DNA of 63,227 nucleotides, counting the filler, from Raillietiella orientalis (taxonomy: Eukaryota), in NCBI GenBank assembly GCA_036172245.1. It is 8 parts of 8 records of this genome, joined end to end, with 100 filler letters (N's around TTAATTAATTAA, not from the genome) between each part and the next. Parts side by side here need not be neighbours in the genome. Positions count along the whole stretch, not along the records: positions 48,092 to 55,621 come from JAYWIR010000300.1; 7 more parts are not named here. One strand, 5' to 3'. Positions within the stretch are counted from its first letter, which is position 1. Each line of letters starts with the position of its first letter. The notes under the pieces are model-generated. The model was not told the origin of the DNA. It saw only the letters and a program-made list of their open reading frames with translations, and made no database searches. This document shows, one piece after another, positions 1-63,227 of the stretch. The position numbers and the translations under genes are program-made.

Positions 1-1919
1 CCCCTTGCTCTTCAGTGCCTACTTTAGTTGGTACTGAGAGCGTACAGGAAAAGTCTGGTGCACCTGCCGCATGAATGCGCCGGAACGACTGCGGTTTCAG
101 CATATGCGTACGAACTCTTCCTACTGTTCCCCATGTCCATTCCAACTTCGGCGATCGAGAAGTTCTTCGACCTGCTGAATCGAGGAACCGGGCTTACGGT
201 AAAGAGGGCGAAGTCGTCCGTGATGCCAGTTGGTGCGTCGTGGGCAGGGCAGCAGGACTGGGTCTGTTTGGGGATCCTAACGGTGAGGTACTTCAAGTAC
301 CTTGATGTGCCGTTGGAAGACTACTCCCCTGCGGAAGCGTGGTTCGGTTGCCTTTAAAAAGTAGAGACGGCTATCGGCCCGTTCACAAGCGGCAGGTTCT
401 TCCTGCCTGAAGGGGCTGCGGTTTGGAACATGTTCGCGGCTCCTCTCCTCCGTTCCCTGCTTTTTGTTTGCCCCTCCAAAGAGAGGATTAAAAAGCAAAC
501 GAAGGACATCCTCCGTATCGCCCTTTGGGGCGACGGGAGGGCCCGAGTCCGCTTAAAGAACTTGCGCGCTCCGCGTCGGGACGGTGGTCTCGGCCTCCTG
601 ACATTGGAGCGGCTGGAGCTGCAGCTCCAGTTCCGCTTGTCGGCACTTGTGCAGGAGTTGTGGTGCACCTGTTAGTGCGTCCCTGTACGTCTCCTTCTTC
701 AGAGAGCCACCGGCAAGACGGGACTGACGTCGCTTCTTGCACTCCATCGAAGCCGCATCAACCGATGTGGGCTTCAGCTACGGAGGGTGGCTGCCCTGGC
801 AAGGAAAAATCAAGGATGGATCACCTGTCTCCCCGCGAACGGTAGTGCCTGGTTAAAGAAAAGCATTCGCAAATGGGGACAGTTGGGCATGCAACCCTCC
901 CAAAAGGAACGAAGGTTCCTGTTTGGGTGTTACAGAAGTTGCACGCTTCGTGAGATCCTGGAGGATTATAAGAAGAGAGCGTGGTAAGGAAGAACCCCAT
1001 TCGCTGCCTAGCTTGACTCCCTGGTGGAACATAAGTTCAGCGATGTTGCAGCGAAGTGGGAGGTTACAATAAAAATCTCCGGGAAAGAGAAGAAGCAGAG
1101 AGAGCGGAAGACGGGCCAGCTAACTGATGCTGCGATCCCGAGTACGCCTCCAAATGGACTTCTGCGCTGGTGAGCGCTGCTGGATGTTCCGATTGAACAT
1201 CTGAAGTGGCCCACGGTTTTTATGAACTCTTTCATCTTCTTCCTAAAATGGCAAGAGTCGGCATTCCTGTTTTAGCACTGGGGACTCCCCTGAAACGCCC
1301 GAGCATATTACCGGACCTGAGAGGCGGTGGATTTCAGTTGTGTAAGGTGCGGGGAACGAGAGTCCCTCCCCCACCTCCTAGTGGATTGTGTTGCCCTTCG
1401 GCCCCTTTGGTTCCGCTTTGCCGCGTCCATCGGTATCCTTTGCGACAACCCCAGGGACGCACTAAAAGCCTTCTTCGTTGCCGACGCCCTATGGCCATCG
1501 TCCTCGATTGCAGCCTTGTGCTGCCTTCGTGGGATGGTCGCCGCATGGAGCACGGTGACGGGAGGACCTAGCGATCAGGACGCCATCCAGTGCGCCTCTC
1601 AATTTTTGAGGAGGGAGGCGCGATGGCCCCACCTCGATGTATACAACAAACAAGTGCTTGCCAGGATCCTGAGAGGGATGATGCGGCCCCAGCAGCATCG
1701 ATGATCCCTTTCCGTTCCCTCCCACCCTTTGCTTCTTTTTGTTCAGTTTTTTGTTTTTCTTCTTTACTCTGCTGCCTTGGTGGACCGTACCGGTCTAGGA
1801 ACCGGTGAATTGGTAGGCACCGTGGTTCTAACTTCTGGATGGAGCATTGCCACAGCCATGAATAATTTCTTTATAAAGTTTATTTTTTAATAAACCACCC
1901 GAAGAATTCCGGGTGAAAA
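1..1919 (+). mobile_element. Tx1/L1-type non-LTR retrotransposon, family I, 3' part (RT C-terminal half, CCHC domain, 3' UTR), degenerate
   Basis: Broken frames read SAYAYELFLL (degenerate YADD), FKYLDVPL and CVRCGERESLPHLLVDC (CCHC). The U-rich 3' UTR ends AATAAA, hairpin CACCCG..CGGGTG, AAAA at 1919. Confidence 0.9.
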
Positions 1920-2778
1920 TGGAATGGTTTGTGCAAATCGATCGCGACGACAAAGGCTCAAGCCGAGTCCGTGCTATCCTCTGAAAGATCTCCTTGGTCA
2001 GAGCAGAGCGCAAGGCTCCCTTGACCATCCTGAGCAACGCGTTGTCGCAACTGCCACCATGAGCTGTCGAGAAGCAGGTTGGCCTCCATGGTTCCTCCGG
2101 GAACAGCGTAGGTCTCCTCGTGACTCACCACGAAAGCGGCCACGCGCCCCAAACGCTAGGTTCACAACTTGGCATACAACTATGCGTCCGCATTCACTAC
2201 TGTGATGGAACGCCAGATGCTAATGTTGCGTAAGTCTCTTGATTTCGGCAGGAGACGTACTTTTGCAGACCGGAACGAGGCGGGAACTTCGTTGTGTTCG
2301 CGGATCAGCGTACTTAACCTGAGCAGCAAGGGGGCAGCTCTGTCCCGAAGCGATGTTTAAACTCCGCGGGCAGACCGTCCTCTCCTGGTGCCTTCCTTTT
2401 CTTTAACTTTGCTATGGCGGAGATGATCTCTACCATCGTGAACGGTTCGGCCAACCTGAAAGGAACCTCCTACTTGAGCGCGGGAGCACCATCCTGCAGG
2501 AGGCGGTGTGCGAAATAGCGCTCAGGTGTTGATGGCGCGTACAAGGAGGAATTGAACTCCCGCACGATGCGGCTAACCTGAGCTGGGCTGGAACGTTCTT
2601 GGCCCTGATGGTCCAGCAAGCAGGCCGAGCCTGACTGCCAGGCCTGCCTCTCCGCCTCAGCTTTGAATTCCTCCAAGCGACGGACGTTGGGACGCCCGGA
2701 ATACCGGCAGGCCTGAATGTAGGCCCGCTCGTTCCTGACCCCATCGCCGAAGCCCGGCGGAAGACGTTCCAGGGGAAA

Positions 2779-3627
2779 CTAATCACTAAACTCGCGGACT
2801 GAGCACTTCATTTCGTACCAGTCCGCGAGCGTCTCAAGATGGAATCCTTGCAGGAAGGCGCGCAGATATTCCGCCGCTCCTGCGAGGCGCAACCAGTCCC
2901 CCGGCAGGCGCCACGTTTTCAGGGGAGGGCCCTTGTCGCGTGGATGTATCTCGAGCACGAGCTGTGGATGGTCAGACAGCTGTGCCGGGAGCGTTCCTCG
3001 AGTTCCCACCCGCGTGCACAGGTGGTTGTCGAGGAACAGGTGGTCGATGTTCCGATCTCTCCCGTCATCACCGGCCAACAAGTTGCGCGCATTGATGGCT
3101 GCGTACAACTCGTTGAACAGTCGTGCTCGAATGCACCGCGCACCTGCCAGCAGGCAAAGATTGAAGTCGCCTGCAATGAGGTGCGCCTTCCGTACGCCTG
3201 CTTCAGCCAGCCAGTCTCGCCGTAGGGATTCGAAAAACGCAGTGCGTTCCTCGGCCCCGTGGTTGCTCACTGGCGCGTATATGTTCGTCACAACGAGGTC
3301 GATCGATTCGGACCACTTGTGAACAAGCTGTCCAACTCGACCGTCCCCGTCGAAGCGAACGCTATGCAGAGAGTTTTCGACTGCCGGCTTCAGCAGAAAG
3401 GCCACTCCGCAGGAGTAATCTGTTCCGTTCCTCCACAGTAGCCGCCCTTCTGTGATTCTTTCGAAATCCTGGCCTGCTTCTGTTGTGAGCACGTGAGTCT
3501 CTTGCAGTAGGGCCAGGTCGAAGTCTCGCAGAATGGTGGCTACGTCTCGCCTCTTCCCGTCGCTGCTCAGCCCGTTGACGTTCCAACAGGTTATTCGCAA
3601 GCGGTGAGAGGAGGCGAGTCCACGCAA
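2779..3627 (-). pseudogene. ORF2 APE endonuclease domain (family II)
   Basis: Motifs ITCWNVNG, LLQETH, NIYAP, AGDFN, IDH and SDH are present. Premature stop at 2779. Confidence 0.9.
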
Positions 3628-3749
3628 TGGTGTTGTTATGGTGGGGTGGAAGAAACCGCCTCCTGTTCAGAAGACGGGTGGTCCAGGTCCATGTTGTTGG
3701 AGTGGTCAGGAGCATCGCTCACTCCGTCGGCCGTGGACTGTGTTAACAG

Positions 3750-5414
3750 TTAGTAAAGGATGCTCACAGTCACGGAGTCGCATTGTGCAACGCACATGGA
3801 CTCTTCCTCGCTGTCAGATGCCATTTCGACCTGTTCCTGAGAGGTGACAGCACGTCTACGAGCTCCTGTTGCATTTTTATGTTTTCTTTTCGGCAAGCCA
3901 ACGGAGGGCGAGTTCCCGCTTTCGGCGTCAGACTCGGAGGTTTCCGGGTCTTTTGCCGTAGCCGGGCGTCGAACGGCCTCCTTCTCGGCCTTGACGGGCT
4001 GCCTCAGGAAGGCAGCCAAGTCATCCGCGGCTTGCGCGAAGTTTGCATCAGAGATGCGTTCCACGTCATCACGGATTTCGCCGCCTGTTGGCGAGTCGGG
4101 TGACGTAACAACCGATTCGATAGCGGCAACTGGCGCGCTATCGTTCGGAACCGCAGCGGCTGAGCTTTCGCTCGCCGCTACAACGCTTCCAGTGGACTGG
4201 ACTGGAACAATAGATTCGATCGCGGCAACGTGTGCCGCGCTTTCGATCGCGAACGTAGCGATTTCGCCGCACGAAGCCGGAACCGCTTTATCGATCGACG
4301 CCGCGGGTGCGGTATCGATCGATGGCTTGCTGGTGGAAGCCTTCGCGGGAACGCGATCGATGTGCACGGTGGAACGGCGGACGGTTTTTGCCACCATTTT
4401 CACCGTTTTCTTGGAGGCCTTACCTTTCCCTTTGCTCTCCTTCTTTTTCACCAACTGACAACTGTTTTCGGCGACAGTTTCGCCTTCCTTCGGTTTTCGT
4501 TTCACTGGCGTCGATATCTCGCCTGGTTGGGAGGTTTCACCCGATTGGGGATCCTGTTTGTCCGAATCCTGTGGCGACTCTGTTCTCTTGTTGCCAACAG
4601 GAGTGGAAGCAAAACGAAGAGGGCACACCTTTCTCACGTGGCCCTTGTTACCGCAGCGTAGACACACGATGTTGGGGCACCTCCGTTTAAGGTGCCCTGT
4701 AGTCTCGCAGTTTCCGCAAAATTTGGGTTTCCCTATATACCACAGATCGATGTATTCTTCATCGACCTGTAGTCGGTGGGGTGAACCATTATCCTCGCGG
4801 ACTGTCACACAGGCGGGAGCATAGCCACTGAACGCCCTAGTATAGCCCAGGGAATTCGGCTTAGCCCACAGAGCGTGGACGGTCCCGTACTTTTCCAGTT
4901 CCTGCCTAACGGCATTTTTCGCCATTCGCATCGTTACCCCGATCAGGTGGATGACGATCGATTTTTCGGCAGTAAACGGGAAGATCCTTCTCCCGTTCAC
5001 GGTCACCGGGCATCTCAGCAACTGCTGAGTCATTCCTGCAGTTCTGCAGTTCAGCTCGACTAGCTGACCGCCACTGCGAACAGAAAGGCCGAGAACTTCT
5101 TCTTCCGGCACTTTCAGTTTTTTAAATTCTGCAGCAAACGTTCTCAATATCGCGGGAGAATAAAGCCCACCTACCTTATACAGTCGGGCCGGGTTGTATC
5201 CGTGGGACTCATAGGCCCGCTGTTCCTCGCATGGTGGCGGCGCGGGAGCCGCTACCACCGCACTCCAAGCCCTCGCCGTGGCGGGGGACGAATCTGTGGG
5301 GGAGATGGCTCCCACATTTATGGGCTGAGGGGACGAGGCTCGCCCGTCCCCCTTTTCTCCACTGGCGGTGTCCTCAGGCATTTCTGCCTTCAAAACACCG
5401 CCCAAAACCCACAC
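3750..5414 (-). CDS. Retrotransposon ORF1 (gag-like, two CCHC zinc knuckles), C-terminus probably frameshifted
   Basis: 554-aa ORF with CGNCETTGHLKRRC and CLRCGNKGHVRKVC, followed by a low-complexity tail. It lies upstream of the APE ORF. Confidence 0.85.
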   Translation of the reverse strand: MWVLGGVLKAEMPEDTASGEKGDGRASSPQPINVGAISPTDSSPATARAWSAVVAAPAPPPCEEQRAYESHGYNPARLYKVGGLYSPAILRTFAAEFKKLKVPEEEVLGLSVRSGGQLVELNCRTAGMTQQLLRCPVTVNGRRIFPFTAEKSIVIHLIGVTMRMAKNAVRQELEKYGTVHALWAKPNSLGYTRAFSGYAPACVTVREDNGSPHRLQVDEEYIDLWYIGKPKFCGNCETTGHLKRRCPNIVCLRCGNKGHVRKVCPLRFASTPVGNKRTESPQDSDKQDPQSGETSQPGEISTPVKRKPKEGETVAENSCQLVKKKESKGKGKASKKTVKMVAKTVRRSTVHIDRVPAKASTSKPSIDTAPAASIDKAVPASCGEIATFAIESAAHVAAIESIVPVQSTGSVVAASESSAAAVPNDSAPVAAIESVVTSPDSPTGGEIRDDVERISDANFAQAADDLAAFLRQPVKAEKEAVRRPATAKDPETSESDAESGNSPSVGLPKRKHKNATGARRRAVTSQEQVEMASDSEEESMCVAQCDSVTVSILY

Positions 5415-5479
5415 AACCTACAGAATTGCGCTAAAACGCAGGAGCAGCAAAAAAAACACGTCTGCCGTCCTGAGGTGCA

Positions 5480-8055
5480 CACCCGGATGTGCCGAAGCAT
5501 TTATTTTTTAGAAATAAAATTACATAGAAATGTCGCGTGGCGAACCTTAAGGTTCACCACTCCAAAACAGCTTGCTGGTTACCGGCTCAATGAGAGAGGT
5601 TCTTCCGATGCGCGGGGATGAGAAATAAAGAAAAACAAAAAGAAACAAAAAGTTCAAATGTGGGGGGGAACAAATGTTGTAGGGGTGGGAGGACGGGGAA
5701 GGGATCACGGTGCGCGTGGACAGGTCCTCTAGATCGTATTCAGGATCCGCACAAGCTGAGTCCTTTCAGCGCCCAAGTGGCGCCACTTGCAGACACTGCG
5801 CGCGAAAAGGCGAGTCCAGTGTGAGGCGTTGCCGGTTGGCTGACGCCTTCTTTTGGTGGCGTTCCAAGCCGCCACTATTCCTCTGATGCAGCAGAGGACT
5901 GCTACACTAGCCGGCGAAAACAAGGCGTCACTACAGAAGTGGCGCCATAAAACGTCATTTGGGCCGCATCCGCGCAAGTCCAGGATCGCCACGAGACGAT
6001 CCCACAAAAGGCAGAGGGCGCTACACTTAAGGAGAAGGTGGGGGAATGTTTCTTCTTTCCCACACCGGTCACAATTGGGATCCACAGCCCCCCGTTTGGT
6101 GTGATGCAGGCGTGCTTTGAACAGTAATCCCCAGAGTGCCACAAGCAACGACACACTCTGCCATTTCAGGGGGAGGGATGCACTGTTCCAGGACGCTGGA
6201 AGCCACTTCATCTCCTCCATAGATAGTCCGAGTAGCTCGCCCAGCGTCGAATTCCGCTGGGCGGGACACTCGGCGTCGCAGCGTCAGCTAGCTGCCGAGA
6301 TGTCCACGCCTTTATCGATTGTGTCCGGCTGCCTATAGTGCAGGACACGGTCCACTTCCCCTGCTCGCTACTGTCCCTGGCATTCACAAGGAAGGGCAGC
6401 ACTGGGGCGAGGGGGGTTATCAAGGCCCACAGAAGCTTCTTGTGGGACTGCACGATCTCCTGCAGCATCCAGCGGGCGTGCCTTCTCATACAAGTGTTCC
6501 TTGTGCCCGCCGGAACGTAAATCTTTACCCAGGTGGAGACCGACTCGTGCAACCAGGCGGAGTAGTTCCCTGGGAGGCAGGAGATCCAGGCGTTCTCTCG
6601 AACCGCAACGAAGATGCGTCGCAGCATAGAGCCACAGCAAGCTCTTCTGCAGACGCGCGCAGACAGAAACGACAAAAGTCCGCCGATTCCGCAGGCTCGT
6701 TGGGCCAGGAGGCGTGCTGGAACGCACCATGGCGTGTCACACAATTCGGCCGCGAGGGCGAAAGTCCAGAATCCAAGTTGCAGTTCGATGCGCTTCAGCG
6801 TAACTACGCCAAGTCCACCGTCCTTACGTAGAGCGCACAAGTCTTTGAGCCTCACACGGGACCTCCCTTTGCCCCAAATGGCTGTCCTCAGGAGGCCCGC
6901 TGCTCGTTTCCGAATAAAATAAGGGGCCAGGCAAACAAAAAGTAATAGACGAAGGAGGGAGGCCGCAAACGCGTTCCACACGACGGCCCGTTCCTGCAAG
7001 TAGAACCTGCCTTCATGGAACGGACCGATCGCCAACGCTGCCTTTTGGAGACGGTCGGACCATGCCTCTGCTGCGCAGAAGTCCCCCAACAGTACGCCGA
7101 GGTACTTGAAGCACCTGCCCGTGGGGATCCCCAAGCGGATCCAGTCCGACCGTCCAGCCCACGCCGAACTGACAAAGACCATGGACGACTTCGCCCTGTT
7201 CACCTCCAGGCCCGTCCAAGCGGCGCAGCAACTCGAAGAAGTCCTCGAGCGCACTCGCCTGGGTGGACCCGGGAAGCAGCAGCAGAAGATCGTCTGCATA
7301 GGCCGTCACGGCAGGCGTGCCGGCACACGAGCTCGGCAGTGTTGCCAGAGTTACTCTGTATGCCCTCAGCACCAACTCGAAGTAGGTGCTGAAGAGCAAG
7401 GGGCTCAGGCTGTCACCCTGCCAAATGCCGCGGCACACTGGCACGCCGTACACGTGCCGGCCGCTGAAACCAATATTTATTGACGCGTTGCGCCAGCAGG
7501 AGCACAGGTAGGACTGGAGCACGGACGAAAAATCCATGCGTTTTAGGAGCTCCAGAAGGAGATCATGGTCGACGCAGTCGAATGCTTTGTGCAAATCGAC
7601 CGCGACCGCAAAGGCTCCCGCCGAGACCGTCCTTTCTTCTGCATGATCTTGTTGGTCAGAGGGGTGCGCGAGGCTCCCTTGACTATCCTGAGCAACGCGT
7701 TGTCGCAACTGCCACCATGAGCTGGCGAGGAGCAGGTTGGCCTCCATGGTTCGTCCGGGAACAGCGTAGGTCTGCTCGGGATTCACCACGGAAGCAGCCA
7801 CCCGCTCCAAACGCTCAGCCCACAACTTGGCATACAACTTTGCGTCCGCATTCACTTCTGTGATGGGACGCCAGTTGCCAATGTTGCGTAAGCATCCTTA
7901 TTTCGGCAGGAGACGTACTTTTGCTGACCGGAAGGAGGCGGGGACTTCTCCGTGTTCGGCGATCAGCGTACCCAACCTGAGCACCAGGGGGGCCAGCTCT
8001 GGCGCGAAGTGTTTGTAAAACTCCGCGGGCGGGCCGTCCTTCCCTAGTGCTTTCC
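5480..8055 (-). mobile_element. Tx1/L1-type element, family II, RT to 3' end (frameshifted); carries an uninterrupted KAFD site at 7578-7591
   Basis: ORF 7013-7855 has QTYAVPGR, DLHKAFD, GIWQGDSLSP and YADD. Downstream are FKYLGV and CDRCGKEETFPHLLLKC. The 3' end is AATAAA...CCGGGTG at 5480. Confidence 0.92.
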
Positions 8056-8155
8056 NNNNNNNNNNNNNNNNNNNNNNNNNNNNNNNNNNNNNNNNNNNNT
8101 TAATTAATTAANNNNNNNNNNNNNNNNNNNNNNNNNNNNNNNNNNNNNNNNNNNN
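8056..8155. other. Artificial contig-joining linker (N run, TTAATTAATTAA, N run); repeated at 16182-16281, 24211-24310, 32167-32266, 40120-40219, 47992-48091, 55622-55721
   Basis: The 100-nt spacer is identical each time and contains a six-frame stop 12-mer. The complete contigs decrease in length (8026, 7929, 7856, 7853, 7772, 7530), as expected for size-sorted unplaced contigs. Confidence 0.97.
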
Positions 8156-8550
8156 CTGTTTACCTCGATGTCCGTCATACGGTTCAGCAACTCAAATAAA
8201 TCTTCGAACGCCGATGCTGTGGTATACCCGGGAAGCAGAAGCAGAAGTTCGTAGGAATAGGCCGACACGGACGGCGTGCCGGGACATGAGCTCGGTAGGA
8301 TTGCCAAAATCTCCCTGTATGATCTCAGCACCAACTCAAAGTAGATGCTGAAGAGCAGGGGGCTCAGGCTGCCACCCTGCCCGATGCCGCGACGAACCGG
8401 CACGCCGTACACGTGCCGGCTTCTGAAATTGATGTTAATTAGCGCGGAGCGCCAGAAAGAGCGCAATTACGCCAGGAAGACAACTGGAAATTCCCAGCTT
8501 CCCAGGAGCTTCAGGAGGAGCCCCTGGTCGACGCAGTCGAACGCCTTGTG
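8156..8550 (-). pseudogene. RT C-terminal portion of the host element interrupted by the 8551-11324 insertion
   Basis: Read from 8550 it gives HKAFDCVDQGLLL...GIGQGGSLSPLLFSIY...SAYSYELLL. Confidence 0.85.
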
Positions 8551-11324
8551 CGCTCTAGGGCGGACGTGTTTTCTCGGTGCTCCTCGTGCCAGGAAGTCTC
8601 CCCCAGTGCAAACGTCGTATGGTTCGGAGGTCGATCAGGCAGCGATGCCTGACGCGACCACCAGGGATGGCCAGGGGGCAGCGGCAACGCCGCTCCCAGA
8701 GGCGACGGAGAGCCAGAGGGCGGCGGCAACGTCGGCCCCAGAGTCGATGGAGGTGGGATCATCCGCCCCACAGAATCGGTCCCCCCTGCAGCGCGGGCAA
8801 GGAGCGCCGTGATGTCGGCGCCATCGCCTGCAGCCGCGGCGGAATTGTCGGCCTATGTAGAGAAGGGGTACAACTCCTCATTGTTCTACAAGGTAGGGAA
8901 TTTATATTCTTTAGAGAGCGCGCGCGCCTTCTCGAAGGGCATGCGCCCTCTCGATGTGAAAGAGGAGGAGCTCAGCGCTATGACCATCCGCAGCGGGGGT
9001 CAGTACGTTGAGGTCATCTGCAAACAAGCAGAGCTGGACCAACGACTGCTTAAAACTCACGTTGTGATGGGGACGCGCCGGCTCCGCCCCACTACGGCGA
9101 ACCGCAGCATGGTGGTCCACCTATTAGGCGTGACAGCGCGGATGCGGTAGGAACAGGTTCGCGGCGCGTCGGGGCAATACGGTACGGTCCACGCGCAGTG
9201 GACGGAAGTTGGTCCTTATGGAGACTACACAAGGCTTCAGAACGGCCTCACGGCAGCACACGTGACCGTACGAAAGGGCTGCACTTTTACCCACAAACTG
9301 GTGGTCGAAGGCTAAATCGTCGACCTCTGGTATGTGGGGAAGCCGAAATACGGCGGCTTCTGCAATATGTCGGGCCACCTCAAAAATAGGTGTCCCAACG
9401 TGAAGCGTCAAGTATGCGGCACAATGGGTCACACGAGGGAGGTGTGCCCAAAAGCAGCAGTGCAGATTGTTTCCAAGAGAATCCTTAAAAAACGCGCCCG
9501 TTTCAGCGTACGCGGACGACTTTCTGCTGCTGCTCCCTATGTCCACCCCGGCTGCGGAGGTCAAGGAGTTCATCGACCTGCTGCATCGGGGAACCGGACT
9601 TACGGTGAACAGGGCGAAGTCGTTCGTGATGCCATTTGCTGCGGCGAGGGCAGGGCAGTAGGAATGGGTCCGTTTGGGGATTCCCACGGTGAGGTACTTG
9701 AAGTACCTTGGTGTGCCGTTAAGGGACTACTCCCCTGCAGAAGCGTGGTCCAGCTGCCTCGAAAAAGTAGAGACAGCGATCTGCCCGTTCCTCGGCGGCA
9801 GGTTCTTCCTTCCTGAACGGGCCCCGGTTTGCAACACGTTCGCGGCTTCTCTCCTCCGCCCTCTGCTTTTTGTTTGTTCCTTCACAGAGAGAATTTAAAA
9901 GTGGACAAAGGACCTCCTTTGCATCGCCCTTTGGGGCAACGGGAGAGCCCGAGTCCGCTTAAAAGACTTGTGCGCATCTGGGCGGGATGGTGGTCTGGGC
10001 CTCCTGACGCTGGAGCGGCTAAAGCTTCAGCTCCAGTTCCGCTTGTCGGCACTCGTTGTAGAGTTGTGGTGCACCTGTTGGTGCGTCCCTGCACGTCTCC
10101 TTCTCCAGCAAGCCACCGGCAAGTTGGGACAGACGTCGTTTCTTGCACTCCGTCAACGCGTGTACCGATGCGGACTCCATCTACGGAGGGGGGCTGCGCT
10201 GTATCGGAAAAACCCAGCATTGCTCACCTGTTGCCCTTTGAACGGTAGTGCCTGATTGCAGGAAACCGTTCGCACGTGTGGACAGTTCGGCATGCAGCGC
10301 TCCCAACAGGAACGAAGGTTCCTGTTTGGGGGTTACAGAAGTTGCACGCTCCGCGAGATCCTGGAGGCTCCAAAGAAGAGAGCGTGGGCAGGAAGAACCC
10401 CCCTCGCTGCTGCGTTGCCCTCCTTGCTGGAACATCTGGATAGCGATGTTGCGGCGAATTGGGAGGTTTCAGTTACAATTTCTGGAAAGGAGAAGAAGAT
10501 AGGAGAGTGGAAGACGGGCCAGTTAACAGACGCTGCGTCCTTGAGTACGCCTCCCAATGGACTTCTGCGCTTGTGCGCGCTGCTCGATGTTCCCATTGGA
10601 CATCCGAAGTGGCCCCCGGTGCTCATGAACACTCCTGCCCTCCCCTTAAAATGGCAGGGGTTGGCTCTCCTGTTGCAGCACTGGGGACTCCCCTGCAACG
10701 TCCTTTGACACCACTGGACCTGGGGAGCGGTGGACCTCAATTGCGTCAGGTGTGGGGAACGGGAGTCCGTCCCCCACCTGCTAGTGGATTGCGTTGCCCT
10801 TCGGCTCCTTTGATTTCGCTTTGCCGCGGCCATCGAAATCCCCTGCGGCAACCCCAGGGACGCACTGAAAGCCCTCTTCGTTGCCGAGGCCCTTCGGCCA
10901 GCGGCCTCGTTAGCAGCTTTGTGCTGCCTACGCGGCATCGTCACCGCTTGGAGCAAGGCTACGGGAGGACAACGCGACCAGATTGCCATCCAGCCAGCCT
11001 CCCAGTTCCTGAGGAGGGCGTCCCGATGACCCCACCTGGATCCAGGAATACAGAAGGAGCTTGCCGGCATCCTGCAAAGGATGCAACGGCCCCACCAGCA
11101 ACTGTGATCCCTTCCCTTACCCTCCCAACTTTTCTTTTCTTTTTTGTTTTGTTTTTTGTTTTTCTCCTTCCCCCTGCTTCCGTGGTGGACCGTACCGGTC
11201 AGCGAACCGATGACTTGGCAGGCTCTGTGTTTCTTCGTGCGTGACTGTAGCAATGGTCCAGCCACCGCACGTCTTTGTAAATGATTATTTTACAATAAAC
11301 GCCCCGGCGAAATCCGGGTGAAAA
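8551..11324 (+). mobile_element. Family I element with both ends intact, internally deleted, flanked by a 14-bp TSD
   Basis: The 5' UTR and ORF1 (CNMSGHLKNRC, VCGTMGHTREVC) are fused at ~9500 to SAYADDFLLL of RT, then CCHC and 3' UTR. Flanks are TCGAACGCCTTGTG (8537-8550) and TCGAAGGCCTTGTG (11325-11338). Confidence 0.92.
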
Positions 11325-14300
11325 TCGAAGGCCTTGTGGAGGTCGACTGCGACCGCCAAGGCCCCAGGCGTTTCCTCCTGTCGTCGGCGTCTGTTCTTCT
11401 TGCCTTCTGCATGAACTCTCGCCTCAGCCATGCTTTGCTGCGCCGCGACTTCCTGCAGCTGCATCCAGGTACGCGCGAAAAGTATGTTCGCCTCCATGGA
11501 TCGTCCGGGAGTCGCGTAGGCTCGTTCCGGGCTCACCACAGATCCCGCGATACTTCCTGATCGCGCCACCCACAGCTTGGAAAACAACTTGACGTCCGAG
11601 TTCACCAAGATGATCGGACGCCAGTTGTTAAGTTGGGGCGAGTCTCCGGCTTTCGGTAGGAGACGCACCTTCGCTGAGCGGAAAGAATGCGGGACGTTCT
11701 TGGATCCCCTCATCAACGACGAGAGATCAAGCATCAAGGGGATGAGCTCCACTGCAGAACACTGATAAAACTCTGCAGGGAGTCCATCCTCGCCTGGCGC
11801 CTTTCGTCTCTTCGGCCCAGCAATGGCGGATGAGATTTCCTCCGCCGTGAAGGGCTCGTTGAGACGTTCGCGTTCCTGCTCGCCGACGACAGGAGCATCC
11901 TGCGACAGGAGTATCTCAGAGACAATATCCTCCGTCGAGGTTTCCGCGTACAGCGAGAAGTAGTAGCGCCTTACAAAGCGGCGTACTTTTGCTGGGGCCG
12001 AACATTCCTGGCCCTTTTCGTCCAACAGGCATGCTGCTCCGGACTGCCAGACCTGGCGCTCGTCCCTCGCCTTGTACTCCGCGAGACGCATGACATCCGC
12101 TTGTCTGGAAAACGTGCGTGCCTGCAGAAAGTGTGTGCTCTTGCCACTCCTTCTTCAAGATCGCGTGGAAGCCGGTGCAAGGCGAATTGGCAGCAGAACT
12201 CTCGGACAGATCTTCTGAGATCGTTTCAGTCCGCGAGTTATTAAATGGCGAAGCCTCGTAGGTGTCCACGGAGATGCTCCGCTTCCTCCGGATGACTAAG
12301 CCAATCCGTCTGCATCCTCTAGTTTTGCAACGGAGGCCTTTTGCCTGGCGAAAGGAGCTCAAACTCCAACCTGTGATTGTCAGAAAGCCCAGTCAACAAT
12401 CTTGCTCTCCTACCCACACGCGAATGCAGGTTTTCATCGAGGAAAACAAAATCGAGCGATCTTTTCATTCCACGTTCGCTTTCCTTCAAGTTGGCGGCGT
12501 GCATTGACGCGCACATCTCGATGGGCAGCGCGCGCTCCCTCAGGCGTCTCGAATCGTCGGAGAGCAGGCGAACGTTGAAGTCCCCAGCGACGTTGTGCGC
12601 CATTTGGAAGCCGGAGTTGTTGAGCCAGTGGCTCTGCACCTCACCATAAAAAGCTACTCTTTCTGCGAAGTAGCGAGAGCCACTTGGCGCGTAGACGTTG
12701 GTAAAGACGAGATCGATGGACTCGGACCACTTGATGACAATTTGGCCTACCCGTCCTTCGTCGTCGAAACGAACACCAGGCACCGCTTCCGCCATTTTTC
12801 CTCTTACGAGTAACGCTTCGCCGCACGTGTGTGCACCGCTGCACCGCCAATGTAGCCTTCCGCCTGCGCGCTTTTCGATTTCGGCTGTCTGCTTGTCGGA
12901 GATTACGGGAATCTCCTGCAGGAGCACGAGTTCGAAGGAGCGCAAAGCGTTGGCTACTAACCGTCTCTTCTCGTCGTTCTGCACTCCGTTTACGTTCTAA
13001 CACGCGACGGACAGACGAAGAGAGGATGCGATTCCATGCATTAATGCTGGGAAGGCGGCGGCATTTTGCTCGCTTCAACCGGCGAGCGGACGGCGAGCAG
13101 CACGACCGGCTGGAGGGGACGGTCGCCACCGTGCTGCGTCGTGCTGCATGCAGTTGAGGTGCCCACCCCATGTGTCTCCTTCTCGGATTTTGGGGGGAAC
13201 CCAAGCTGCTTCGCGGCGGGAATCTCCCGCCTGCCGGCTTTTACGCGACGCGCCTCCGTTTCCGAACGAGTTACTCGACGTTCGGAAATCGGGTCGCTCT
13301 CCGATGCGGAGTCCGTATGGGGTTCGCGTGACTCGCTCTTCGCGGCACGCGAAGAGCAACTGCTGTCTATTCGTTGGACAGCGATCGTTTTTGTGCTCTT
13401 TGGTAATGTGGCATCGCTTTTTTCGGAGGCTGTTTTAACAGCTCCCGGGATGTCAGCATCAGAGCGCGATATTGCACGAAGAACTTTCGCGCGAGTCTTT
13501 TTCATCACTCGAGAGTTCCTTGCCCTCAGGCGAGCTTTCGACGGATGCTGTGGAGCGTTTTTTGGAGCTTTTTTCTTACCGCTCCTCTCCATTACCTTTC
13601 ACTCGCTCTCGCCGTATTTGAAGGCGATCTGCTGCGCCGCGAGAACCCATGAGTTTAACTCCTCGGCCGTCAGCGGCGCTGCGTGCGCGACCGACGTTGA
13701 CGTCTCCGTCAGGGTCGCATCCCTGTGAGTCGGGAGTTTGCTCTCCGATCGTGTGTACGGAGAGCGTTTCTCCGCTGACGGGGTGCAGCCGCGAAACGCG
13801 GGATTATTTTTTCCGCTCTCCGAATCCGGAACGAAGGCCTCCTTCCATTTTTAACCATTGGGCTTCTTCGGCTGTAAAGGGGGCAAAATCGTGGAATGTT
13901 CATTTTCCACTTGACCGCGATCGCCGTTTAGAGGTTCTTTTCTTTTGGCCTTCGTTTGGCCCTGGGTTGAAACCGCGGTTCCGCGATCGTTGACACGAGC
14001 TCTGGAGTCGTCCTTTGAGCTCCCGCGCCGTTTCTTTTGCAGCTTCCCTGCCGCTAAGTAAAACGCAAGGGACTTCAACGTTGAGGACCTCTGCTGTTGT
14101 CCGGCATTTTGCTGCGCATTGGAACGAGACTTAGCCCGTGCGCACTGTTTTTCCTCTGGCGCGTTTCTCGTTTTCGCGACGTATTTCGCGCGTTGATGCT
14201 TTGCGGCTGCCTTTTTTCTAGCAAGGTCCGGGCAATTCTTTAAGTTGTGCCCGGATTTCTTGCAATAGCGGCATTTACCAGAAGAGCACTTTTGTGCATA

Positions 14301-15078
14301 ATGACCCTCTTCGCCTCATTCCTCGCATACACGAGGCTTACCTGCATGCCACAGGTGAACGACCGTGTCGTTCACCTGCATCTTAGAGGGTAGAAGACGG
14401 CGGTCCGGCATGGATAGTCGAACCGTGGCACTACCGCTCACGATGGATGGAAATTCCATAAGGGTGCTTCCAACATTCCACAGAGCACATACCGTGGCGA
14501 GTTTTGCTAACACAGTCCTCAATTCGCGGTCGGAAGTTTCCGGTTCGATGCCGTAAAGCTCCGCCACGAAGGACTCATCCATGGTAGACGGGAAGACCTT
14601 CTTACCACGGATGGACAAAGGAGTGTGCAGCAAGCGTTGCACAACAGCCGCGTCTTTGCAGCGCACTTTGAAATATCCCAAGCTTTTGATGGGCATAATG
14701 GCCAGAAGGTCTTTCTCCCGCTTGCCAACACGGGTCAGTTCATCGTTGAACTGATTACCGTCGCGAACGGAAAGAAATCCACTGACCTGGTAGCGGAGTG
14801 CGGGATTGTAGCCCTGAGCTACGTAGGCCTGCACCTCCGCCTCGTTGTATGATACACCTTTGACGGCTGCCGCGGCAGCAACGTCAGCAAAACTTCTCGC
14901 CATTGGCGAGCAAGACGAATTGGAGGCGGCCGTCGGTTCCGCCATTGCAGATCCGGATGCTGTTCCTCCAACTTCAGTAGCTTCGGGTTGCGTCGACATC
15001 GTCGTCAACATGCACGACACCAGGACGAAGCGATTGAAAGCCAGGAGACGAGAGCGAAGAAAAACATGCCCGCACTCG
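11325..15078 (-). mobile_element. Tx1/L1-type element, family III (host), 5' end, ORF1, APE and RT N-terminus to DLHKAFD
   Basis: ORF1 pieces at 14316-15020 and 13041-13592, with knuckle CRYCKKSGHNLKNC. APE at 12319-12984 (LLQE, NVYAP, AGDFN, SDN). RT at 11285-12091 (KAPGEDG, WRPI, AVAVDLHKAFD). Confidence 0.9.
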
Positions 15079-16181
15079 GTTAAAATCTCCCGCTATCAGG
15101 TGCCCGCCGCACGCCTGCTTCGGCCAACCAGTCTCGCCTCAGGGCTTCGAAGAACGCAGTGCGTTCTCCGCGCCTGTGGCTGCTGTAGGGCGCGTATACG
15201 TTCGCGACCACGAGGTCGATCGAGTCTGACCACTTGAGGACAAGATGCCCAAGTCGACCTTCCTCGTCGAACTGTATACTGCGCACTACCTTTGCGACGG
15301 CTGGCTTCAGAAGGAGGCCACTCCGCGGAAGTGGTCTCCACCGAATCGCCAAAGTAGCCTTCCCCCTGTAAGCCTCTCGATCTCCTGGACGTCCTCTCCT
15401 CAGAGGGCGTGAACCTCTTGGAGAAGTGTCAGGTCGAAAGGTCGCAGGGTGTCGGCCACGCTATGCCTCTTGCTTTCGCTACGCAGCCCGTTGACATTCC
15501 AACAGGCTATACGCAGCTGCCGGCAAGAGGCGATTCCACGCATCACGCTAATGATGGTGGTGGCGATTGTGTAGCCGCCTCCTGTTCGGGAGGCGGCTGG
15601 TCGATGTCCAACTGCATGGACGGCGTTTCCGCAACGACCGGAACGTCGGTAGTCGCACTGAGGTCGATCGGAAGATCGGACCGGGCGGTTTCCACGGAGG
15701 GATCCCGCGACCTCGCGGACATCGCCTCCTCGCTACCCGAGCGCATTTTCTCCTCCTCAGCCTGAGGAAGAGCGACGCGCAAAGGATTTCGGGAATTCCG
15801 GCCCCCCTTCCTCTTCGGAAGAGCGACGGTGGGAGCGTTTCCGGCTTCCTCCTCGGACTCGGAAGTTTCCGGACCTTTGGCTTCCGACGGACGTCTCACG
15901 GCCTTCTTTGCAGCTTTAGGCGGCTGCATTAAGGTGGCCGCGAGCTCCTCCGCCGCCTTCGCGAAGTTTTTCTCGTCGCTGCTGCTCGTGTTTTTGTCGC
16001 AGGATTCCTACGGCGGTTCCGCGGCGTTCGCGACGGTTGCGGGAGTCGCGTTTGCCGTTCGACGTTCCATCGACGGAACGCGCTCGATGTTAACGCGGCA
16101 TTCCTCTATGATTTCGCGCGGCGTAATTTTTTTTGCGCCGTTCGCGGTTTTTTTCGGTTTGCTCGCTAATTAACATCAACT
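15079..16181 (-). mobile_element. Family II-like element fragment: ORF1 C-terminus plus APE N-terminal half ending at GDFN
   Basis: ORF 15543-15929 is homologous to the ORF1 tail at 3750-4030. It is followed by IACWNVNG...NVYAP...HLIAGDFN, which breaks at ~15079. Confidence 0.85.
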
Positions 16182-16281
16182 NNNNNNNNNNNNNNNNNNN
16201 NNNNNNNNNNNNNNNNNNNNNNNNNTTAATTAATTAANNNNNNNNNNNNNNNNNNNNNNNNNNNNNNNNNNNNNNNNNNNN

Positions 16282-17430
16282 TTCTTGAGATGATGCTGCT
16301 CCGGCTACCAAAGTTTTTGTGTCTTCCACAAGTGCTTTGGCAGTTTTCAATATATTTTCCTTATGCATAACAAAACAATCTTCTTCGTTATCGGCATTGA
16401 GAGTGCCTGCTGTAGCAAACATGATGGTTGTATCAAGATCCTCCCATATGGTTGTATCAAGATCCCCTATTATCCCTGAGACTGTGCTGGCTGCATTGAT
16501 GCAGGCTTGTGTGCCTCTAGATCCAGCTTGCAAGGCAGTTAACAATGCAGAAATTCTCGAAGAAATACTCTGTGAAGCTTCCAGGAGATGCCTTTTGGTG
16601 AATACGTCTTTTTCATTGTTGCAATAATCTTCTCCTACATTTATCAGGCGAATACAAGAATGACCTAGTTCTTGAATGTTTGATAACACCGTTTTAGAAA
16701 TTTCCTCATCAGAAGCGGAAGCAATTGCACCACAGGCATCAGGAATCATTCTCGTATATAACTGTACTACCTTTGGAATGAGAACGTACAGTTCAGAAGA
16801 ACTATTAGTTGTGACAGCTTGAGTGGCATAGGCCATTTCCTTGATGGTAGACACAAGTCTCATTTGATAGTTGGCAAAGCCATCCAAGTACATATGGCTT
16901 GGGGAGACCTCAGTTAACTGAGAAATGGCATTTTGAATGCAACTGATCTTTTCACTGCCCATCAACGTATCAGTCGAAGACTGGAATGTTTTCAATAAAT
17001 GATCTAAAGCACCTTGCAAATTCTCTCTTGCATCAGCTACATCTGCATGAACAGCTTGGGCCTTGTAATCTCCTCCACTGTATTTAGCTAACGATACTAA
17101 TCTAAGAGCACATTCCAGAACATTCTTGATTTCATTCAATAAAAGATCGCGCTTTCCGGAGTCCTTTATAACATTAAGTCGATCAATACAGATATGAAAC
17201 AGGGATTCCATGCATCCTTGGAGCTCATTAACTGAATAACCTAAATGCTCAGCTTCTCTCTTACTACATTCTGCCACATCATCGATTTTCGCAGACGTCT
17301 CATTAACAATGCACATTATTTGCTGATCTGCTTCTTGTAGCCCATGTGAAGACACATTATCTGTTGTTGGGCCCAGGGGACTACACTCTAAATCTCTTAA
17401 CAAATCCTGAATTCGTTTGATATCCCTCAT
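16282..17430 (-). CDS. TLN: Talin rod-domain coding fragment (about R9-R11); large exon or duplicated/pseudogene piece
   Basis: ALQAGSRGTQACINAASTVSGIIGDLDTTI(M)FATAGTL and ENILKTAKALVEDTKTLVAGAASSQE are hallmark metazoan talin sequences. The frame is open for ~380 codons and carries an 8-aa internal duplication. Confidence 0.9.
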
Positions 17431-17703
17431 AGGCAATAGGAGAGCAGGCACGGTGTGTGAACCAGTACGTCATGTGAGTCGTCCCAGGGGAATGAGTTAC
17501 GTCACACTCGGGGAGACGCACTCGCGCACGTCACGGTACGCCAGATATGTACAAACGCAGTATTCTTTAAAGGCTGGTAGCGGCGACGACCTTACGCGGA
17601 GGTCGTCACTCTTGTTGGCCTGGGACCATGGAAGACCTTTTTGGGAATCCTTCTATTCTCCAGCTTTCCTTCCAGCTCTTTTGTTGTTGCTGCTGTTGTT
17701 GCC

Positions 17704-20700
17704 TACATCGTTCGGCTCGTTCCGAGCATCGGAACGGATTCCTTTCCCCGTGGATGCAAAGGCACCTTTATCATATCCCCACTTCCTGCGAATCTCTTGC
17801 TCCACGTGAAGAAATCATAGGAGAACCGAACTAATTGCAAGATGGCAGGATTGTTGTTAGTCTGGTTTTCATGGCAACTATTTTTGCAATGGAGAGATGA
17901 AGTTTTTTACCCTCCATCTTCCTTTTTTCAGTGCAAATTTGTAGTGTCTGCTGATATCTAATCAATTTCTATAATGTCTATTACATCTTTAAGCTCCTTC
18001 CGAGCATCCGAACGGATTCCTTTCCCCGTGGATGCAACGGCACCTTTATCAGATCCCCGCTTCCTCGGAATCCCTTGCTCCAAGGGAAGAAATCATAGGA
18101 GAACCGAACTAATTTCAAGATGGCAGGATTGGTGTTAGTATGGTTTTCATGGCAACCATTTTTGCAATGGACAGATGAAGTTTTTATTCTCCATCTTCCT
18201 TTTTTCAGTGCAAATTTGCAGTGTCTGGTGATTTCAAGACAATTTCTATAATGTCTATTACATCGTTCGGCTCCTTCCGAGCATCCGAACGGATTCCTTT
18301 CCCCGTGGATGCAAAGGCACCTTTATCACATCCCCACTTCCTGCGAATCTCTTGCTCCACGTGAAGAAATCATAGGAGAACCGAACTAATTGCAAGATGG
18401 CAGGACAGGTGTTAGTCTGGTTCTCATGGCAATTATTTTTGCAAAGGACAGATGAAGTTTTTTTCTGTCCATCTTCCTATTTTCAGTGCAAATTTGCAGT
18501 GTCTGCTGATAAATAATCAATTTCTATAATGTCGATTACATCTTTAAGCTCCTTCCGAGCATCCGAACGGATTCCTTTCCCCGTGGATGCAACGGCACCT
18601 TTATCACATCCCCACTTCCTCGGAATGCCTTGTTCCACGAGAAGAAATCATAGGAGAACCGAACTAATTTCAAGATGGCAGGATTGGTGTTAGTCTGGTT
18701 TTCATGGCAACCATTTTTGCAATGGAGAGATGAAGTTTTTTACCCTCCATCTTCCTTTTTTCAGTGCAAATTTGCAGTGTCTGGTGATTTCAAGACAATT
18801 TCTATAATGTCTATTACATCGTTCGGCTCCTTCCGAGCATCCGAACGGATTCCTTTCCCCGTGGATGCAAAGGCACCTTTATCACATCCCCACTTCCTGC
18901 GAATCTCTTGCTCCACGTGAAGAAATCATAGGAGAACCGAACTAATTTCAAGATGGCAGGATTGTTGTTAGTCTGGTTTTCATGGCAACCATTTTTGCAA
19001 TGGAGAGATGTAGTTTTTTACCCTCCATCTTCCTTTTTTCTGTGCAAATTTGCAGTTTCTGGTGATTTGAAGACAATTTCTATAATGTCGATTACATCTT
19101 TTAGCTCCTTCCGAGCATCCGAACGGATTCCTTTCACCGTAGATGCAACGGCACCTTTATCACATCAACGCATCCTCGGAATCCGTTGCTCCAAGGGAAG
19201 AAATCATAGGAGAACCGAACTAATTTCAAGATGGCAGGATTGGTGTTAGTCTGGTTTTCATGGCAACCATTTTTGCAATGGACAGATGAAGTTTTTACCC
19301 TCCATCTTCCTTTTTTCAGTGCAAATTTGCAGTGTCTGGTGATTTCAAGACAATTTCTATAATGTCTATTACATCGTTCGGCTCCTTCCGAGCATCCGAA
19401 CGGATTCCTTTCCCCATGGATGCAAAGGCACCTTTATCACATCCCCACTTCCTGCGAATCTCTTGCTCCACGTGAAGAAATCATAGGAGAACCGAACTAA
19501 TTGCAAGATGGCAGGACAGGTGTTAGTCTGGTTTTCATGGCAACTATTTTTGCAATGGAGAGATGAAGTTTTTTACCCTCCATCTTCCTTTTTTCAGTGC
19601 AAATTTGCAGTGTCTGCTGATATCTAATCAATTTCTATAATGTCGATTACATCTTTAAGCTCCTTCCGAGCATGCGAACGGATTCCTTTCCCCGTGGATG
19701 CAACGGCACCTTTATCACATCCCCGCTTCCTCGGAATCCCTTGCTCCAAGGGAAGAAATCATAGGAGAACCGAACTAATTTCAAGATGGCAGGATTGGTG
19801 TTAGTCTGGTTTTCATGGCAACCATTTTTGCAATGGACAGATGAAGTTTTCTTCCCTCCATCTTCCTTTTTTCAGTGCAAATTTGCAGTGTCTGCTGATA
19901 TCTAATAATTTCTATAATGTCGATTACATCTTTAAGCTCCTTCCGAGCATTCGAACGGATTCCTTTCCCCGTGGATGCAACGGCACCTTTATCACATCCC
20001 CACTTCCTCCGAATCTCTTGCTCCACGAGAAGAAATCATAGGAGAACCGAACTAATTGCAAGATGGCAGGACAGGTGTTAGTCTGGTTCTCATGGCAATC
20101 ATTTTTGCAAAGGACAGATGAAGTTTTTTTCTCTCCATCTTCCTATTTTCAGTGCAAATTTGCAGTGTCTGCTGATAAATAATCAATTTCTATAATGTCG
20201 ATTACATCTTTAAGCTCCTTCCGAGCATCCGAACGGATTCCTTTCCCCGTGGATGCAACGGCACCTTTATCACATCCCCGCTTCCTCGGAATCCCTTGCT
20301 CCAAGGGAAGAAATCATAGGAGAACCGAACTAATTTCAAGATGGCAGGATTGGTGTTAGTATGGTTTTCATGGCAACCATTTTTGCAATGGACAGATGAA
20401 CTTTTTATTCTCCATCTTAATTTTTTCAGTGCAAATTTGCAGTGTCTGCTGATATCTAATAAATTTCTATAATGTCGATTACCTCTTTATGCTCCCTCCG
20501 AGCATTCGAACGGATTCCTTTCCCCGTGGATGCAACGGTACCTTTATCACATCCCCACTTCCTCCGATTCTCTTGCTCCACGAGAAGAAATCATAGGAGA
20601 ACCGAACTAATTGCAAGATGGCAGGACAGGTGTTAGTCTGGTTCTCATGGCAATCATTTTTGCAAAGGACAGATGAAGTTTTTTTCTCTCCATCTTCCTA

Positions 20701-23700
20701 TTTTCAGTGCAAATTTGCAGTGTCTGCTGATAAATAATCAATTTCTATAATGTCGATTACATCTTTAAGCTCCTTCCGAGCATCCGAACGGATTCCTTTC
20801 ACCGTAGATGCAACGGCACCTTTATCACATCCCCGCTTCCTCGGAATCCCTTGCTCCAAGGGAAGAAATCATAGGAGAACCGAACTAATTTCAAGATGGC
20901 AGGATTGGTGTTAGTCTGGTTTTCATGGCAACCATTTTTGCAATGGACAGATGAAGTTTTTACCCTCCATCTTCCTTTTTTCAGTGCAAATTTGCAGTGT
21001 CTGGTGATTTCAAGACAATTTCTATAATGTCTATTACATCGTTCGGCTCCTTCCGAGCATCGGAACGGATTCCTTTCCCCGTGGATGCAAAGGCACCTTT
21101 ATCACATCCCCACTTCCTGCGAATCTCTTGCTCCACGTGAAGAAATCATAGGAGAACCGAACTAATTGCAAGATGGCAGGACAGGTGTTAGTCTGGTTCT
21201 CATGGCAATTATTTTTGCAAAGGACAGATGAAGTTTTTTTCTGTCCATCTTCCTATTTTCAGTGCAAATTTGCAGTGTCTGCTGATAAATAATCAATTTC
21301 TATAATGTCGATTACATCTTTAAGCTCCTTCCGAGCATCCGAACGGATTCCTTTCCCCGTGGATGCAACGGCACCTTTATCACATCCCCACTTCCTCGGA
21401 ATGCCTTGTTCCACGAGAAGAAATCATAGGAGAACCGAACTAATTTCAAGATGGCAGGATTGGTGTTAGTCTGGTTTTCATGGCAACCATTTTTGCAATG
21501 GAGAGATGAAGTTTTTTACCCTCCATCTTCCTTTTTTCAGTGCAAATTTGCAGTGTCTGGTGATTTCAAGACAATTTCTATAATGTCTATTACATCGTTC
21601 GGCTCCTTCCGAGCATCCGAACGGATTCCTTTCCCCATGGATGCAAAGGCACCTTTATCACATCCCCACTTCCTGCGAATCTCTTGCTCCACGTGAAGAA
21701 ATCATAGGAGAACCGAACTAATTGCAAGATGGCAGGACAGGTGTTAGTCTGGTTCTCATGGCAATTATTTTTGCAAAGGACAGATGAAGTTTTTTTCTCT
21801 CCATCTTCCTATTTTCAGTGCAAATTTGCAGTGTCTGCTGATATATAATCAATTTCTATAATGTCGATTACATCTTTAAGCTCCTTCCGAGCATCCGAAC
21901 GGATTCCTTTCCCCGTGGATGCAACGGCACCTTTATCACATCCCCACTTCCTCGGAATCCCTTGCTCCACGAGAAGAAATCATAGGAGAACCGAACTAAT
22001 TTCAAGATGGCAGGATTGGTGTTAGTCTGGTTTTCATGGCAACCATTTTTGCAATGGAGAGATGAAGGTTTTTACCCTCCATCTTCCTTTTTTCAGTGCA
22101 AATTTGCAGTGTCTGCTGATATCTAATCAATTTCTATAATGTCGATTACATCTTTATGCTCCCTCCGAGCATTCGAACGGATTCCTTTCCCCGTGGATGC
22201 AACGGCACCTTTATCACATCCCCACTTCCTGCGAATCTCTTGCTCCACGTGAAGAAATCATAGGAGAACCGAACTACTTGCAAGATGGCAGGACAGGTGT
22301 TAGCCTGGTTCTCATGGCAATTATTTTTGCAAAGGACAGATGAAGTTTTTTTCTCTCCATCTTCCTATTTTCAGTGCAAATTTGCAGTGTCTGCTGATAA
22401 ATAATCAATTTCTATAATGTCGATTACATCTTTAAGCTCCTTCCGAGCATCCGAACGGATTCCTTTCCCCGTGGATGCAAAGGCACCTTTATCACATCCC
22501 CACTTCCTGCGAATCTCTTGCTCCACGTGAAGAAATCATAGGAGAACCGAACTAATTTCAAGATGGCAGGACAGGTGTTAGCCTGGTTCTCATGGCAATT
22601 ATTTTTGCAAAGGACAGATGAAGTTTTTTTCTGTCCATCTTCCTATTTCCAGTGCAAATTTGCAGTGTCTGCTGATAAATAATCAATTTCTATAATGTCG
22701 ATTACATCTTTAAGCTCCTTCCGAGCATCCGAACGGATTCCTTTCACCGTGGATGCAACGGCACCTTTATCACATCCCCGCTTCCTCGGAATCCCTTGCT
22801 CCAAGGGAAGAAATCATAGGAGAACCGAACTAATTTCAAGATGGCAGGATTGGTGTTAGTCTGGTTTTCATGGCAACCATTTTTGCAATGGAGAGATGAA
22901 GTTTTCTTCCCTCCATCTTCCTTTTTTCAGTGCAAATTTGCAGTGTCTGGTGATTTCAAGACAATTTCTATAATGTCTATTACATCGTTCGGCTCCTTCC
23001 GAGCATCCGAACGGATTCCTTTCCCCGTGGATGCAAAGGCACCTTTATCACATCCCCACTTCCTGCGAATCTCTTGCTCCACGTGAAGAAATCATAGGAG
23101 AACCGAACTAATTTCAAGATGGCAGGATTGGTGTTAGTCTGGTTTTCATGGCAACCATTTTTGCAATGGAGAGATGTAGTTTTTTACCCTCCATCTTCCT
23201 TTTTTCTGTGCAAATTTGCAGTTTCTGGTGATTTGAAGACAATTTCTATAATGTCGATTACATCTTTTAGCTCCTTCCGAGCATCCGAACGGATTCCTTT
23301 CACCGTAGATGCAACGGCACCTTTATCACATCCCCGCTTCCTCGGAATCCCTTGCTCCAAGGGAAGAAATCATAGGAGAACCGAACTAATTTCAAGATGG
23401 CAGGATTGGTGTTAGTCTGGTTTTCATGGCAACCATTTTTGCAATGGACAGATGAAGTTTTTACCCTCCATCTTCCTTTTTTCAGTGCAAATTTGCAGTG
23501 TCTGGTGATTTCAAGACAATTTCTATAATGTCTATTACATCGTTCGGCTCCTTCCGAGCATCGGAACGGATTCCTTTCCCCGTGGATGCAAAGGCACCTT
23601 TATCACATCCCCACTTCCTGCGAATCTCTTGCTCCACGTGAAGAAATCATAGGAGAACCGAACTAATTGCAAGATGGCAGGATTGGTGTTAGTCTGGTTT

Positions 23701-24190
23701 TCATGGCAACTATTTTTGCAATGGAGAGATGAAGGTTTTTACCCTCCATCTTCTTTTTTCAGTGCAAATTTGCAGTGTCTGTGGATAAATAATCAATTTC
23801 TATAATGTCGATTACATCTTTAAGCTCCTTCCGAGCATCCGAACGGATTCCTTTCCCCGTGGATGCAACGTCACCTTTATCACATCCCCACTTCCTCAGA
23901 ATCTCTTGCTCCACGAGAAGAAATCATAGGAGAACCGAACTTATTTCAAGATCGCAGGATTGGTGTTAGTCTGGTTTTCAAGGCAACCATTTTTGCAATG
24001 AAGAGATGTAGTTTTTTACCCTGCACCTTCGTTTTTTCAGTGCAAATTTGCAGTGTCTGGTGATTTCAAGAAAATTTTTTTAATGTCTATTACATCGTTC
24101 GGCTCCTTCCGAGCATCCGGACGGATTCCTTTCCCCATGGATGCAAAGGAACCTTTATCACATCCCCGCTTCCTCGGAATCCCTTGCGCC
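17704..24190. repeat. Satellite 1, ~278-bp monomer, ~23 copies with several monomer subtypes
   Basis: The unit TACATC..CCGAGCATCCGAACGGATTCC.. recurs every 277-278 nt; homologous ORF starts at 18675 and 18953 confirm the period. Confidence 0.97.
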
Positions 24191-24310
24191 ACGACTCCAG
24201 ATTCCGTGTGNNNNNNNNNNNNNNNNNNNNNNNNNNNNNNNNNNNNNNNNNNNNTTAATTAATTAANNNNNNNNNNNNNNNNNNNNNNNNNNNNNNNNNN
24301 NNNNNNNNNN

Positions 24311-24851
24311 AGTCATGTGGACCACCACGGAGCGGTCCATAGATACTGGCAGGATCTTGCGGCCGTCTACGTTCAGCGGCGCATGGATAAGGCGGTGAGC
24401 CAAGGTGACATCTTCGCAGACCACCTCGACCCGCTTCCCGCCGCTGAGGACGGAGAGGCCGTCCAGATCCTTCTCTGTGACATTCGCGTCCTTCAACGCT
24501 TTGCTGAAGGCGCGCGCTGTCCGGCCGTCGAACAAGTTGCCTACCTGGTACACAAGCGAAGGCTTGTACCCGTAGGCCTTGTATGCGGCCATCTCCGTCA
24601 TGGCTTCTGCGCTGGGCGCGGCCACCATGGCGCTCCATGTCCTCGGCGTGGCCGGGGATGATTCCGGGGCGGCTGCCCCTGCTCCAGTAGGCTGTGGGGG
24701 CGAACTAGCCTCCCCCACTCCCAGCTCCATCGCGGTGTCCTCTGGCGTCGTGGCCATTGGACACCGACGATGTACACAAAACACCACACAGAAGAAAAAG
24801 CGCTTTCCTACTACTCTTTGGGGAGTGAAGGAAAAACACGTCCTCCTACTG
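24311..24851 (-). mobile_element. 5' end and ORF1 start of another Tx1-type element nested in the ORF1 of the upstream copy
   Basis: The 5' motif GGACGTGTTTTT at ~24833-24844 is followed by MATTPEDTAM...YKAYGYKPSLVYQVG, homologous to the other ORF1 N-termini. Confidence 0.8.
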
Positions 24852-26207
24852 GCCTTGGAGGGTTCTGGCTGCAACGAGGCTGCCAGCTCCTCCGCGGCTC
24901 GCGCGAAGGCTACGTCATCGATGGTGGTGTCGATGACGGACGCCGCCGCCGGCTCGCTCCCCTCGCTGCTGACAGTGTCAACAGAGGGGAGGTCGTCGGT
25001 AGCAGCGAGTTCTTTCCGGCAGCGTTCGGCAACATCGAGAACGCGTTCGACAACGACGCTCCACTCTTTAATTATCGCGCTACCCTGCTCTTTCTTCTTC
25101 TGTTGGTAGGCGATTTTCTTTTCCATCCTCCTCTCGTTCTTTGATTTTTTGGCCGTTGCCACTTGCCACCCAGTCTCCTGGCCGGCTCCCTCAACTTTTT
25201 TGGCGTTGGTCGCCGGGGTCTCGGGTGCGGCCTGGGTCTTGGGCGCGGGTGGCACAGCCTTCGCGGCAGCTTTCGCCGCCAGCCTTTTCTGCAGAAGCCG
25301 GGCGCGTTTTTTAAGGTTTCTCTTGGAAACCACCCGCACTGCTGCTTTTGGGCACACCTCCCTGGTGTGACCCATTGTGCCGCATACTTGACACTGCACG
25401 TTGGGACACCTCTTTTTGAGGTGGCCCGACGTATTGCAGAAGCCGCAGTATTTCGGCTTCCCCACATACCAGAGGTCGACGGTTTCGTCTTCGACCACCT
25501 GTTTGTGGGGAAGAGTGCAGCCCTCCCGAACGGTCAAGCGCGCAGCCGTGAGGCTGTGTTGCAGCCCCGTGTAGTCCTCGAAAGGACTAACTTTCGTCCA
25601 CTGCGCGTGGACCGTTCCAAATTGTTCTAGCGAGGCGCGAAGCTGTTCCTTGCGCATCCGCGCGGTGACACCTAACAGGTGGACCATCATGCTGCGGTCC
25701 GCCGTAATAGGGAGGAGCCTGCGCTTTTCCATCACCACGGGGGTTTTAAGCAGTCGTTGGGCCAGCTCTGCTTGTTTGCAGATGACCTCAACGTACTGAC
25801 CCCCTCTGTGGGTGGTCATAGCGCTGAGCTCCTTGTCTTTCACATCGAGCGCTCGCATGCCCTTCGAGAAGGCGCACGCGCTCTCTAAAGAATATAAATT
25901 GCCTACCTTGTAGAACAATGAGGGTTTGTACCCCTCCTCTACATAGATAGACAATTCCGCCGCGGCTGCAGGCGATGGCGCCGACACAACGGCGCTGCAC
26001 GCCCTCGCTGCAGCGGGGACCGATTCTGTGGGGGCGGATGCTTCCACCTCCATCGCCTCTGGGGACGACGTTGCCGCTGCCCCCTGGCCATCCCTGGTGG
26101 TCGCGTCAAGCATCGCTGCCTGATCGACCACCGAATCACACGACGCTAGCACTAGGGGAGACTTCCTGGCACGAGGAGCACCGAGAAAACACGTCCACCC
26201 TGGGGCA
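24852..26207 (-). mobile_element. Family I element, 5' UTR and ORF1 (two zinc knuckles), truncated by the nested element
   Basis: High nucleotide similarity to 8551-9500. Knuckles are CGFCNTSGHLKKRC and CQVCGTMGHTREVC. The 5' end abuts the KAFD codons of an opposite-strand RT. Confidence 0.9.
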
Positions 26208-26290
26208 CGCAAGGCGTTCGACAGCGTCAACAAAAATCTCGTGCTGGAGCTTCCTGAACGCTTGGGCTTCCCGTCTTCATTAGTGTCCTT
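26208..26290 (+). pseudogene. Short host RT remnant starting at RKAFD (family I type)
   Basis: Reads RKAFDSVNKNLVLELPERLGFPSSLV, matching DLRKALDSVDQNLLLELLERLGFPSSLV at ~27101-27185. Confidence 0.8.
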
Positions 26291-26479
26291 GGAAAAGGGA
26301 GCGTTTGTTCTCTCCTTCTTGGTGCAGTTTCCCCTACCTGCGTGTATTAAGGAGCGCAACAATCCTCTTCTCCTCCAATATCCACCGTGGCGTCCTCAGG
26401 CAGTCCTGCCATGAAATAACGGCGATTCACCACTCAAAAGAACACTAAAGAAAAGCTTCGCAAACTGGTGCGGCAAAAG

Positions 26480-29208
26480 CGCAAAGACAACACGTTTGCA
26501 CGCCTCCCGCACGCGGCAGCATCTCCCTAGAGGGATATCTCACAACTCTTATTTTGAAATGCGCTCCAGCTATCATGGAGGAGGACAAGAAGTCCTTCGA
26601 CGAGCCTTTCACGATGGGCGGGATCATCTCGGCCATTGGGAAGCTCAACAGGAGCAAGGCTCCATAAGAGGACGGCCTGTCCGAGGAGTTTTATCAAACT
26701 TTCGTTACTGAGCTTACACCCCTGGTACATCATCTCACCTTCCTGATACGCGAGACAGGTGACGTTCCCGCTTCGTTTTTCTTGGCTAAGTTGCGGCTCC
26801 CGAAGGAACGAGATCAGAGGAGCATGTGAAACTGGCATCCCATCACAATAGTGAATCCGGATGCTAAGGTGAGAGCTAAGGTTTAAGCTGAACGCTTGTT
26901 ACGCGTTGCAAACGCCTTCATCAGCTCGGAACAGACATATGCTCTTCCCTAGCTAAGCATGGAAGGCGAACCTGATCCACGCTTCCACCTGGTTAGAGCT
27001 CCAACAAGGAATGGGCTTATTGAGTAACCGGTATTCCGGTGCGTCCGTCGCTTGGAGTTATGATGGTCGGGTGGGGGAAGGATCTTCTGCGGTCCCTCTC
27101 GACTTGCGCAAAGCATTAGACAGCGTCGACCAGAATCTCTTGCTGGAACTCCTGGAACGCTTGGGCTTCCCGTCTTCGTTAGTGGCCTATCTGCGCTCCA
27201 GCTGGCGCGACGCGTTGATGAACCTTTCTTTCAGCGGGCAGACTGCGCACGGCGTGCCGGTGCGGCGTGGGATACGGCAGTGAGACAGCCTAAGCCCCTT
27301 GCTGTTCAGAACCTACATTGAATTGGTACGGTGAGCGAACAGAGAAACTTTGGGGTACCTTCCTCAACTATGGCGGTTCGCCTGCGATGTCAGCATTCGC
27401 GGACTACCTACTGTTACTGATCCCTATGTTCAACTTAGCATCAGCGATCGAGGATTGCTTCGACCTTCTGAGTCTGGGAACTGGGCTTATGTTGAACGGG
27501 CAAAGTTATCCTTGATGCCAGTTGGTGTGACGTGGCATTGCAACAGGACTGGGTCCGTTTGGGGATCACCACTGTTCGGATCTTCAAGTACTTTGTTGTA
27601 CCGATGGGGAATTATCTCTCTTCGGATGCGTTTTCCAGATACCTTCAGGAGGTAGAGAAGGCAATCGACCCGTTCCAAGGCCGCAGGTTTTTCCTGCCGG
27701 AAAGGGCCGCGGTGTTGAACGCGTTGGCGGTCCTTCTTTTGAGTTGCCTACCTTTTCTTTGTTCTTCCACTACAGAGAGAAAAATGCGGACGAAGGACTT
27801 CCTCTAAATTGCCCAGTGGGGTAGGAGTATGGTCCGAGTTCAGATTGTACACTTGAGTGCTCCGCATAGAGAGGGCGTTCTCGGCCTCCGGACGATGAAG
27901 CGGCTGGAGAGCCAGCTACAGTTCCCATTACTCGCACTAGTGACGAAGTATTATAGCAACATCTCTTGCGAGCTGGCACGTCTCCTCGTCAAACAGGCCA
28001 CCGGCAAGGTGGAACTGTCATCCTACCTTAGGCTCTATCGTCGCTGCCAAGTCGCCCACTGCGCTTTGCAGCTTTGGAGAATGGCCGAATTGATGAGAAT
28101 GATCGCGGGATGGCTCTTCTCTCGCCCCGTTAATGGATCTGCATGACTGCAGAAAACTGTTTACATTTGGGCGAAGAGCAACGAACAACGCACATAAATA
28201 GATCGCAGGCAATTGTTTGCACGTAACGACCACTTAACGTTACGGGAGAACCTGGAGATCCCCAAAAAACAAGCATGGGCAAGGAAAACCCTCCTCGCTG
28301 CAATATTGTCTTCCCACTTGCATCATCTTTACAGCAACACTACGGCGTGATGGAAAGTGGTCGCTCAAGTCTTCGGCACGGAGAAACAGATCAAGAAAAG
28401 GAAAACGGGTTTTCTATGTGATACTGAGGCCCGGATTACCACTACTATTGGACTTTTGAGCTGCAGCGAGCTGCTGGAAGTTTCGCCGGAGCAACTGAAG
28501 TGGTCCCTTGTGCTGATGAACCACTCCCACCCTCCCATTAGAATAGCAGGGGTCGGCATTACTGTTGCTGCTTTGGGGACTCCCTTGCATCTCCTGCTGG
28601 CACCACTGAATCTGGGGAGCGGTGAACTCTTATTGTGTGAGGTGTGGAGAACGGGTTTCCCTCCTTATGGATTGCGTTGCGCTTCGGCCCCTTTGGAACC
28701 GCTCCTCCGCGTCAATCGCAATCCACTGTGGCAATCCCAGAGACGCAGTTAGGTTCCTCTTCATTTGCAACGCCCTTCGGCCTGCGACCTTGTTAGCAGC
28801 TATGTGCTGCTTTCGAGGTATCGTCGCTGCTTGGAGCAAGGCAACGGCAGAACAACGCGATAACCTTGTCGTCCAATGCAGAGCCGAATTCATGAGCACG
28901 GCGACAAGATGGACACATTTGGTTAGCCTAATCAAAGAGCAGCTTGCTGTCATTCTAGAGGGGATGTAAAGGCCCCACAGAGACTGTAATCCGTTCCCGT
29001 GTCCTCCAGAAGTAGGTTTCATGTTTTTTTTTATGTTTTCTTATATCATTTTGTTTTTGCCAGCCCTCTCTTTTACCGTGGTGGAACCTACTGGAGTGCG
29101 AACCGGTGACGCGGTAGGCTTAGTGCTGTTTACTTGTGCGTGGATGGACCACCAGTAAAGCCACTGGTTCTCCTTTTATTCAAAAGAATAACCCGCGAAA
29201 CCGAATGA
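26480..29208 (+). mobile_element. Family I element, degenerate ORF2 (RT domain 0 to 3' UTR)
   Basis: Remnants include KAP*EDGL, WHPI, EQTYA, DLRKALD, GIRQ*DSLSP, AFADYL, FKYF and CVRCGERV. The 3' UTR resembles 1700-1919. Confidence 0.85.
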
Positions 29209-29214
29209 GAAGCG

Positions 29215-30590
29215 AACGTGAGCGCGCGTGTGTTTACTTTGTTCGTGCGCTTGTTATGCTTTTTTTCCTTTTCTGGTGTCCCTATGGATTCGGTGGTGGC
29301 TTGGCAGCAATGCCTGAGGTCACCACTAGTTACACCATGCGTGTGACGCCTAAGTCTCCCTCAGAATAAATGGATGTGGGGCAACTGCCCCACAGAAGCT
29401 TCACTCGCTTTAGCGAAAAGCTGGAGTTCCGTGGCTGCGTCGTCATCGCTAGCGGCTGTGGCTGATTTGAGCGTCCACCTGGAAGAATACATTCCCTTGC
29501 TGGTCTACAAGGTAGGCAATCTATATACCCCGTAGATTGCGCGCATTTTCTCCAAAACGATGCACTTTCTGAAAGTTCCAGAGAAGCTGCTGCTTGCAAT
29601 GTCCATCAGGAACTCTGAACCGTACGTGGAGTGATTTGCAAGGAAGGAATTCTTGCCCAGCGTCTGTTTCGGATACCAGTTCTATTCGGAAATCGCCGGT
29701 TTCGCCTTATTACGAAGGATAGTTCCGTCGTGATCTACCTCATACGTATAAACTTTCGGATGGTGAAAGAGGTTGTCCGAAAACAATTTTAAAATTTGGC
29801 ACCATCCACGCGTTGTGCAAAAGCCCACTCCATTTTTGGAATACAGCCGGTTCTTATGCGGACTGGCTGCCACCCCGATAACGGCCTGCGATCGCTGTTC
29901 CATAAGTAAGAAGCATGAGGTCTACGGCGAGTCCTTTGACATTTGGTATGTTGGCAAGCCACATTACTGCGGGAATTGCAGCACTTCGGAACACCTGAAA
30001 GAAGGTGTACCCACGTGCATTGCAAGCATTGCTATCACCCCGGGCACACTCGTCCGATGTGCACGCAAAATCTAGTTCTCGTCGCATCCGCACGGCATGG
30101 GAAGAAGCACGAGGCAAAGAGATTAAGAATTGTAGCAGCACGAGATTCCGCTTAAAACGAAAATTCCACTCTCAGTGTAGAGGTCAGCTCTGAGACCATA
30201 TAGTTAAACAGTGATGAGGTTGAAGAGAAGGAAGAGGAGCCTGGGAGATAGGTAGTTCAGTACAAGTGGCTAAAAAACTGAAAGGAAAGAAAGTAAAAGC
30301 ATATCGCGAGACAGCGAGGATTTGCTGCAACGCGAAAAACCAAACCATGCTCCGTGGTCATCGAACGAATTTCTGCGGTCGAACAGAGCGTCAAAGATAA
30401 ACTCTTCGCTGCCCACTCTCAGCCCTCGGGTTGTATGATCACGGAGGTATAAACCCGGCGGTAGCGTCCGTCATCGCGCACATACTTTATGAAGTCTATT
30501 TTAAGCGAGCGGCAAATGAGCACGCTGCGTCATTGCAACGATCCCCCTTGGCCGCGAAAAAGCCTCAAGGCGTCCGACCTCGTTAAAGAA
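29215..30590 (+). pseudogene. Highly degenerate ORF1 of a further element, head-to-tail after the previous one
   Basis: Remnants WYVGKPHYCGNCSTSEHLK and CKHCYHPGHTRPMC. Confidence 0.7.
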
Positions 30591-30599
30591 GTCGGAAGT

Positions 30600-31900
30600 T
30601 TCCGACTCCGACGCGGAGGTGGAATATAAAGTCTGCGGGATCCCAGTCTCCTTCCTGAAGCCCTACCGCATGACCAAGACTACCCGGAAAATTATTTCCT
30701 CCATCGAAAGGGGAGGGATATTTGCAAAACCTTTCGTATGTCGCTCTCTTGGCCGTGCAGTTCGGCCTTGAGTTCTTCCGACGACTGCTGGAATGTGGCC
30801 TCCTCCATCTCATCCAGCGCATCTCGCGGCTCCCTCTGTTTCCTCAGAAGATTTGCGTGCGATCGTCGCGGCATCGTCGGATAGAAGTGGGCAATCTCTG
30901 CCTCGGTGGTACATCGGTTGTCTCTACACACTAAGGCCACCAATCGTTGATGGAGATTTTCGCGGAGCCTTTCTTTGACGCGACGCCTTTTTGCCCTTTC
31001 TCGGAGCCTTTTTTGGAATTTCTATAGTCCTCACCAATTGCCGTCGCTCACTCGCACCAGTTCCGTCGGTACGTCTCTCCCTTTGGAAGCGTTTGCCTGC
31101 TGGTTTGAGGATCCGGCATTCGCCTTTATACTTTTTTCATACTGGGTTTGTTTTTCAGTTTTCAGGCGTGTTTCGCCTTGTGCTTCTCGAGCAGATGCGG
31201 GTACTGGTGTTTTCCTCGTGGAACATGCAATTTGCATGGGACCGTTTTCTCTGCAAACGCAGCATTCGCTTTCCCCGCTCCGTATCACCAGATGTCCCGG
31301 AGTTTCGCAATGCCCGCAGTATTTGGGCTTCCCATGCACCAGACATCCACCGACTCGCTTTCGAACTTGATTTTGTGGGGAAGCTATTTATTTTCCCCAC
31401 CCGTGATGCGCGCGGTTGCCAGCTCGCTGAAGAGCCAACCGAACTGTTCCAGTGCGTTCGGCTTGGTTAATAACGCGTATAGGGTGCCCAATTCCTGCGA
31501 TTTCTCGTGCACTGTCTCTATTTTCATTTGAAGGGTGAATCCCTTTACGTGCAACACCATTGACTGATCTTGTAAAGAGGGTAAGACCTTGCGACTGTTG
31601 ATCACGATCGGGTCCTTAACAAGCTCCGAGCCAGACCAGGCTTGCTTCTTGACAGATCAGCTCGATGCGGCGACTCTCACTCAGAAATGCCATTTCTTCA
31701 AGGTCTTCCTCCTTCACGTAAAGTCTCCGGAATTCCCTCGCGATCGCACGCGAGATATTCCCTTGCAATACGCAGCTTACCTCATATTTGAGGCTCGGCT
31801 TATAGACCTGTTCCTGATAGGTGGCTGATTCCCCTAGAGCTTCCTCGGATATTATTCAAACCACGCTGCTCCTGCTCCTCGCCTTCCGCGAAGAGGGCCT
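30600..31900 (-). pseudogene. Degenerate ORF1 of another Tx1-type element
   Basis: Remnants YKPSLKYEV, KVLPSLQDQSMVLHVKG and GKPKYCGHCETPGHL. Confidence 0.7.
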
Positions 31901-32166
31901 CAAAGAAGCGGCTGCCAGGATGCAGGCACATGGAGGAGGAGTGGAGAGACCGTCGTCCCCCATGGAAGCCATGGAGGTAACGTGCGGCAACGGCGAGGCG
32001 GTGGCAGGCATGCCAAGGATCGCGCCCGCGGCGGGCTTTGCTGCGCCGGCGGCGGCGATGCCAAGGGTCGTGCCCGCGGCGACGACGGCGGAGGTCGTGC
32101 CCGCGGCGGCGACGCCGAGGATCGTGCCCGCGGCGGGGAAGGTCGCGCCTGCGGCGGCGATGCCGA
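31900..32166 (+). pseudogene. Family IV ORF1 N-terminal Ala/Pro repeat fragment
   Basis: MPRIAPAAGFAAPAAAMPRVVPAATTAEVVPAAATPR is nearly identical to the segments at 49500-49690 and 55200-55390. Confidence 0.8.
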
Positions 32167-32266
32167 NNNNNNNNNNNNNNNNNNNNNNNNNNNNNNNNNN
32201 NNNNNNNNNNTTAATTAATTAANNNNNNNNNNNNNNNNNNNNNNNNNNNNNNNNNNNNNNNNNNNN

Positions 32267-35200
32267 GTTTGTAATCAATTCGAAATCAGCACATGACACC
32301 TTTGCACTTTTGCGCCTCTCCCCGAAGCGTCCATTTGCAGCGAGCGGGAAATTCGTGGCATGGATAGCTGCACATACGTCCATTTGACTGGGTTCAGAAG
32401 AACATTGAGATGAGTGCGTCCTTTCCTTAGGGTGGGGCACTTTGGACTCTGTTTCGTTTTCATGGTTACCAGTGTCGGAATTAGAAAGGGAAGGTTTCGT
32501 AAATTTGATTCATTATGTGGACCGAATTTGGACGTTTGAAGGTTTGTAATCAATTCGAAATCAGCACATGACATCTTTGCACTTTTGGGCCTCCCCTCGA
32601 AGCGTCCATTTGCAGCGAGCGGGAAATTCGTGGCATGGATAGCTGCACATACGTCCATTTGACTGGGTTCAGAAGAATATTGAGATGAGTGCGTCCTTTC
32701 CTTAGGGTAGGGCACTTTGGTCTCTGTTTCGTTTTCATGGTTACCAGTGTCGGAATTAGAAAGAGAAGGTTTTTCTTCACTTTGATTCATAATGTGGACC
32801 GAAGTTGGACGTTTAAGGGTTTGTAATCAACTCGAAATCAGTAGATGACACCTTTGAACTTTTGCTCCTCTCCCCGAAGCGTCCATGTGCAGCGAGTGGC
32901 AAACTCGTGGCATGGATAGCTGCACATACGTACATTTGACTGGCTTCAGAAGAACATTGAGATGAGCGCGTCCTTTCCTTAGGGTGGGGCACATTGGTCT
33001 CTGTTTGGTTTTCATGGGTACCAGTGTCGGAATTAGAAAGGGAAGGTTTTTCTTCACTTTGATTCATTATGTGGACCGAATTTGGACGTTTAAGGGTTTT
33101 TATCAATTCGATATCAGCAGATGACACCTTTGCACTTTTGCGCCTCCCCTTGAAGCGTCCATTTGCAGTGAGTTGAAAATTACCGTCATGGATACCCGCA
33201 CAAACGTGCATTTGACTGGATTCAGAAGAACATTGAGAAGAGTGCGTCCTTTCCTTAGGGTGGGGCACTTTGGACTCTGTTTCGTTTTCATGGTTACCAG
33301 TGTGGGAATTAGAAAGGGAATGCTTTCCGTCAATTTGATTCATTATGTGGACCGAATTTGGACGTTTAAGGGTTTGTAATCAATTCGAAATCAGCAGATG
33401 ACCCCTTTGCACTTTTGAGCCTCTAACCGAAGCGTCCATTTGCAGTGAGTTGCAAATTAGCGTCATGGATAGCCGCACATACGTCCAGTTGACTGGGTTC
33501 AGAAGAACATTGAGATGAGTGCGTGCTTTCCTTAGGGTGGGGCACTTTGGTCTCTGTTTCGTTTTCATGGTCACCAGTGTCGGAATCAGAAAGGGAAGGT
33601 TTTCCTTCACTTTGATTCATTATATGGACCGAATTTGGACGTTTAAGGGTTTGTAATCAATTCGAAATCAGCAGATGACCCCTTTGCACTTTTGAGCCTC
33701 TAACCGAAGCGTCCATTTGCAGTGAGTTGCAAATTAGCGTCATGGATAGCCGCACATACGTCCAGTTGACTGGGTTCAGAAGAACATTGAGATGAGTGCG
33801 TGCTTTCCTTAGGGTGGGGCACTTTGGTCTCTGTTTCGTTTTCATGGTCACCAGTGTCGGAATCAGAAAGGGAAGGTTTTCCTTCACTTTGATTCATTAT
33901 ATGGACCGAATTTGGACGTTTAAGGGTTTGTAATCAATTCGAAATCAGCAGATGACCCCTTTGCACTTTTGAGCCTCTAACCGAAGCGTCCATTTGCAGT
34001 GAGTTGCAAATTAGCGTCATGGATAGCCGCACATACGTCCAGTTGACTGGGTTCAGAAGAACATTGAGATGAGTGCGTCCTTTCCTTAGGGTGGGGCAGT
34101 TTGGACTCTGTTTCGTTTTCATGGTCACCAGTGTCGCAATTAGAAAGGGAAGGTATTCTTTCCATTTGATCCATTATATGGACCGAATTTGGACATTTAA
34201 GGGTTTGTAATGAATTCGAAATCAGCAGATGACACCCTTGCACCTTTGCGCCTCTCCCCGAAGCGTCCATTTGCAGTGAGTTGCAAATTAGCGTCATGGA
34301 TAGCCGCACATACGTCCAGTTGACTGGGTTCAGAAGAACATTGAGATGAGTGCGTCCTTTCCTTAGGGTGGGGCAGTTTGGACTCTGTTTCGTTTTCATG
34401 GTCACCAGTGTCGCAATTAGAAAGGGAAGGTATTCTTTCAATTTGATTCATTATATGGACCGAATTTGGACATTTAAGGGTTTGTAATGAATTCGAAATC
34501 AGCAGATGACACCCTTGCACCTTTGCGCCTCTCCCCGAAGCGTCCATTTGCAGTGAGTTGCAAATTAGCGTCATGGATACCCGCACAAACTTCCATTTGA
34601 CTGGATTCAGAAGAACATTGAGATGAGTGCGTCCTTTCCTTAGGGTGGGGCACTTTGGACTCTGTTTCGTTTTCATGGTTACCAGTGTCAGAATTAGAAA
34701 GGGAATTTTTTCCGTCAATTTGATTCATTATGTGGACCGAATTTGGAGGTTCAAGGGTTTGTAATCAATTCGAAATCAGCAGATGACACCTTTGCACTTT
34801 TGCGCCTCTCCCCGAAGCGTACATTTGCAGCGAGCGGGAAATTCGTGGCATGGATAGCTGCACATACGTCCATTTGACTGGATTCAGAAAACCTTGAGAT
34901 GAGTGCGTCCTTTCCTTAGGGTGGGGCACTTTGGTCTCTGTTTCGTTTTCATGGTCACCAGTGTCGGAATTAGAAAGGGAAGGTTTTCCTTCACTTTGAT
35001 TCATTATATGGACCGAATTGGGACGTTTAAGGGTTTGTAATCTATTCGAAATCAGCACATGACACCTTTGCACTTTTGCGCCTCTCCCCGAAGCGTCCAT
35101 TTGCAGGGAACGGCAAATTCGTGGCATGGATAGCTGCACATACGTCCATTTGACTGGATTCAGAAAACCTTGAGATGAGTGCGTCCTTTCCTTAGGGTGG

Positions 35201-38200
35201 GGCACTTTGGACTCTGTTTCGTTTTCATGGTCACCAGTGTCGGAATCAGAAAGGGAAGGTTTTCCTTCACTTTGATTCATTATATGGACCGAATTGGGAC
35301 GTTTAAGGGTTTGTAATCTATTCGAAATCAGCACATGACACATTTGCACTTTTGCGCCTCTCCCCGAAGCGTCCATTTGCAGGGAACGGCAAATTCGTGG
35401 CATGGATAGCTGCACATACGTCCATTTGACTGGATTCAGAAAACCTTGAGATGAGTGCGTCCTTTCCTTAGGGTGGGGCACTTTGGACTCTGTTTCGTTT
35501 TCATGGTCACCAGTGTCGGAATCAGAAAGGGAAGGTTTTCCTTCACTTTGATTCATTATATGGACCGAATTTGGACGTTTAAGGGTTTGTAATCTATTCG
35601 AAATCAGCAGATGACACCTTTGCACTTTTGCGCCTCTCCCCGAAGCGTCCATTTGCAGGGAACGGCAAATTCGTGGCATGGATAGCTGCACATACGTCCA
35701 TTTGACTGGATTCAGAAAACCTTGAGATGAGTGCGTCCTTTCCTTAGGGTGGGGCACTTTGGACTCTGTTTCGTTTTCATGGTCACCAGTGTCGGAATCA
35801 GAAAGGGAAGGTTTTCCTTCACTTTGATTCATTATATGGACCGAATTGGGACGTTTAAGGGTTTGTAATCTATTCGAAATCAGCACATGACACATTTGCA
35901 CTTTTGCGCCTCTCCCCGAAGCGTCCATTTGCAGGGAACGGCAAATTCGTGGCATGGATAGCTGCACATACGTCCATTTGACTGGATTCAGAAAACCTTG
36001 AGATGAGTGCGTCCTTTCCTTCGGGTGGGGCACTTTGGTCTCTGTTTCGTTTTCATGGTCACCAGTGTCGGAATTAGAAAGGGAAGGTTTTCCTTCACTT
36101 TGATTCATTATATGGACCGAATTGGGACGTTTAAGGGTTTGTAATGAATTCGAAATCAGCAGATGACACCCTTGCACCTTTGCGCCTCTCCCCGAAGCGT
36201 CCATTTGCAGTGAGTTGCAAATTAGCGTCATGGATACCCGCACAAACGTCCATTTGACTGGATTCAGAAGAACATTGAGATGAGTGCGTCCTTTCCTTAG
36301 GGTGGGGCACTTTGGTCTCTGTTTCGTTTTCATGGCTACCAGTGTCGGAATTAGAAAGGGAATGTTTTCCGTAAATTTCATTCATTATGTGGACCGAATT
36401 TGGACGTTTGAAGGTTTGTAATCAATTCGAAATCAGCAGATGACACCTTTGCACTTTTGCGCCTCTCCCCGAAGCGTACATTTGCAGCGAGCGGGAAATT
36501 CGTGGCATGGATAGCTGCACATACGTCCATTTGACTGGGTTCAGAAGAACATTGAGATGAGTGCGTCCTTTCCTTAGGGTGGGGCACTTTGGACTCTGTT
36601 TCGTTTTCATGGTCACCAGTGTCGGAATCAGAAAGGGAAGGTTTTCCTTCACTTTGATTCATTATATGGACCGAATTTGGACGTTTAAGGGTTTGTAATC
36701 AATTCGAAATCAGCAGATGACACCTTTGCACTTTTGCGCCTCTCCCCGAAGCGTCCATTTGCAGGGAACGGCAAATTCGTGGCATGGATAGCTGCACATA
36801 CGTCCATTTGACTGGATTCAGAAGAACATTGAGATGAGTGCGTCCTTTCCTTAGGGTGGGGCACTTTGGTCTCTGTTTCGTTTTCATGGTCACCAGTGTC
36901 GGAATCAGAAAGGGAAGGTTTTCCTTCACTTTGATTCATTATATGGACCGAATTGGGACGTTTAAGGGTTTGTAATCTATTCGAAATCAGCACATGACAC
37001 ATTTGCACTTTTGCGCCTCTCCCCGAAGCGTCCATTTGCAGGGAACGGCAAATTCGTGGCATGGATAGCTGCACATACGTCCATTTGACTGGATTCAGAA
37101 AACCTTGAGATGAGTGCGTCCTTTCCTTAGGGTGGGGCACTTTGGACTCTGTTTCGTTTTCATGGTCACCAGTGTCGGAATCAGAAAGGGAAGGTTTTCC
37201 TTCACTTTGATTCATTATATGGACCGAATTTGGACGTTTAAGGGTTTGTAATCTATTCGAAATCAGCACATGACACCTTTGCACTTTTGCGCCTCTCCCC
37301 GAAGCGTCCATTTGCAGCGAGCGGCAAATTCGTGGCATGGATAGCTGCACATACGTCCATTTGACTGGATTCAGAAAACCTTGAGATGAGTGCGTCCTTT
37401 CCTTAGGGTGGGGCACTTTGGTCTCTGTTTCGTTTTCATGGTCACCAGTGTCGGAATCAGAAAGGGAAGGTTTTCCTTCACTTTGATTCATTATATGGAC
37501 CGAATTGGGACGTTTAAGGGTTTGTAATCTATTCGAAATCAGCACATGACACATTTGCACTTTTGCGCCTCTCCCCGAAGCGTCCATTTGCAGGGAACGG
37601 CAAATTCGTGGCATGGATAGCTGCACATACGTCCATTTGACTGGATTCAGAAAACCTTGAGATGAGTGCGTCCTTTCCTTAGGGTGGGGCACTTTGGTCT
37701 CTGTTTCGTTTTCATAGTCACCAGTGTCGGAATTAGAAAGGGAAGGTTTTCCTTCACTTTGATTCATTATATGGACCGAATTTGGACGTTTAAGGGTTTG
37801 TAATCAATTCGAAATCAGCAGATGACACCTTTGCACTTTTGCGCCTCTCCCCGAAGCGTCCATTTGCAGTGAGTTGCAAATTAGCGTCATGGATACCGCA
37901 CAAACGTCCATTTGACTGGATTCAGAAGAACATTGAGATGAGTGCGTCCTTTCCTTAGGGTGGGGCACTTTGGTCTCTGTTTCGTTTTCATGGCTACCAG
38001 TGTCGGAATTAGAAAGGGAATGTTTTCCGTAAATTTGATTCATTATGTGGACCGAATTTGGACGTTTGAAGGTTTGTAATCAATTCGAAATCAGCAGATG
38101 ACACCTTTGCACTTTTGCGCCTCTCCCCGAAGCGTCCATTTGCAGCGAGCGGGAAATTCGTGGCATGGATAGCTGCACATACGTCCATTTGACTGGGTTC

Positions 38201-40119
38201 AGAAGAACATTGAGATGAGTGCGTCCTTTCCTTAGGGTGGGGCACTTTGGACTCTGTTTCGTTTTCATGGTCACCAGTGTCGGAATCAGAAAGGGAAGGT
38301 TTTCCTTCACTTTGATTCATTATATGGACCGAATTTGGACGTTTAAGGGTTTGTAATCAATTCGAAATCAGCAGATGACACCTTTGCACTTTTGCGCCTC
38401 TCCCCGAAGCGTCCATTTGCAGCGAACGGCAAATTCGTGGCATGGATAGCTGCACATACGTCCATTTGACTGGATTCAGAAGAACATTGAGATGAGTGCG
38501 TCCTTTCCTTAGGGTGGGGCACTTTGGTCTCTGTTTCGTTTTCATGGTCACCAGTGTCGGAATTAGAAAGGGAAGGTTTTCCTTCACTTTGATTCATCAT
38601 ATGGACCGAATTTGGACATTTAAGGGTTTGTAATCAATTCGAAATCAGCACATGACATCTTTGCACTTTTGGGCCTCCCCTCGAAGCGTCGATTTGCAGC
38701 GAGCGGGAAATTCGTGGCATGGATAGCTGCACATACGTCCATTTGACTGGCTTCAGAAGAACATTGAGATGAGTGCGTCCTTTCCTTAGGGTGGGGCACT
38801 TTGGTCTCTGTTTCGTTTTCATGGCTACCAGTGTCGGAATTAGAAAGGGAATGTTTTCCGTAAATTTGATTCATTATGTGGACCGAATTTGGACTTTTGA
38901 AGGTTTGTAATCAATTCGAAATCAGCAGATGACACCTTTGCACTTTTGCGCCTCTCCCCGAAGCGTCCATTTGCAGCGAGCGGGAAATTCGTGGCATGGA
39001 TAGCTGCACATACGTACATTTGACTGGCTTCAGAAGAACATTGAGATGAGCGCGTCCTTTCCTTAGGGTGGGGCACTTTGGACTCTGTTTCGTTTTCATG
39101 GGTACCAGTGTCGGAATTAGAAAGGGAAGGTTTTCCTTCACTTTGATTCATTATGTGGACCGAATTTGGACGTTTAAGGGTTTGTAATCAATTCGAAATC
39201 AGCAGATGACACCTTTGCACTTTTGCGCCTCCCCCTGAAGCGTCCATTTGCAGTGAGTTGAAAATTACCGTCATGGATACCCGCACAAACGTGCATTTGA
39301 CTGGATTCAGAAGAACATTGAGATGAGTGCGTCCTTTCCTTAGGGTGGGGCACTTTGGACTCTGTTTCGTTTTCATGGTTACCAGTGTCGGAATTAGAAA
39401 GAGAAGGTTTTTCTTCACTTTGATTCATAATGTGGACCGAAGTTGGACGTTTAAGGGTTTGTAATCAACTCGAAATCAGTAGATGACACCTTTGAACTTT
39501 TGCTCCTCTCCCCGAAGCGTCCATGTGCAGCGAGTGGCAAACTCGTGGCATGGATAGCTGCACATACGTACATTTGACTGGCTTCAGAAGAACATTGAGA
39601 TGAGCGCGTCCTTTCCTTAGGGTGGGGCACTTTGGTCTCTGTTTCGTTTTCATGGGTACCAGTGTCGGAATTAGAAAGGGAAGGTTTTTCTTCACTTTGA
39701 TTCATTATGTGGACCGAATTTGGACGTTTAAGGGTTTTTATCAATTCGATATCAGCAGATGACACCTTTGCACTTTTGCGCCTCCCCCTGAAGCGTCCAT
39801 TTGCAGTGAGTTGAAAATTACCGTCATGGATACCCGCACAAACGTGCATTTGACTGGATTCAGAAGAACATTGAGATGAGTGCGTCCTTTCCTTAGGGTG
39901 GGGCACTTTGGACTCTGTTTCGTTTTCATGGTTACCAGTGTGGGAATTAGAAAGGGAATGCTTTCCGTCAATTTGATTCATTATGTGGACCGAATTTGGA
40001 CGTTTAAGGGTTTGTAATCAATTCGAAATCAGCAGATGACACCTTTGCACTTTTGCGCCTCTCCCCGAAGCGTCCATTTGCAGTGAGTTGCAAATTAGCG
40101 TCATGGATAGCCGCACATA
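32267..40119. repeat. Satellite 2, 276-277-bp monomer, ~28 copies
   Basis: The unit GGGTTTGTAATCAATTCGAAATCAGCAGATGACACC.. recurs every 276-277 nt across the whole contig. Confidence 0.97.
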
Positions 40120-40219
40120 NNNNNNNNNNNNNNNNNNNNNNNNNNNNNNNNNNNNNNNNNNNNTTAATTAATTAANNNNNNNNNNNNNNNNNNNNNNNNN
40201 NNNNNNNNNNNNNNNNNNN

Positions 40220-43200
40220 CGATTGCGACCGAATTCATCGGGAAGCGGCCATGGTCGTTTTGGTGCAAGTGCGCAGATTTGGACGGAAAACACCACACTG
40301 GAAATAGAAAACATAGAGGAATTTCTGTGATGCATTTTGAAGATTCAATTTCTATGCTGGAAGACAAAGTAGATTGATTCCAACCGTTTTGATGTCTCAG
40401 GATTTCGACCGAATTCATCGGGAAGCGGCCATGGTCGTTTTGGTGCTAGTGTGGAGATTTGGACGGAAAACACCACATTGGAAATAGAAAAGATAAAGGA
40501 ATTTGTTTGATCCACTTTGAAGATTCTATTTGGATGTAGGAAGTGGAAGTAGATTGCTTCCAACCATTTTCATGTCTCAGGATTGCGACCGAATTAATCG
40601 GGAACCGGCCATGGTCATTTTGGTGCAAGTGCGGAAATTTGTACGGAAAACACCACATTGGAAATAGAAAAGATAAAGGAATTTTTTTTATCCACTTTGA
40701 AGATTCTATTTGGATGCAGGAAGTGGAAGTAGATTGCTTCCAACCATTTTGATGTCTCAGGATTGCGACCGAATTCATCGGGAACCGGCCATGGTCGTTT
40801 TGGTGCAAGTGCGGAGATTTGGACGGAAAACACCACATTGGAAATGGAAAAGATAGAAGAATTTCAGCAAATTGCATTTTTCCCGCGAATAACACTTGCT
40901 GGATGTTATTCCTGCAGCCCCACCAACCATTTTGATGTCTCAGGTTTTCGACCGAATTCATCGGGAATCGGCCATGGTCGTTTAGGTGCAAGTGCGGAGA
41001 TTTGGACGGAAAACATTACATTGGAAATAGAAAAGATAAAGGAATTTTTTTGATCCCCTTTGCAGATTCTATTTGGATGTAGGAAGTGGAAGTAGATTGC
41101 TGGCTTCATTTCCTTCTCAGGATTGCGACCGAATTCATCGGGAAACGGCCATGGTCGTTTTGGTGCAAGTGCGGAGATTTGTACGGAAAACACCACATTG
41201 GAAATAGAAAAGATAAAGGAATTTTTTTGATCCACTTTGAAGATTCTATTTGGATGCAGGAAGTGGAAGTAGATTGCTTCCAACCATTTTGATGTCTCAG
41301 GATTGCGACCGAATTCATCGGGAACCGGCCATGGTCGTTTTGGTGCAAGTGCGGAGATTTGGACGGAAAACACCACACTGGAAATAGAAAACATAGAGGA
41401 ATTTCTGTGATGCATTTTGAAGATTCAATTGCTATGCTGGAAGACGAAGTAGATTGATTCCAACCATTTTGATGTCTCAGGATTGCGACCGAATTCTTCG
41501 GGAAGCTGCCATGGTGGTTTAGGTGCAAGTGCGGAGATTTGGACGGAAAACACCACATTGGAAATAGAAAAGATAGAGGAATCTTTGGGAAGCACTTTGA
41601 AGATTCTATTTGGATGCAGGAAGTGGAAGTAGATTGCTTCCAACCATTTTCATGTCTCAGGATTGCGACCGAATTAATCGGGAACCGGCCATGGTCGTTT
41701 TGGTGCAAGTGCGGAGATTTGGACGGAAAACACCACATTGGAAATAGAAAAGATAGAAGAATTTCTGTGATGCATTTTGAAGATTCAATTTCTATTCTGG
41801 AAGACCAAGTAGATTGATTCCAACCATTTTGATGTCTCAGGATTTCGACCGAATTCATCGGGAAGCGGCCATGGTCGTTTTGGTGCTAGTGTGGAGATTT
41901 GGACGGAAAACACCACATTGGAAATAGAAAAGATAAAGGAATTTTTTGATACACTTTGAAGATTGTATTTGGATGTAGGAAGTGGAAGTAGATTGCTTCC
42001 AACCATTTTGATGTCTAAGGATTGCGACCGAATTTATCGGGAACCGGCCATGGTCGTTTTGGTGCAAGTGCGGAGATTTGGACGGAAAACACCACATTGG
42101 AAATAGAAAAGATAAAGGAATTTTCTTGATCCACTTTGAAGATTCTATTTGGATGCAGGAAGTGGAAGTAGTTTGCTTCCAACCATTTTGATGTCTCAGG
42201 ATTGCGACCGAATTCATCGGGAACCGGCCATGGTCGTTTTGGTGCAAGTGCGGAGATTTGGACGGAAAACACCACACTGGAAATAGAAAACATAGAGGAA
42301 TTTCTGTGATGCATTTTGAAGATTCAATTTCTATGCTGGAAGACGAAGTAGATTGATTCCAACCATTTTGATGTCTCAGGATTGCGACCGAATTCTTCGG
42401 GAAGCTGCCATGGTGGTTTAGGTGCAAGTGCGGAGATTTGGACGGAAAACACCACATTGGAAATAGAAAAGATAAAGTAATTTATTTGAACCACTTTTAA
42501 GATTGTATTTGGATGCAGGAAATGGAAGTAGATTGCTTCCAACCATTTTGATGTCAAACGATTGCGACCGAATTCATCGGGAACCGGCCATGGTCGTTTA
42601 GGTGCAAGTGCGGAGATTTGGACGGAAAACACCACATTGGAAATAGCAAAGATAGAGGAATTTTTCTGATGCATTTTGAAGATTCTATTTCTATGCTAGA
42701 AGAGGAAGTAGATTGATTCCAACCATTTTGATGTCTCAGGATTCCGACCGAATTCATCGGGAAGCGGCCATGGTCGTTTACGTGCAAGTGCGGAGATTTG
42801 GACGGAAAACATCACATTGGAAATAGAAAAGATAGAGGAATTTTTTGCATACACTTTGAAGATTGTATTTGGATGCAGGAAGTGGGAGTATATTGCTTCC
42901 AACCATTTTGATGTCTAAGGATTGCGACCGATTTCATCGGGAACCGGCCATGGACGTTTAGGTGCAAGTGCGGAGATTTGGACGGAAAACACCACATTGG
43001 AAATAGAAAAGATAGAGGAATTTTTCTGATGCATTTTGAAGATTCTATTTACATGCTGGAAGAGGAAGTAGATTGATTCCAACCATTTTGATGTCTCAGG
43101 ATTCCGACCGAATTCATCGGGAAGCGGCCATGGTCGTTTAGGTGCAAGTGTGGAGATTTGGAGGGAAAACACCACATTGGAAATAGAAAAGATAGAGGAA

Positions 43201-46200
43201 TTTCTGTGATGCATTTTGAAGATTTAATTTCTATGCTGGAAGACGAAGTAGATTGATTCCAACCATTTTGATGTCTCAGGATTTCGACCGAATTCATCGG
43301 GAAGCGGCCATGGTCGTTTTGGTGCTAGTGTGGAGATTTGGACGGAAAACACCACATTGGAAATAGAAAAGATAAAGGAATTTTTTTGATCCACTTTGAA
43401 GATTCTATTTGGATGTAGGAAGTGGAAGTAGATTGCTTCCAACCATTTTCATGTCTCAGGATTGCGACCGAATTAATCGGGAACCGGCCATGGTCGTTTT
43501 GGTGCAAGTGCGGAGATTTGTACGGAAAACACCACATTGGAAATAGAAAAGATAAAGGAATTTTCTTGATCCACTTTGAAGATTCTATTTGGATGCAGGA
43601 AGTGGAAGTAGTTTGCTTCCAACCATTTTGATGTCTCAGGATTGCGACCGAATTCATCGGGAACCGGCCATGGTCGTTTTGGTGCAAGTGCATAGATTTG
43701 GACGGAAAACACCACACTGGAAATAGAAAACATAGAGGAATTTCTGTGATGCATTTTGAAGATTCAATTTCTATGCTGGAAGACGAAGTAGATTGATTCC
43801 AACCATTTTGATGTCTCAGGATTGCGACCGAATTCTTCGGGAAGCTGCCATGGTGGTTTAGGTGCAAGTGCGGAGATTTGGACGGAAAACACCACATTGG
43901 AAATAGAAAAGATAAAGTAATTTATTTGAACCACTTTGAAGATTGTATTTGGATGCAGGAAATGGAAGTAGATTGCTTCCAACCATTTTGATGTCAAACG
44001 ATTGCGACCGAATTCATCGGGAACCGGCCATGGTCGTTTAGGTGCAAGTGCGGAGATTTGGACGGAAAACACCACATTGGAAATAGAAAAGATAGAGGAA
44101 TTTTTTGCATACACTTTGAAGATTGTATTTGGATGCAGGAAGTGGGAGTATATTGCTTCCAACCATTTTGATGTCTAAGGATTGCGACCGATTTCATCGG
44201 GAACCGGCCATGGACGTTTAGGTGCAAGTGCGGAGATTTGGACGGAAAACACCACATTGGAAATAGAAAAGATAGAGGAATTTTTCTGATGCATCTTGAA
44301 GATTCTATTTCCATGCTGGAAGAGGAAGTAGATTGATTCCAACCATTTTGATGTCTCAGGATTCCGACCGAATTCATCGGGAAGCGGCCATGGTCGTTTA
44401 CGTGCAAGTGCGGAGATTTGGACGGAAAACATCACATTGGAAATAGAAAAGATAGAGGAATTTTTTGCATACACTTTGAAGATTGTATTTGGATGCAGGA
44501 AGTGGGAGTATATTGCTTCCAACCATTTTGATGTCTAAGGATTGCGACCGATTTCATCGGGAACCGGCCATGGACGTTTAGGTGCAAGTGCGGAGATTTG
44601 GACGGAAAACACCACATTGGAAATAGAAAAGATAGAGGAATTTTTCTGATGCATTTTGAAGATTCTATTTCCATGCTGGAAGAGGAAGTAGATTGATTCC
44701 AACCATTTTGATGTCTCAGCATTGCGACCGATTTCATCGGGAACCGACCATGGTCGTTTTGGTGCTAGTGTGGAGATTTGGACGGAAAACACCACATTGG
44801 AAATAGAGAAGATAGAGCAATTTTAAGGAAACACTTTGAAGATTCTATTTGGATGCAGGAAGTGGAAGTAGATTGCTTCCAACCGTTTTGATGTCTCAGG
44901 ATTGCGACCGAATTCATCGGGAAACGGCCATGGTCGTTTTGGTGCAAGTGCGGAGAATTGGACGGAAAACACCACATCGGAAATACAAAAGATAGAGGAA
45001 TTTTCTTGAACCACTTTGAAGATTGTATTTGGATGTAGGAAGTGGAAGTAGATTGCTTCCAACCATTTTGATGTCTCAGGATTGCGACCGAATTCATCGG
45101 GAAGCGGCCATGGTCGTTTTGGTGCTAGTGCGGAGATTTGGACGGAAAACACCACATTGGAAATAGAAAAGATAGAGGAATTTTTTTGATCCACTTTGAA
45201 GATTCTATTTGGATGTAGGAAGTGGAAGTAGATTGCTTCCAACCATTTTCATGTCTCAGGATTGCGACCGAATTAATCGGGAACCGGCCATGGTCGTTTT
45301 CGTGCAAGTGCGGAGATTTGGACGGAAAACACCACACTGGAAATAGAAAACATAGAGGAATTTCTGTGATGCATTTTGAAGATTTAATTTCTATGCTGGA
45401 AGACGAAGTAGATTGATTCCAACCATTTTGATGTCTCAGGATTGCGACCGAATTCTTCGGGAAGCTGCCATGGTGGTTTAGGTGCAAGTGCGGAGATTTG
45501 GACGGAAAACACCACATTGGAAATAGAAAAGATAAAGGAATTTTTTTGATCCACTTTGGAGATTCTATTTGGATGTAGGAAGTGGAAGTAGATTGCTTCC
45601 AACCATTTTCATGTCTCAGGATTGCGACCGAATTAATCGGGAACCGGCCATGGTCGTTTTGGTGCAAGTGCGGAGATTTGTACGGAAAACACCACATTGG
45701 AAATAGAAAAGATAAAGGAATTTTTTTGATCCACTTTGAAGATTCTATTTGGATGTAGGAAGTGGAAGTAGATTGCTTCCAACCATTTTGATGTCTCAGG
45801 ATTGCGACCGAATTAATCGGGAACCGGCCATGGTCGTTTTGGTGCAAGTGCGGAGATTTGGACGGAAAACACCACACTGGAAATAGAAAACATAGAGGAA
45901 TTTCTGTGATGCATTTTGAAGATTCAATTGCTATGCTGGAAGACGAAGTAGATTGATTCCAACCATTTTGATGTCTCAGGATTGCGACCGAATTCTTCGG
46001 GAAGCTGCCATGGTGGTTTAGGTGCAAGTGCGGAGATTTGGACGGAAAACACCACATTGGAAATAGAAAAGATAGAGGAATCTTTGGGAAGCACTTTGAA
46101 GATTCTATTTGGATGCAGGAAGTAAAAGTAGATTGCTTCCAACCATTTTCATGTCTCAGGATTGCGACCGAATCAATCGGGAACCGGCCATGGTCATTTT

Positions 46201-47991
46201 GGTGCAAGTGCGGAAATTTGTACGGAAAACACCACATTGGAAATAGAAAAGATAAAGGAATTTTTCTTATCCACTTTGAAGATTCTATTTGGATGCAGGA
46301 AGTGGAAGTAGATTGCTTCCAACCATTTTGATGTCTCAGGATTGCGACCGAATTCATCGGGAACCGGCCATGGTCGTTTTGGTGCAAGTGCGGAGATTTG
46401 GACGGAAAACACCACATTGGAAATAGAAAAGATAGAAGAATTTCTGTGATGCATTTTGAAGATTCAATTTCTATGCTGGAAGACCAAGTAGATTGATTCC
46501 AACCATTTTGATGTCTCAGGATTTCGACCGAATTCATCGGGAAGCGGCCATGGTCGTTTTGGTGCTAGTGTGGAGATTTGGACGGAAAACACCACATTGG
46601 AAATAGAAAAGATAGAGGAATTTTTTTGATCCACTTTGAAGATTCTATTTGGATGTAGGAAGTGGAAGTAGATTGCTTCCAACCATTTTCATGTCTCAGG
46701 ATTGCGACCGAATTAATCGGGAACCGGCCATGGTCGTTTTGGTGCAAGTGCGGAGATTTGTACGGAAAACACCACATTGGAAATAGAAAAGATAAAGGAA
46801 TTTTCTTGATCCACTTTGAAGATTCTATTTGGATGCAGGAAGTGGAAGTAGTTTGCTTCCAACCATTTTGATGTCTCAGGATTGCGACCGAATTCATCGG
46901 GAACCGGCCATGGTCGTTTTGGTGCAAGTGCGGAGATTTGGACGGAAAACACCACACTGGAAATAGAAAACATAGAGGAATTTCTGTGATGCATTTTGAA
47001 GATTCAATTTCTATGCTGGAAGACGAAGTAGATTGATTCCAACCATTTTGATGTCTCAGGATTGCGACCGAATTCTTCGGGAAGCTGCCATGGTGGTTTA
47101 GGTGCAAGTGCGGAGATTTGGACGGAAAACACCACATTGGAAATAGAAAAGATAAAGTAATTTATTTGAACCACTTTGAAGATTGTATTTGGATGCAGGA
47201 AATGGAAGTAGATTGCTTCCAACCATTTTGATGTCAAACGATTGCGACCGAATTCATCGGGAACCGGCCATGGTCGTTTAGGTGCAAGTGCGGAGATTTG
47301 GACGGAAAACACCACATTGGAAATAGCAAAGATAGAGGAATTTTTCTGATGCATTTTGAAGATTCTATTTCTATGCTGGAAGAGGAAGTAGATTGATTCC
47401 AACCATTTTGATGTCTCAGGATTCCGACCGAATTCATCGGGAAGCGGCCATGGTCGTTTACGTGCAAGTGCGGAGATTTGGACGGAAAACATCACATTGG
47501 AAATAGAAAAGATAGAGGAATTTTTTGCATACACTTTGAAGATTGTATTTGGATGCAGGAAGTGGGAGTATATTGCTTCCAACCATTTTGATGTCTAAGG
47601 ATTGCGACCGATTTCATCGGGAACCGGCCATGGACGTTTAGGTGCAAGTGCGGAGATTTGGACGGAAAACACCACATTGGAAATAGAAAAGATAGAGGAA
47701 TTTTTCTGATGCATTTTGAAGATTCTATTTCCATGCTGGAAGAGGAAGTAGATTGATTCCAACCATTTTGATGTCTCAGGATTCCGACCGAATTCATCGG
47801 GAAGCGGCCATGGTCGTTTAGGTGCAAGTGTGGAGATTTGGAGGGAAAACACCACATTGGAAATAGAAAAGATAGAGGAATTTCTGTGATGCATTTTGAA
47901 GATTTAATTTCTATGCTGGAAGACGAAGTAGATTGATTCCAACCATTTTGATGTCTCAGGATTTCGACCGAATTCATCGGGAAGCGGCCAT
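40220..47991. repeat. Satellite 3, 180-bp monomer, ~43 copies
   Basis: The unit GATTGCGACCGAATTCATCGGGAACCGGCCATGG.. recurs every three 60-nt lines. Confidence 0.98.
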
Positions 47992-48091
47992 NNNNNNNNN
48001 NNNNNNNNNNNNNNNNNNNNNNNNNNNNNNNNNNNTTAATTAATTAANNNNNNNNNNNNNNNNNNNNNNNNNNNNNNNNNNNNNNNNNNNN

Positions 48092-49886
48092 CGGGATCTT
48101 CTCCGGAGCGTTCCGCCTTGGCGATCACCTTGCGCGGGAGGGTCTCCAGGGAGACCGTCGCGCAGTAGACCGCCTTGACTTCCGAGAGCTGGGCCTCCAG
48201 CTTCTCTCGCTCCGGCTCCACAACCATACGGTTGACTTCGTCTTGAGCCTCGGAGATGCGGGTCAGGAGTTGCTCCTGTTGCGCCTCTGTCTGGCCTTGA
48301 CGAACCTCCTCCGCTAGTTTGACCACCTCCTCGGTGAGTTGCAGGGCCTCCTGCGACTCCGGGGTGGGTTCCGGCATCTTCACCACTTCCTCTGTTAACG
48401 TCCATTCTCGCCTTCCACTGCTGCAACCTCACGAGTAGGGGGGTTTGTTGCTCCCTCACGAGCATCTTCCTCTTCCCCTTTTCCCTATCTCCACGAAACC
48501 GTCCGCCAAAACCGGAGCGGCCTCTCTTGCCTTCTGCTTTTGTAGCTGAGGTTTAATCACCTCAGCCAACACCCTTTCCCTCACGGGGGATTCTCCTCTC
48601 ATCGTCCGGTAGTTGGCGTACTCCGGACAACTCCATTTCGAATGCCCAGGTTGCTTGCAAAAGGAGCAAAGCTCGCGCATCTTGCAGTTCCGGACCTGGT
48701 GGCCCATCTTCCCACTGCGGAAGCAGCGGGAACTAGGGTAGGCACCTAGCCGGTGGCCGAAATTTTTGCAGCCAGTGCAGAACATTGGCTGCTGTCTGTA
48801 CCTGATTGAGACATCTTGCGACGAGTCGTCAATCAGTACATTTCCGGGGATTTGCGCCCCCTCTTTTAGTTTGATTTTGGCGATTACCTCGCCCGAGAAG
48901 ATTTTCCGGAGATGTTCTGGGTTTTCATCTCCAGAACTTCTCCGTATTGGGACAGGAAGTCCCACACCGTTTCCCTCTCTGTGAGAATGCCAAGCCCGTT
49001 TAGGAAGACGGTCGTGTAAGGCATTTCGCCAATGCCTTGGACCATCTTCCCCTGAATATTAATGCCCTTTTCAATTAGGGCCTCACGCAGCTCCAAGCAA
49101 TCCGTGTATAAAATAAATCCCGCTCAATTCGGGATTATCGCTTGGAGGCGGTCGAAATCTACATTAGTTTTGCAGAGTGCGCAATACACCTCCCTGACGT
49201 TGTTAAACCGGATCAGAGCGGTTTTGAATGTAATCGGCTTGGACGCCGGGATGAGTCGAACCATCGGCTCTTTTGTTCGAGTGATGTTCTCACTCGCCTG
49301 TTTGCCAAACACCCTATTCGGCTGGGCAGAGGCCTGCCCCGCCGTCACCGCCGCATACAAAAAAGGCGGCTTCGCCGCCGCCGAGCAAGATGGCGTCGCC
49401 TTCTGCACCCCATGGACGCCCGCGGTTCCCGCCTAGGACGCCGCCGCCGCCGCGGGCGGAACCCACGCCGCTGCCGTCGCTGCCGTCGCCGCCGCGGACG
49501 GGAGCCTCGGCATCGCCGCCGCAGGCGCGACCTTTCCCGCCGCGGGCGCGATCCTCGGCGTCGCCGCCGCGGGCACGACCTCCATCGCCGTCGCCGCGGG
49601 CACGACCCTCGGCATCGCCGCCGCCGGCGCAGCAAAGCCTGCCGCGGGCGCGACCCTCGGCGTCGCCGCTGCCTCCTCGCCACTGCCGCATATTACCTCC
49701 ATGTGTTCCTCCATGGGGGTCGACGGCTGCTCCACTTCTTCCTTGTGCCTCCTTGCGGCTGCCGTTGCTGCCGCGCTTCTTGTTTGGAGGACTTCCACCT
49801 CGGGTCCTTCGGCGCTGCTGCTGCTGCTGCTGTCGGGTATTTCCCTCGGTGGCACAGTCACTTCCACACTAATCTTCGGCAGGCAC
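48092..49886 (-). mobile_element. Family IV element copy 2, 5' end and frameshifted ORF1
   Basis: Pieces 49433-49903, 49124-49408, 48884-49096, 48456-48965 and 48092-48386 align colinearly with ORF1 53673-55562. Confidence 0.88.
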
Positions 49887-50008
49887 TTGCCCTGTGAGGG
49901 CACACAAAAATTGCCTCGGCAGTGGTTTTACGCACTGCCTTGGCGGGGTATTGGGTAAAGTTTTCAACTAGCAATAATCGCGGCTCAGTCGCCTTCCTCG
50001 CCTACGAT
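49887..50008 (-). ncRNA. U4: U4 spliceosomal snRNA, lacking about the first 19 nt
   Basis: The minus strand reads ATCGTAGGCGAGGAAGGCGACTGAGCCGCGATTATTGCTAGTTGAAAACTTTACCCAATACCCCGCCAAGGCAGTGCGTAAAACCACTGCCGAGGCAATTTTTGTGTGCCCTCACAGGGCA. It has the U4 core GCGAUUAUUGCUAGUUGAAAACUUU-CCAAUACCCCGCC, the k-turn 5' stem-loop, the 3' stem-loop, the Sm site AAUUUUUG and the terminal hairpin. Confidence 0.93.
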
Positions 50009-50144
50009 TTTCCCCAAGTCCCACAGGGGGTGGGGTGAATTTATTTTCTATAATACTACAATTTTTGCATTCGCACTCTCATTCATTCTTTACACTATCA
50101 CTTTTTCACTCTGAAGTTCTTTGAATTCACTAGAGTTCTGCTTT

Positions 50145-53100
50145 TCAGGGTGGGATTCCAGCTGGATGGTCCCGGGCGTCGTCCTCGATCCTCTTCAGGA
50201 TGAATCTGTACGTCCAGGCTTGGATTCTTCCACAGTTCCTGATGCCGATTTCCTTCTTCAGGAGTCCCTGGAGGATCTCCATCGGAGGTGCGGCTCTCCT
50301 GGCTTTCCTCATTTTCCACCACCGCACAAGTATGGCGGTGCTGAAGAGGGCGATGGTCGTCCTCACCATGGGATTGTAACAGGGAACATTACCATCTTCC
50401 TGAAACATCCCGGCGAGGATCTCCATTACGGAGCTGGTGGTCCGTCCGATGATCCTTTTCAGGATCAGCCAGTCGTGAAGCAGTGTGGGACACGTCAAGA
50501 TGTGAAGTCTTGTGTCGATGTCACCACACGCTGTGCAGTCTCTGTCTTCCCTTCTTCTCGTGAAGTGTTGTAGCCTGGACCCCGTCAGGATTCCTCCATG
50601 GTAAAACATCAGGAGGTTGTCCTGGGTGTCCGGCGGAAGGTCACTCCCTCAGAGTGTCGTTCCGATCGCCAACAGGTTGATCCTGTCACTCCCGTAGCGA
50701 TCGGCGGCTTGTTGGAGGGCACTGGTGTCGCGGTCCTCTTCTTTAATCAGTCTTCGGAGGTTCATCCTGGTTACCCTGGACCACGCGAAGTCGTTGTGGT
50801 TAATCCACACCTCGCGGGTCTGGTGGGTAAACCTCCCTAGCATCATCTCTATGTACCGAAGTACACGCGAGTGATGTAGGTAGCCTCCTCGGCGCCATTC
50901 CTGAATTCGTTGCAGGGTAACTCTGGGCCGCTGGTAGATCCAGCTTCGCGTGTCCGGAGGGACCGGAAGCATCCAGGGGATCACCACGATGGATTCTTCC
51001 AGCCAGAGTTCCCTGCTTTTCGGCACGATTTTCATCTTGTGCTTACGCACTAGCCGTTGCTTTCTCCTCCAGGTTGGGTCGATGTGGATCCATTCCCCTG
51101 CTCGTTCTAGCAGCGCAGTCACCAGGCCTTTCGAGTTGTAAAGCAACAACGCGTAGGCCCTATGCGCCGCATATGGCCAGTCATCCCAATGGGTGGCGAT
51201 ATCCAGGATGTGTCGCGTATCCATGATTTCCATGGAATGTGCAAGCGATTTCATCCCGGAGCCTCCTTCGTCCCTGGGACGACACAAGGGTTTTAGACGT
51301 ACTCTTGGGCGATAGTAGCCCCACAATGTTTTCCTTTGCAGCTTCTCGAATTCCCTCGTGGTGTCTTTGTTCATTCTTGCGAAGGCTGCTCCAAAGAGCA
51401 CCTTTGGAAGGAGTACTCCGTTCCAGAGGTTAGCCTTTCGCTTTATTCCAAAGTCCAGTCGGGTAAACTTCGCTGCTTCCTTGGCCGTTTTCTCCAGGAT
51501 TGTTGTCCACAGTAGCTTCGACGCAGAGTCGTCGCCGACGTGAACTCCCAGATATTTGGCCGTGTCCACCGTTCGGAATCCTCTCCCCGTGAGGGTGGAG
51601 AGGTCTAGTATTCCAACGGTTAGGAGCTGACTCTTCTGGCGTTGATCTTTAGCCCGAGACCTTGTTCCATCAGGTCTACCACATCCAGGAACGCCCGCTG
51701 GTTCCTCTCTCCCTTGATGAAGAAGAGGAGGTCATCGGCGTACGCCAGATGGGTGAGACGCTGGCCATCGATGGTTATTCCTTGTAGACGTTCGCTTCTC
51801 TCGATAAAGGAAGACAACGCCTCCATGTAGATGACGAACAGCATCGGACTTATGGAGTCGCCCTGCCGGACTCCCCGTTCCATCCTAATTGCTGCCGTCT
51901 CCTCGCCGTTGATTTTGATGCGGCAATACTGGTTTTTGAGTACCATCTTCACGAAGTCGCTGAAGTATTCTGGAAGGCCCAGCTTATCCAGAATCTTCAG
52001 CAGCATCCTATGGTCGATGGAGTCGAACGCCTTCTCCATGTCAGTGAACACCAGCACCAGGTTCTCGCCGACGTATCGACTGAGTCCGACGGTAGCCTGG
52101 GCACACTTGACATTGTCCAACATGCGACGGCCAGGGACCGCACATGTTTGGACTGGGGAGATCAGCTTCGGCATGACCCTGCCTAAGCGGTTGGACCAGA
52201 TCTTCGCCAACCACTTGGCATCAGAGTTCAGGACGGAGATTGGCCTCCATTGAGCGACCTGCGTAAGGTCGCCTCCTTTCGGCAACAATCTCATCCTGCT
52301 CTCATAGAAGGACTTCGGTAGTTTGCCTTCTTCGCGGATGCAGAGGGTGAGCTGTTTGAACAAACGCAGGTAGGCATGCAGCTACCGCTGGTAGTGCGTA
52401 ACTGGTACGCTATCAGGGCCTGCTGCCACGTCCTTACGTAGTTCGTCGAATGCAGCTTTCACCTCGCCTTCGGAAAACTCCTCCTCCAGTCTGTTTCGTT
52501 GGAGGTCGTCTATTCTCTTCTCGAGGTGTCCCAGAAAGGCTTGTTGTATTTGTGTAGACAAATGTTGTCGACTGAAGTGATTCTCATAATGCCGATGAAA
52601 TGCATCGAGAATATCCTCTGACGTTTCTCTCATTTGTCCCTCATGCTGGATGCAGAAGATGACTGTCGCCAGATTCTTCTTCTCCAGCACGCCGATTTCC
52701 CCTTTTACATTTTTGAAGACGTACCGACTCTCGTACTGATCGTAGTACTTTGAGAGGGAGCGATCTTGAATGTTAAGCTCCCGGTACGCTTCCTGCCTCA
52801 GTCGCTTACTCAAATACTGCATATTGCAGAATAAATGGATTTTATGCTTCAACCTGTCCCAGTCGGCTACTCTGCGGATGGTGGAGTCACGCAGGATCGC
52901 CTCGATGACCTCCTGGTTACAGGGAAGCGTCTCAAACCAGGCGGGCATGCAGATGAGCGCCGCCCTGGTGGCCTTCTTTCGTCGAGGATTCTCCGTTCGG
53001 AGGGAGAACCGTATCAGCGGGTGATCGGACAGCAGAGTTTGCACGTCGCGAAACCCCTGTATGCGGTTGTCGATCTCCGCACTGTGAAGGACGTGATCAA

Positions 53101-53662
53101 TCGGTTTGTGGTGAGCTGTTCGCCATAAGAGTCCGAAATCATCGGACAACCGACGATACGCCTCTCTTCCTCTGGCGTCCTGGGAATATTTAATCTCGTC
53201 CAGGATATTCAAGTCTCCTGCGACGATGATTATGTCCTTTGGTGCTACTCTTTTGCGGAGTTCTTCGTGTAGTTTTTCCGCGCACCGATGCTTCAACTTG
53301 TGTGGTCCGTACACGTTCACCAGGAAGAGGTGAACGTTGCTGGAACAAGACAGTCGCATGCCGATTATTCTGCCAGGTATGGGACAGAAGGTTTCCAAAA
53401 TGGTGTGGGCAAGCTCGTTTTTGATGAGGATTGCCACGCCCATGGTCTTTTTCTGTCCCTCGCTGACGAACAGTTTGCCATCAAAGCGGCGTTCCATCTC
53501 CAGGACATTTTGATTTCCCAGATGGTGGGTTTCTTGTAGGCACACCACATGTTGTTGTGCGATGTTCTGCAATCTCCTTTTTCTTTTGCCTGGGTCATTA
53601 AGTCCATTTACGTTCCAGGAAGCGATGTTAACCTTCCTGGTCGAGGACAGCGACGAGGCCAC
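50145..53662 (-). pseudogene. Family IV ORF2 (APE, RT, CCHC) with in-frame stops at 52382 and 50649 and a frameshift near 51637
   Basis: APE motifs SWNVNG, LQETH, AGDLN, IDH, SDH. RT motifs WRPIS, DMEKAFD, GVRQGDSISP, YADD, KYLG. C-terminal CTACGDIDTRLHILTC. Confidence 0.93.
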
Positions 53663-53672
53663 GTTGGGGATC

Positions 53673-55562
53673 CTACTTTTTAGCTTTTCTCGTTTTCATC
53701 TGCCTGGGAGATCTTTTCGTTCTCCCGGCAGCAGATGGTTTCTCACTTCCGGCATCGCTCTCGGTGCCGGTTTGATCTTCTGCTGGACATTCTGCCTTCT
53801 CTACTATTTTGCGTGGGAGTGTTTCTAAACTCACCATCGCACAATAATCCTGCTTAACAGCAAGAATCTGCCGTTCCATCTTATCGCGTTGTTGCGTTCC
53901 TACTATTTTGTTGATGTCTTCTTGGACTTCACACAAACGACGTAAGAGTTGCTCGTGTTCAACCTGTTCGGGTTTCTGCTGGACTTCCTTCGACAGGTTG
54001 TCCATTTCCTCAACTATTAGCAGGTCTTCCTGCGATGTCGGGGCAGGGTTATCCGCCACCGCCACTTCTTGTTCTTCTTCCGCCTTCTCGCCTTCTTCCG
54101 CAATTTCTTGGGGCTTTTCGGAGTCTTGATGCTCGTTCTCGAGCATCCTTCTCTTCCCCTTCTTCTTTACTGTCACGAAGCCGTCCTCCGATATAAGAGG
54201 GACTTCGATGGTTCTCCTCGCCTTCTCCGCAACATTTCTTTTCGGCTCTTCGGCCGGCTTTTGTGGTTTCTCTCGCACGGGAGATAGACCACGCAACGCC
54301 CTCCACTCCTCAAACTTTCCGCAGTTCCACTTGGCGAGGCCAGGGAGTTTGCAGAACGAACACGCCTCCGGCTCAAGGCACTGTCTTGCTAAGTGCCCGA
54401 TCTTATTGCAACGGTAGCAGCGTGCTTTTGTGCACGCTGTCATCCGATGCCCGAATGTTTTGCAAATGGTACAGAATGGCGGTTGCATTTTGTACCGGAA
54501 CATTACTTCAGGGGAATGATTGTCTAGGTGGTACACTGCCGGAATTTGTGCCCCATCCTTCAGCTTCATTTTCGCGAAGCCTACTCCTGCGAACACTTGT
54601 TCCACAATGTTGGGTAAAGCCGCCTGCTTTATCTCCCCAAACTGTTGAAGGAATCTCCACACCTCATTCTGTGGTGTTAGCCTGCTAACACCCGCAATGT
54701 GTACAGTGGTGGTGGACAACTCGCCCAGCCCCCGTATCATTCTACCGTTAATGTTTATTCCCTGTTCGAGAAGGGAATCTGCCAATTGTTCATCATCCGT
54801 GTGGATGCTGAAGCCACTCGCGCACGGGATGATAGCCTGCACACGGCCGAAGTCTACATTGGCTCGGTTCAGGGCGAAGTAGACCTCACGAATATTATGT
54901 ACGCGGATTAACCCGGTTCTGAATGATATTATGCGTACATTTTCTTTCTCCGGTGCCATCAGTTCCGGGACGTCTTGGAGGATTAATACCCTCGGTTTTC
55001 CATATTCCCGTGCGGGGCGTACGAAAGTGTTCGCTGCCGCCGCCGCTGCTGCATAACTCAGCGGATGCTGTGTTGGGGCATCCGAGCAAGATGGCGTCGC
55101 GTCTGGCACCCTGCGTGCCGCGTGGACGCCCGCGGGTCCCGCCTGGGATGTCGTCGCCACGGGCGCAACCCTCGTCGTTGCCATCTTCGCCGTTGCTACC
55201 GCCGCCGCAGGCAGATCCCTCGGCATCGCCACCGCAGGCGCGGCCGCTGCCGCCGCGGGCACGATCCTCGGCGTCGCCGCCGCGGGCACGACCTCCGCCG
55301 TCGTTGCCACGGGCACGAACCTCGGCATCGTCGCCGCAGGCGCGTCAACTCCCGCCGCGGGCGCGATCCTTGGCATCGCCGCCTCCTCGCCTGTGCCGCA
55401 CTGTACCTTTTCAGGGGACGTCGGCCTCCTCGTCGTTTCTCCTGCTTGCATCGTCGCGGCTGGAGCTGCCGCTGGCGAAGTTCGCAGGTCTTCTTCCCCC
55501 GTGGACTCCTGGCTGTTGCTGTTGCTGCTGCTGGCGAAGATGGTCCTTGATGGCACTGTCAC
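53673..55562 (-). CDS. Family IV ORF1 (Ala/Pro repeats, three zinc knuckles, coiled-coil-like tail)
   Basis: 629-aa open frame with CTICKTFGHRMTAC, CYRCNKIGHLARQC and CSFCKLPGLAKWNC (H to L in the third). The true start codon is uncertain. Confidence 0.9.
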   Translation of the reverse strand: MTVPSRTIFASSSNSNSQESTGEEDLRTSPAAAPAATMQAGETTRRPTSPEKVQCGTGEEAAMPRIAPAAGVDAPAATMPRFVPVATTAEVVPAAATPRIVPAAAAAAPAVAMPRDLPAAAVATAKMATTRVAPVATTSQAGPAGVHAARRVPDATPSCSDAPTQHPLSYAAAAAAANTFVRPAREYGKPRVLILQDVPELMAPEKENVRIISFRTGLIRVHNIREVYFALNRANVDFGRVQAIIPCASGFSIHTDDEQLADSLLEQGININGRMIRGLGELSTTTVHIAGVSRLTPQNEVWRFLQQFGEIKQAALPNIVEQVFAGVGFAKMKLKDGAQIPAVYHLDNHSPEVMFRYKMQPPFCTICKTFGHRMTACTKARCYRCNKIGHLARQCLEPEACSFCKLPGLAKWNCGKFEEWRALRGLSPVREKPQKPAEEPKRNVAEKARRTIEVPLISEDGFVTVKKKGKRRMLENEHQDSEKPQEIAEEGEKAEEEQEVAVADNPAPTSQEDLLIVEEMDNLSKEVQQKPEQVEHEQLLRRLCEVQEDINKIVGTQQRDKMERQILAVKQDYCAMVSLETLPRKIVEKAECPAEDQTGTESDAGSEKPSAAGRTKRSPRQMKTRKAKK

Positions 55563-55590
55563 TTACACACTTCTTTTTTTTGAAAACACT

Positions 55591-55621
55591 TGCCCTGTCA
55601 GGGCACGCAAAAAATTGCCTC
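55591..55621 (-). ncRNA. U4: U4 snRNA 3' end (Sm site plus terminal hairpin), cut by the contig end
   Basis: Reads GAGGCAATTTTTTGCGTGCCCTGACAGGGCA, three differences from the corresponding 49888-49917 segment. Confidence 0.8.
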
Positions 55622-57339
55622 NNNNNNNNNNNNNNNNNNNNNNNNNNNNNNNNNNNNNNNNNNNNTTAATTAATTAANNNNNNNNNNNNNNNNNNNNNNN
55701 NNNNNNNNNNNNNNNNNNNNNCGAAAGAAAGTAGGCTGATCCAAGATTCTTTAGAAAGAAATATCTTGAAAGAAAAGCAATATTTCAATTTTTCTCAAGA
55801 CAACGGATGAAAGACCAAGGACCTCATCCACTTGGGAGAACATTTAAAACCTCCTCGGGATAAGTAAGTGTGGACTTTCTGGAAAAACATGCAAGAAGGC
55901 TTTGCGTTGCCTGTTTAAGACTAGGAAATTTTGTAACCAAAGAACGTCGACATTTACGAAAGGGCCACGTTGTCAGTTTTCCAAGCTCATCTTCTCCAAG
56001 CAGCGAAGAAATTTGAGCACATGAAAAATCCCTCATCTAGACAGCAGGACAGCTATCTGTAGCAAAAGTGGGATCCGATCCAGTCAACTTTTTATCCGAG
56101 GCGTCTGCTTTCCCTGTTTCACAGATCAGGATGCTACGCGTGCTCACAATCTGGAGATTCCCTTCTTCCAGAAGAAGGCAGCTGTTAGCTACTCCGTCAT
56201 TACATCTTCCTTGACCTCTCTGTATATGCGAAAAACGAAAAATCGTCTGAAGTGCTGTGAAATTTCCGTACACTTTGTGAACATTGATCTGTGAAACCCT
56301 GCGGATTCACAGAGAGATGATTTTGAAAGGTAGAAAAAGCTTCCTTAACCAATGTGTACTGTTTTTAACCGATTCTTTGTAATCATAGCATGGATTGTTC
56401 TTGTCAGTGGTATTGCTTTGGTCAATTGCTTCGCGGTGAGAAAAGCTACACTTAACATCTGGTTTGACCGGTGATTGGTTTAGGAATCTTGAAAGAATCC
56501 TGAGAAAATGCTCCTCCAAAGCACGTTGGAACAGAAGTAATGGTCACAGACATCTCCAGAGCACACAGTAAAGAAGTTTCAACCTTTCGCATGTAAACTA
56601 TGCTTTCCTGCTCTGTCCCATTCCCAGGCATATGAGAATGGCCAGTAATGAGGAACAATTGAGTAGGTACAGGTACAGCATGAAACTACCGTTAGAAAAA
56701 TATTTATTGATGTGTATGCAGCAAACGTTCCCAAACCCAAAGTGCTATTGGGAAAAGGTTTTCTCGATAGATTGTCAGTTTTTCCCTCAATGATCCGGAA
56801 TTCGCGTTTGCAAGATCATTGAAACAAGAGGATGAGTAGGATTCTCGAACCCCAATTGTTTTATTGCCAGGTTTTAAATGGAACAATTTTTTTTCTTTAA
56901 TTGATAAAATCTGTGGTTAATTGAAATATCACAGAAATAAAAAATTTAGGAACTGAAATAGAAATGAATGAATTTAAGAACTGAACAAAGATTGATTGGG
57001 GATCGATAGCAAAGACGCAGTTTGAATAAATAGAGATGCTACTACATCTGAAGCACTGCGCAAATAGATCAAGACCAGTTCTTGTTCCATGGATCAAGAA
57101 AACTAAGTTTTAAGTGTAATTCTTGATATTACAGAATAATTCCTTCTCTGTGTGAGCTTGGTACCCCTCTCCGAGCAACAGATGTCACAATAGCACCGTA
57201 TCCGTCGAGTGCTTCCCTTATCGCTCTCAAGAAGCAAAAATCATTAAGTACACGAATTCACTTATGCATCCATCCTTTAACCAATTTATTAATGAATTCT
57301 TCAATGGTATCATAATTTAGAACATTTTAAAAGTGGGAG

Positions 57340-58168
57340 TACAAAATAACCATCTCTGGAAAAAAGAATAAGCAAGAAGAGCGGAGGACGGGCCACTGAA
57401 CAGACGCTGCGATTCCGAGTGCGACTCCCAATGGACTTCTGCGCGGAGGAGCGCTGCTCGATGTTCCAATTGTACATCAGAAGTGGCCCTTCCCTTCCGA
57501 CGGCAGGAGTCGGCACTACTGTTGAAGCATTGGGGACTCCCCCGCAACGCCCTCCGACACCACTGGACCTGGGGAGCGGTGAATCCCAATTATGTTGGCT
57601 GTGGTGAACGGGAGTCCCTCCTCCACCTCCTTGTGGATTGTGTTGCACTTCGGCACCATTCCTTCCGCTTTGCTGCGGACGTCGGTATCTCCTGCGGCAA
57701 CCCCAGGGACGCATTGAAAGCCGTCTTCGTTAACTACGACCTTCGGTCAACGGCCTCAATAGCAGCCTAGGGCTGCCTTCGCGGGATCGTCGACGCATAG
57801 AGCCCCGCTACGGGAAAACCACGCGATGAGGAGGCCATCCAAGGAGCCGCCCATTTCCAGAGGACGGCGTCGCGATGGTCACACCTCGTTACGCGAGAAC
57901 AAGAAAACCTTGCAGACATCCTGAGAAGGATGCAACGGCCCAGCAAAAACAGTGATCCCTTCCGGTTCACTTTTTTCATTTTTGTTTTGTTTTCTGTCTT
58001 TCCACCTTACCCCTGCTGCCTTTGTGAACCGAACCGGTCTGAGGACCGACAACCGGTGATCCGGCTGGCTTTGAGTTTCTTCGAGCGTCGTTGGAGCATG
58101 GCTCCACCCACTGACGTCTTTCTTAAAGTATATTTTTAAATAACGCCACGGCGAAATCCGCGTAAAAA
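57340..58168 (+). mobile_element. Family I element 3' fragment, degenerate
   Basis: Homologous to 1080-1919 and 10490-11324, including CGERESLLHLLVDC and the terminal hairpin plus A-run. Confidence 0.85.
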
Positions 58169-59470
58169 TCCAATGATTCTCGCAAGTCGACTGCGACCGC
58201 ATCAACGATAACCCTATACCCTCATTCCACACTGCATATTCTACCACTGAAGGCCGCTCTGAAATTCGGGTGGCGACCGTGTTCCTTATATTCACTGTAC
58301 CTCTCTACAACCGACTCCAGGTTACTGCCCAGGAACTCGAGTCTCTCGGACACCACCATGTGCAAACAGGATGTTTGCCCGCTTTTGCTAAACGCGGAAT
58401 TCCGGTGCAATCAGTACAAACAGCGGTTTTGCAAAGGGAGATGCATCAAAAAGTTCGTGTTGGTCTACAGCGCTCTCGCGGACATTCGACGGGCACCCTC
58501 GTCCCCGTCACTTCATCAGAAGGACCACCTCCCCTTATCTTGCGTGAGACAAGCTGCAGAGAGTTTCCGAGTAAGGCGGGCCCAAACAAAAGCCACGATC
58601 GCGACGGGATGCTGCATCAGAGGCATCGTCGGCACAGACCGCTCCGTGATAGCGTCTATCACTCTCAACGACACCCGTACACCCTGACAGCAGCATCATA
58701 GCGAGCACGGGTGTAGGGTGGCCTTACGCCATGTAAAATACAAATTTCCGCTGCATTTATGTTCTCAACCGCAACCAATATCCCTGAAGAAATGATTCCA
58801 ATTTTTTCAAAAATAATAGCTATCCTACAACTGCCAGTATCTAAAACATTCGTATACTATGCTTTTCCCCAGGAGCCACTACGAAAAGAAACAAGAACAG
58901 GAGTATGTAAGTTCCGGATTCTCAATTCATTGCACCTGCTCCACGTATTTTTTTCCTTTCCAGTCCCGGAAGTCTACATGAATTTTCACAAACGCGTAAG
59001 AAAAACGCTAAGCACCCCTATCTATCTAAGGGACAGTGAATACTCAGCAAGGAAAATGTAGAAAAGTTGAAAATCAATGGAGAGGAATATTGCCATTTCT
59101 TTTCTTAAGGAATGAGTTGACTAAATTCTCAGCATGTGAAGAAAAGCCTGGAGTTACATGGGAATTATTCCAGGACATGCAAACACGAAGCAAAGTAGAA
59201 ATCAGCGAAAATCTTACAACCTGACCAATTTTTTTTATCCTTATTCGAAAGTGTTTTCGGAGTACTCTCCGAGGTGTGCATTCTTCTGAAAGCAGGAAAT
59301 GACTTCGCGGTTCTTTGGAAACCAAGAGGAATAGCAAAATCTTCGTTTCAGACTGCAATTCAGACCTCTATTTCCAGACTGTAATCTAGGAATCATCGAA
59401 ACCAGAATATAGAATAAAGGTGGAACAAATAGCTGTGTTCAAATTGAAGCCAATTATTTTCCGTCTCGTA

Positions 59471-59587
59471 TGCGTGAGAATCTTTGAATCTGCGCCACAA
59501 CCCTGCAAAATTGTCACTTGTACATCCCTCAGTGCATGTGCAACTACGAGCAAGTGTGGTTGCTATGGCTATTGCTCTTATGTGTGC
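59471..59587 (+). other. Possible WAP/four-disulfide-core-like coding segment
   Basis: CVRIFESAPQPCKIVTCTSLSACATTSKCGCYGYCSYVC has eight Cys with WAP-like spacing, but CGC instead of CC. No gene model could be established. Confidence 0.35.
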
Positions 59588-61239
59588 CTTCATACTAAAG
59601 AGTTAAGATTGAAACGCTTTTTCAAAATGAAATTACTGTCACTCAACGAAAATCATGTTGATAATGGGATAAACATGGTGTCTCGGCGTCCCGAGCTCCC
59701 TTTTCGAAATGTATTTCAGCATGGCACTCAACCCGGGGCAGACTCTGTTACTTTACTCACAGTCGCTACAGAAGTTATGAACGTCCGAAGATCGTTCTCT
59801 GCACATACTGCGGTATTGTCACAGAAACTAAATTATTTGCATCAAAGAAGAAAAAGACAAGAAGCATTTTGAAGATTTGATATTGAGGGAATTGCAGAAC
59901 GCAGTTAAAGTGCTAATTTCAAAATTCGGTTTTCCGAAACCGACCACCACCGTTCTGTGGTAATAGAATTCATGGTGACAAAGTAAAAGAAGCTTTTAGA
60001 AGGAGGCAGATTCAGATAACAAGAAATTTGCATTCTAGAAGAGGTACTTTCCTGGAGTTACATGACTTCGCTTACCGTAGATAATATAAGTGAACTTTCT
60101 GTTTGAGAGCAACCATGTATTTCCTTCACGACCCCGCTGCTCTGCAAAGTAAGTGGTTAATAGGAATACCGAAATATCACGAAATCAGGGCAAAGACGTC
60201 GCTCGTTCAAACACCTTCGCTCACGGAAGTCTCGACAGCCTGCATGCAACCTTCATTCTCCAGTCTCGTTTCCATGGTTTCTGTTTGGAATGGAATCTTG
60301 CTTTCCAATTGCGAGGCAGCTAGCAGTTTCCTAGTCCACAAGTGAGAAGATCACTTCTAAGTACCGTGGCTGAGTTGCAACGGGAGGCGACTGTAAGATG
60401 GAAAGTCCATCGTCATCAGGTTCGTCAGTGTGGTCAGCATCTACTACTAAAGCTAACGTTCCAGGCGATGCATTCTCAGCAGGACGAGATATCCTTCTCG
60501 ATCCGGACCACACATGTCCTTCAAGGGGATCAGTCTTTGAAATGGATTCTCAGGCAGTCCTTCGCCCGCCTTTCTATTCCACTCTCTGGGGAGCAAGCAA
60601 CAAGCGGAAGGCGGATGAGGTGCTCACATATGTCATCCACACCGCGGCTTGTTAATGCAACAGAAACCTGCCTTGCTTTAATGCGCCGATATCCGACTCT
60701 GTATTCAAGACGCAGCTGGACTACGCCTGCTCCAGTGAATAGTATCTGTTCAGAGCACCGAGCTACTCAAAGTACTGAACCGCAAGGATTGAAAAGTGGA
60801 TCCAGTACAGATGTCCTGCGCACGTTGAACCGAATGCTACCAAAGACAGGGTCGCTTCGTTCGTTCTGTTCCCCTTCAGTCAAGTCTAGTGGCTTAATAG
60901 CTCGAAGAAATCTTCGAGCCCCGACTAAGGTGTTGACATGGAGAGAAAAGAAAAGTGTCGGCGGAAGCTGACACGGCCGGTGCGCTTGGACATAATATTC
61001 CAGGCGAGCCAGATTCCCCCCGTACGGAGACAGCAAAAAAATCGTGTAAAGTGCTGAAGAGCAAGCGAGAAAGGATGGCGGCCAGCCGTAGGCCGTCGCG
61101 CACCGCCACAGTGTACACCTTAGGTCCTCTGAAAGGAATGTTGGTTAGCGCGCTGCCCTATCAGGTGCATAGAAAGTAGTTCAAGAGTCAGGGAAACCCT
61201 CGCGTACCACAAGAAGCAGAAGAAACTGCTGGTCGATGC

Positions 61240-62382
61240 AGTCGAATAAATGCGGACGCCAAGTTGCTAGCAAAGGTCTAAGCAGAGTGCCTGAGACGGT
61301 TTGCAAACGCCTACATCAGAACGGAACAGACATATGCTGCGCCATTGAACGCGACTGACAGGAACGAGGTTTCCTGTTTGGGTGCTAAAGGAGTTGCACG
61401 CTCCGAGAGGTACTGGAGGATCCAAAGAAGCAAGCTTGGACAGGAGGAAGTCCACTCGCTGCTGCGCTGGCCTACATAGTGGAAGATAAACACAGCGATG
61501 TTGCGTGGAAGTGGGAGGATATGATTGAAAGCTCCGGGAGAAGAAAGAAGCAGGGAGAGTGGAAGAAGGGGCCAGTGGACAGACGCTGCTATTGTGGCTG
61601 CGCCTCCTAATAGAATTCTGCGCCGGAACGCGCTTCTCGATATTCCTTCTGGACATCTGATATGGCTTCCGGTGCTCATGGACACCTCCACCTCCTCTTT
61701 AAATGGCAGTAATCGTCTAAACAGTTCTAGCATAGGCGACTCCCCTGCAAAGCCCTCCGTCACCACTGGACATAGAGAGCGGTCGATCCCAATTGTGTTA
61801 AGTGTGGTGAACGTGAGTTCCTGCTCCACATCCTCGTGGATTGTGTAGCCCGTCAACCCCTTTCGTTCCGCTTTGCCGCGAACGTCGTTTTTCCCTGCGG
61901 CGACCCCATGGACGCTTTGAAAGCCTTCTTCGTTAACGAAGCCCTTCGGCCAGCGGCCTCGATAGCAGCCTAGGGTTGCCTTGGCTGCATCTTCGACGCA
62001 AGGAGCCCCGCTACAAGAGTACCACGCTTTAAGGATGTCATCCAGGGCGCCGCTTAATTGTTGAGTAGGGCGTCGCGATGGCCATACCTGGATCCCCGAG
62101 AACAAGAAATCCTTGCCGGCATAACAAGAAGGATGATACCGTCCCAGCAGCAACCGTGATCCCTTCCCGTTCCCTCCCACCCTTTTTTTCCTTTTTGTTT
62201 TGTTCTCTTTTTAACCCCCTTATTCCTGCCTTCTTCGTGGACCGAACCGGTCTGAGGATCGACAACCAACGACCCAGTAAGCTTTGTGTGTGTTAGTGCG
62301 ACGCTGGAGCATGGCTTCACCTACTGACTTCTTTCTGGATGTTTATTTTTAAATAAACGCACCGGCGGAATCTTGGTGAAAA
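61240..62382 (+). mobile_element. Family I element fragment, internally deleted (RT domain 1-2 remnant joined to ORF2 3' region and 3' UTR)
   Basis: INADAKLLAKV*AECLRRFANAYIRTEQTYAAP at 61245-61345, then a jump to the QERGFLFG region. It ends AATAAA, CACCGG..TTGGTG, AAAA. Confidence 0.8.
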
Positions 62383-63227
62383 TCCAATGATTGTTGCAAG
62401 TCGACTACGACCGCATCACCGTCGACCCAAATACCTCTTTCCACACTGCATCTTCTACCACTGGAAGGCGCTCCAGAATTCCTGTTGGCGACCGTGTTCC
62501 TTGTATTCATTATGTCTCTCTACAACCGAAACCAGGTTACTGCCGAGAAACTCGAGTCACTCCGACATGTCCATGTGCAAACAGGATGTATGCACGCTTT
62601 TGCTGCACGCATATTTCCAGTGCAATCAGTGCACACAGCTGGTTTGCATAGGTGGATGCATACCCAAGCTCATGTTGGTCTGCAGCGCTCACGCGGACAT
62701 TCGACGGGCATTCTGGTCCCCGTCACTTCACCTGAAAGACCTCCTTCCCTTCTTTTGCGTGGTGGATGCTGCAGAGGGTTTGCGTGCAAGGCGGGCCCAC
62801 AGCAAAAGTTGCGATCTTGACGGGGTGCTGCATCCGCGGCATCGTCGGCACAGCCCGCTCCGTGATGACGGGTCTCTCTCTCAACGAAGGACGGCCACTC
62901 TGACAGCAGCATCCTGGCGAGGACGGTTGCGGGGTAGCCTTACGCAGTTCAGAAAACAAATATCCGCTGCAATTATGTTTCCATTCACAACGATTAACTC
63001 AGAAGAAATGATTTCAATTTCCTCAAAAATCATAGGGATCCTCGAGACTCCAGTATCAATAACATTTCCATTCTATGCTTTTAACCAGTAGACAATAAAA
63101 AAAGAAAACGGAACAGATGTATGAGGCCCGCATTCTCAATTCGTTGCATCTGCTCCACGTGTTTTTTTCCTTTCCAGTCCCGGCAATCTTTATGAGATTT
63201 CACAATCGCGTGAGAACAACACTCAGT

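Follow-up and report, generated by a model that had tools for sequence, protein, structure and literature searches.

Antisense insertions of a LINE family at the motif-A codons of related LINEs in Raillietiella orientalis

Family I copies and the LINEs around them

The window, that is the whole stretch of 63 kb that we analysed, joins eight Raillietiella orientalis contigs of ~8 kb each with N spacers; it is fragmentary, a small sample and not a genome-wide one. On contig 2 lies a plus-strand copy of a LINE that we call family I (8551..11324), internally deleted and with both ends defined. Its left portion (8551 to ~9500) holds the 5' UTR and the beginning of ORF1 with the CCHC region, at 84% identity to 26207->25299 of contig 4; its right portion (~9470 to 11324) picks up the RT shortly ahead of the YADD region and continues to the end of the 3' UTR, at 79% identity to 94-1919 of contig 1. 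The 3' UTR holds two hairpins and ends in GAAAA, and the insert as a whole terminates ...AATCCGGGTGAAAA.

Further copies lie on three other contigs. On contig 1, positions 1..1919 (plus strand) carry the C-terminal part of the RT and the 3' UTR, the 5' side being off the contig. On contig 4, a minus-strand copy (24862..26207) retains the 5' end and ORF1, downstream of which the 5' end of another LINE interrupts it. The fourth event, on contig 8, is a 5'-truncated plus-strand copy (61247..62382) that starts inside the RT (INADAKL) and ends in GAAAA; a plus-strand unit at 57331..59012 of the same contig, with insert to 58168 and flank from 58169, duplicates this copy together with its right flank. 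Four family I copies share the 3' end ...CCGGGTGAAAA. Identity among the insert copies is 72-84% (copies 16-28% diverged), and the insertion events are, as read from the sequence, old. A defined 3' end, a 14-bp target duplication (contig 2) and 5' truncation (contig 8) make up the footprint of TPRT. The C-terminal RT sequence of family I (1-383 of contig 1 with 9470-9792 of contig 2) matches residues 166-294 of the RT of an uninterrupted contig-1 LINE (c1bRT). A Pfam search of the family I C-terminus (10444-11244) gave no match, an Rfam search of 8400-11500 at E<=1 gave no ribozyme or other family, and the APE-encoding part is absent from all family I copies within the window.

All four insertions interrupt the RT of another LINE. 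The contig-2 host (H_c2) is on the minus strand: its RT from the KAFD codons onward occupies 8156..8550 before running off the contig (tblastn with c1bRT, residues 103-227 at 8550->8176, 68%), at 77% nucleotide identity to the uninterrupted copy 7196-7592, and its upstream part fills 11339..15083 with the RT N-terminus, an APE (12319-12996) and a stretch to its own 5' end near 15083. On contig 1 the minus-strand host ('family II', 1920..5479) comprises a 5' end, ORF1 (CCHC), an APE and an RT that is cut at its KAFD-type codons by the family I copy 1..1919; it is 86% identical over 476 bp to its uninterrupted minus-strand relative at 5480..8055, which bears a zf-RVT domain at its C-terminus (PF13966, E 1.2e-6). 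Both hosts continue as LINEs into their own APE (the contig-1 host also into ORF1), and both reach their own 5' end. On contig 4 the host is an 82-bp fragment only (26208..26289, plus strand, RT from R-K-A-F-D onward), followed by 270 bp for which we have no explanation. The contig-8 host (H_c8, minus strand) flanks the insert on both sides, with its RT from F-D-C-I-D-Q onward at 60680..61246 on the left (tblastn with c1bRT: residues 106-293, E 5.6e-6; 123-206, E 8.6e-8) and a decayed RT upstream of the site (...AVVVDLQQSL) at 62383..63227 on the right. Pfam found nothing in the antisense translations of the contig-8 flanks, nor in the contig-1 and contig-2 hosts used as positive controls.

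The same site also occurs empty. The two empty sites of the earlier note are real, at 7578-7591 in the uninterrupted contig-1 relative and at 27107..27120 (plus strand) in the RT of an uninterrupted contig-4 element (~26560-29213), and we found a third (E-K-A-F-D, 52023..52036, minus strand) in a near-intact contig-7 LINE of a more distant family. Of the seven distinct RT motif-A sites in the window, four carry an insertion, in every case antisense. A KAFD target for the uninterrupted contig-4 family itself was considered and rejected: its 3' flank (29214-) matches at 6 of 14 positions, with no RT beyond.

These LINEs are sisters of family I rather than members of it. Compared with the occupied H_c2 and H_c8 and with the uninterrupted E_c1b and E_c4, the family I RT shows 60-73% identity, and family I shares 67-73% nucleotide identity with the sister LINEs that match Pfam RVT_1. 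The earlier note had also proposed insertion into the element's own family; the window lends this no support, as there is no family I host in it (60-73% against 72-84% among family I copies). Nor do the comparisons place the contig-4 host, earlier called family I, in that family: it shares 84% identity with an uninterrupted element at 27107- (27107-27188), itself only 73% identical to the family I RT, and 63% with the contig-2 host. The L1-like architecture of APE, RT and C-terminal CCHC (zf-RVT) is seen in the sister families only, where Exo_endo_phos (APE) domains lie at 2779-3666, 12319-12996 and 52382-53695. Their RT scores better against human L1 ORF2p (1.7e-34) than against R2 (2.1e-24), and in a phmmer search against PDB chains their APE matches the L1 EN at 2e-9. 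R1Bm and TRAS1 endonuclease structures are present in the PDB; no R1Bm or TRAS1 chain was among the 12 phmmer hits at E<=1 for the sister-family APE, which speaks indirectly against an R1 grouping. In the databases, the best relatives reach only 23-29% identity; most are unnamed and none is named Tx1. The three sister-family 5' ends lie elsewhere, at a tandem junction, in APE GDFN codons and in ORF1; the site thus characterises family I rather than nested LINEs at large.

Junctions and their register

The contig-2 insert is bracketed by a 14-bp duplication, TCGAACGCCTTGTG at 8537..8550, antisense of the host H-K-A-F-D(1-2) codons, and TCGAAGGCCTTGTG at 11325..11338. When the insert is removed in silico the minus-strand host RT reads AVAVDLHKAFDCVDQ, and when one repeat is removed with it the minus strand continues ...GALAVAVDLHKAFDCVDQGLLLKLL... 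in one frame. The claim that 8551-11324 splits a minus-strand RT between 14-bp repeats thus stands, with 13 of the 14 positions identical and the host frame restored. Among Logan contigs of another public run (0.05 share of words), three span the empty site, where 8550 is followed by GAGATCGACTGCG; the same run holds, among the matches listed, one low-depth joint 8551->11294, where a KAFD site might carry 31 bp of family I tail. We rejected twin priming and 5' inversion as origins of the arrangement: the minus-strand part adjoins the 3' (GAAAA) end, not the 5' side, of the plus-strand part, and the contig-2 host is present on both sides with the duplication.

The earlier note had placed the same register at 1919/1920, 58168/58169, 62382/62383 and 26207/26208, and both the element ends and the KAFD-type flanks match there. 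The three 3' junctions share one element end (GAAAA or AAAAA), and next to it stands T(C/G)(G/C)AAT/G..., antisense of K-A-F-D-type codons; on contig 1 the terminal GAAAA adjoins antisense H-K-P-F codons. At the 5' junction 26207/26208 the same element start meets the flank ...GTCGAACGCCTTGCG. We found one extra junction in this register, 61246/61247. With it, the contig-8 copy becomes, after that of contig 2, the second insertion for which both flanks are present; its target duplication is only TCGAA(T)/TCCAA(T), 5-6 bp, against 14 bp on contig 2. Counting all family I termini in the window, a single register is seen at 4/4 3' ends (three independent and one duplicate), at both full-length 5' ends and at the one truncated 5' end, and no terminus with a non-RT flank was found.

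The 14-mer alone is not rare: with <=3 mismatches it has 14 matches where 6.9 are expected, and 14 was reached in 2 of 100 shuffles. What carries significance is not the motif count but the recurrence of one exact junction register across independent hosts. Since the stretch is conserved in all LINE families for protein reasons, flank conservation does not separate the recognition bases. A metagenome search for the family I 3' end, run with a degenerate 20-mer, returned 22 loci, none with AATAAA or a hairpin upstream or with a KAFD flank; these look like chance matches.

What may fix the site

Because family I is found repeatedly antisense at one KAFD nucleotide of related LINEs, we regard it as a target-specific element, probably an APE-type (L1-like) non-LTR retrotransposon whose strict target is the motif-A (H/R)-K-A-F-D DNA of those LINEs. 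The sense strand of the victim RT would be nicked inside the Asp codon (5'-...AAG GCN TTC GA^C...), and the nicked 3' end would prime reverse transcription of a family I RNA that ends in the GC hairpin and UGAAAA. A cut of the other strand 14 nt away (5'-TCGAANGCNTTGTG^) would then yield the 14-bp duplication of full-length copies. Sequence recognition presumably lies, as for R1, TRAS1 and Tx1L, with the element's own endonuclease, and every insertion would be antisense to its victim because the target site is asymmetric. Read-through RNA carrying downstream target sequence may aid the register. Family I could benefit from landing without harm in sequence that is abundant and evolves slowly.

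This reading as a safe harbour in conserved multicopy sequence is as good as one in terms of parasitism, homing or the killing of competitors. One could envision family I as a hyperparasite whose endonuclease evolved to read the motif-A codons, which rival LINEs could not alter if their reverse transcriptase is to stay active, each insertion being at once a harmless landing and a competitor disabled for good; read-through from the antisense insert could also supply antisense RNA against the victim, and the element's own motif A would escape through synonymous or tolerated differences. We think this fuller scenario doubtful.

Improbable, too, is a site preference that is real and not read by the endonuclease: read-through RNA with downstream KAFD-antisense sequence would set the register by annealing at the nick of a relaxed endonuclease, or else a DNA structure would do so where GTCGAC...GTCGAC flank the site. 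Two GTCGAC hexamers do bracket the host site. A primer strand ending in ...CACAAGGCNTTCGA-3' would pair in full with what lies just downstream of each inserted copy, and re-insertion could thus be guided by read-through transcripts. Annealing, however, leaves unexplained both how insertion began and why the second-strand cut falls at a fixed 14 nt in two full-length copies, and in the tested target-specific APE LINEs treated in the relevant passages of PMC1919474 the endonuclease itself is specific.

The register could also reflect a single event if one ancient composite, a LINE with family I inside, had multiplied whole, through segmental duplication or because the interrupted host itself retrotransposed. 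Such copying happened once: 57331-59012 matches 61509-63226 at 76.5%, and insert and flank are equally similar (77.5% and 80.1%, p=0.26), so that these two contig-8 units, as the earlier note had held for 58168/58169 and 62382/62383, are by their sequence one event copied as a unit. They serve as the control for the other comparisons. Between contigs 2 and 1, a BLAST alignment crosses the junction and extends ~530 bp into the flank, as a composite would predict; yet the flank (449/683, 65.7%) is significantly more diverged than the insert (537/692, 77.6%; p=1.2e-6), and the same holds between contigs 2 and 4 (~84% in the insert, measured over the HSP 8503-9500 with 48 bp of flank in it, and 52/82 or 63% in the flank; p=1.3e-5). 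This comparison of insert with host-flank divergence, proposed in the earlier note as a check, thus favours independence. Host flanks of different inserts are 60-66% identical or unalignable, the contig-8 flanks giving no alignment beyond ~34 bp with the contig-1 and contig-2 hosts. In addition, two interrupted hosts are nearer to uninterrupted elements (84-86%) than to other interrupted hosts, so a single origin would need precise excisions, and to our knowledge LINEs do not excise precisely. The inserts also differ structurally, one with a full 5' end, one internally deleted and one 5'-truncated. We thus consider the composite very improbable and, on these alignments, already largely refuted. 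The count of about four events in distinguishable hosts is borne out: flank and insert comparisons point to four independent insertions, in four distinguishable hosts, at one nucleotide position of a repeated target within the window.

That short contigs (~8 kb, almost wholly repeats) were mis-joined at the most conserved stretch common to LINE families is scarcely credible, even though one 3755-base Logan contig of another run ceases to match at 11325, for a 14-bp duplication around a complete element is no assembler product, family I termini hold no sequence common to the host site and so offer a graph mis-join no shared word, and junctions diverged on both sides in four loci, with inserts at 72-84%, require real, old DNA.

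Family I among target-specific elements

Known LINE targets, in the passages of PMC5035012, PMC4640811 and PMC4494074 that bear on them, are rDNA, snRNA and tRNA genes, microsatellites, telomeres, DNA transposons and LTR elements, and our literature search found no LINE directed at the codons of a catalytic motif in other LINEs. Should the pattern extend genome-wide, it would offer a clean natural case of a retrotransposon family that uses and inactivates its relatives as landing sites, and with it a testable model of arms races between transposon families. A putative new APE specificity, for a site of ~14-30 bp, would also join the small set available for the study of targeted integration.

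R2, homing endonuclease genes and inteins choose targets constrained by conserved function, and family I resembles them in concept, its target being hard to change and encoding a conserved function. R2 differs from family I in its restriction-like endonuclease and in being transcribed along with its target, homing elements in copying themselves via DNA repair; family I is antisense to its target, so co-transcription with it is impossible. The target specificity of R2 is for 28S rDNA, as described in part of PMC5035012.

Like R1, family I has an ORF1 with CCHC knuckles; unlike R1, which occupies insect 28S rDNA, it targets a transposon, and the APE and RT of the LINEs in the window are nearest to human L1 ORF2p. 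According to passages of PMC1919474, target choice in R1Bm, TRAS1 and Tx1L lies with the APE domain itself, and R1Bm inserts into a 14-bp region. As far as that account goes, family I is similar to R1Bm as a probable APE LINE with two staggered sequence-specific nicks (for family I reconstructed from the junctions) and likewise with a 14-bp target duplication.

Cnl1 of Cryptococcus, in the portion of PMC9942834 concerned, preferentially inserts into itself and so builds nested arrays. Both are cases of a LINE landing in LINE DNA; Cnl1 insertions are tandem and sense, in its own kind and near telomeres, whereas family I is antisense, in sister families and at a catalytic-motif codon.

The Tx1-clade LINEs that target transposable elements, in the sections of PMC4494074 that list them, include Tx1L in the piggyBac-type Tx1D, Tx1-Mar in Mariner-N4_AMi, Tx1-9_AMi in Harbinger, and Tx1-8_Crp and Tx1-4_AMi in LTR retrotransposons. 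As they are portrayed there, family I is like them a probable L1-like APE element at a fixed position in another transposon family, with target duplications of defined sequence and copies recurring at one site. What distinguishes family I from these elements is its target, the protein-coding RT motif A of several sister LINE families, always entered in antisense.

A family I insertion in a reverse transcriptase gene

The insert at 8551-11324 on contig 2 is a genuine LINE copy with both natural ends present. Its coordinates, proposed in the earlier note, proved exact to the base: it is flanked by a left repeat, TCGAACGCCTTGTG (8537-8550), and a right repeat, TCGAAGGCCTTGTG (11325-11338), and when the insert and one repeat are removed the host frame is restored, the minus strand reading continuously ...GALAVAVDLHKAFDCVDQGLLLKLL... 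Over ~950 bp from its 5' end, the insert matches 26207->25299 on contig 4 at 84% identity, a stretch that is the beginning of an ORF1 carrying two CCHC knuckles. From ~9470-9500 on, the insert holds a reverse transcriptase (RT) starting just ahead of the YADD region and then a 3' UTR, a part that is 79% identical to contig 1, 94-1919. Because it passes from the start of ORF1 straight to the RT near YADD, this is an internally deleted copy. In contigs 1 and 2, the 3' UTR of family I forms two hairpins, one AU and one GC, immediately 5' of UGAAAA.

The interrupted hosts c1a (contig 1) and H_c2 (contig 2) are real elements: both continue to their own apurinic-like endonuclease (APE), c1a also to ORF1, and each reaches a 5' end of its own, near 5479 and near 15083 respectively. 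Family I copies are 72-84% identical among themselves, and their RT (contig 1, 1-260) is 68% identical to H_c2, 68% to c1b, an uninterrupted relative of c1a, 73% to the contig 4 element and 60% to H_c8, the contig 8 host. At this range of 60-73%, the hosts in the window belong to sister families and not to family I, whose own motif A falls outside the window.

One register, several gains

The same register had been claimed at further junctions, and end alignment upholds it. The four 3' ends of family I (11324, 1919, 58168 and 62382) align through the final base, the flanks beyond them reading TCGAAGGCCTTGTG, TGGAATGGTTTGTG, TCCAATGATTCTCG and TCCAATGATTGTTG, respectively; two 5' ends are full-length (8551, and 26207 on the minus strand), and these share an identical start base, preceded by ...GTCGAACGCCTTGTG and ...GTCGAACGCCTTGCG. 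We found one additional junction, 61246/61247, where ...GGTCGATGCAGTCGAA meets TAAATGCGGACGCC. To its left runs a minus-strand RT from F-D-C-I-D-Q leftwards to 60680 (tblastn E 5.6e-6, 8.6e-8) and to its right a plus-strand 5'-truncated LINE beginning in INADAKL, which makes 61247-62382 the second insertion for which both flanks are present. Its duplication is limited to TCGAA(T); short target duplications are common for truncated LINE copies. Seven distinct RT motif-A sites were found in the window, and four are occupied, each by family I and each in antisense. Empty KAFD sites are present at 7578-7591 and 27107-27120, both listed in the earlier note, and at 52023-52036.

To separate independent events from one amplified composite, we compared the divergence of the insert with that of the host flank, pair by pair. 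The contig 8 copies c8a (57331-59012) and c8b (61509-63226), a single composite copied as a unit, provide an internal control: insert (534/689 = 77.5%) and flank (558/697 = 80.1%) are equally diverged (p=0.26), as expected if these 3' junctions are one event duplicated. This equality, which would mark the single ancient composite of the earlier note's refuting case, is absent from the other pairs, in which flanks exceed inserts in divergence. For contigs 2 and 1, the insert stands at 537/692 = 77.6% and the flank at 449/683 = 65.7% (p=1.2e-6); for contigs 2 and 4, the values are ~84% over 1 kb, in an HSP that takes in 48 bp of flank, and 52/82 = 63% (p=1.3e-5). The contig 8 host, though a decayed RT, gives no alignment to the contig 1 and 2 hosts past the first ~34 bp. 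Two interrupted hosts have closer relatives that are uninterrupted: c1a matches c1b, also on contig 1, at 86% over 476 bp, in an alignment (1922-2396 vs 7580-8055) whose start coincides exactly with that of the site, and H_c4, the host fragment on contig 4, shows 84% identity with the uninterrupted element at 27107 and only 63% with the contig 2 host. A single origin of all interrupted hosts would mean that these closer relatives had lost the insert precisely. The simple reading is four separate gains of family I, in line with the number first suggested.

In run X1, a separate public run, three contigs read straight across a site left empty in an H_c2-like element. A low-depth contig of the run, the only one of its kind and at depth 2, joins 8551 to 11294, a hint that a 31-bp family I tail may sit in an otherwise intact KAFD site as an extremely 5'-truncated further event.

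Nested LINEs and their surroundings

The eight contigs of this eukaryote (7.5-8.1 kb, longest first; 63,227 bases with spacers N44-TTAATTAATTAA-N44) fall into two kinds. LINEs fill contigs 1 (1-8055), 2 (8156-16181), 4 (24311-32166), 7 (48092-55621) and 8 (55722-63227); tandem satellites make up most of contigs 3 (16282-24210), 5 (32267-40119) and 6 (40220-47991). The satellite tracts (17704-24194, 32267-40119 and 40220-47991) are three different ones with periods of ~278, ~277 and ~180 bp, 88-96% identity among repeats and long chance ORFs inside. The first adjoins a talin exon, a 396-codon open stretch (16282-17469, minus strand) 36-45% identical to animal talins, close relatives being absent among the matches listed. 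The LINEs encode an ORF1 with CCHC knuckles, an APE and an RT, with a C-terminal zf-RVT domain seen in one of them. Their top database relatives are just 23-29% identical, and human L1 ORF2p is nearest by sequence (RT, 1.7e-34 vs 2.1e-24 to R2; APE, 2e-9).

LINE nesting is common in this genome and the KAFD register is specific to family I, since three sister families all have their 5' ends at other sites and the 3' flank of the uninterrupted contig 4 element, when checked, held no RT. The c1a 5' end (TGCACCTCAGGACGGCAGACGTGTTTT...) directly follows the c1b 3' end (...AATAAATGCTTCGGCACATCCGGGTG), head to tail, at 5480/5479 (5440-5540, minus strand), with neither A tail nor target sequence in between; the joint looks like a template jump between LINE RNAs or sequential insertion at element ends. 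The H_c2 5' end (~15083; 15040-15120, minus strand) interrupts, in sense orientation, the G-D-F-N codons in the APE of another LINE, whose 15080-15610 is a 72% match to contig 1, 3161-3691: one case, seen from its 5' side, of an apparent second insertion at a catalytic-motif codon. The third 5' end is inside family I ORF1 on contig 4, near 24862.

There, the 695-codon open frame at 24311-26395 (minus strand) is a composite and not a single gene, passing from host flank into family I ORF1 (from 26207) and then on to this other LINE, through its 5' end and ORF1. In the other direction follow the 82-bp host RT fragment, ~270 bp (26290-26560) with no match that could be named, and a 5'-truncated plus-strand LINE. 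On contig 7, a full-length, divergent U4 snRNA (49890-50028, minus strand; Rfam RF00015, 77.6 bits) has on one side the 3' end of the contig 7 LINE (...AATAAATTCACCCCACCCC) and on the other a second LINE's 5' region (ORF1 49741->48096), the three sharing one orientation. A LINE-snRNA-LINE chimera made by template switching is one possible origin, an insertion associated with an snRNA gene another.

Insertion mechanism and known target-specific LINEs

The cut positions are read directly from the junctions, and the enzymology is our proposal. The cDNA would be primed where the victim's RT gene is cut on its sense strand, within the Asp codon (5'-CAC AAG GCN TTC GA^C), and a second-strand cut after ...TTGTG, 14 nt away, would generate the duplication. 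The pattern is the one known for APE-encoding target-specific LINEs: R1Bm is described as a LINE that "inserts into a 14-bp region", and for R1Bm, TRAS1 and Tx1L sequence specificity has been shown for the endonuclease itself (PMC1919474). The primer end ...CACAAGGCNTTCGA is the full complement of the sequence immediately downstream of each inserted copy, so read-through family I transcripts could assist the register. R2 is co-transcribed with its target; family I, being antisense, is not, and an Rfam search of 8400-11500 returned no ribozyme and no other family. Thus, we infer that family I must use its own promoter. A motif, (A/G)GG.GGACGTGTTTT, lies near the first base at the 5' ends of LINEs from at least four families (8557-8572, 26186-26201, 5453-5468, 15061-15076 and 24833-24848), with 6 matches vs 1.1 expected and none of 100 shuffles reaching 6; it may serve as a promoter, or as part of one, or in recognition of the 5' end.

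No LINE targeting the RT motif of other LINEs appeared in full-text searches of a body of literature outside most subscription journals and Repbase Reports. Related habits are known: passages in the Kojima reviews count "transposons" among LINE targets (PMC5035012, PMC4640811), one report lists Tx1D as the target of Tx1L, a Mariner family as that of Tx1-Mar, Harbinger as that of Tx1-9_AMi and LTR retrotransposons as those of two Tx1 families (PMC4494074), and Cnl1 is described as inserting in tandem into itself (PMC9942834). Matches of the window LINE proteins, an indirect test of R1 clade membership, included no R1Bm or TRAS1 chain. Family I behaves as target-specific LINEs of the Tx1 or R1 type do, a likeness of mode of action and not of clade placement.

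Follow-up and report, generated by a model that had tools for sequence, protein, structure and literature searches.

Two diverged LINE elements joined to U4 snRNA sequences on one contig of Raillietiella orientalis suggest a U4-specific retrotransposon family

A 7.5-kb contig of Raillietiella orientalis raises the question of how two diverged LINE elements came to lie, each with its start shortly past a U4 snRNA 3' end, and whether such elements integrate specifically into U4 genes and leave a complete U4 upstream. The contig (48092-55621, minus strand) is one of eight unplaced contigs that make up the window, i.e., the whole 63-kb stretch (63,227 nucleotides) analysed here, in which they are joined via N44-TTAATTAATTAA-N44 linkers. 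Its ends fall inside repeats, that at 55621 within a U4 sequence. Nested and tandem LINE pieces are also present on other contigs of the window. On the minus strand the order of parts is the last 35 nt of U4 (copy A), a 15-nt linker, element IV-1, a 5'-truncated U4 (copy B), a 13-nt linker and element IV-2 (Table 1), as the initial annotation had described it. Of the junctions with U4, two at element 5' ends and one at a 3' end are thus visible on this contig, and a further contig comes from X1, another sequencing run. X1, the only run found to share sequence with the window (9% of sampled words, no RNA run being listed), was compared with it at 80% likeness. Only 4 of the 175 X1 contigs placed on the window are at least 99% alike to it, so X1 does not merely represent the sample behind the assembly.

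Table 1. Features of the U4/element array and of a further family-IV-like copy in the window
Feature	Position	Strand	Evidence or remark
U4 copy A: terminal 35 nt (3' stem-loop end, Sm site, terminal hairpin, plus 4 nt)	55587..55621	-	
Linker A, 15 nt	55586-55572 (entry 55572..55587 including last U4 G)	-	3'-box pattern match
IV-1 5' UTR	55452..55571	-	IV-2 homology from 55571
IV-1 ORF1, 592 aa, open	53673..55451	-	zf-CCHC; Ala/Pro-rich repeated N-terminus
IV-1 ORF2: APE endonuclease, reverse transcriptase, C-terminal Cys/His motif	50146..53674	-	broken
IV-1 3' UTR, variable part	50054..50145	-	other letters in X1 record 2
IV-1 3' UTR, terminal block	50016..50053	-	conserved in X1
Junction zone GGGGAAAA: element end or U4 nt ~13-20	50008..50015	-	Rfam alignment
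U4 copy B: 5' stem-loop to 4 nt past terminal hairpin	49884..50007	-	RF00015, fold
Linker B, 13 nt	49871..49883	-	no homology to linker A
IV-2: 5' UTR and ORF1	48092..49870	-	cut off by contig end
Third family-IV-like ORF1 start, other contig	31909..32166	+	no U4 in front

Copy B was matched by the Rfam U4 model RF00015 at 49890-50028(-) with 77.6 bits (E 1.6e-15), above the gathering score of 46, so that the U4 named in the initial annotation is real. It is the sole Rfam match in the 63-kb window at the gathering threshold or at E<=1, and U2 gave no Rfam match in the window. The predicted fold comprises the U4 5' stem-loop, the 3' stem-loop, the Sm site and the terminal hairpin. Model positions 1-12 are aligned to unlike letters, and matching begins at GGGG near position 13. 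Because the 5' part needed for pairing with U6 is missing, copy B is a truncated, non-functional pseudogene; on the same ground we rejected the possibility of an entire U4 whose TATA-like box would fall within the final 45 nt of the '3' UTR'. Copy A, which at 35 nt is too short for Rfam and gave only chance-level matches at permissive thresholds, agrees with the copy B end at 32 of the 35 visible positions (blastn-short E 2.4e-5). Both copies share the U4 end ...CAAGTG, 4 nt past the hairpin. The three differences lie in the U-run of the Sm site, a spacer and the hairpin loop, as they would between gene copies; with a chance of ~0.28 that all three spare paired positions, this is a weak argument. 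Exact patterns taken from copy B hit 0 loci in metagenome contigs.

The element between the two U4 copies combines an endonuclease and a reverse transcriptase, as expected of a non-LTR retrotransposon. In IV-1 ORF2, Pfam detected Exo_endo_phos (E 5e-16) and RVT_1 (E 7e-29), while zf-RVT went undetected in this copy although it was found in relatives; the C-terminal Cys/His motif was recognised by eye. In ORF1 zf-CCHC (E 6.4e-4) fell just short of the curated cut-off. IV-1 is a full-length but broken LINE, with ORF2 disabled by two stop codons (TAG at 52384-52382, TGA at 50651-50649) and, in the interval 51641 to 51626, by a frameshift. The layout, with CCHC in ORF1 and APE, RT and Cys/His in ORF2, is that of Tx1-type elements, but plant-type L1 shares it, so it is not exclusive. 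Of 7999 candidates in one protein search, 186 reached E<=0.001, and of 4313 in another, 174 reached E<=1e-10, the best matches over almost the whole query being 23-28% identical. Among the matches listed, the only names are 'LINE-1 ORF2', 'reverse transcriptase' and 'exonuclease III', the others being unnamed and none a labelled Tx1 reference, and the C-terminal part of ORF2 retrieved only unnamed eukaryotic clusters from the ESM Atlas. The best solved relative of ORF2 is human LINE-1 ORF2p (E 2e-49). Judged by sequence, family IV is an APE- and RT-bearing LINE of the L1/Tx1 group, the human L1 match resolving no further than the group.

IV-2 is the more decayed of the two elements, its ORF1 (ATG at 49714) containing several in-frame stops and a frameshift. 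IV-1 and IV-2 are 73% identical at the nucleotide level over 563 columns and their ORF1 products 42-48% at the amino acid level, a divergence that rules out recent tandem duplication of one unit. Homology between their 5' ends begins at 55571 in IV-1 and at 49870 in IV-2, 15 and 13 nt past the U4 end, so the notion that two diverged elements occupy the same place relative to U4 holds. They do not begin directly after the U4 hairpin, as had been supposed: the U4 end is the same in both, but 4 nt of U4 and the linkers intervene. Since diverged elements start at homologous positions behind the same U4 end, recent tandem duplication is again excluded, and the association with U4 outlasted the divergence within the family.

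At the other end of IV-1, U4-like letters extend back through GGGGAAAA (50015-50008) to about Rfam position 13. The element was previously thought to join U4 exactly at the base of the 5' stem-loop; the joint does lie within U4, and the alignment places it somewhere within nt 12-20 rather than at that one point. A hairpin at the element 3' end including GGGG was matched equally well by shuffles (z -0.5) and is no evidence. X1 record 2 contains the 170-nt stretch 49884-50053 with a single mismatch, preceded by another 3' UTR in which 101 letters replace 91, and its ORF2 end differs at 10 of 184 nt. The record stops exactly at 49884, the last letter common to U4 copies A and B. The position of the 3' junction within U4 agrees between window copy B and X1 record 2 (2 of the 2 cases seen, very small numbers). 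A weak joint in X1 connects 49884 directly to 49399, with a side of 26 letters; if real, it would represent a 5'-truncated copy at the same U4 end boundary.

The two linkers between U4 and element are mutually non-homologous, while the blocks flanking them are 90-91% alike between the copies. Linker A together with the last U4 G fits the snRNA 3'-box consensus GTTTN0-3AAARNNAGA, a mammalian consensus (quoted in PMC9006982) that has 2 matches on both strands of the window versus 0.59 expected. Such a match directly behind U4 is what would be expected of the gene's own flank. Linker B does not match this mammalian consensus. A U4 end precedes two of the window's three family-IV-like 5' regions. 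The third (31909-32166), in which some 100 nt are missing from the start of the 5' UTR, is arranged head to head with the ORF1-like frame of another element; the DNA in front of it, like the element junction of contig 1, gave only chance-level Rfam matches at permissive thresholds.

Based on these junctions, we believe that the elements of family IV are probably specific for U4. In the explanation that we propose, LINEs integrate site-specifically into the U4 genes of their animal host. Reverse transcription would be primed at an antisense-strand nick that we place within U4 nt 12-20, and the T-run opposite AAAA in this stretch would suit an L1-like nick. Downstream of each insertion there would then be the remainder of U4, beginning at about nt 13-20, while the upstream end of the new copy would join 13-15 nt past a U4 3' end, in the 3' flank of that gene. 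If the upstream U4 were the preceding gene of a cluster, the spacer, the promoter and the first 12-20 nt of the struck gene would be removed and the preceding gene would stay whole; if it were the struck gene itself, ~140 bp would be duplicated and a whole U4 rebuilt. Repeated strikes, with or without unequal crossing-over between U4 pieces, would lead to U4-[element-U4(13/20-end)]n. A native tandem U4 cluster is assumed here, and which U4 supplied the upstream flank is what we infer.

With both variants of the second cut included, this explanation is credible, although we lean very slightly against it as a whole. The third 5' region, which is not preceded by U4, counts against it, though that copy has also lost its beginning. 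The difference between the two flanks leads us to favour, on this contig, the variant that involves the preceding gene; on its own it remains doubtful, and it would require a specific second cut, since two independent deletions would have to end 13 and 15 nt past U4.

The initial annotation saw the array as arranged so that an intact U4 would be kept upstream. In a full version of this reading, each integration would duplicate or carry ~125-140 bp of U4 (nt 13/20 to the end) and flank, and an entire U4 that can be expressed and has its 3' box would be rebuilt before the element. We find this rather unlikely. Regeneration of a complete U4 is one among several readings, and the same geometry in Utopia/U2 arrays has been explained by deletion (PMC4640811). 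If it were true, the host would lose no U4 gene and the landing site of the LINE would also be its shelter, the element would acquire a target that can be used again and perhaps the U4 promoter as well, with arrays extending upstream by single elements. The same logic might explain the intact U2 upstream of Utopia in oomycetes.

One route to such an outcome is a long target-site duplication, in which the same U4 is cut at nt 12-20 and just past its 3' end, ~125-140 bp apart, so that the whole U4 is rebuilt and the array grows. Both U4 copies and the X1 contig end at the same letter, as this route would have it, and the weak X1 joint, if real, equals a truncated copy at that boundary. The downstream element IV-2 is the more decayed, which fits an array growing upstream by duplication, but with n=1 this is close to a coin toss. 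Furthermore, rotifer R9 appears to offer a precedent, and a long duplication was left possible for Utopia by Kojima and Jurka (PMC4640811). However, duplication predicts equal sequence behind copies A and B, and the linkers found there are non-homologous between blocks that are 90-91% alike. The U4 tails flanking IV-1 differ at 3 of 35 positions and are followed by unrelated sequences, yet IV-1 itself has just three disabling changes in its 3.5-kb ORF2 and an open ORF1. To save this route, a further event between U4 loci, either unequal crossover or conversion, would have to be invoked. The original model of successive ~120-bp duplications at one locus does not fit the unrelated linkers; a strike at the next gene in a U4 array, with loss of the spacer and the 5' part, or duplication combined with recombination, fits better. 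Overall, we judge a long duplication to be distinctly unlikely.

The U4 sequence might instead travel with the element, whose RNA would include U4(13/20-end) and a linker, at either end, with homology guiding or resolving integration at another U4. Linkers and U4 variants specific to each lineage would then be predicted, as found, and the resemblance of linker A to a 3' box would mark it as flanking sequence that was captured. A parallel exists in R2 and other rDNA elements, which are known to be transcribed together with their target. Against this, a first copy must already have stood behind a U4, and the 3' box should stop snRNA-type transcription ahead of the element. A truncated copy joined to the U4 end, as in the weak X1 joint, misfits a head that should be lost on 5' truncation, and the contrast in X1 between 1 mismatch in 170 nt for the U4 piece and 10 in 184 nt for the ORF2 end is the pattern of a target-derived rather than a co-evolving sequence. 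A carried U4 therefore seems improbable to us as well.

It could also be argued that there is no targeting, and that the arrangement stems from chance nesting, from misassembly of collapsed repeats or from satellite-like amplification of one U4-plus-element unit. The contig is indeed unplaced, only 7.5 kb long and terminated inside repeats, and nested or tandem LINE pieces occur elsewhere in the window. Nevertheless, the 3' junction recurs in the independent run X1, the elements are too diverged for one amplified unit, and U4, the only Rfam match in 63 kb, has both of its pieces exactly at element ends; we consider this very unlikely. Finally, chimeric retrocopies formed without U4 targeting, by a template switch of the reverse transcriptase to mature U4 snRNA at the element 5' end or by RNA ligation, would account for the fixed U4 3' boundary as the RNA end and have known counterparts in human U4/LINE-1 chimeras and the snRNA heads of SINEU, but are scarcely credible here, given that U4 lacks its first 12-20 nt and that its 5' edge meets the 3' end of an element at one and the same position in the window and X1 whereas U6 chimeras hold full-length snRNA, that both elements are full-length with homologous 5' UTR starts whereas chimeras are mostly truncated, and that a 13-15-nt linker, 3'-box-like in one case, separates U4 from element whereas mature U4 has no 3' box.

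Site-specific LINEs illustrate how an endonuclease and a reverse transcriptase may be directed to a single sequence, and they are in development as tools for safe-harbour gene insertion; few are known that target snRNA genes. A U4-specific APE-type family would add a new target. In a 2015 paper, only Keno and Utopia (both U2), Dada-U1 and Dada-U6 are listed as targeting snRNA genes (PMC4640811), and no U4-targeting LINE was found in the literature searched. U4 is thus a target not reported before in that literature, while the geometry of a LINE targeting an snRNA gene is already known from Utopia. In addition, two diverged lineages with the same junctions may serve as a system for studying a second-strand junction placed >100 bp from the first nick. 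For Utopia, duplication and deletion could not be distinguished, and family IV bears on the same question, as well as on whether snRNA genes can act as renewable landing pads.

Among known systems, R9 of bdelloid rotifers reportedly creates a 126-bp target-site duplication in 28S and is said to use a restriction-like endonuclease. It resembles the duplication model first proposed here in that more than 100 bp appear to be duplicated at a site-specific LINE insertion, but the identical flanks that this entails were not observed around IV-1. Chimeras of snRNA and LINE sequence resemble the present array in that snRNA immediately precedes, and shares the orientation of, LINE-type sequence: U4/LINE-1 chimeras are listed for human (bioRxiv 10.1101/2025.02.02.635956), and the Tx1-mobilised SINEU has repeatedly acquired U1 or U2 sequence at its 5' end (PMC4494074). 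In these cases the snRNA is full-length or its junction variable, the partners are 5'-truncated and the sites scattered; U6 chimeras contain full-length snRNA and are mostly truncated (bioRxiv 10.1101/2025.02.02.635956). In family IV, U4 has lost its 5' part up to a fixed point, where it meets the 3' end of another element.

Keno, a member of the Tx1 clade specific for the U2 snRNA gene (Kojima and Fujiwara 2004, per PMC4494074 and PMC4640811), is by its description an animal APE-type LINE specific for a spliceosomal snRNA gene, as family IV probably is, although its target is U2 and not U4. The nearest geometry is that of Utopia in the U2 arrays of Phytophthora, where U2 from nt 39 lies downstream and an intact U2 upstream, and deletion of the 5' part was proposed (PMC4640811). 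As described there, Utopia shares with family IV the insertion of a LINE into an snRNA gene, a precise 3' junction, a downstream gene copy without its 5' part and the presence of different families within one array. Its upstream flank is likewise the end of a gene copy, in that case whole, and not the missing 5' part; here 35 nt of the copy are visible. Utopia differs in having a U2 target, a restriction-like endonuclease and a single ORF, as opposed to U4, an N-terminal APE and two ORFs, and its hosts are oomycetes and others, whereas the host of family IV is an animal.

The 63,227-base window comprises eight contigs of about 7.5-8 kb each and is not one locus; it is a chain of unplaced contigs arranged from longest to shortest and held by seven identical joins, so adjoining contigs need not be genomic neighbours. 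The U4/LINE arrangement is confined to contig 48092-55621. Read on the minus strand, this contig begins at its edge with the final 35 nt of U4 (copy A), followed by the LINE element IV-1, a 5'-truncated U4 (copy B) and the 5' part of a second element of the same family IV, IV-2. The order of parts proposed in the initial annotation was thus confirmed by Rfam and by the comparison of the two U4 copies.

Features of the window, with positions and strands
Feature	Position (strand)	Remarks
Contig joins	8056-8155, 16182-16281, 24211-24310, 32167-32266, 40120-40219, 47992-48091, 55622-55721	N44, TTAATTAATTAA, N44
U4 copy A	55621-55587 (-)	
Linker A	55586-55572 (-)	15 nt
ORF1 N-terminal repeats	55200-55410 (-), 49480-49680 (-), 31975-32166 (+)	80-86% alike within and between copies
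IV-1 ORF1 stop (TAG)	53675-53673 (-)	
IV-1 ORF2 start region	53662-53674 (-)	no ATG near start
Rfam U4 match (RF00015)	49890-50028 (-)	77.6 bits, E 1.6e-15
Ambiguous letters GGGGAAAA	50015-50008 (-)	eight letters
U4 copy B	49884-50007 (-)	
Linker B	49871-49883 (-)	13 nt
Third family-IV-like ORF1 start	31909-32166 (+)	
ORF1-like frame of another element	31034-31855 (-)	CCHC knuckles
Second head-to-tail junction	5440-5530 (-)	contig 1
Talin rod/vinculin-binding segment	16282-17469 (-)	396 aa, open, off contig end
Three ORFs, contig 6	41858-47161 (-)	

U4 was the sole Rfam family in the whole window, both at the gathering threshold and at E≤1, and the match on copy B bears out its earlier identification as U4. 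The fold of copy B includes the U4 5' stem-loop, 3' stem-loop, Sm site and terminal hairpin. Copy A is below the size needed for an Rfam match; 32 of its 35 positions are identical to the end of copy B (E 2.4e-5), and both copies share the final ...CAAGTG, four letters past the terminal hairpin. Concerning the 3' junction, true U4 matches in the Rfam alignment of copy B begin at GGGG near model position 13, the letters at positions 1-12 are unlike U4, and GGGGAAAA fits either the element end or U4. This places the 3' junction between U4 nt 12 and 20, inside the U6-pairing region, and not exactly at the base of the 5' stem-loop as originally described. Copy B cannot function as U4. At the other boundary, the linkers behind the two U4 ends are mutually unalignable, and IV-1 and IV-2 are 90% alike starting only at 55571 and 49870. 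Linker A together with the last U4 G matches the snRNA 3'-box consensus GTTTN0-3AAARNNAGA, given for mammalian U1/U2 in PMC9006982. Two matches to it occur in the window where 0.59 are expected, and for one of them to fall exactly behind the U4 end is unlikely to be due to chance; the consensus is mammalian and may not be that of this animal.

IV-1 has an open ORF1 (592 aa, with CCHC knuckles) and an ORF2 with APE endonuclease and reverse transcriptase domains, disabled by two stop codons and one frameshift. The ORF2 frame opens right after the ORF1 stop, and the missing ATG points to re-initiation or to a start codon other than ATG, as occurs in some L1-type elements; alternatively, the start may have mutated. 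IV-2 shares 73% nucleotide identity with IV-1 over 563 columns and 42-48% identity in the ORF1 protein, in keeping with the initial view of two clearly diverged elements, each behind a U4 end; decay has also gone further in IV-2, whose ORF1 carries several stops and a frameshift. No close protein relatives were found in the databases, the best near-full-query matches being 23-28% identical. The best solved relative was human LINE-1 ORF2p (E 2e-49), with R2 behind (E 5e-25), and the L1/Tx1 group is the finest placement supported. The family IV ORF1 N-termini carry tandem Ala/Pro-rich repeats of ~100 nt, with units containing MPR-x-x-PAA. The third ORF1 start in the window lacks approximately the first 100 nt of the 5' UTR and lies head to head with the ORF1-like frame of another element; Rfam found no U4 between the two.

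Additional evidence was provided by X1, a coded public sequencing run, which contains 9% of the sampled words of the U4/LINE contig. Among 175 X1 contigs at ≥80% likeness, 4 were at ≥99% and 108 at <90%, indicating that X1 comes from a different strain or species that has related elements and is not simply the assembly source. One X1 contig (record 2, 455 nt) covers 49884-50053, i.e. copy B and the last 45 nt preceding the U4 5' stem-loop, with one mismatch in 170 nt; it carries 101 different letters in place of the preceding 91 nt of 3' UTR, and 10 differences in 184 nt at the ORF2 end. The element-to-U4 junction therefore recurs in a separate data set and in a different element copy, with the U4 piece far better conserved than the surrounding element. 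This contig ends exactly at 49884, the final letter that copies A and B share. A weak X1 joint (short side of 26 letters) leads from 49884 directly to 49399 and, if real, would be a 5'-truncated copy at the same boundary.

Given that two lineages with <50% ORF1 identity begin at the same place behind a U4 end, and that a third copy in another genome has the same 3' junction, the arrangement bears the hallmark of a site-specific LINE, as opposed to chance nesting or a recently amplified unit. Family IV elements are probably U4-specific. The first nick would fall within U4 nt 12-20, where the T-run opposite AAAA would be a suitable site for an L1-like endonuclease, and the upstream element end would be joined 13-15 nt past the 3' end of a U4. 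Should this U4 be the hit gene itself, ~140 bp would be duplicated and the whole U4 rebuilt, in line with the target-site duplication put forward initially; R9 is a precedent, with a reported duplication of 126 bp. If it is the preceding gene in a U4 cluster, the hit gene would lose its spacer, promoter and 5' part, and the preceding U4 gene would be left whole. Successive duplications at a single locus should leave copies A and B followed by identical sequence; this was not seen, and in this form the initial model does not fit. The preceding-gene variant predicts gene-specific flanks, and linker A still resembles a 3' box. Since the linkers are unlike and one is 3'-box-like, we favour for this contig either the preceding-gene variant or duplication followed by unequal crossing-over.

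It is unlikely that a U4 head or tail is carried on the element RNA, the other model raised initially. Lineage-specific linkers are predicted in this case too; however, an initial copy already sitting behind U4 would be needed, a 3' box ahead of the element fits poorly, and the better conservation of the U4 piece is left unexplained. Template switching or RNA ligation to U4 snRNA, a known origin of snRNA-LINE chimeras according to PMC4494074 and bioRxiv 10.1101/2025.02.02.635956, is highly improbable here, as the U4 5' end is missing at a fixed point against the 3' end of another element, IV-1 and IV-2 are both full-length, and the intervening linker is absent from mature U4. Misassembly is unlikely, as the X1 contig repeats the junction.

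In contig 1, two other APE/RT LINE copies form a second head-to-tail junction, in the order A-rich element end (AAAAAATAAA), ~43-nt GC-rich piece, T8, and 5' UTR and ORF1 of the next element. The GC-rich piece has no Rfam match and no further copy within the window, and could be part of a further small RNA gene that serves as target. The talin fragment shares 36-45% identity with animal talins, which points to an animal host from a sparsely sampled lineage; no other clear host gene was seen in the window. The three ORFs of contig 6 resemble the RNF180 C-terminal family weakly but repeatedly, the best score (E 1e-9, 39 bits) being a sum of several weak matches of which none passes alone, and may represent a repeated gene or element family.

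As a probable U4-specific LINE, family IV is functionally similar to Keno and Utopia, which are also LINEs in snRNA genes, and differs from both in its target. Its geometry is that of Utopia in the Phytophthora U2 arrays, where, according to PMC4640811, the element is followed by U2 from nt 39 and preceded by intact U2 genes, an arrangement that Kojima and Jurka explained by deletion, leaving duplication possible. The family IV endonuclease is APE-type, whereas that of Utopia is not. No U4-targeting LINE was found in the full-text literature, a search that did not extend to Repbase entries and subscription journals, and the snRNA targets of transposons listed in PMC4640811 in 2015 are U2, U1 and U6 only. 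LINEs in snRNA genes as such are known, and U4 would be a new target among them.

Follow-up and report, generated by a model that had tools for sequence, protein, structure and literature searches.

A LINE 3′ end within a U4 snRNA remnant of Raillietiella orientalis, and a short nick core possibly shared with a sister lineage that inserts into reverse transcriptase genes

The Keno elements, Tx1 LINEs that use one site in U2, place the 3′ end of an APE-type LINE at a fixed internal position of an snRNA gene that reads in the same direction as the LINE (PMC4494074, PMC4640811). The snRNA-targeting elements named as of 2015 in PMC4640811 were Keno and Utopia (both in U2), Dada-U1 and Dada-U6, and U5 was added among the snRNA targets in PMC4494074. 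In the article texts that we searched, no U4-associated LINE was found, nor any paper that mentions ‘U4 snRNA’ together with ‘Tx1’. A snRNA-derived 5′ end has been described for the Tx1-Mar families and SINEU, which carry heads derived from U1 or U2 and occur as tandem copies that sandwich a target duplication (PMC4494074, Kojima 2015). These families land in Mariner and not in an snRNA gene. Among the Tx1 families that target transposons, Tx1L inserts into Tx1D, Tx1-Mar into Mariner, Tx1-8_Crp and Tx1-4_AMi into LTR retrotransposons, and Tx1-9_AMi into Harbinger (PMC4494074). Co-transcription with the target is described as a known strategy (PMC4494074). Precise target-primed insertion into a multicopy RNA gene is also seen in R1Bm and R2, which belong to other clades and use another target. 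The isolated R1Bm endonuclease has an intrinsic consensus of 5 nt despite the strict site specificity of the element (PMC1919474).

We analysed a stretch of 63,227 nucleotides from Raillietiella orientalis (the window), in which eight pieces of ~8 kb each (1-8055, 8156-16181, 16282-24210, 24311-32166, 32267-40119, 40220-47991, 48092-55621 and 55722-63227) are joined by spacers of the form N44-TTAATTAATTAA-N44 (8056-8155 and six further places). Because the pieces are separate, adjacency is meaningful within a single piece only. Tandem satellites with periods of ~278, 277 and 180 bp and 88-96% likeness between copies fill nearly all of three pieces (17704-24194, 32267-40119 and 40220-47991). 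The 278-bp satellite adjoins, in the same piece, an uninterrupted ORF of 405 aa with talin rod and vinculin-binding-site domains (16234-17451, minus strand; PF21865, 6e-27; PF08913, 2.5e-17).

Two LINE families of the window are compared here: family IV, which ends in U4, and family I, which ends in the reverse transcriptase (RT) genes of other LINEs. Judged by its published description, Keno shares the fixed internal snRNA position with family IV, but the target here is U4 instead of U2, a single junction is seen, and the 3′ part of the snRNA is repeated at the 5′ side of each element. In contrast to the heads of Tx1-Mar and SINEU, the U4 head starts at nt 21, is accompanied by a gene-type 3′ box, and is at once the 3′ flank of the element upstream of it. 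Family I resembles the transposon-targeting Tx1 families in landing at a fixed place inside a mobile element, but its site is the antisense of the conserved KAFD motif in the RT of related LINEs. Compared with R1Bm and R2, read-through from the promoter of the target is something that we only infer for U4.

The 3′ end of a family IV element (element A, minus strand) meets U4 at 49998..50012, where the plus strand reads TCGCCTACGATTTTC. On the minus strand, positions 50015..49999 read GGGGAAAA followed by TCGTAGGCG, with the break between 50008 and 50007; A ends at 50008, and U4 nt 21 and onwards run from 50007 downward. With the Rfam model of U4 (RF00015; gathering score 46), a single match was obtained in the window (n = 1), at 50028..49890 (minus strand; 77.6 bits). 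Model nt 1-20 did not fit, and the good match started at model nt 21 (UCGUAGGC). The U4 remnant at 50007..49890 (minus strand, model nt 21-138) is a truncated, non-functional copy, in which the 3′ end of element A replaces the first 20 nt, the part that pairs with U6. Positions 50008-50028 were also considered as a diverged U4 5′ end, but this candidate was rejected, with ~7/20 agreement by eye with a typical animal U4 5′ end. For family IV, the register has an uncertainty of ~1 nt: with an A at nt 20 of the Rfam consensus, the final A of GAAAA may be part of U4. Three sequencing runs of one study were used, with part of the stretch covered in X1 only (share 0.28). An X1 contig spans 49884-50053 with one differing letter, and among the X1 matches listed there was neither a loose end at 50008 nor an intact U4 5′ end.

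Element A (50008..55571, minus strand) is a decayed LINE of the APE type. On the same strand it comprises ORF1 with a CCHC knuckle (55562..53676; CCHC, 6.8e-4), an APE endonuclease (53695..52385; PF03372, 2.1e-16), an RT (52381..51623; PF00078, 5.6e-30) and C-terminal parts (51731..50148), followed by the 3′ UTR down to 50008. Its ORF2 has the layout of APE-type LINEs, with APE before RT, and is split into four frames. Two other LINEs of the window, T1 and T2, carry the same domains; the ORF1 CCHC was also found in T2 (3.5e-4), and a zf-RVT domain in T1 (PF13966, 1.2e-6). The C-terminal piece of A had no Pfam match at 1e-3, and its tblastn likeness to the T1 domain was 28.7%.

On its other side, the U4 remnant runs without a gap into the 5′ UTR and ORF1 of a second element, B (48092..49889, minus strand), which represents the 5′ part of a divergent family IV relative. 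The remnant doubles as the 3′ flank of A and the 5′ leader of B, a point missed by an earlier sequence-only reading of this DNA, and this double role leaves room for the explanation that the junction is not an endonuclease site. Element A has a U4 leader as well. Directly upstream of A, the 3′ end of a second U4 copy, with the Sm site and the 3′ stem-loop, lies at 55588..55621 (minus strand). The visible 5′ flank of A is the 3′ end of U4 and not nt 1-20, and this copy is cut short at 55621, where the contig stops. An snRNA-gene 3′ box follows just after this stem-loop (55572..55587, minus strand) and matches the consensus GTTTN0-3AAARNNAGA given in PMC9006982 exactly. The window contains two matches to this consensus versus 0.59 expected, and by our own arithmetic the chance of a match within 20 nt after the U4 end on the right strand is ~1e-4. 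The homologous place after the other U4 copy (~49885-49870) no longer fits the 3′ box.

As the 3′ box is gene-flank sequence, the leader derives from a U4 gene and not from a copy of the mature snRNA. Moreover, as A carries the same leader with the 3′ box behind it, the repeated unit consists of U4 from nt 21 to its end plus a LINE, and units of U4 nt 21-end, gene-type 3′ flank and LINE are arranged head to tail. The U4 end and 5′ UTR of A and B are 73% identical over 563 columns, with homology that crosses the boundary between U4 and UTR; the leaders agree at 26/29 positions and are close to the U4 consensus. Between the two elements, ORF1 identity is no more than 42-48%, and a recent tandem duplication of one unit was rejected for this reason. 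Judged from these comparisons, conserved leaders next to a diverged ORF1 fit either leaders that were copied from U4 genes time and again or leaders kept by selection. No second U4 head was present before a B-like fragment at 31909-32166.

Family I was recognised by four 3′ ends, which terminate in G(T/G)GAAAA or GTAAAAA. Behind every one of them comes an RT motif (…VDLHKAFD) in antisense, entered at one and the same codon position. The piece-2 copy (p2; 8551-11324, plus strand) is internally deleted with both ends complete, and interrupts an RT gene at its KAFD codons in antisense orientation. Its 3′ junction (11317-11333) reads GGTGAAAA followed by TCGAAGGCC, with the break between 11324 and 11325, and a 14-bp duplication borders the insertion on either side (8537-8550, TCGAACGCCTTGTG; 11325-11338, TCGAAGGCCTTGTG). 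The corresponding empty site, GCAG followed by TCGAATGCTTTGTG, is found at 7578-7591 (plus strand) in the uninterrupted RT of T1. The target-site duplication and the empty site make the family I register exact, and they place the nick on the RT sense strand, after …TTCGA. R1 likewise has a 14-bp target duplication.

A second family I 3′ junction (p1; 1908..1933, plus strand) reads GGGTGAAAA followed by TGGAATGG, with the break between 1919 and 1920, antisense in the RT of T2. A third (p8a; 62371..62396, plus strand) reads GGTGAAAA followed by TCCAATGA, with the break between 62382 and 62383 and a 5′ flank that terminates in ...GCAGTCGAATAA at 61249. A look-alike of the latter (p8b) has its junction between 58168 and 58169, and the two may stem from one event that was later duplicated. 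The p1 and p2 copies are 76-78% identical inside the insert and 65% in the flank, and the p8 flank cannot be aligned with theirs. Judged by these flanks, the insertions go back to three or more separate events, each in a different RT lineage.

In total, 4 of the 7 RT-motif sites in the window were filled, while those of T1, of a further relative (P4+) and of A were empty. As the sequence-only reading had noted, the KAFD site of A itself is unoccupied: positions 52023-52033 read TCGAACGCCTT, antisense to the M-E-K-A-F-D-S codons of A, and the full antisense EKAFD site is TCGAACGCCTTCTC (52023..52036, plus strand). Family I looks like a parasite of parasites. Two further joins between elements were observed. 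At 15068-15092 (minus strand), a T2-like endonuclease ORF ends just past the ...HLIAGDFN codons, and at this break the 5′ end of another element on the same strand begins (CGAGTGCGGGCATGTTTTT...); it may represent another family with a conserved coding motif of other LINEs as its target. At 26543, a family I-like element on the minus strand (CCCTCTAGGG...) meets with its 5′ end the P4+ coding region, which has the opposite orientation. This join sits just upstream of the P4+ RT motifs and not at the KAFD site.

Kinship between the two families was assessed with RT trees of A, the T-type RTs of the window and outside proteins. The first tree contained 76 of 121 proteins (75 outside), the second was a quick tree of a 43-row subset (38 outside), and the third had 62 rows (57 outside), including the 35 best RT-covering matches among 147 HMMER matches to P0121, a protein of the T clade. 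In all three trees, A was placed beside the clade of T, P4+ and P0121, with SH-aLRT values of 99, 99 and 98 from quick searches only. The sequence-only reading would have failed had the families not been close relatives, and the trees did not refute it but recovered them as sisters. In a library of 1.84 billion proteins, the best full-length RT match of P0121 was A (146 bits, 35.6% identity; the next match had 142 bits). Among known sequences, family IV thus stands closest to the family I/T group in these trees, as a distant sister. Identity between the family IV and I/T lineages is 31-38% for the RT and 23-25% for the APE domain, and the length of both branches could make them attract each other in the trees. 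The C-terminal part of family I is 47-49% identical to T1 versus 28-34% to A.

The 3′ ends of the two families share a layout of AAUAAA, ~25-30 nt with a GC hairpin, and a G-rich end in GAAAA; both junctions are genuine 3′ ends of related elements. A predicted fold of the 3′ end of A was not significant. No Tx1-named protein occurred among the 120 matches listed, and the relatives in the trees were unnamed LINE proteins. A word-based search with the RT of T1 gave one match, and a protein atlas returned unnamed endonuclease clusters only.

The three sequences on which the sequence-only reading had relied are all present, and U4 (break 50008/50007) and p2 (break 11324/11325) agree at 7 of the first 8 positions after the break, in identical register. 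Agreement with U4 was 6/8 for the other p2 duplication copy, for the empty site and for A's own site, 4/8 for p1, p8a and p8b, and 6/7 for the family I consensus TCGAANGC. Beyond the 8-mer, only 1/6 positions matched in the rest of the 14-bp duplication and 2/8 upstream, where the Rfam U4 consensus was used. The corresponding chances are 3.8e-4 for at least 7/8, 1.3e-3 for at least 6/7, and 0.03 for at least 10/22. The raw chance of the match, which had been put forward as worth estimating, is small, but the match depends on one family I copy and weakens to 6/7 against the consensus. Once ~6 family pairs, 1-nt shifts and selection of the best-matching copy are allowed for, we put the post-hoc chance at ~0.01-0.03 (our estimate, not a computed value).

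Sequences within one mismatch of TCGAAGGC occurred at 60 of 126,454 window positions (4.7e-4). Two of these 60 follow the 3′ end of an element and 58 are unoccupied, one of which (9305) is identical to TCGAAGGC. Recognition must involve more than the 8-mer. Furthermore, two closer relatives of family I have other 3′ flanks: that of T1 (TGCACCTC) agrees with the core at 2/8 positions and that of P4+ (GCGAACGT) at 4/8, with CGAA at positions 2-5.

We rank the possible explanations as an inherited nick core, then coincidence, then a junction that is not a target site. The first holds that family IV lands in U4 between nt 20 and 21 and that a short core at the nick, T[T/A]CGA with the cut after the A, was inherited by both sister lineages; we give it an even chance. 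Under this explanation, family IV would integrate into U4 by target-primed reverse transcription, and its endonuclease would nick the strand antisense to U4 after ...GCCTACGA (between nt 20 and 21, +/-1). Each insertion would carry or rebuild the 3′ part of U4 at its 5′ side, by a long target duplication or by annealing of the U4 leader. An intact U4 would then be restored upstream and could be hit again, which would yield an array. In the order of events that we propose, B would have entered the U4 gene first, and A would then have entered the rebuilt U4. Family I, from the sister clade, would nick the sense strand of the RT genes of other LINEs after ...GCCTTCGA and produce a 14-bp duplication. 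Most simply, the core T[T/A]CGA would reflect a short nick preference that both lineages inherited as an intrinsic property, and each lineage would reach its full choice of site through contacts of its own. Such a short core is in line with the 5-nt consensus of R1Bm.

The inherited core is favoured by the junction match, the X1 contig across the junction, the U4 leaders with their gene-derived 3′ box, the sisterhood in the RT trees, the RT match between A and P0121, the similar 3′ layout and the site specificity of family I. A break inside U4 is also natural for an endonuclease nick, and not for an RNA 5′ end. Against it, a single U4 junction is visible and its 5′ side lies past the contig end, the 7/8 match rests on a single family I copy, nothing beyond the 8-mer is alike, 58 of 60 near-cognate 8-mers are empty, the lineages are distant, their long branches could attract each other, and the closer family I relatives have the deviating flanks given above. 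The core shows neither a single shared specificity nor which target came first; it hints at a shared cutting preference without proving one. The sequence-only reading had attributed both targets to one endonuclease specificity, and this overreaches, as the likeness ends at the 8-mer, nearly all near-cognate sites are empty, and the APE domains have diverged so far.

Alternatively, family IV may insert into U4 and family I into the RT motif by endonucleases that read unrelated features, with a likeness picked out post hoc. We regard such a coincidence as possible though rather unlikely. In its favour are a match that drops to 6/7 against the family I consensus and to 4/8 for 3 of the 4 filled copies, the lack of any match outside the 8-mer (10/22 overall, p = 0.03), the 58 of 60 empty near-cognate 8-mers, and the 23-25% identity of the APE domains. 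Moreover, the pair was chosen after 63 kb had been read. However, the chance of the match remains low both in its raw form and after our correction, the match lies in the same register at the nick, the lineages are sisters in the RT trees, and the P4+ flank also contains CGAA within the core.

The junction could also be a head-to-tail join, since two direct 3′-to-5′ joins are found elsewhere in the window. U4 would then be a heritable 5′ head of B, template jumping or a tandem integration would have joined A to it head to tail, and the likeness to the family I site would be due to chance. Among the seven recognised 3′ ends, two others join head to tail without a visible duplication, namely T1 with T2 (~5475, minus strand) and P4+ with the element that follows it (~29205, plus strand). 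At the ~5475 join, the usual AAAA tail is missing as well. Both A and B have an snRNA-derived 5′ end, and U1- and U2-headed Tx1 families have been ascribed to template switch (PMC4494074). Yet a head of this kind would start at the internal nt 21 of U4, where there is no reason to expect an RNA 5′ end. Furthermore, the leader of A includes the gene-flank 3′ box; given this exact box, the head does not have the form expected of a template switch from the mature snRNA. The leaders have also stayed near the U4 consensus, whereas ORF1 has diverged to 42-48% identity. These observations make the head-to-tail join improbable.

We consider very doubtful the scenario of the sequence-only reading, in which family I arose when a U4-targeting ancestor of one specificity met a near-cognate site antisense to the KAFD codons of its own RT. 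The sisterhood of family IV and the I/T clade and the 7/8 core speak for it. Against it, the tree consists of sister branches that differ in target, without an outgroup whose target is known, and gives no direction from U4 to RT; family I is nested among lineages with other flanks; its hosts are the RT genes of at least three related lineages, which need not include its own (the RT N-terminal part of family I is absent from the window); and the KAFD site of family IV itself (TCGAACGC) is empty.

How site-specific LINEs change their targets is an old open question, and usually the end states alone are visible. In the case described here, two sister lineages in one genome, one with a spliceosomal RNA gene and the other with an RT motif as target, agree at the nick. 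Building on the inherited core, a fuller account, which we hold to be unlikely, is that U4 serves family IV as both landing site and leader, that each insertion between nt 20 and 21 rebuilds U4 upstream of itself and is transcribed by read-through past the 3′ box, that renewed hits on the rebuilt gene produce the head-to-tail arrays, and that the sister lineage took the core to the KAFD antisense of other LINEs, as a parasite of parasites. If true, a change of target between a host gene and a gene of a mobile element would be traceable, and the U4 of the host would survive. The gene-derived U4 leader with its 3′ box suggests that a LINE could borrow an snRNA promoter without destroying the gene.
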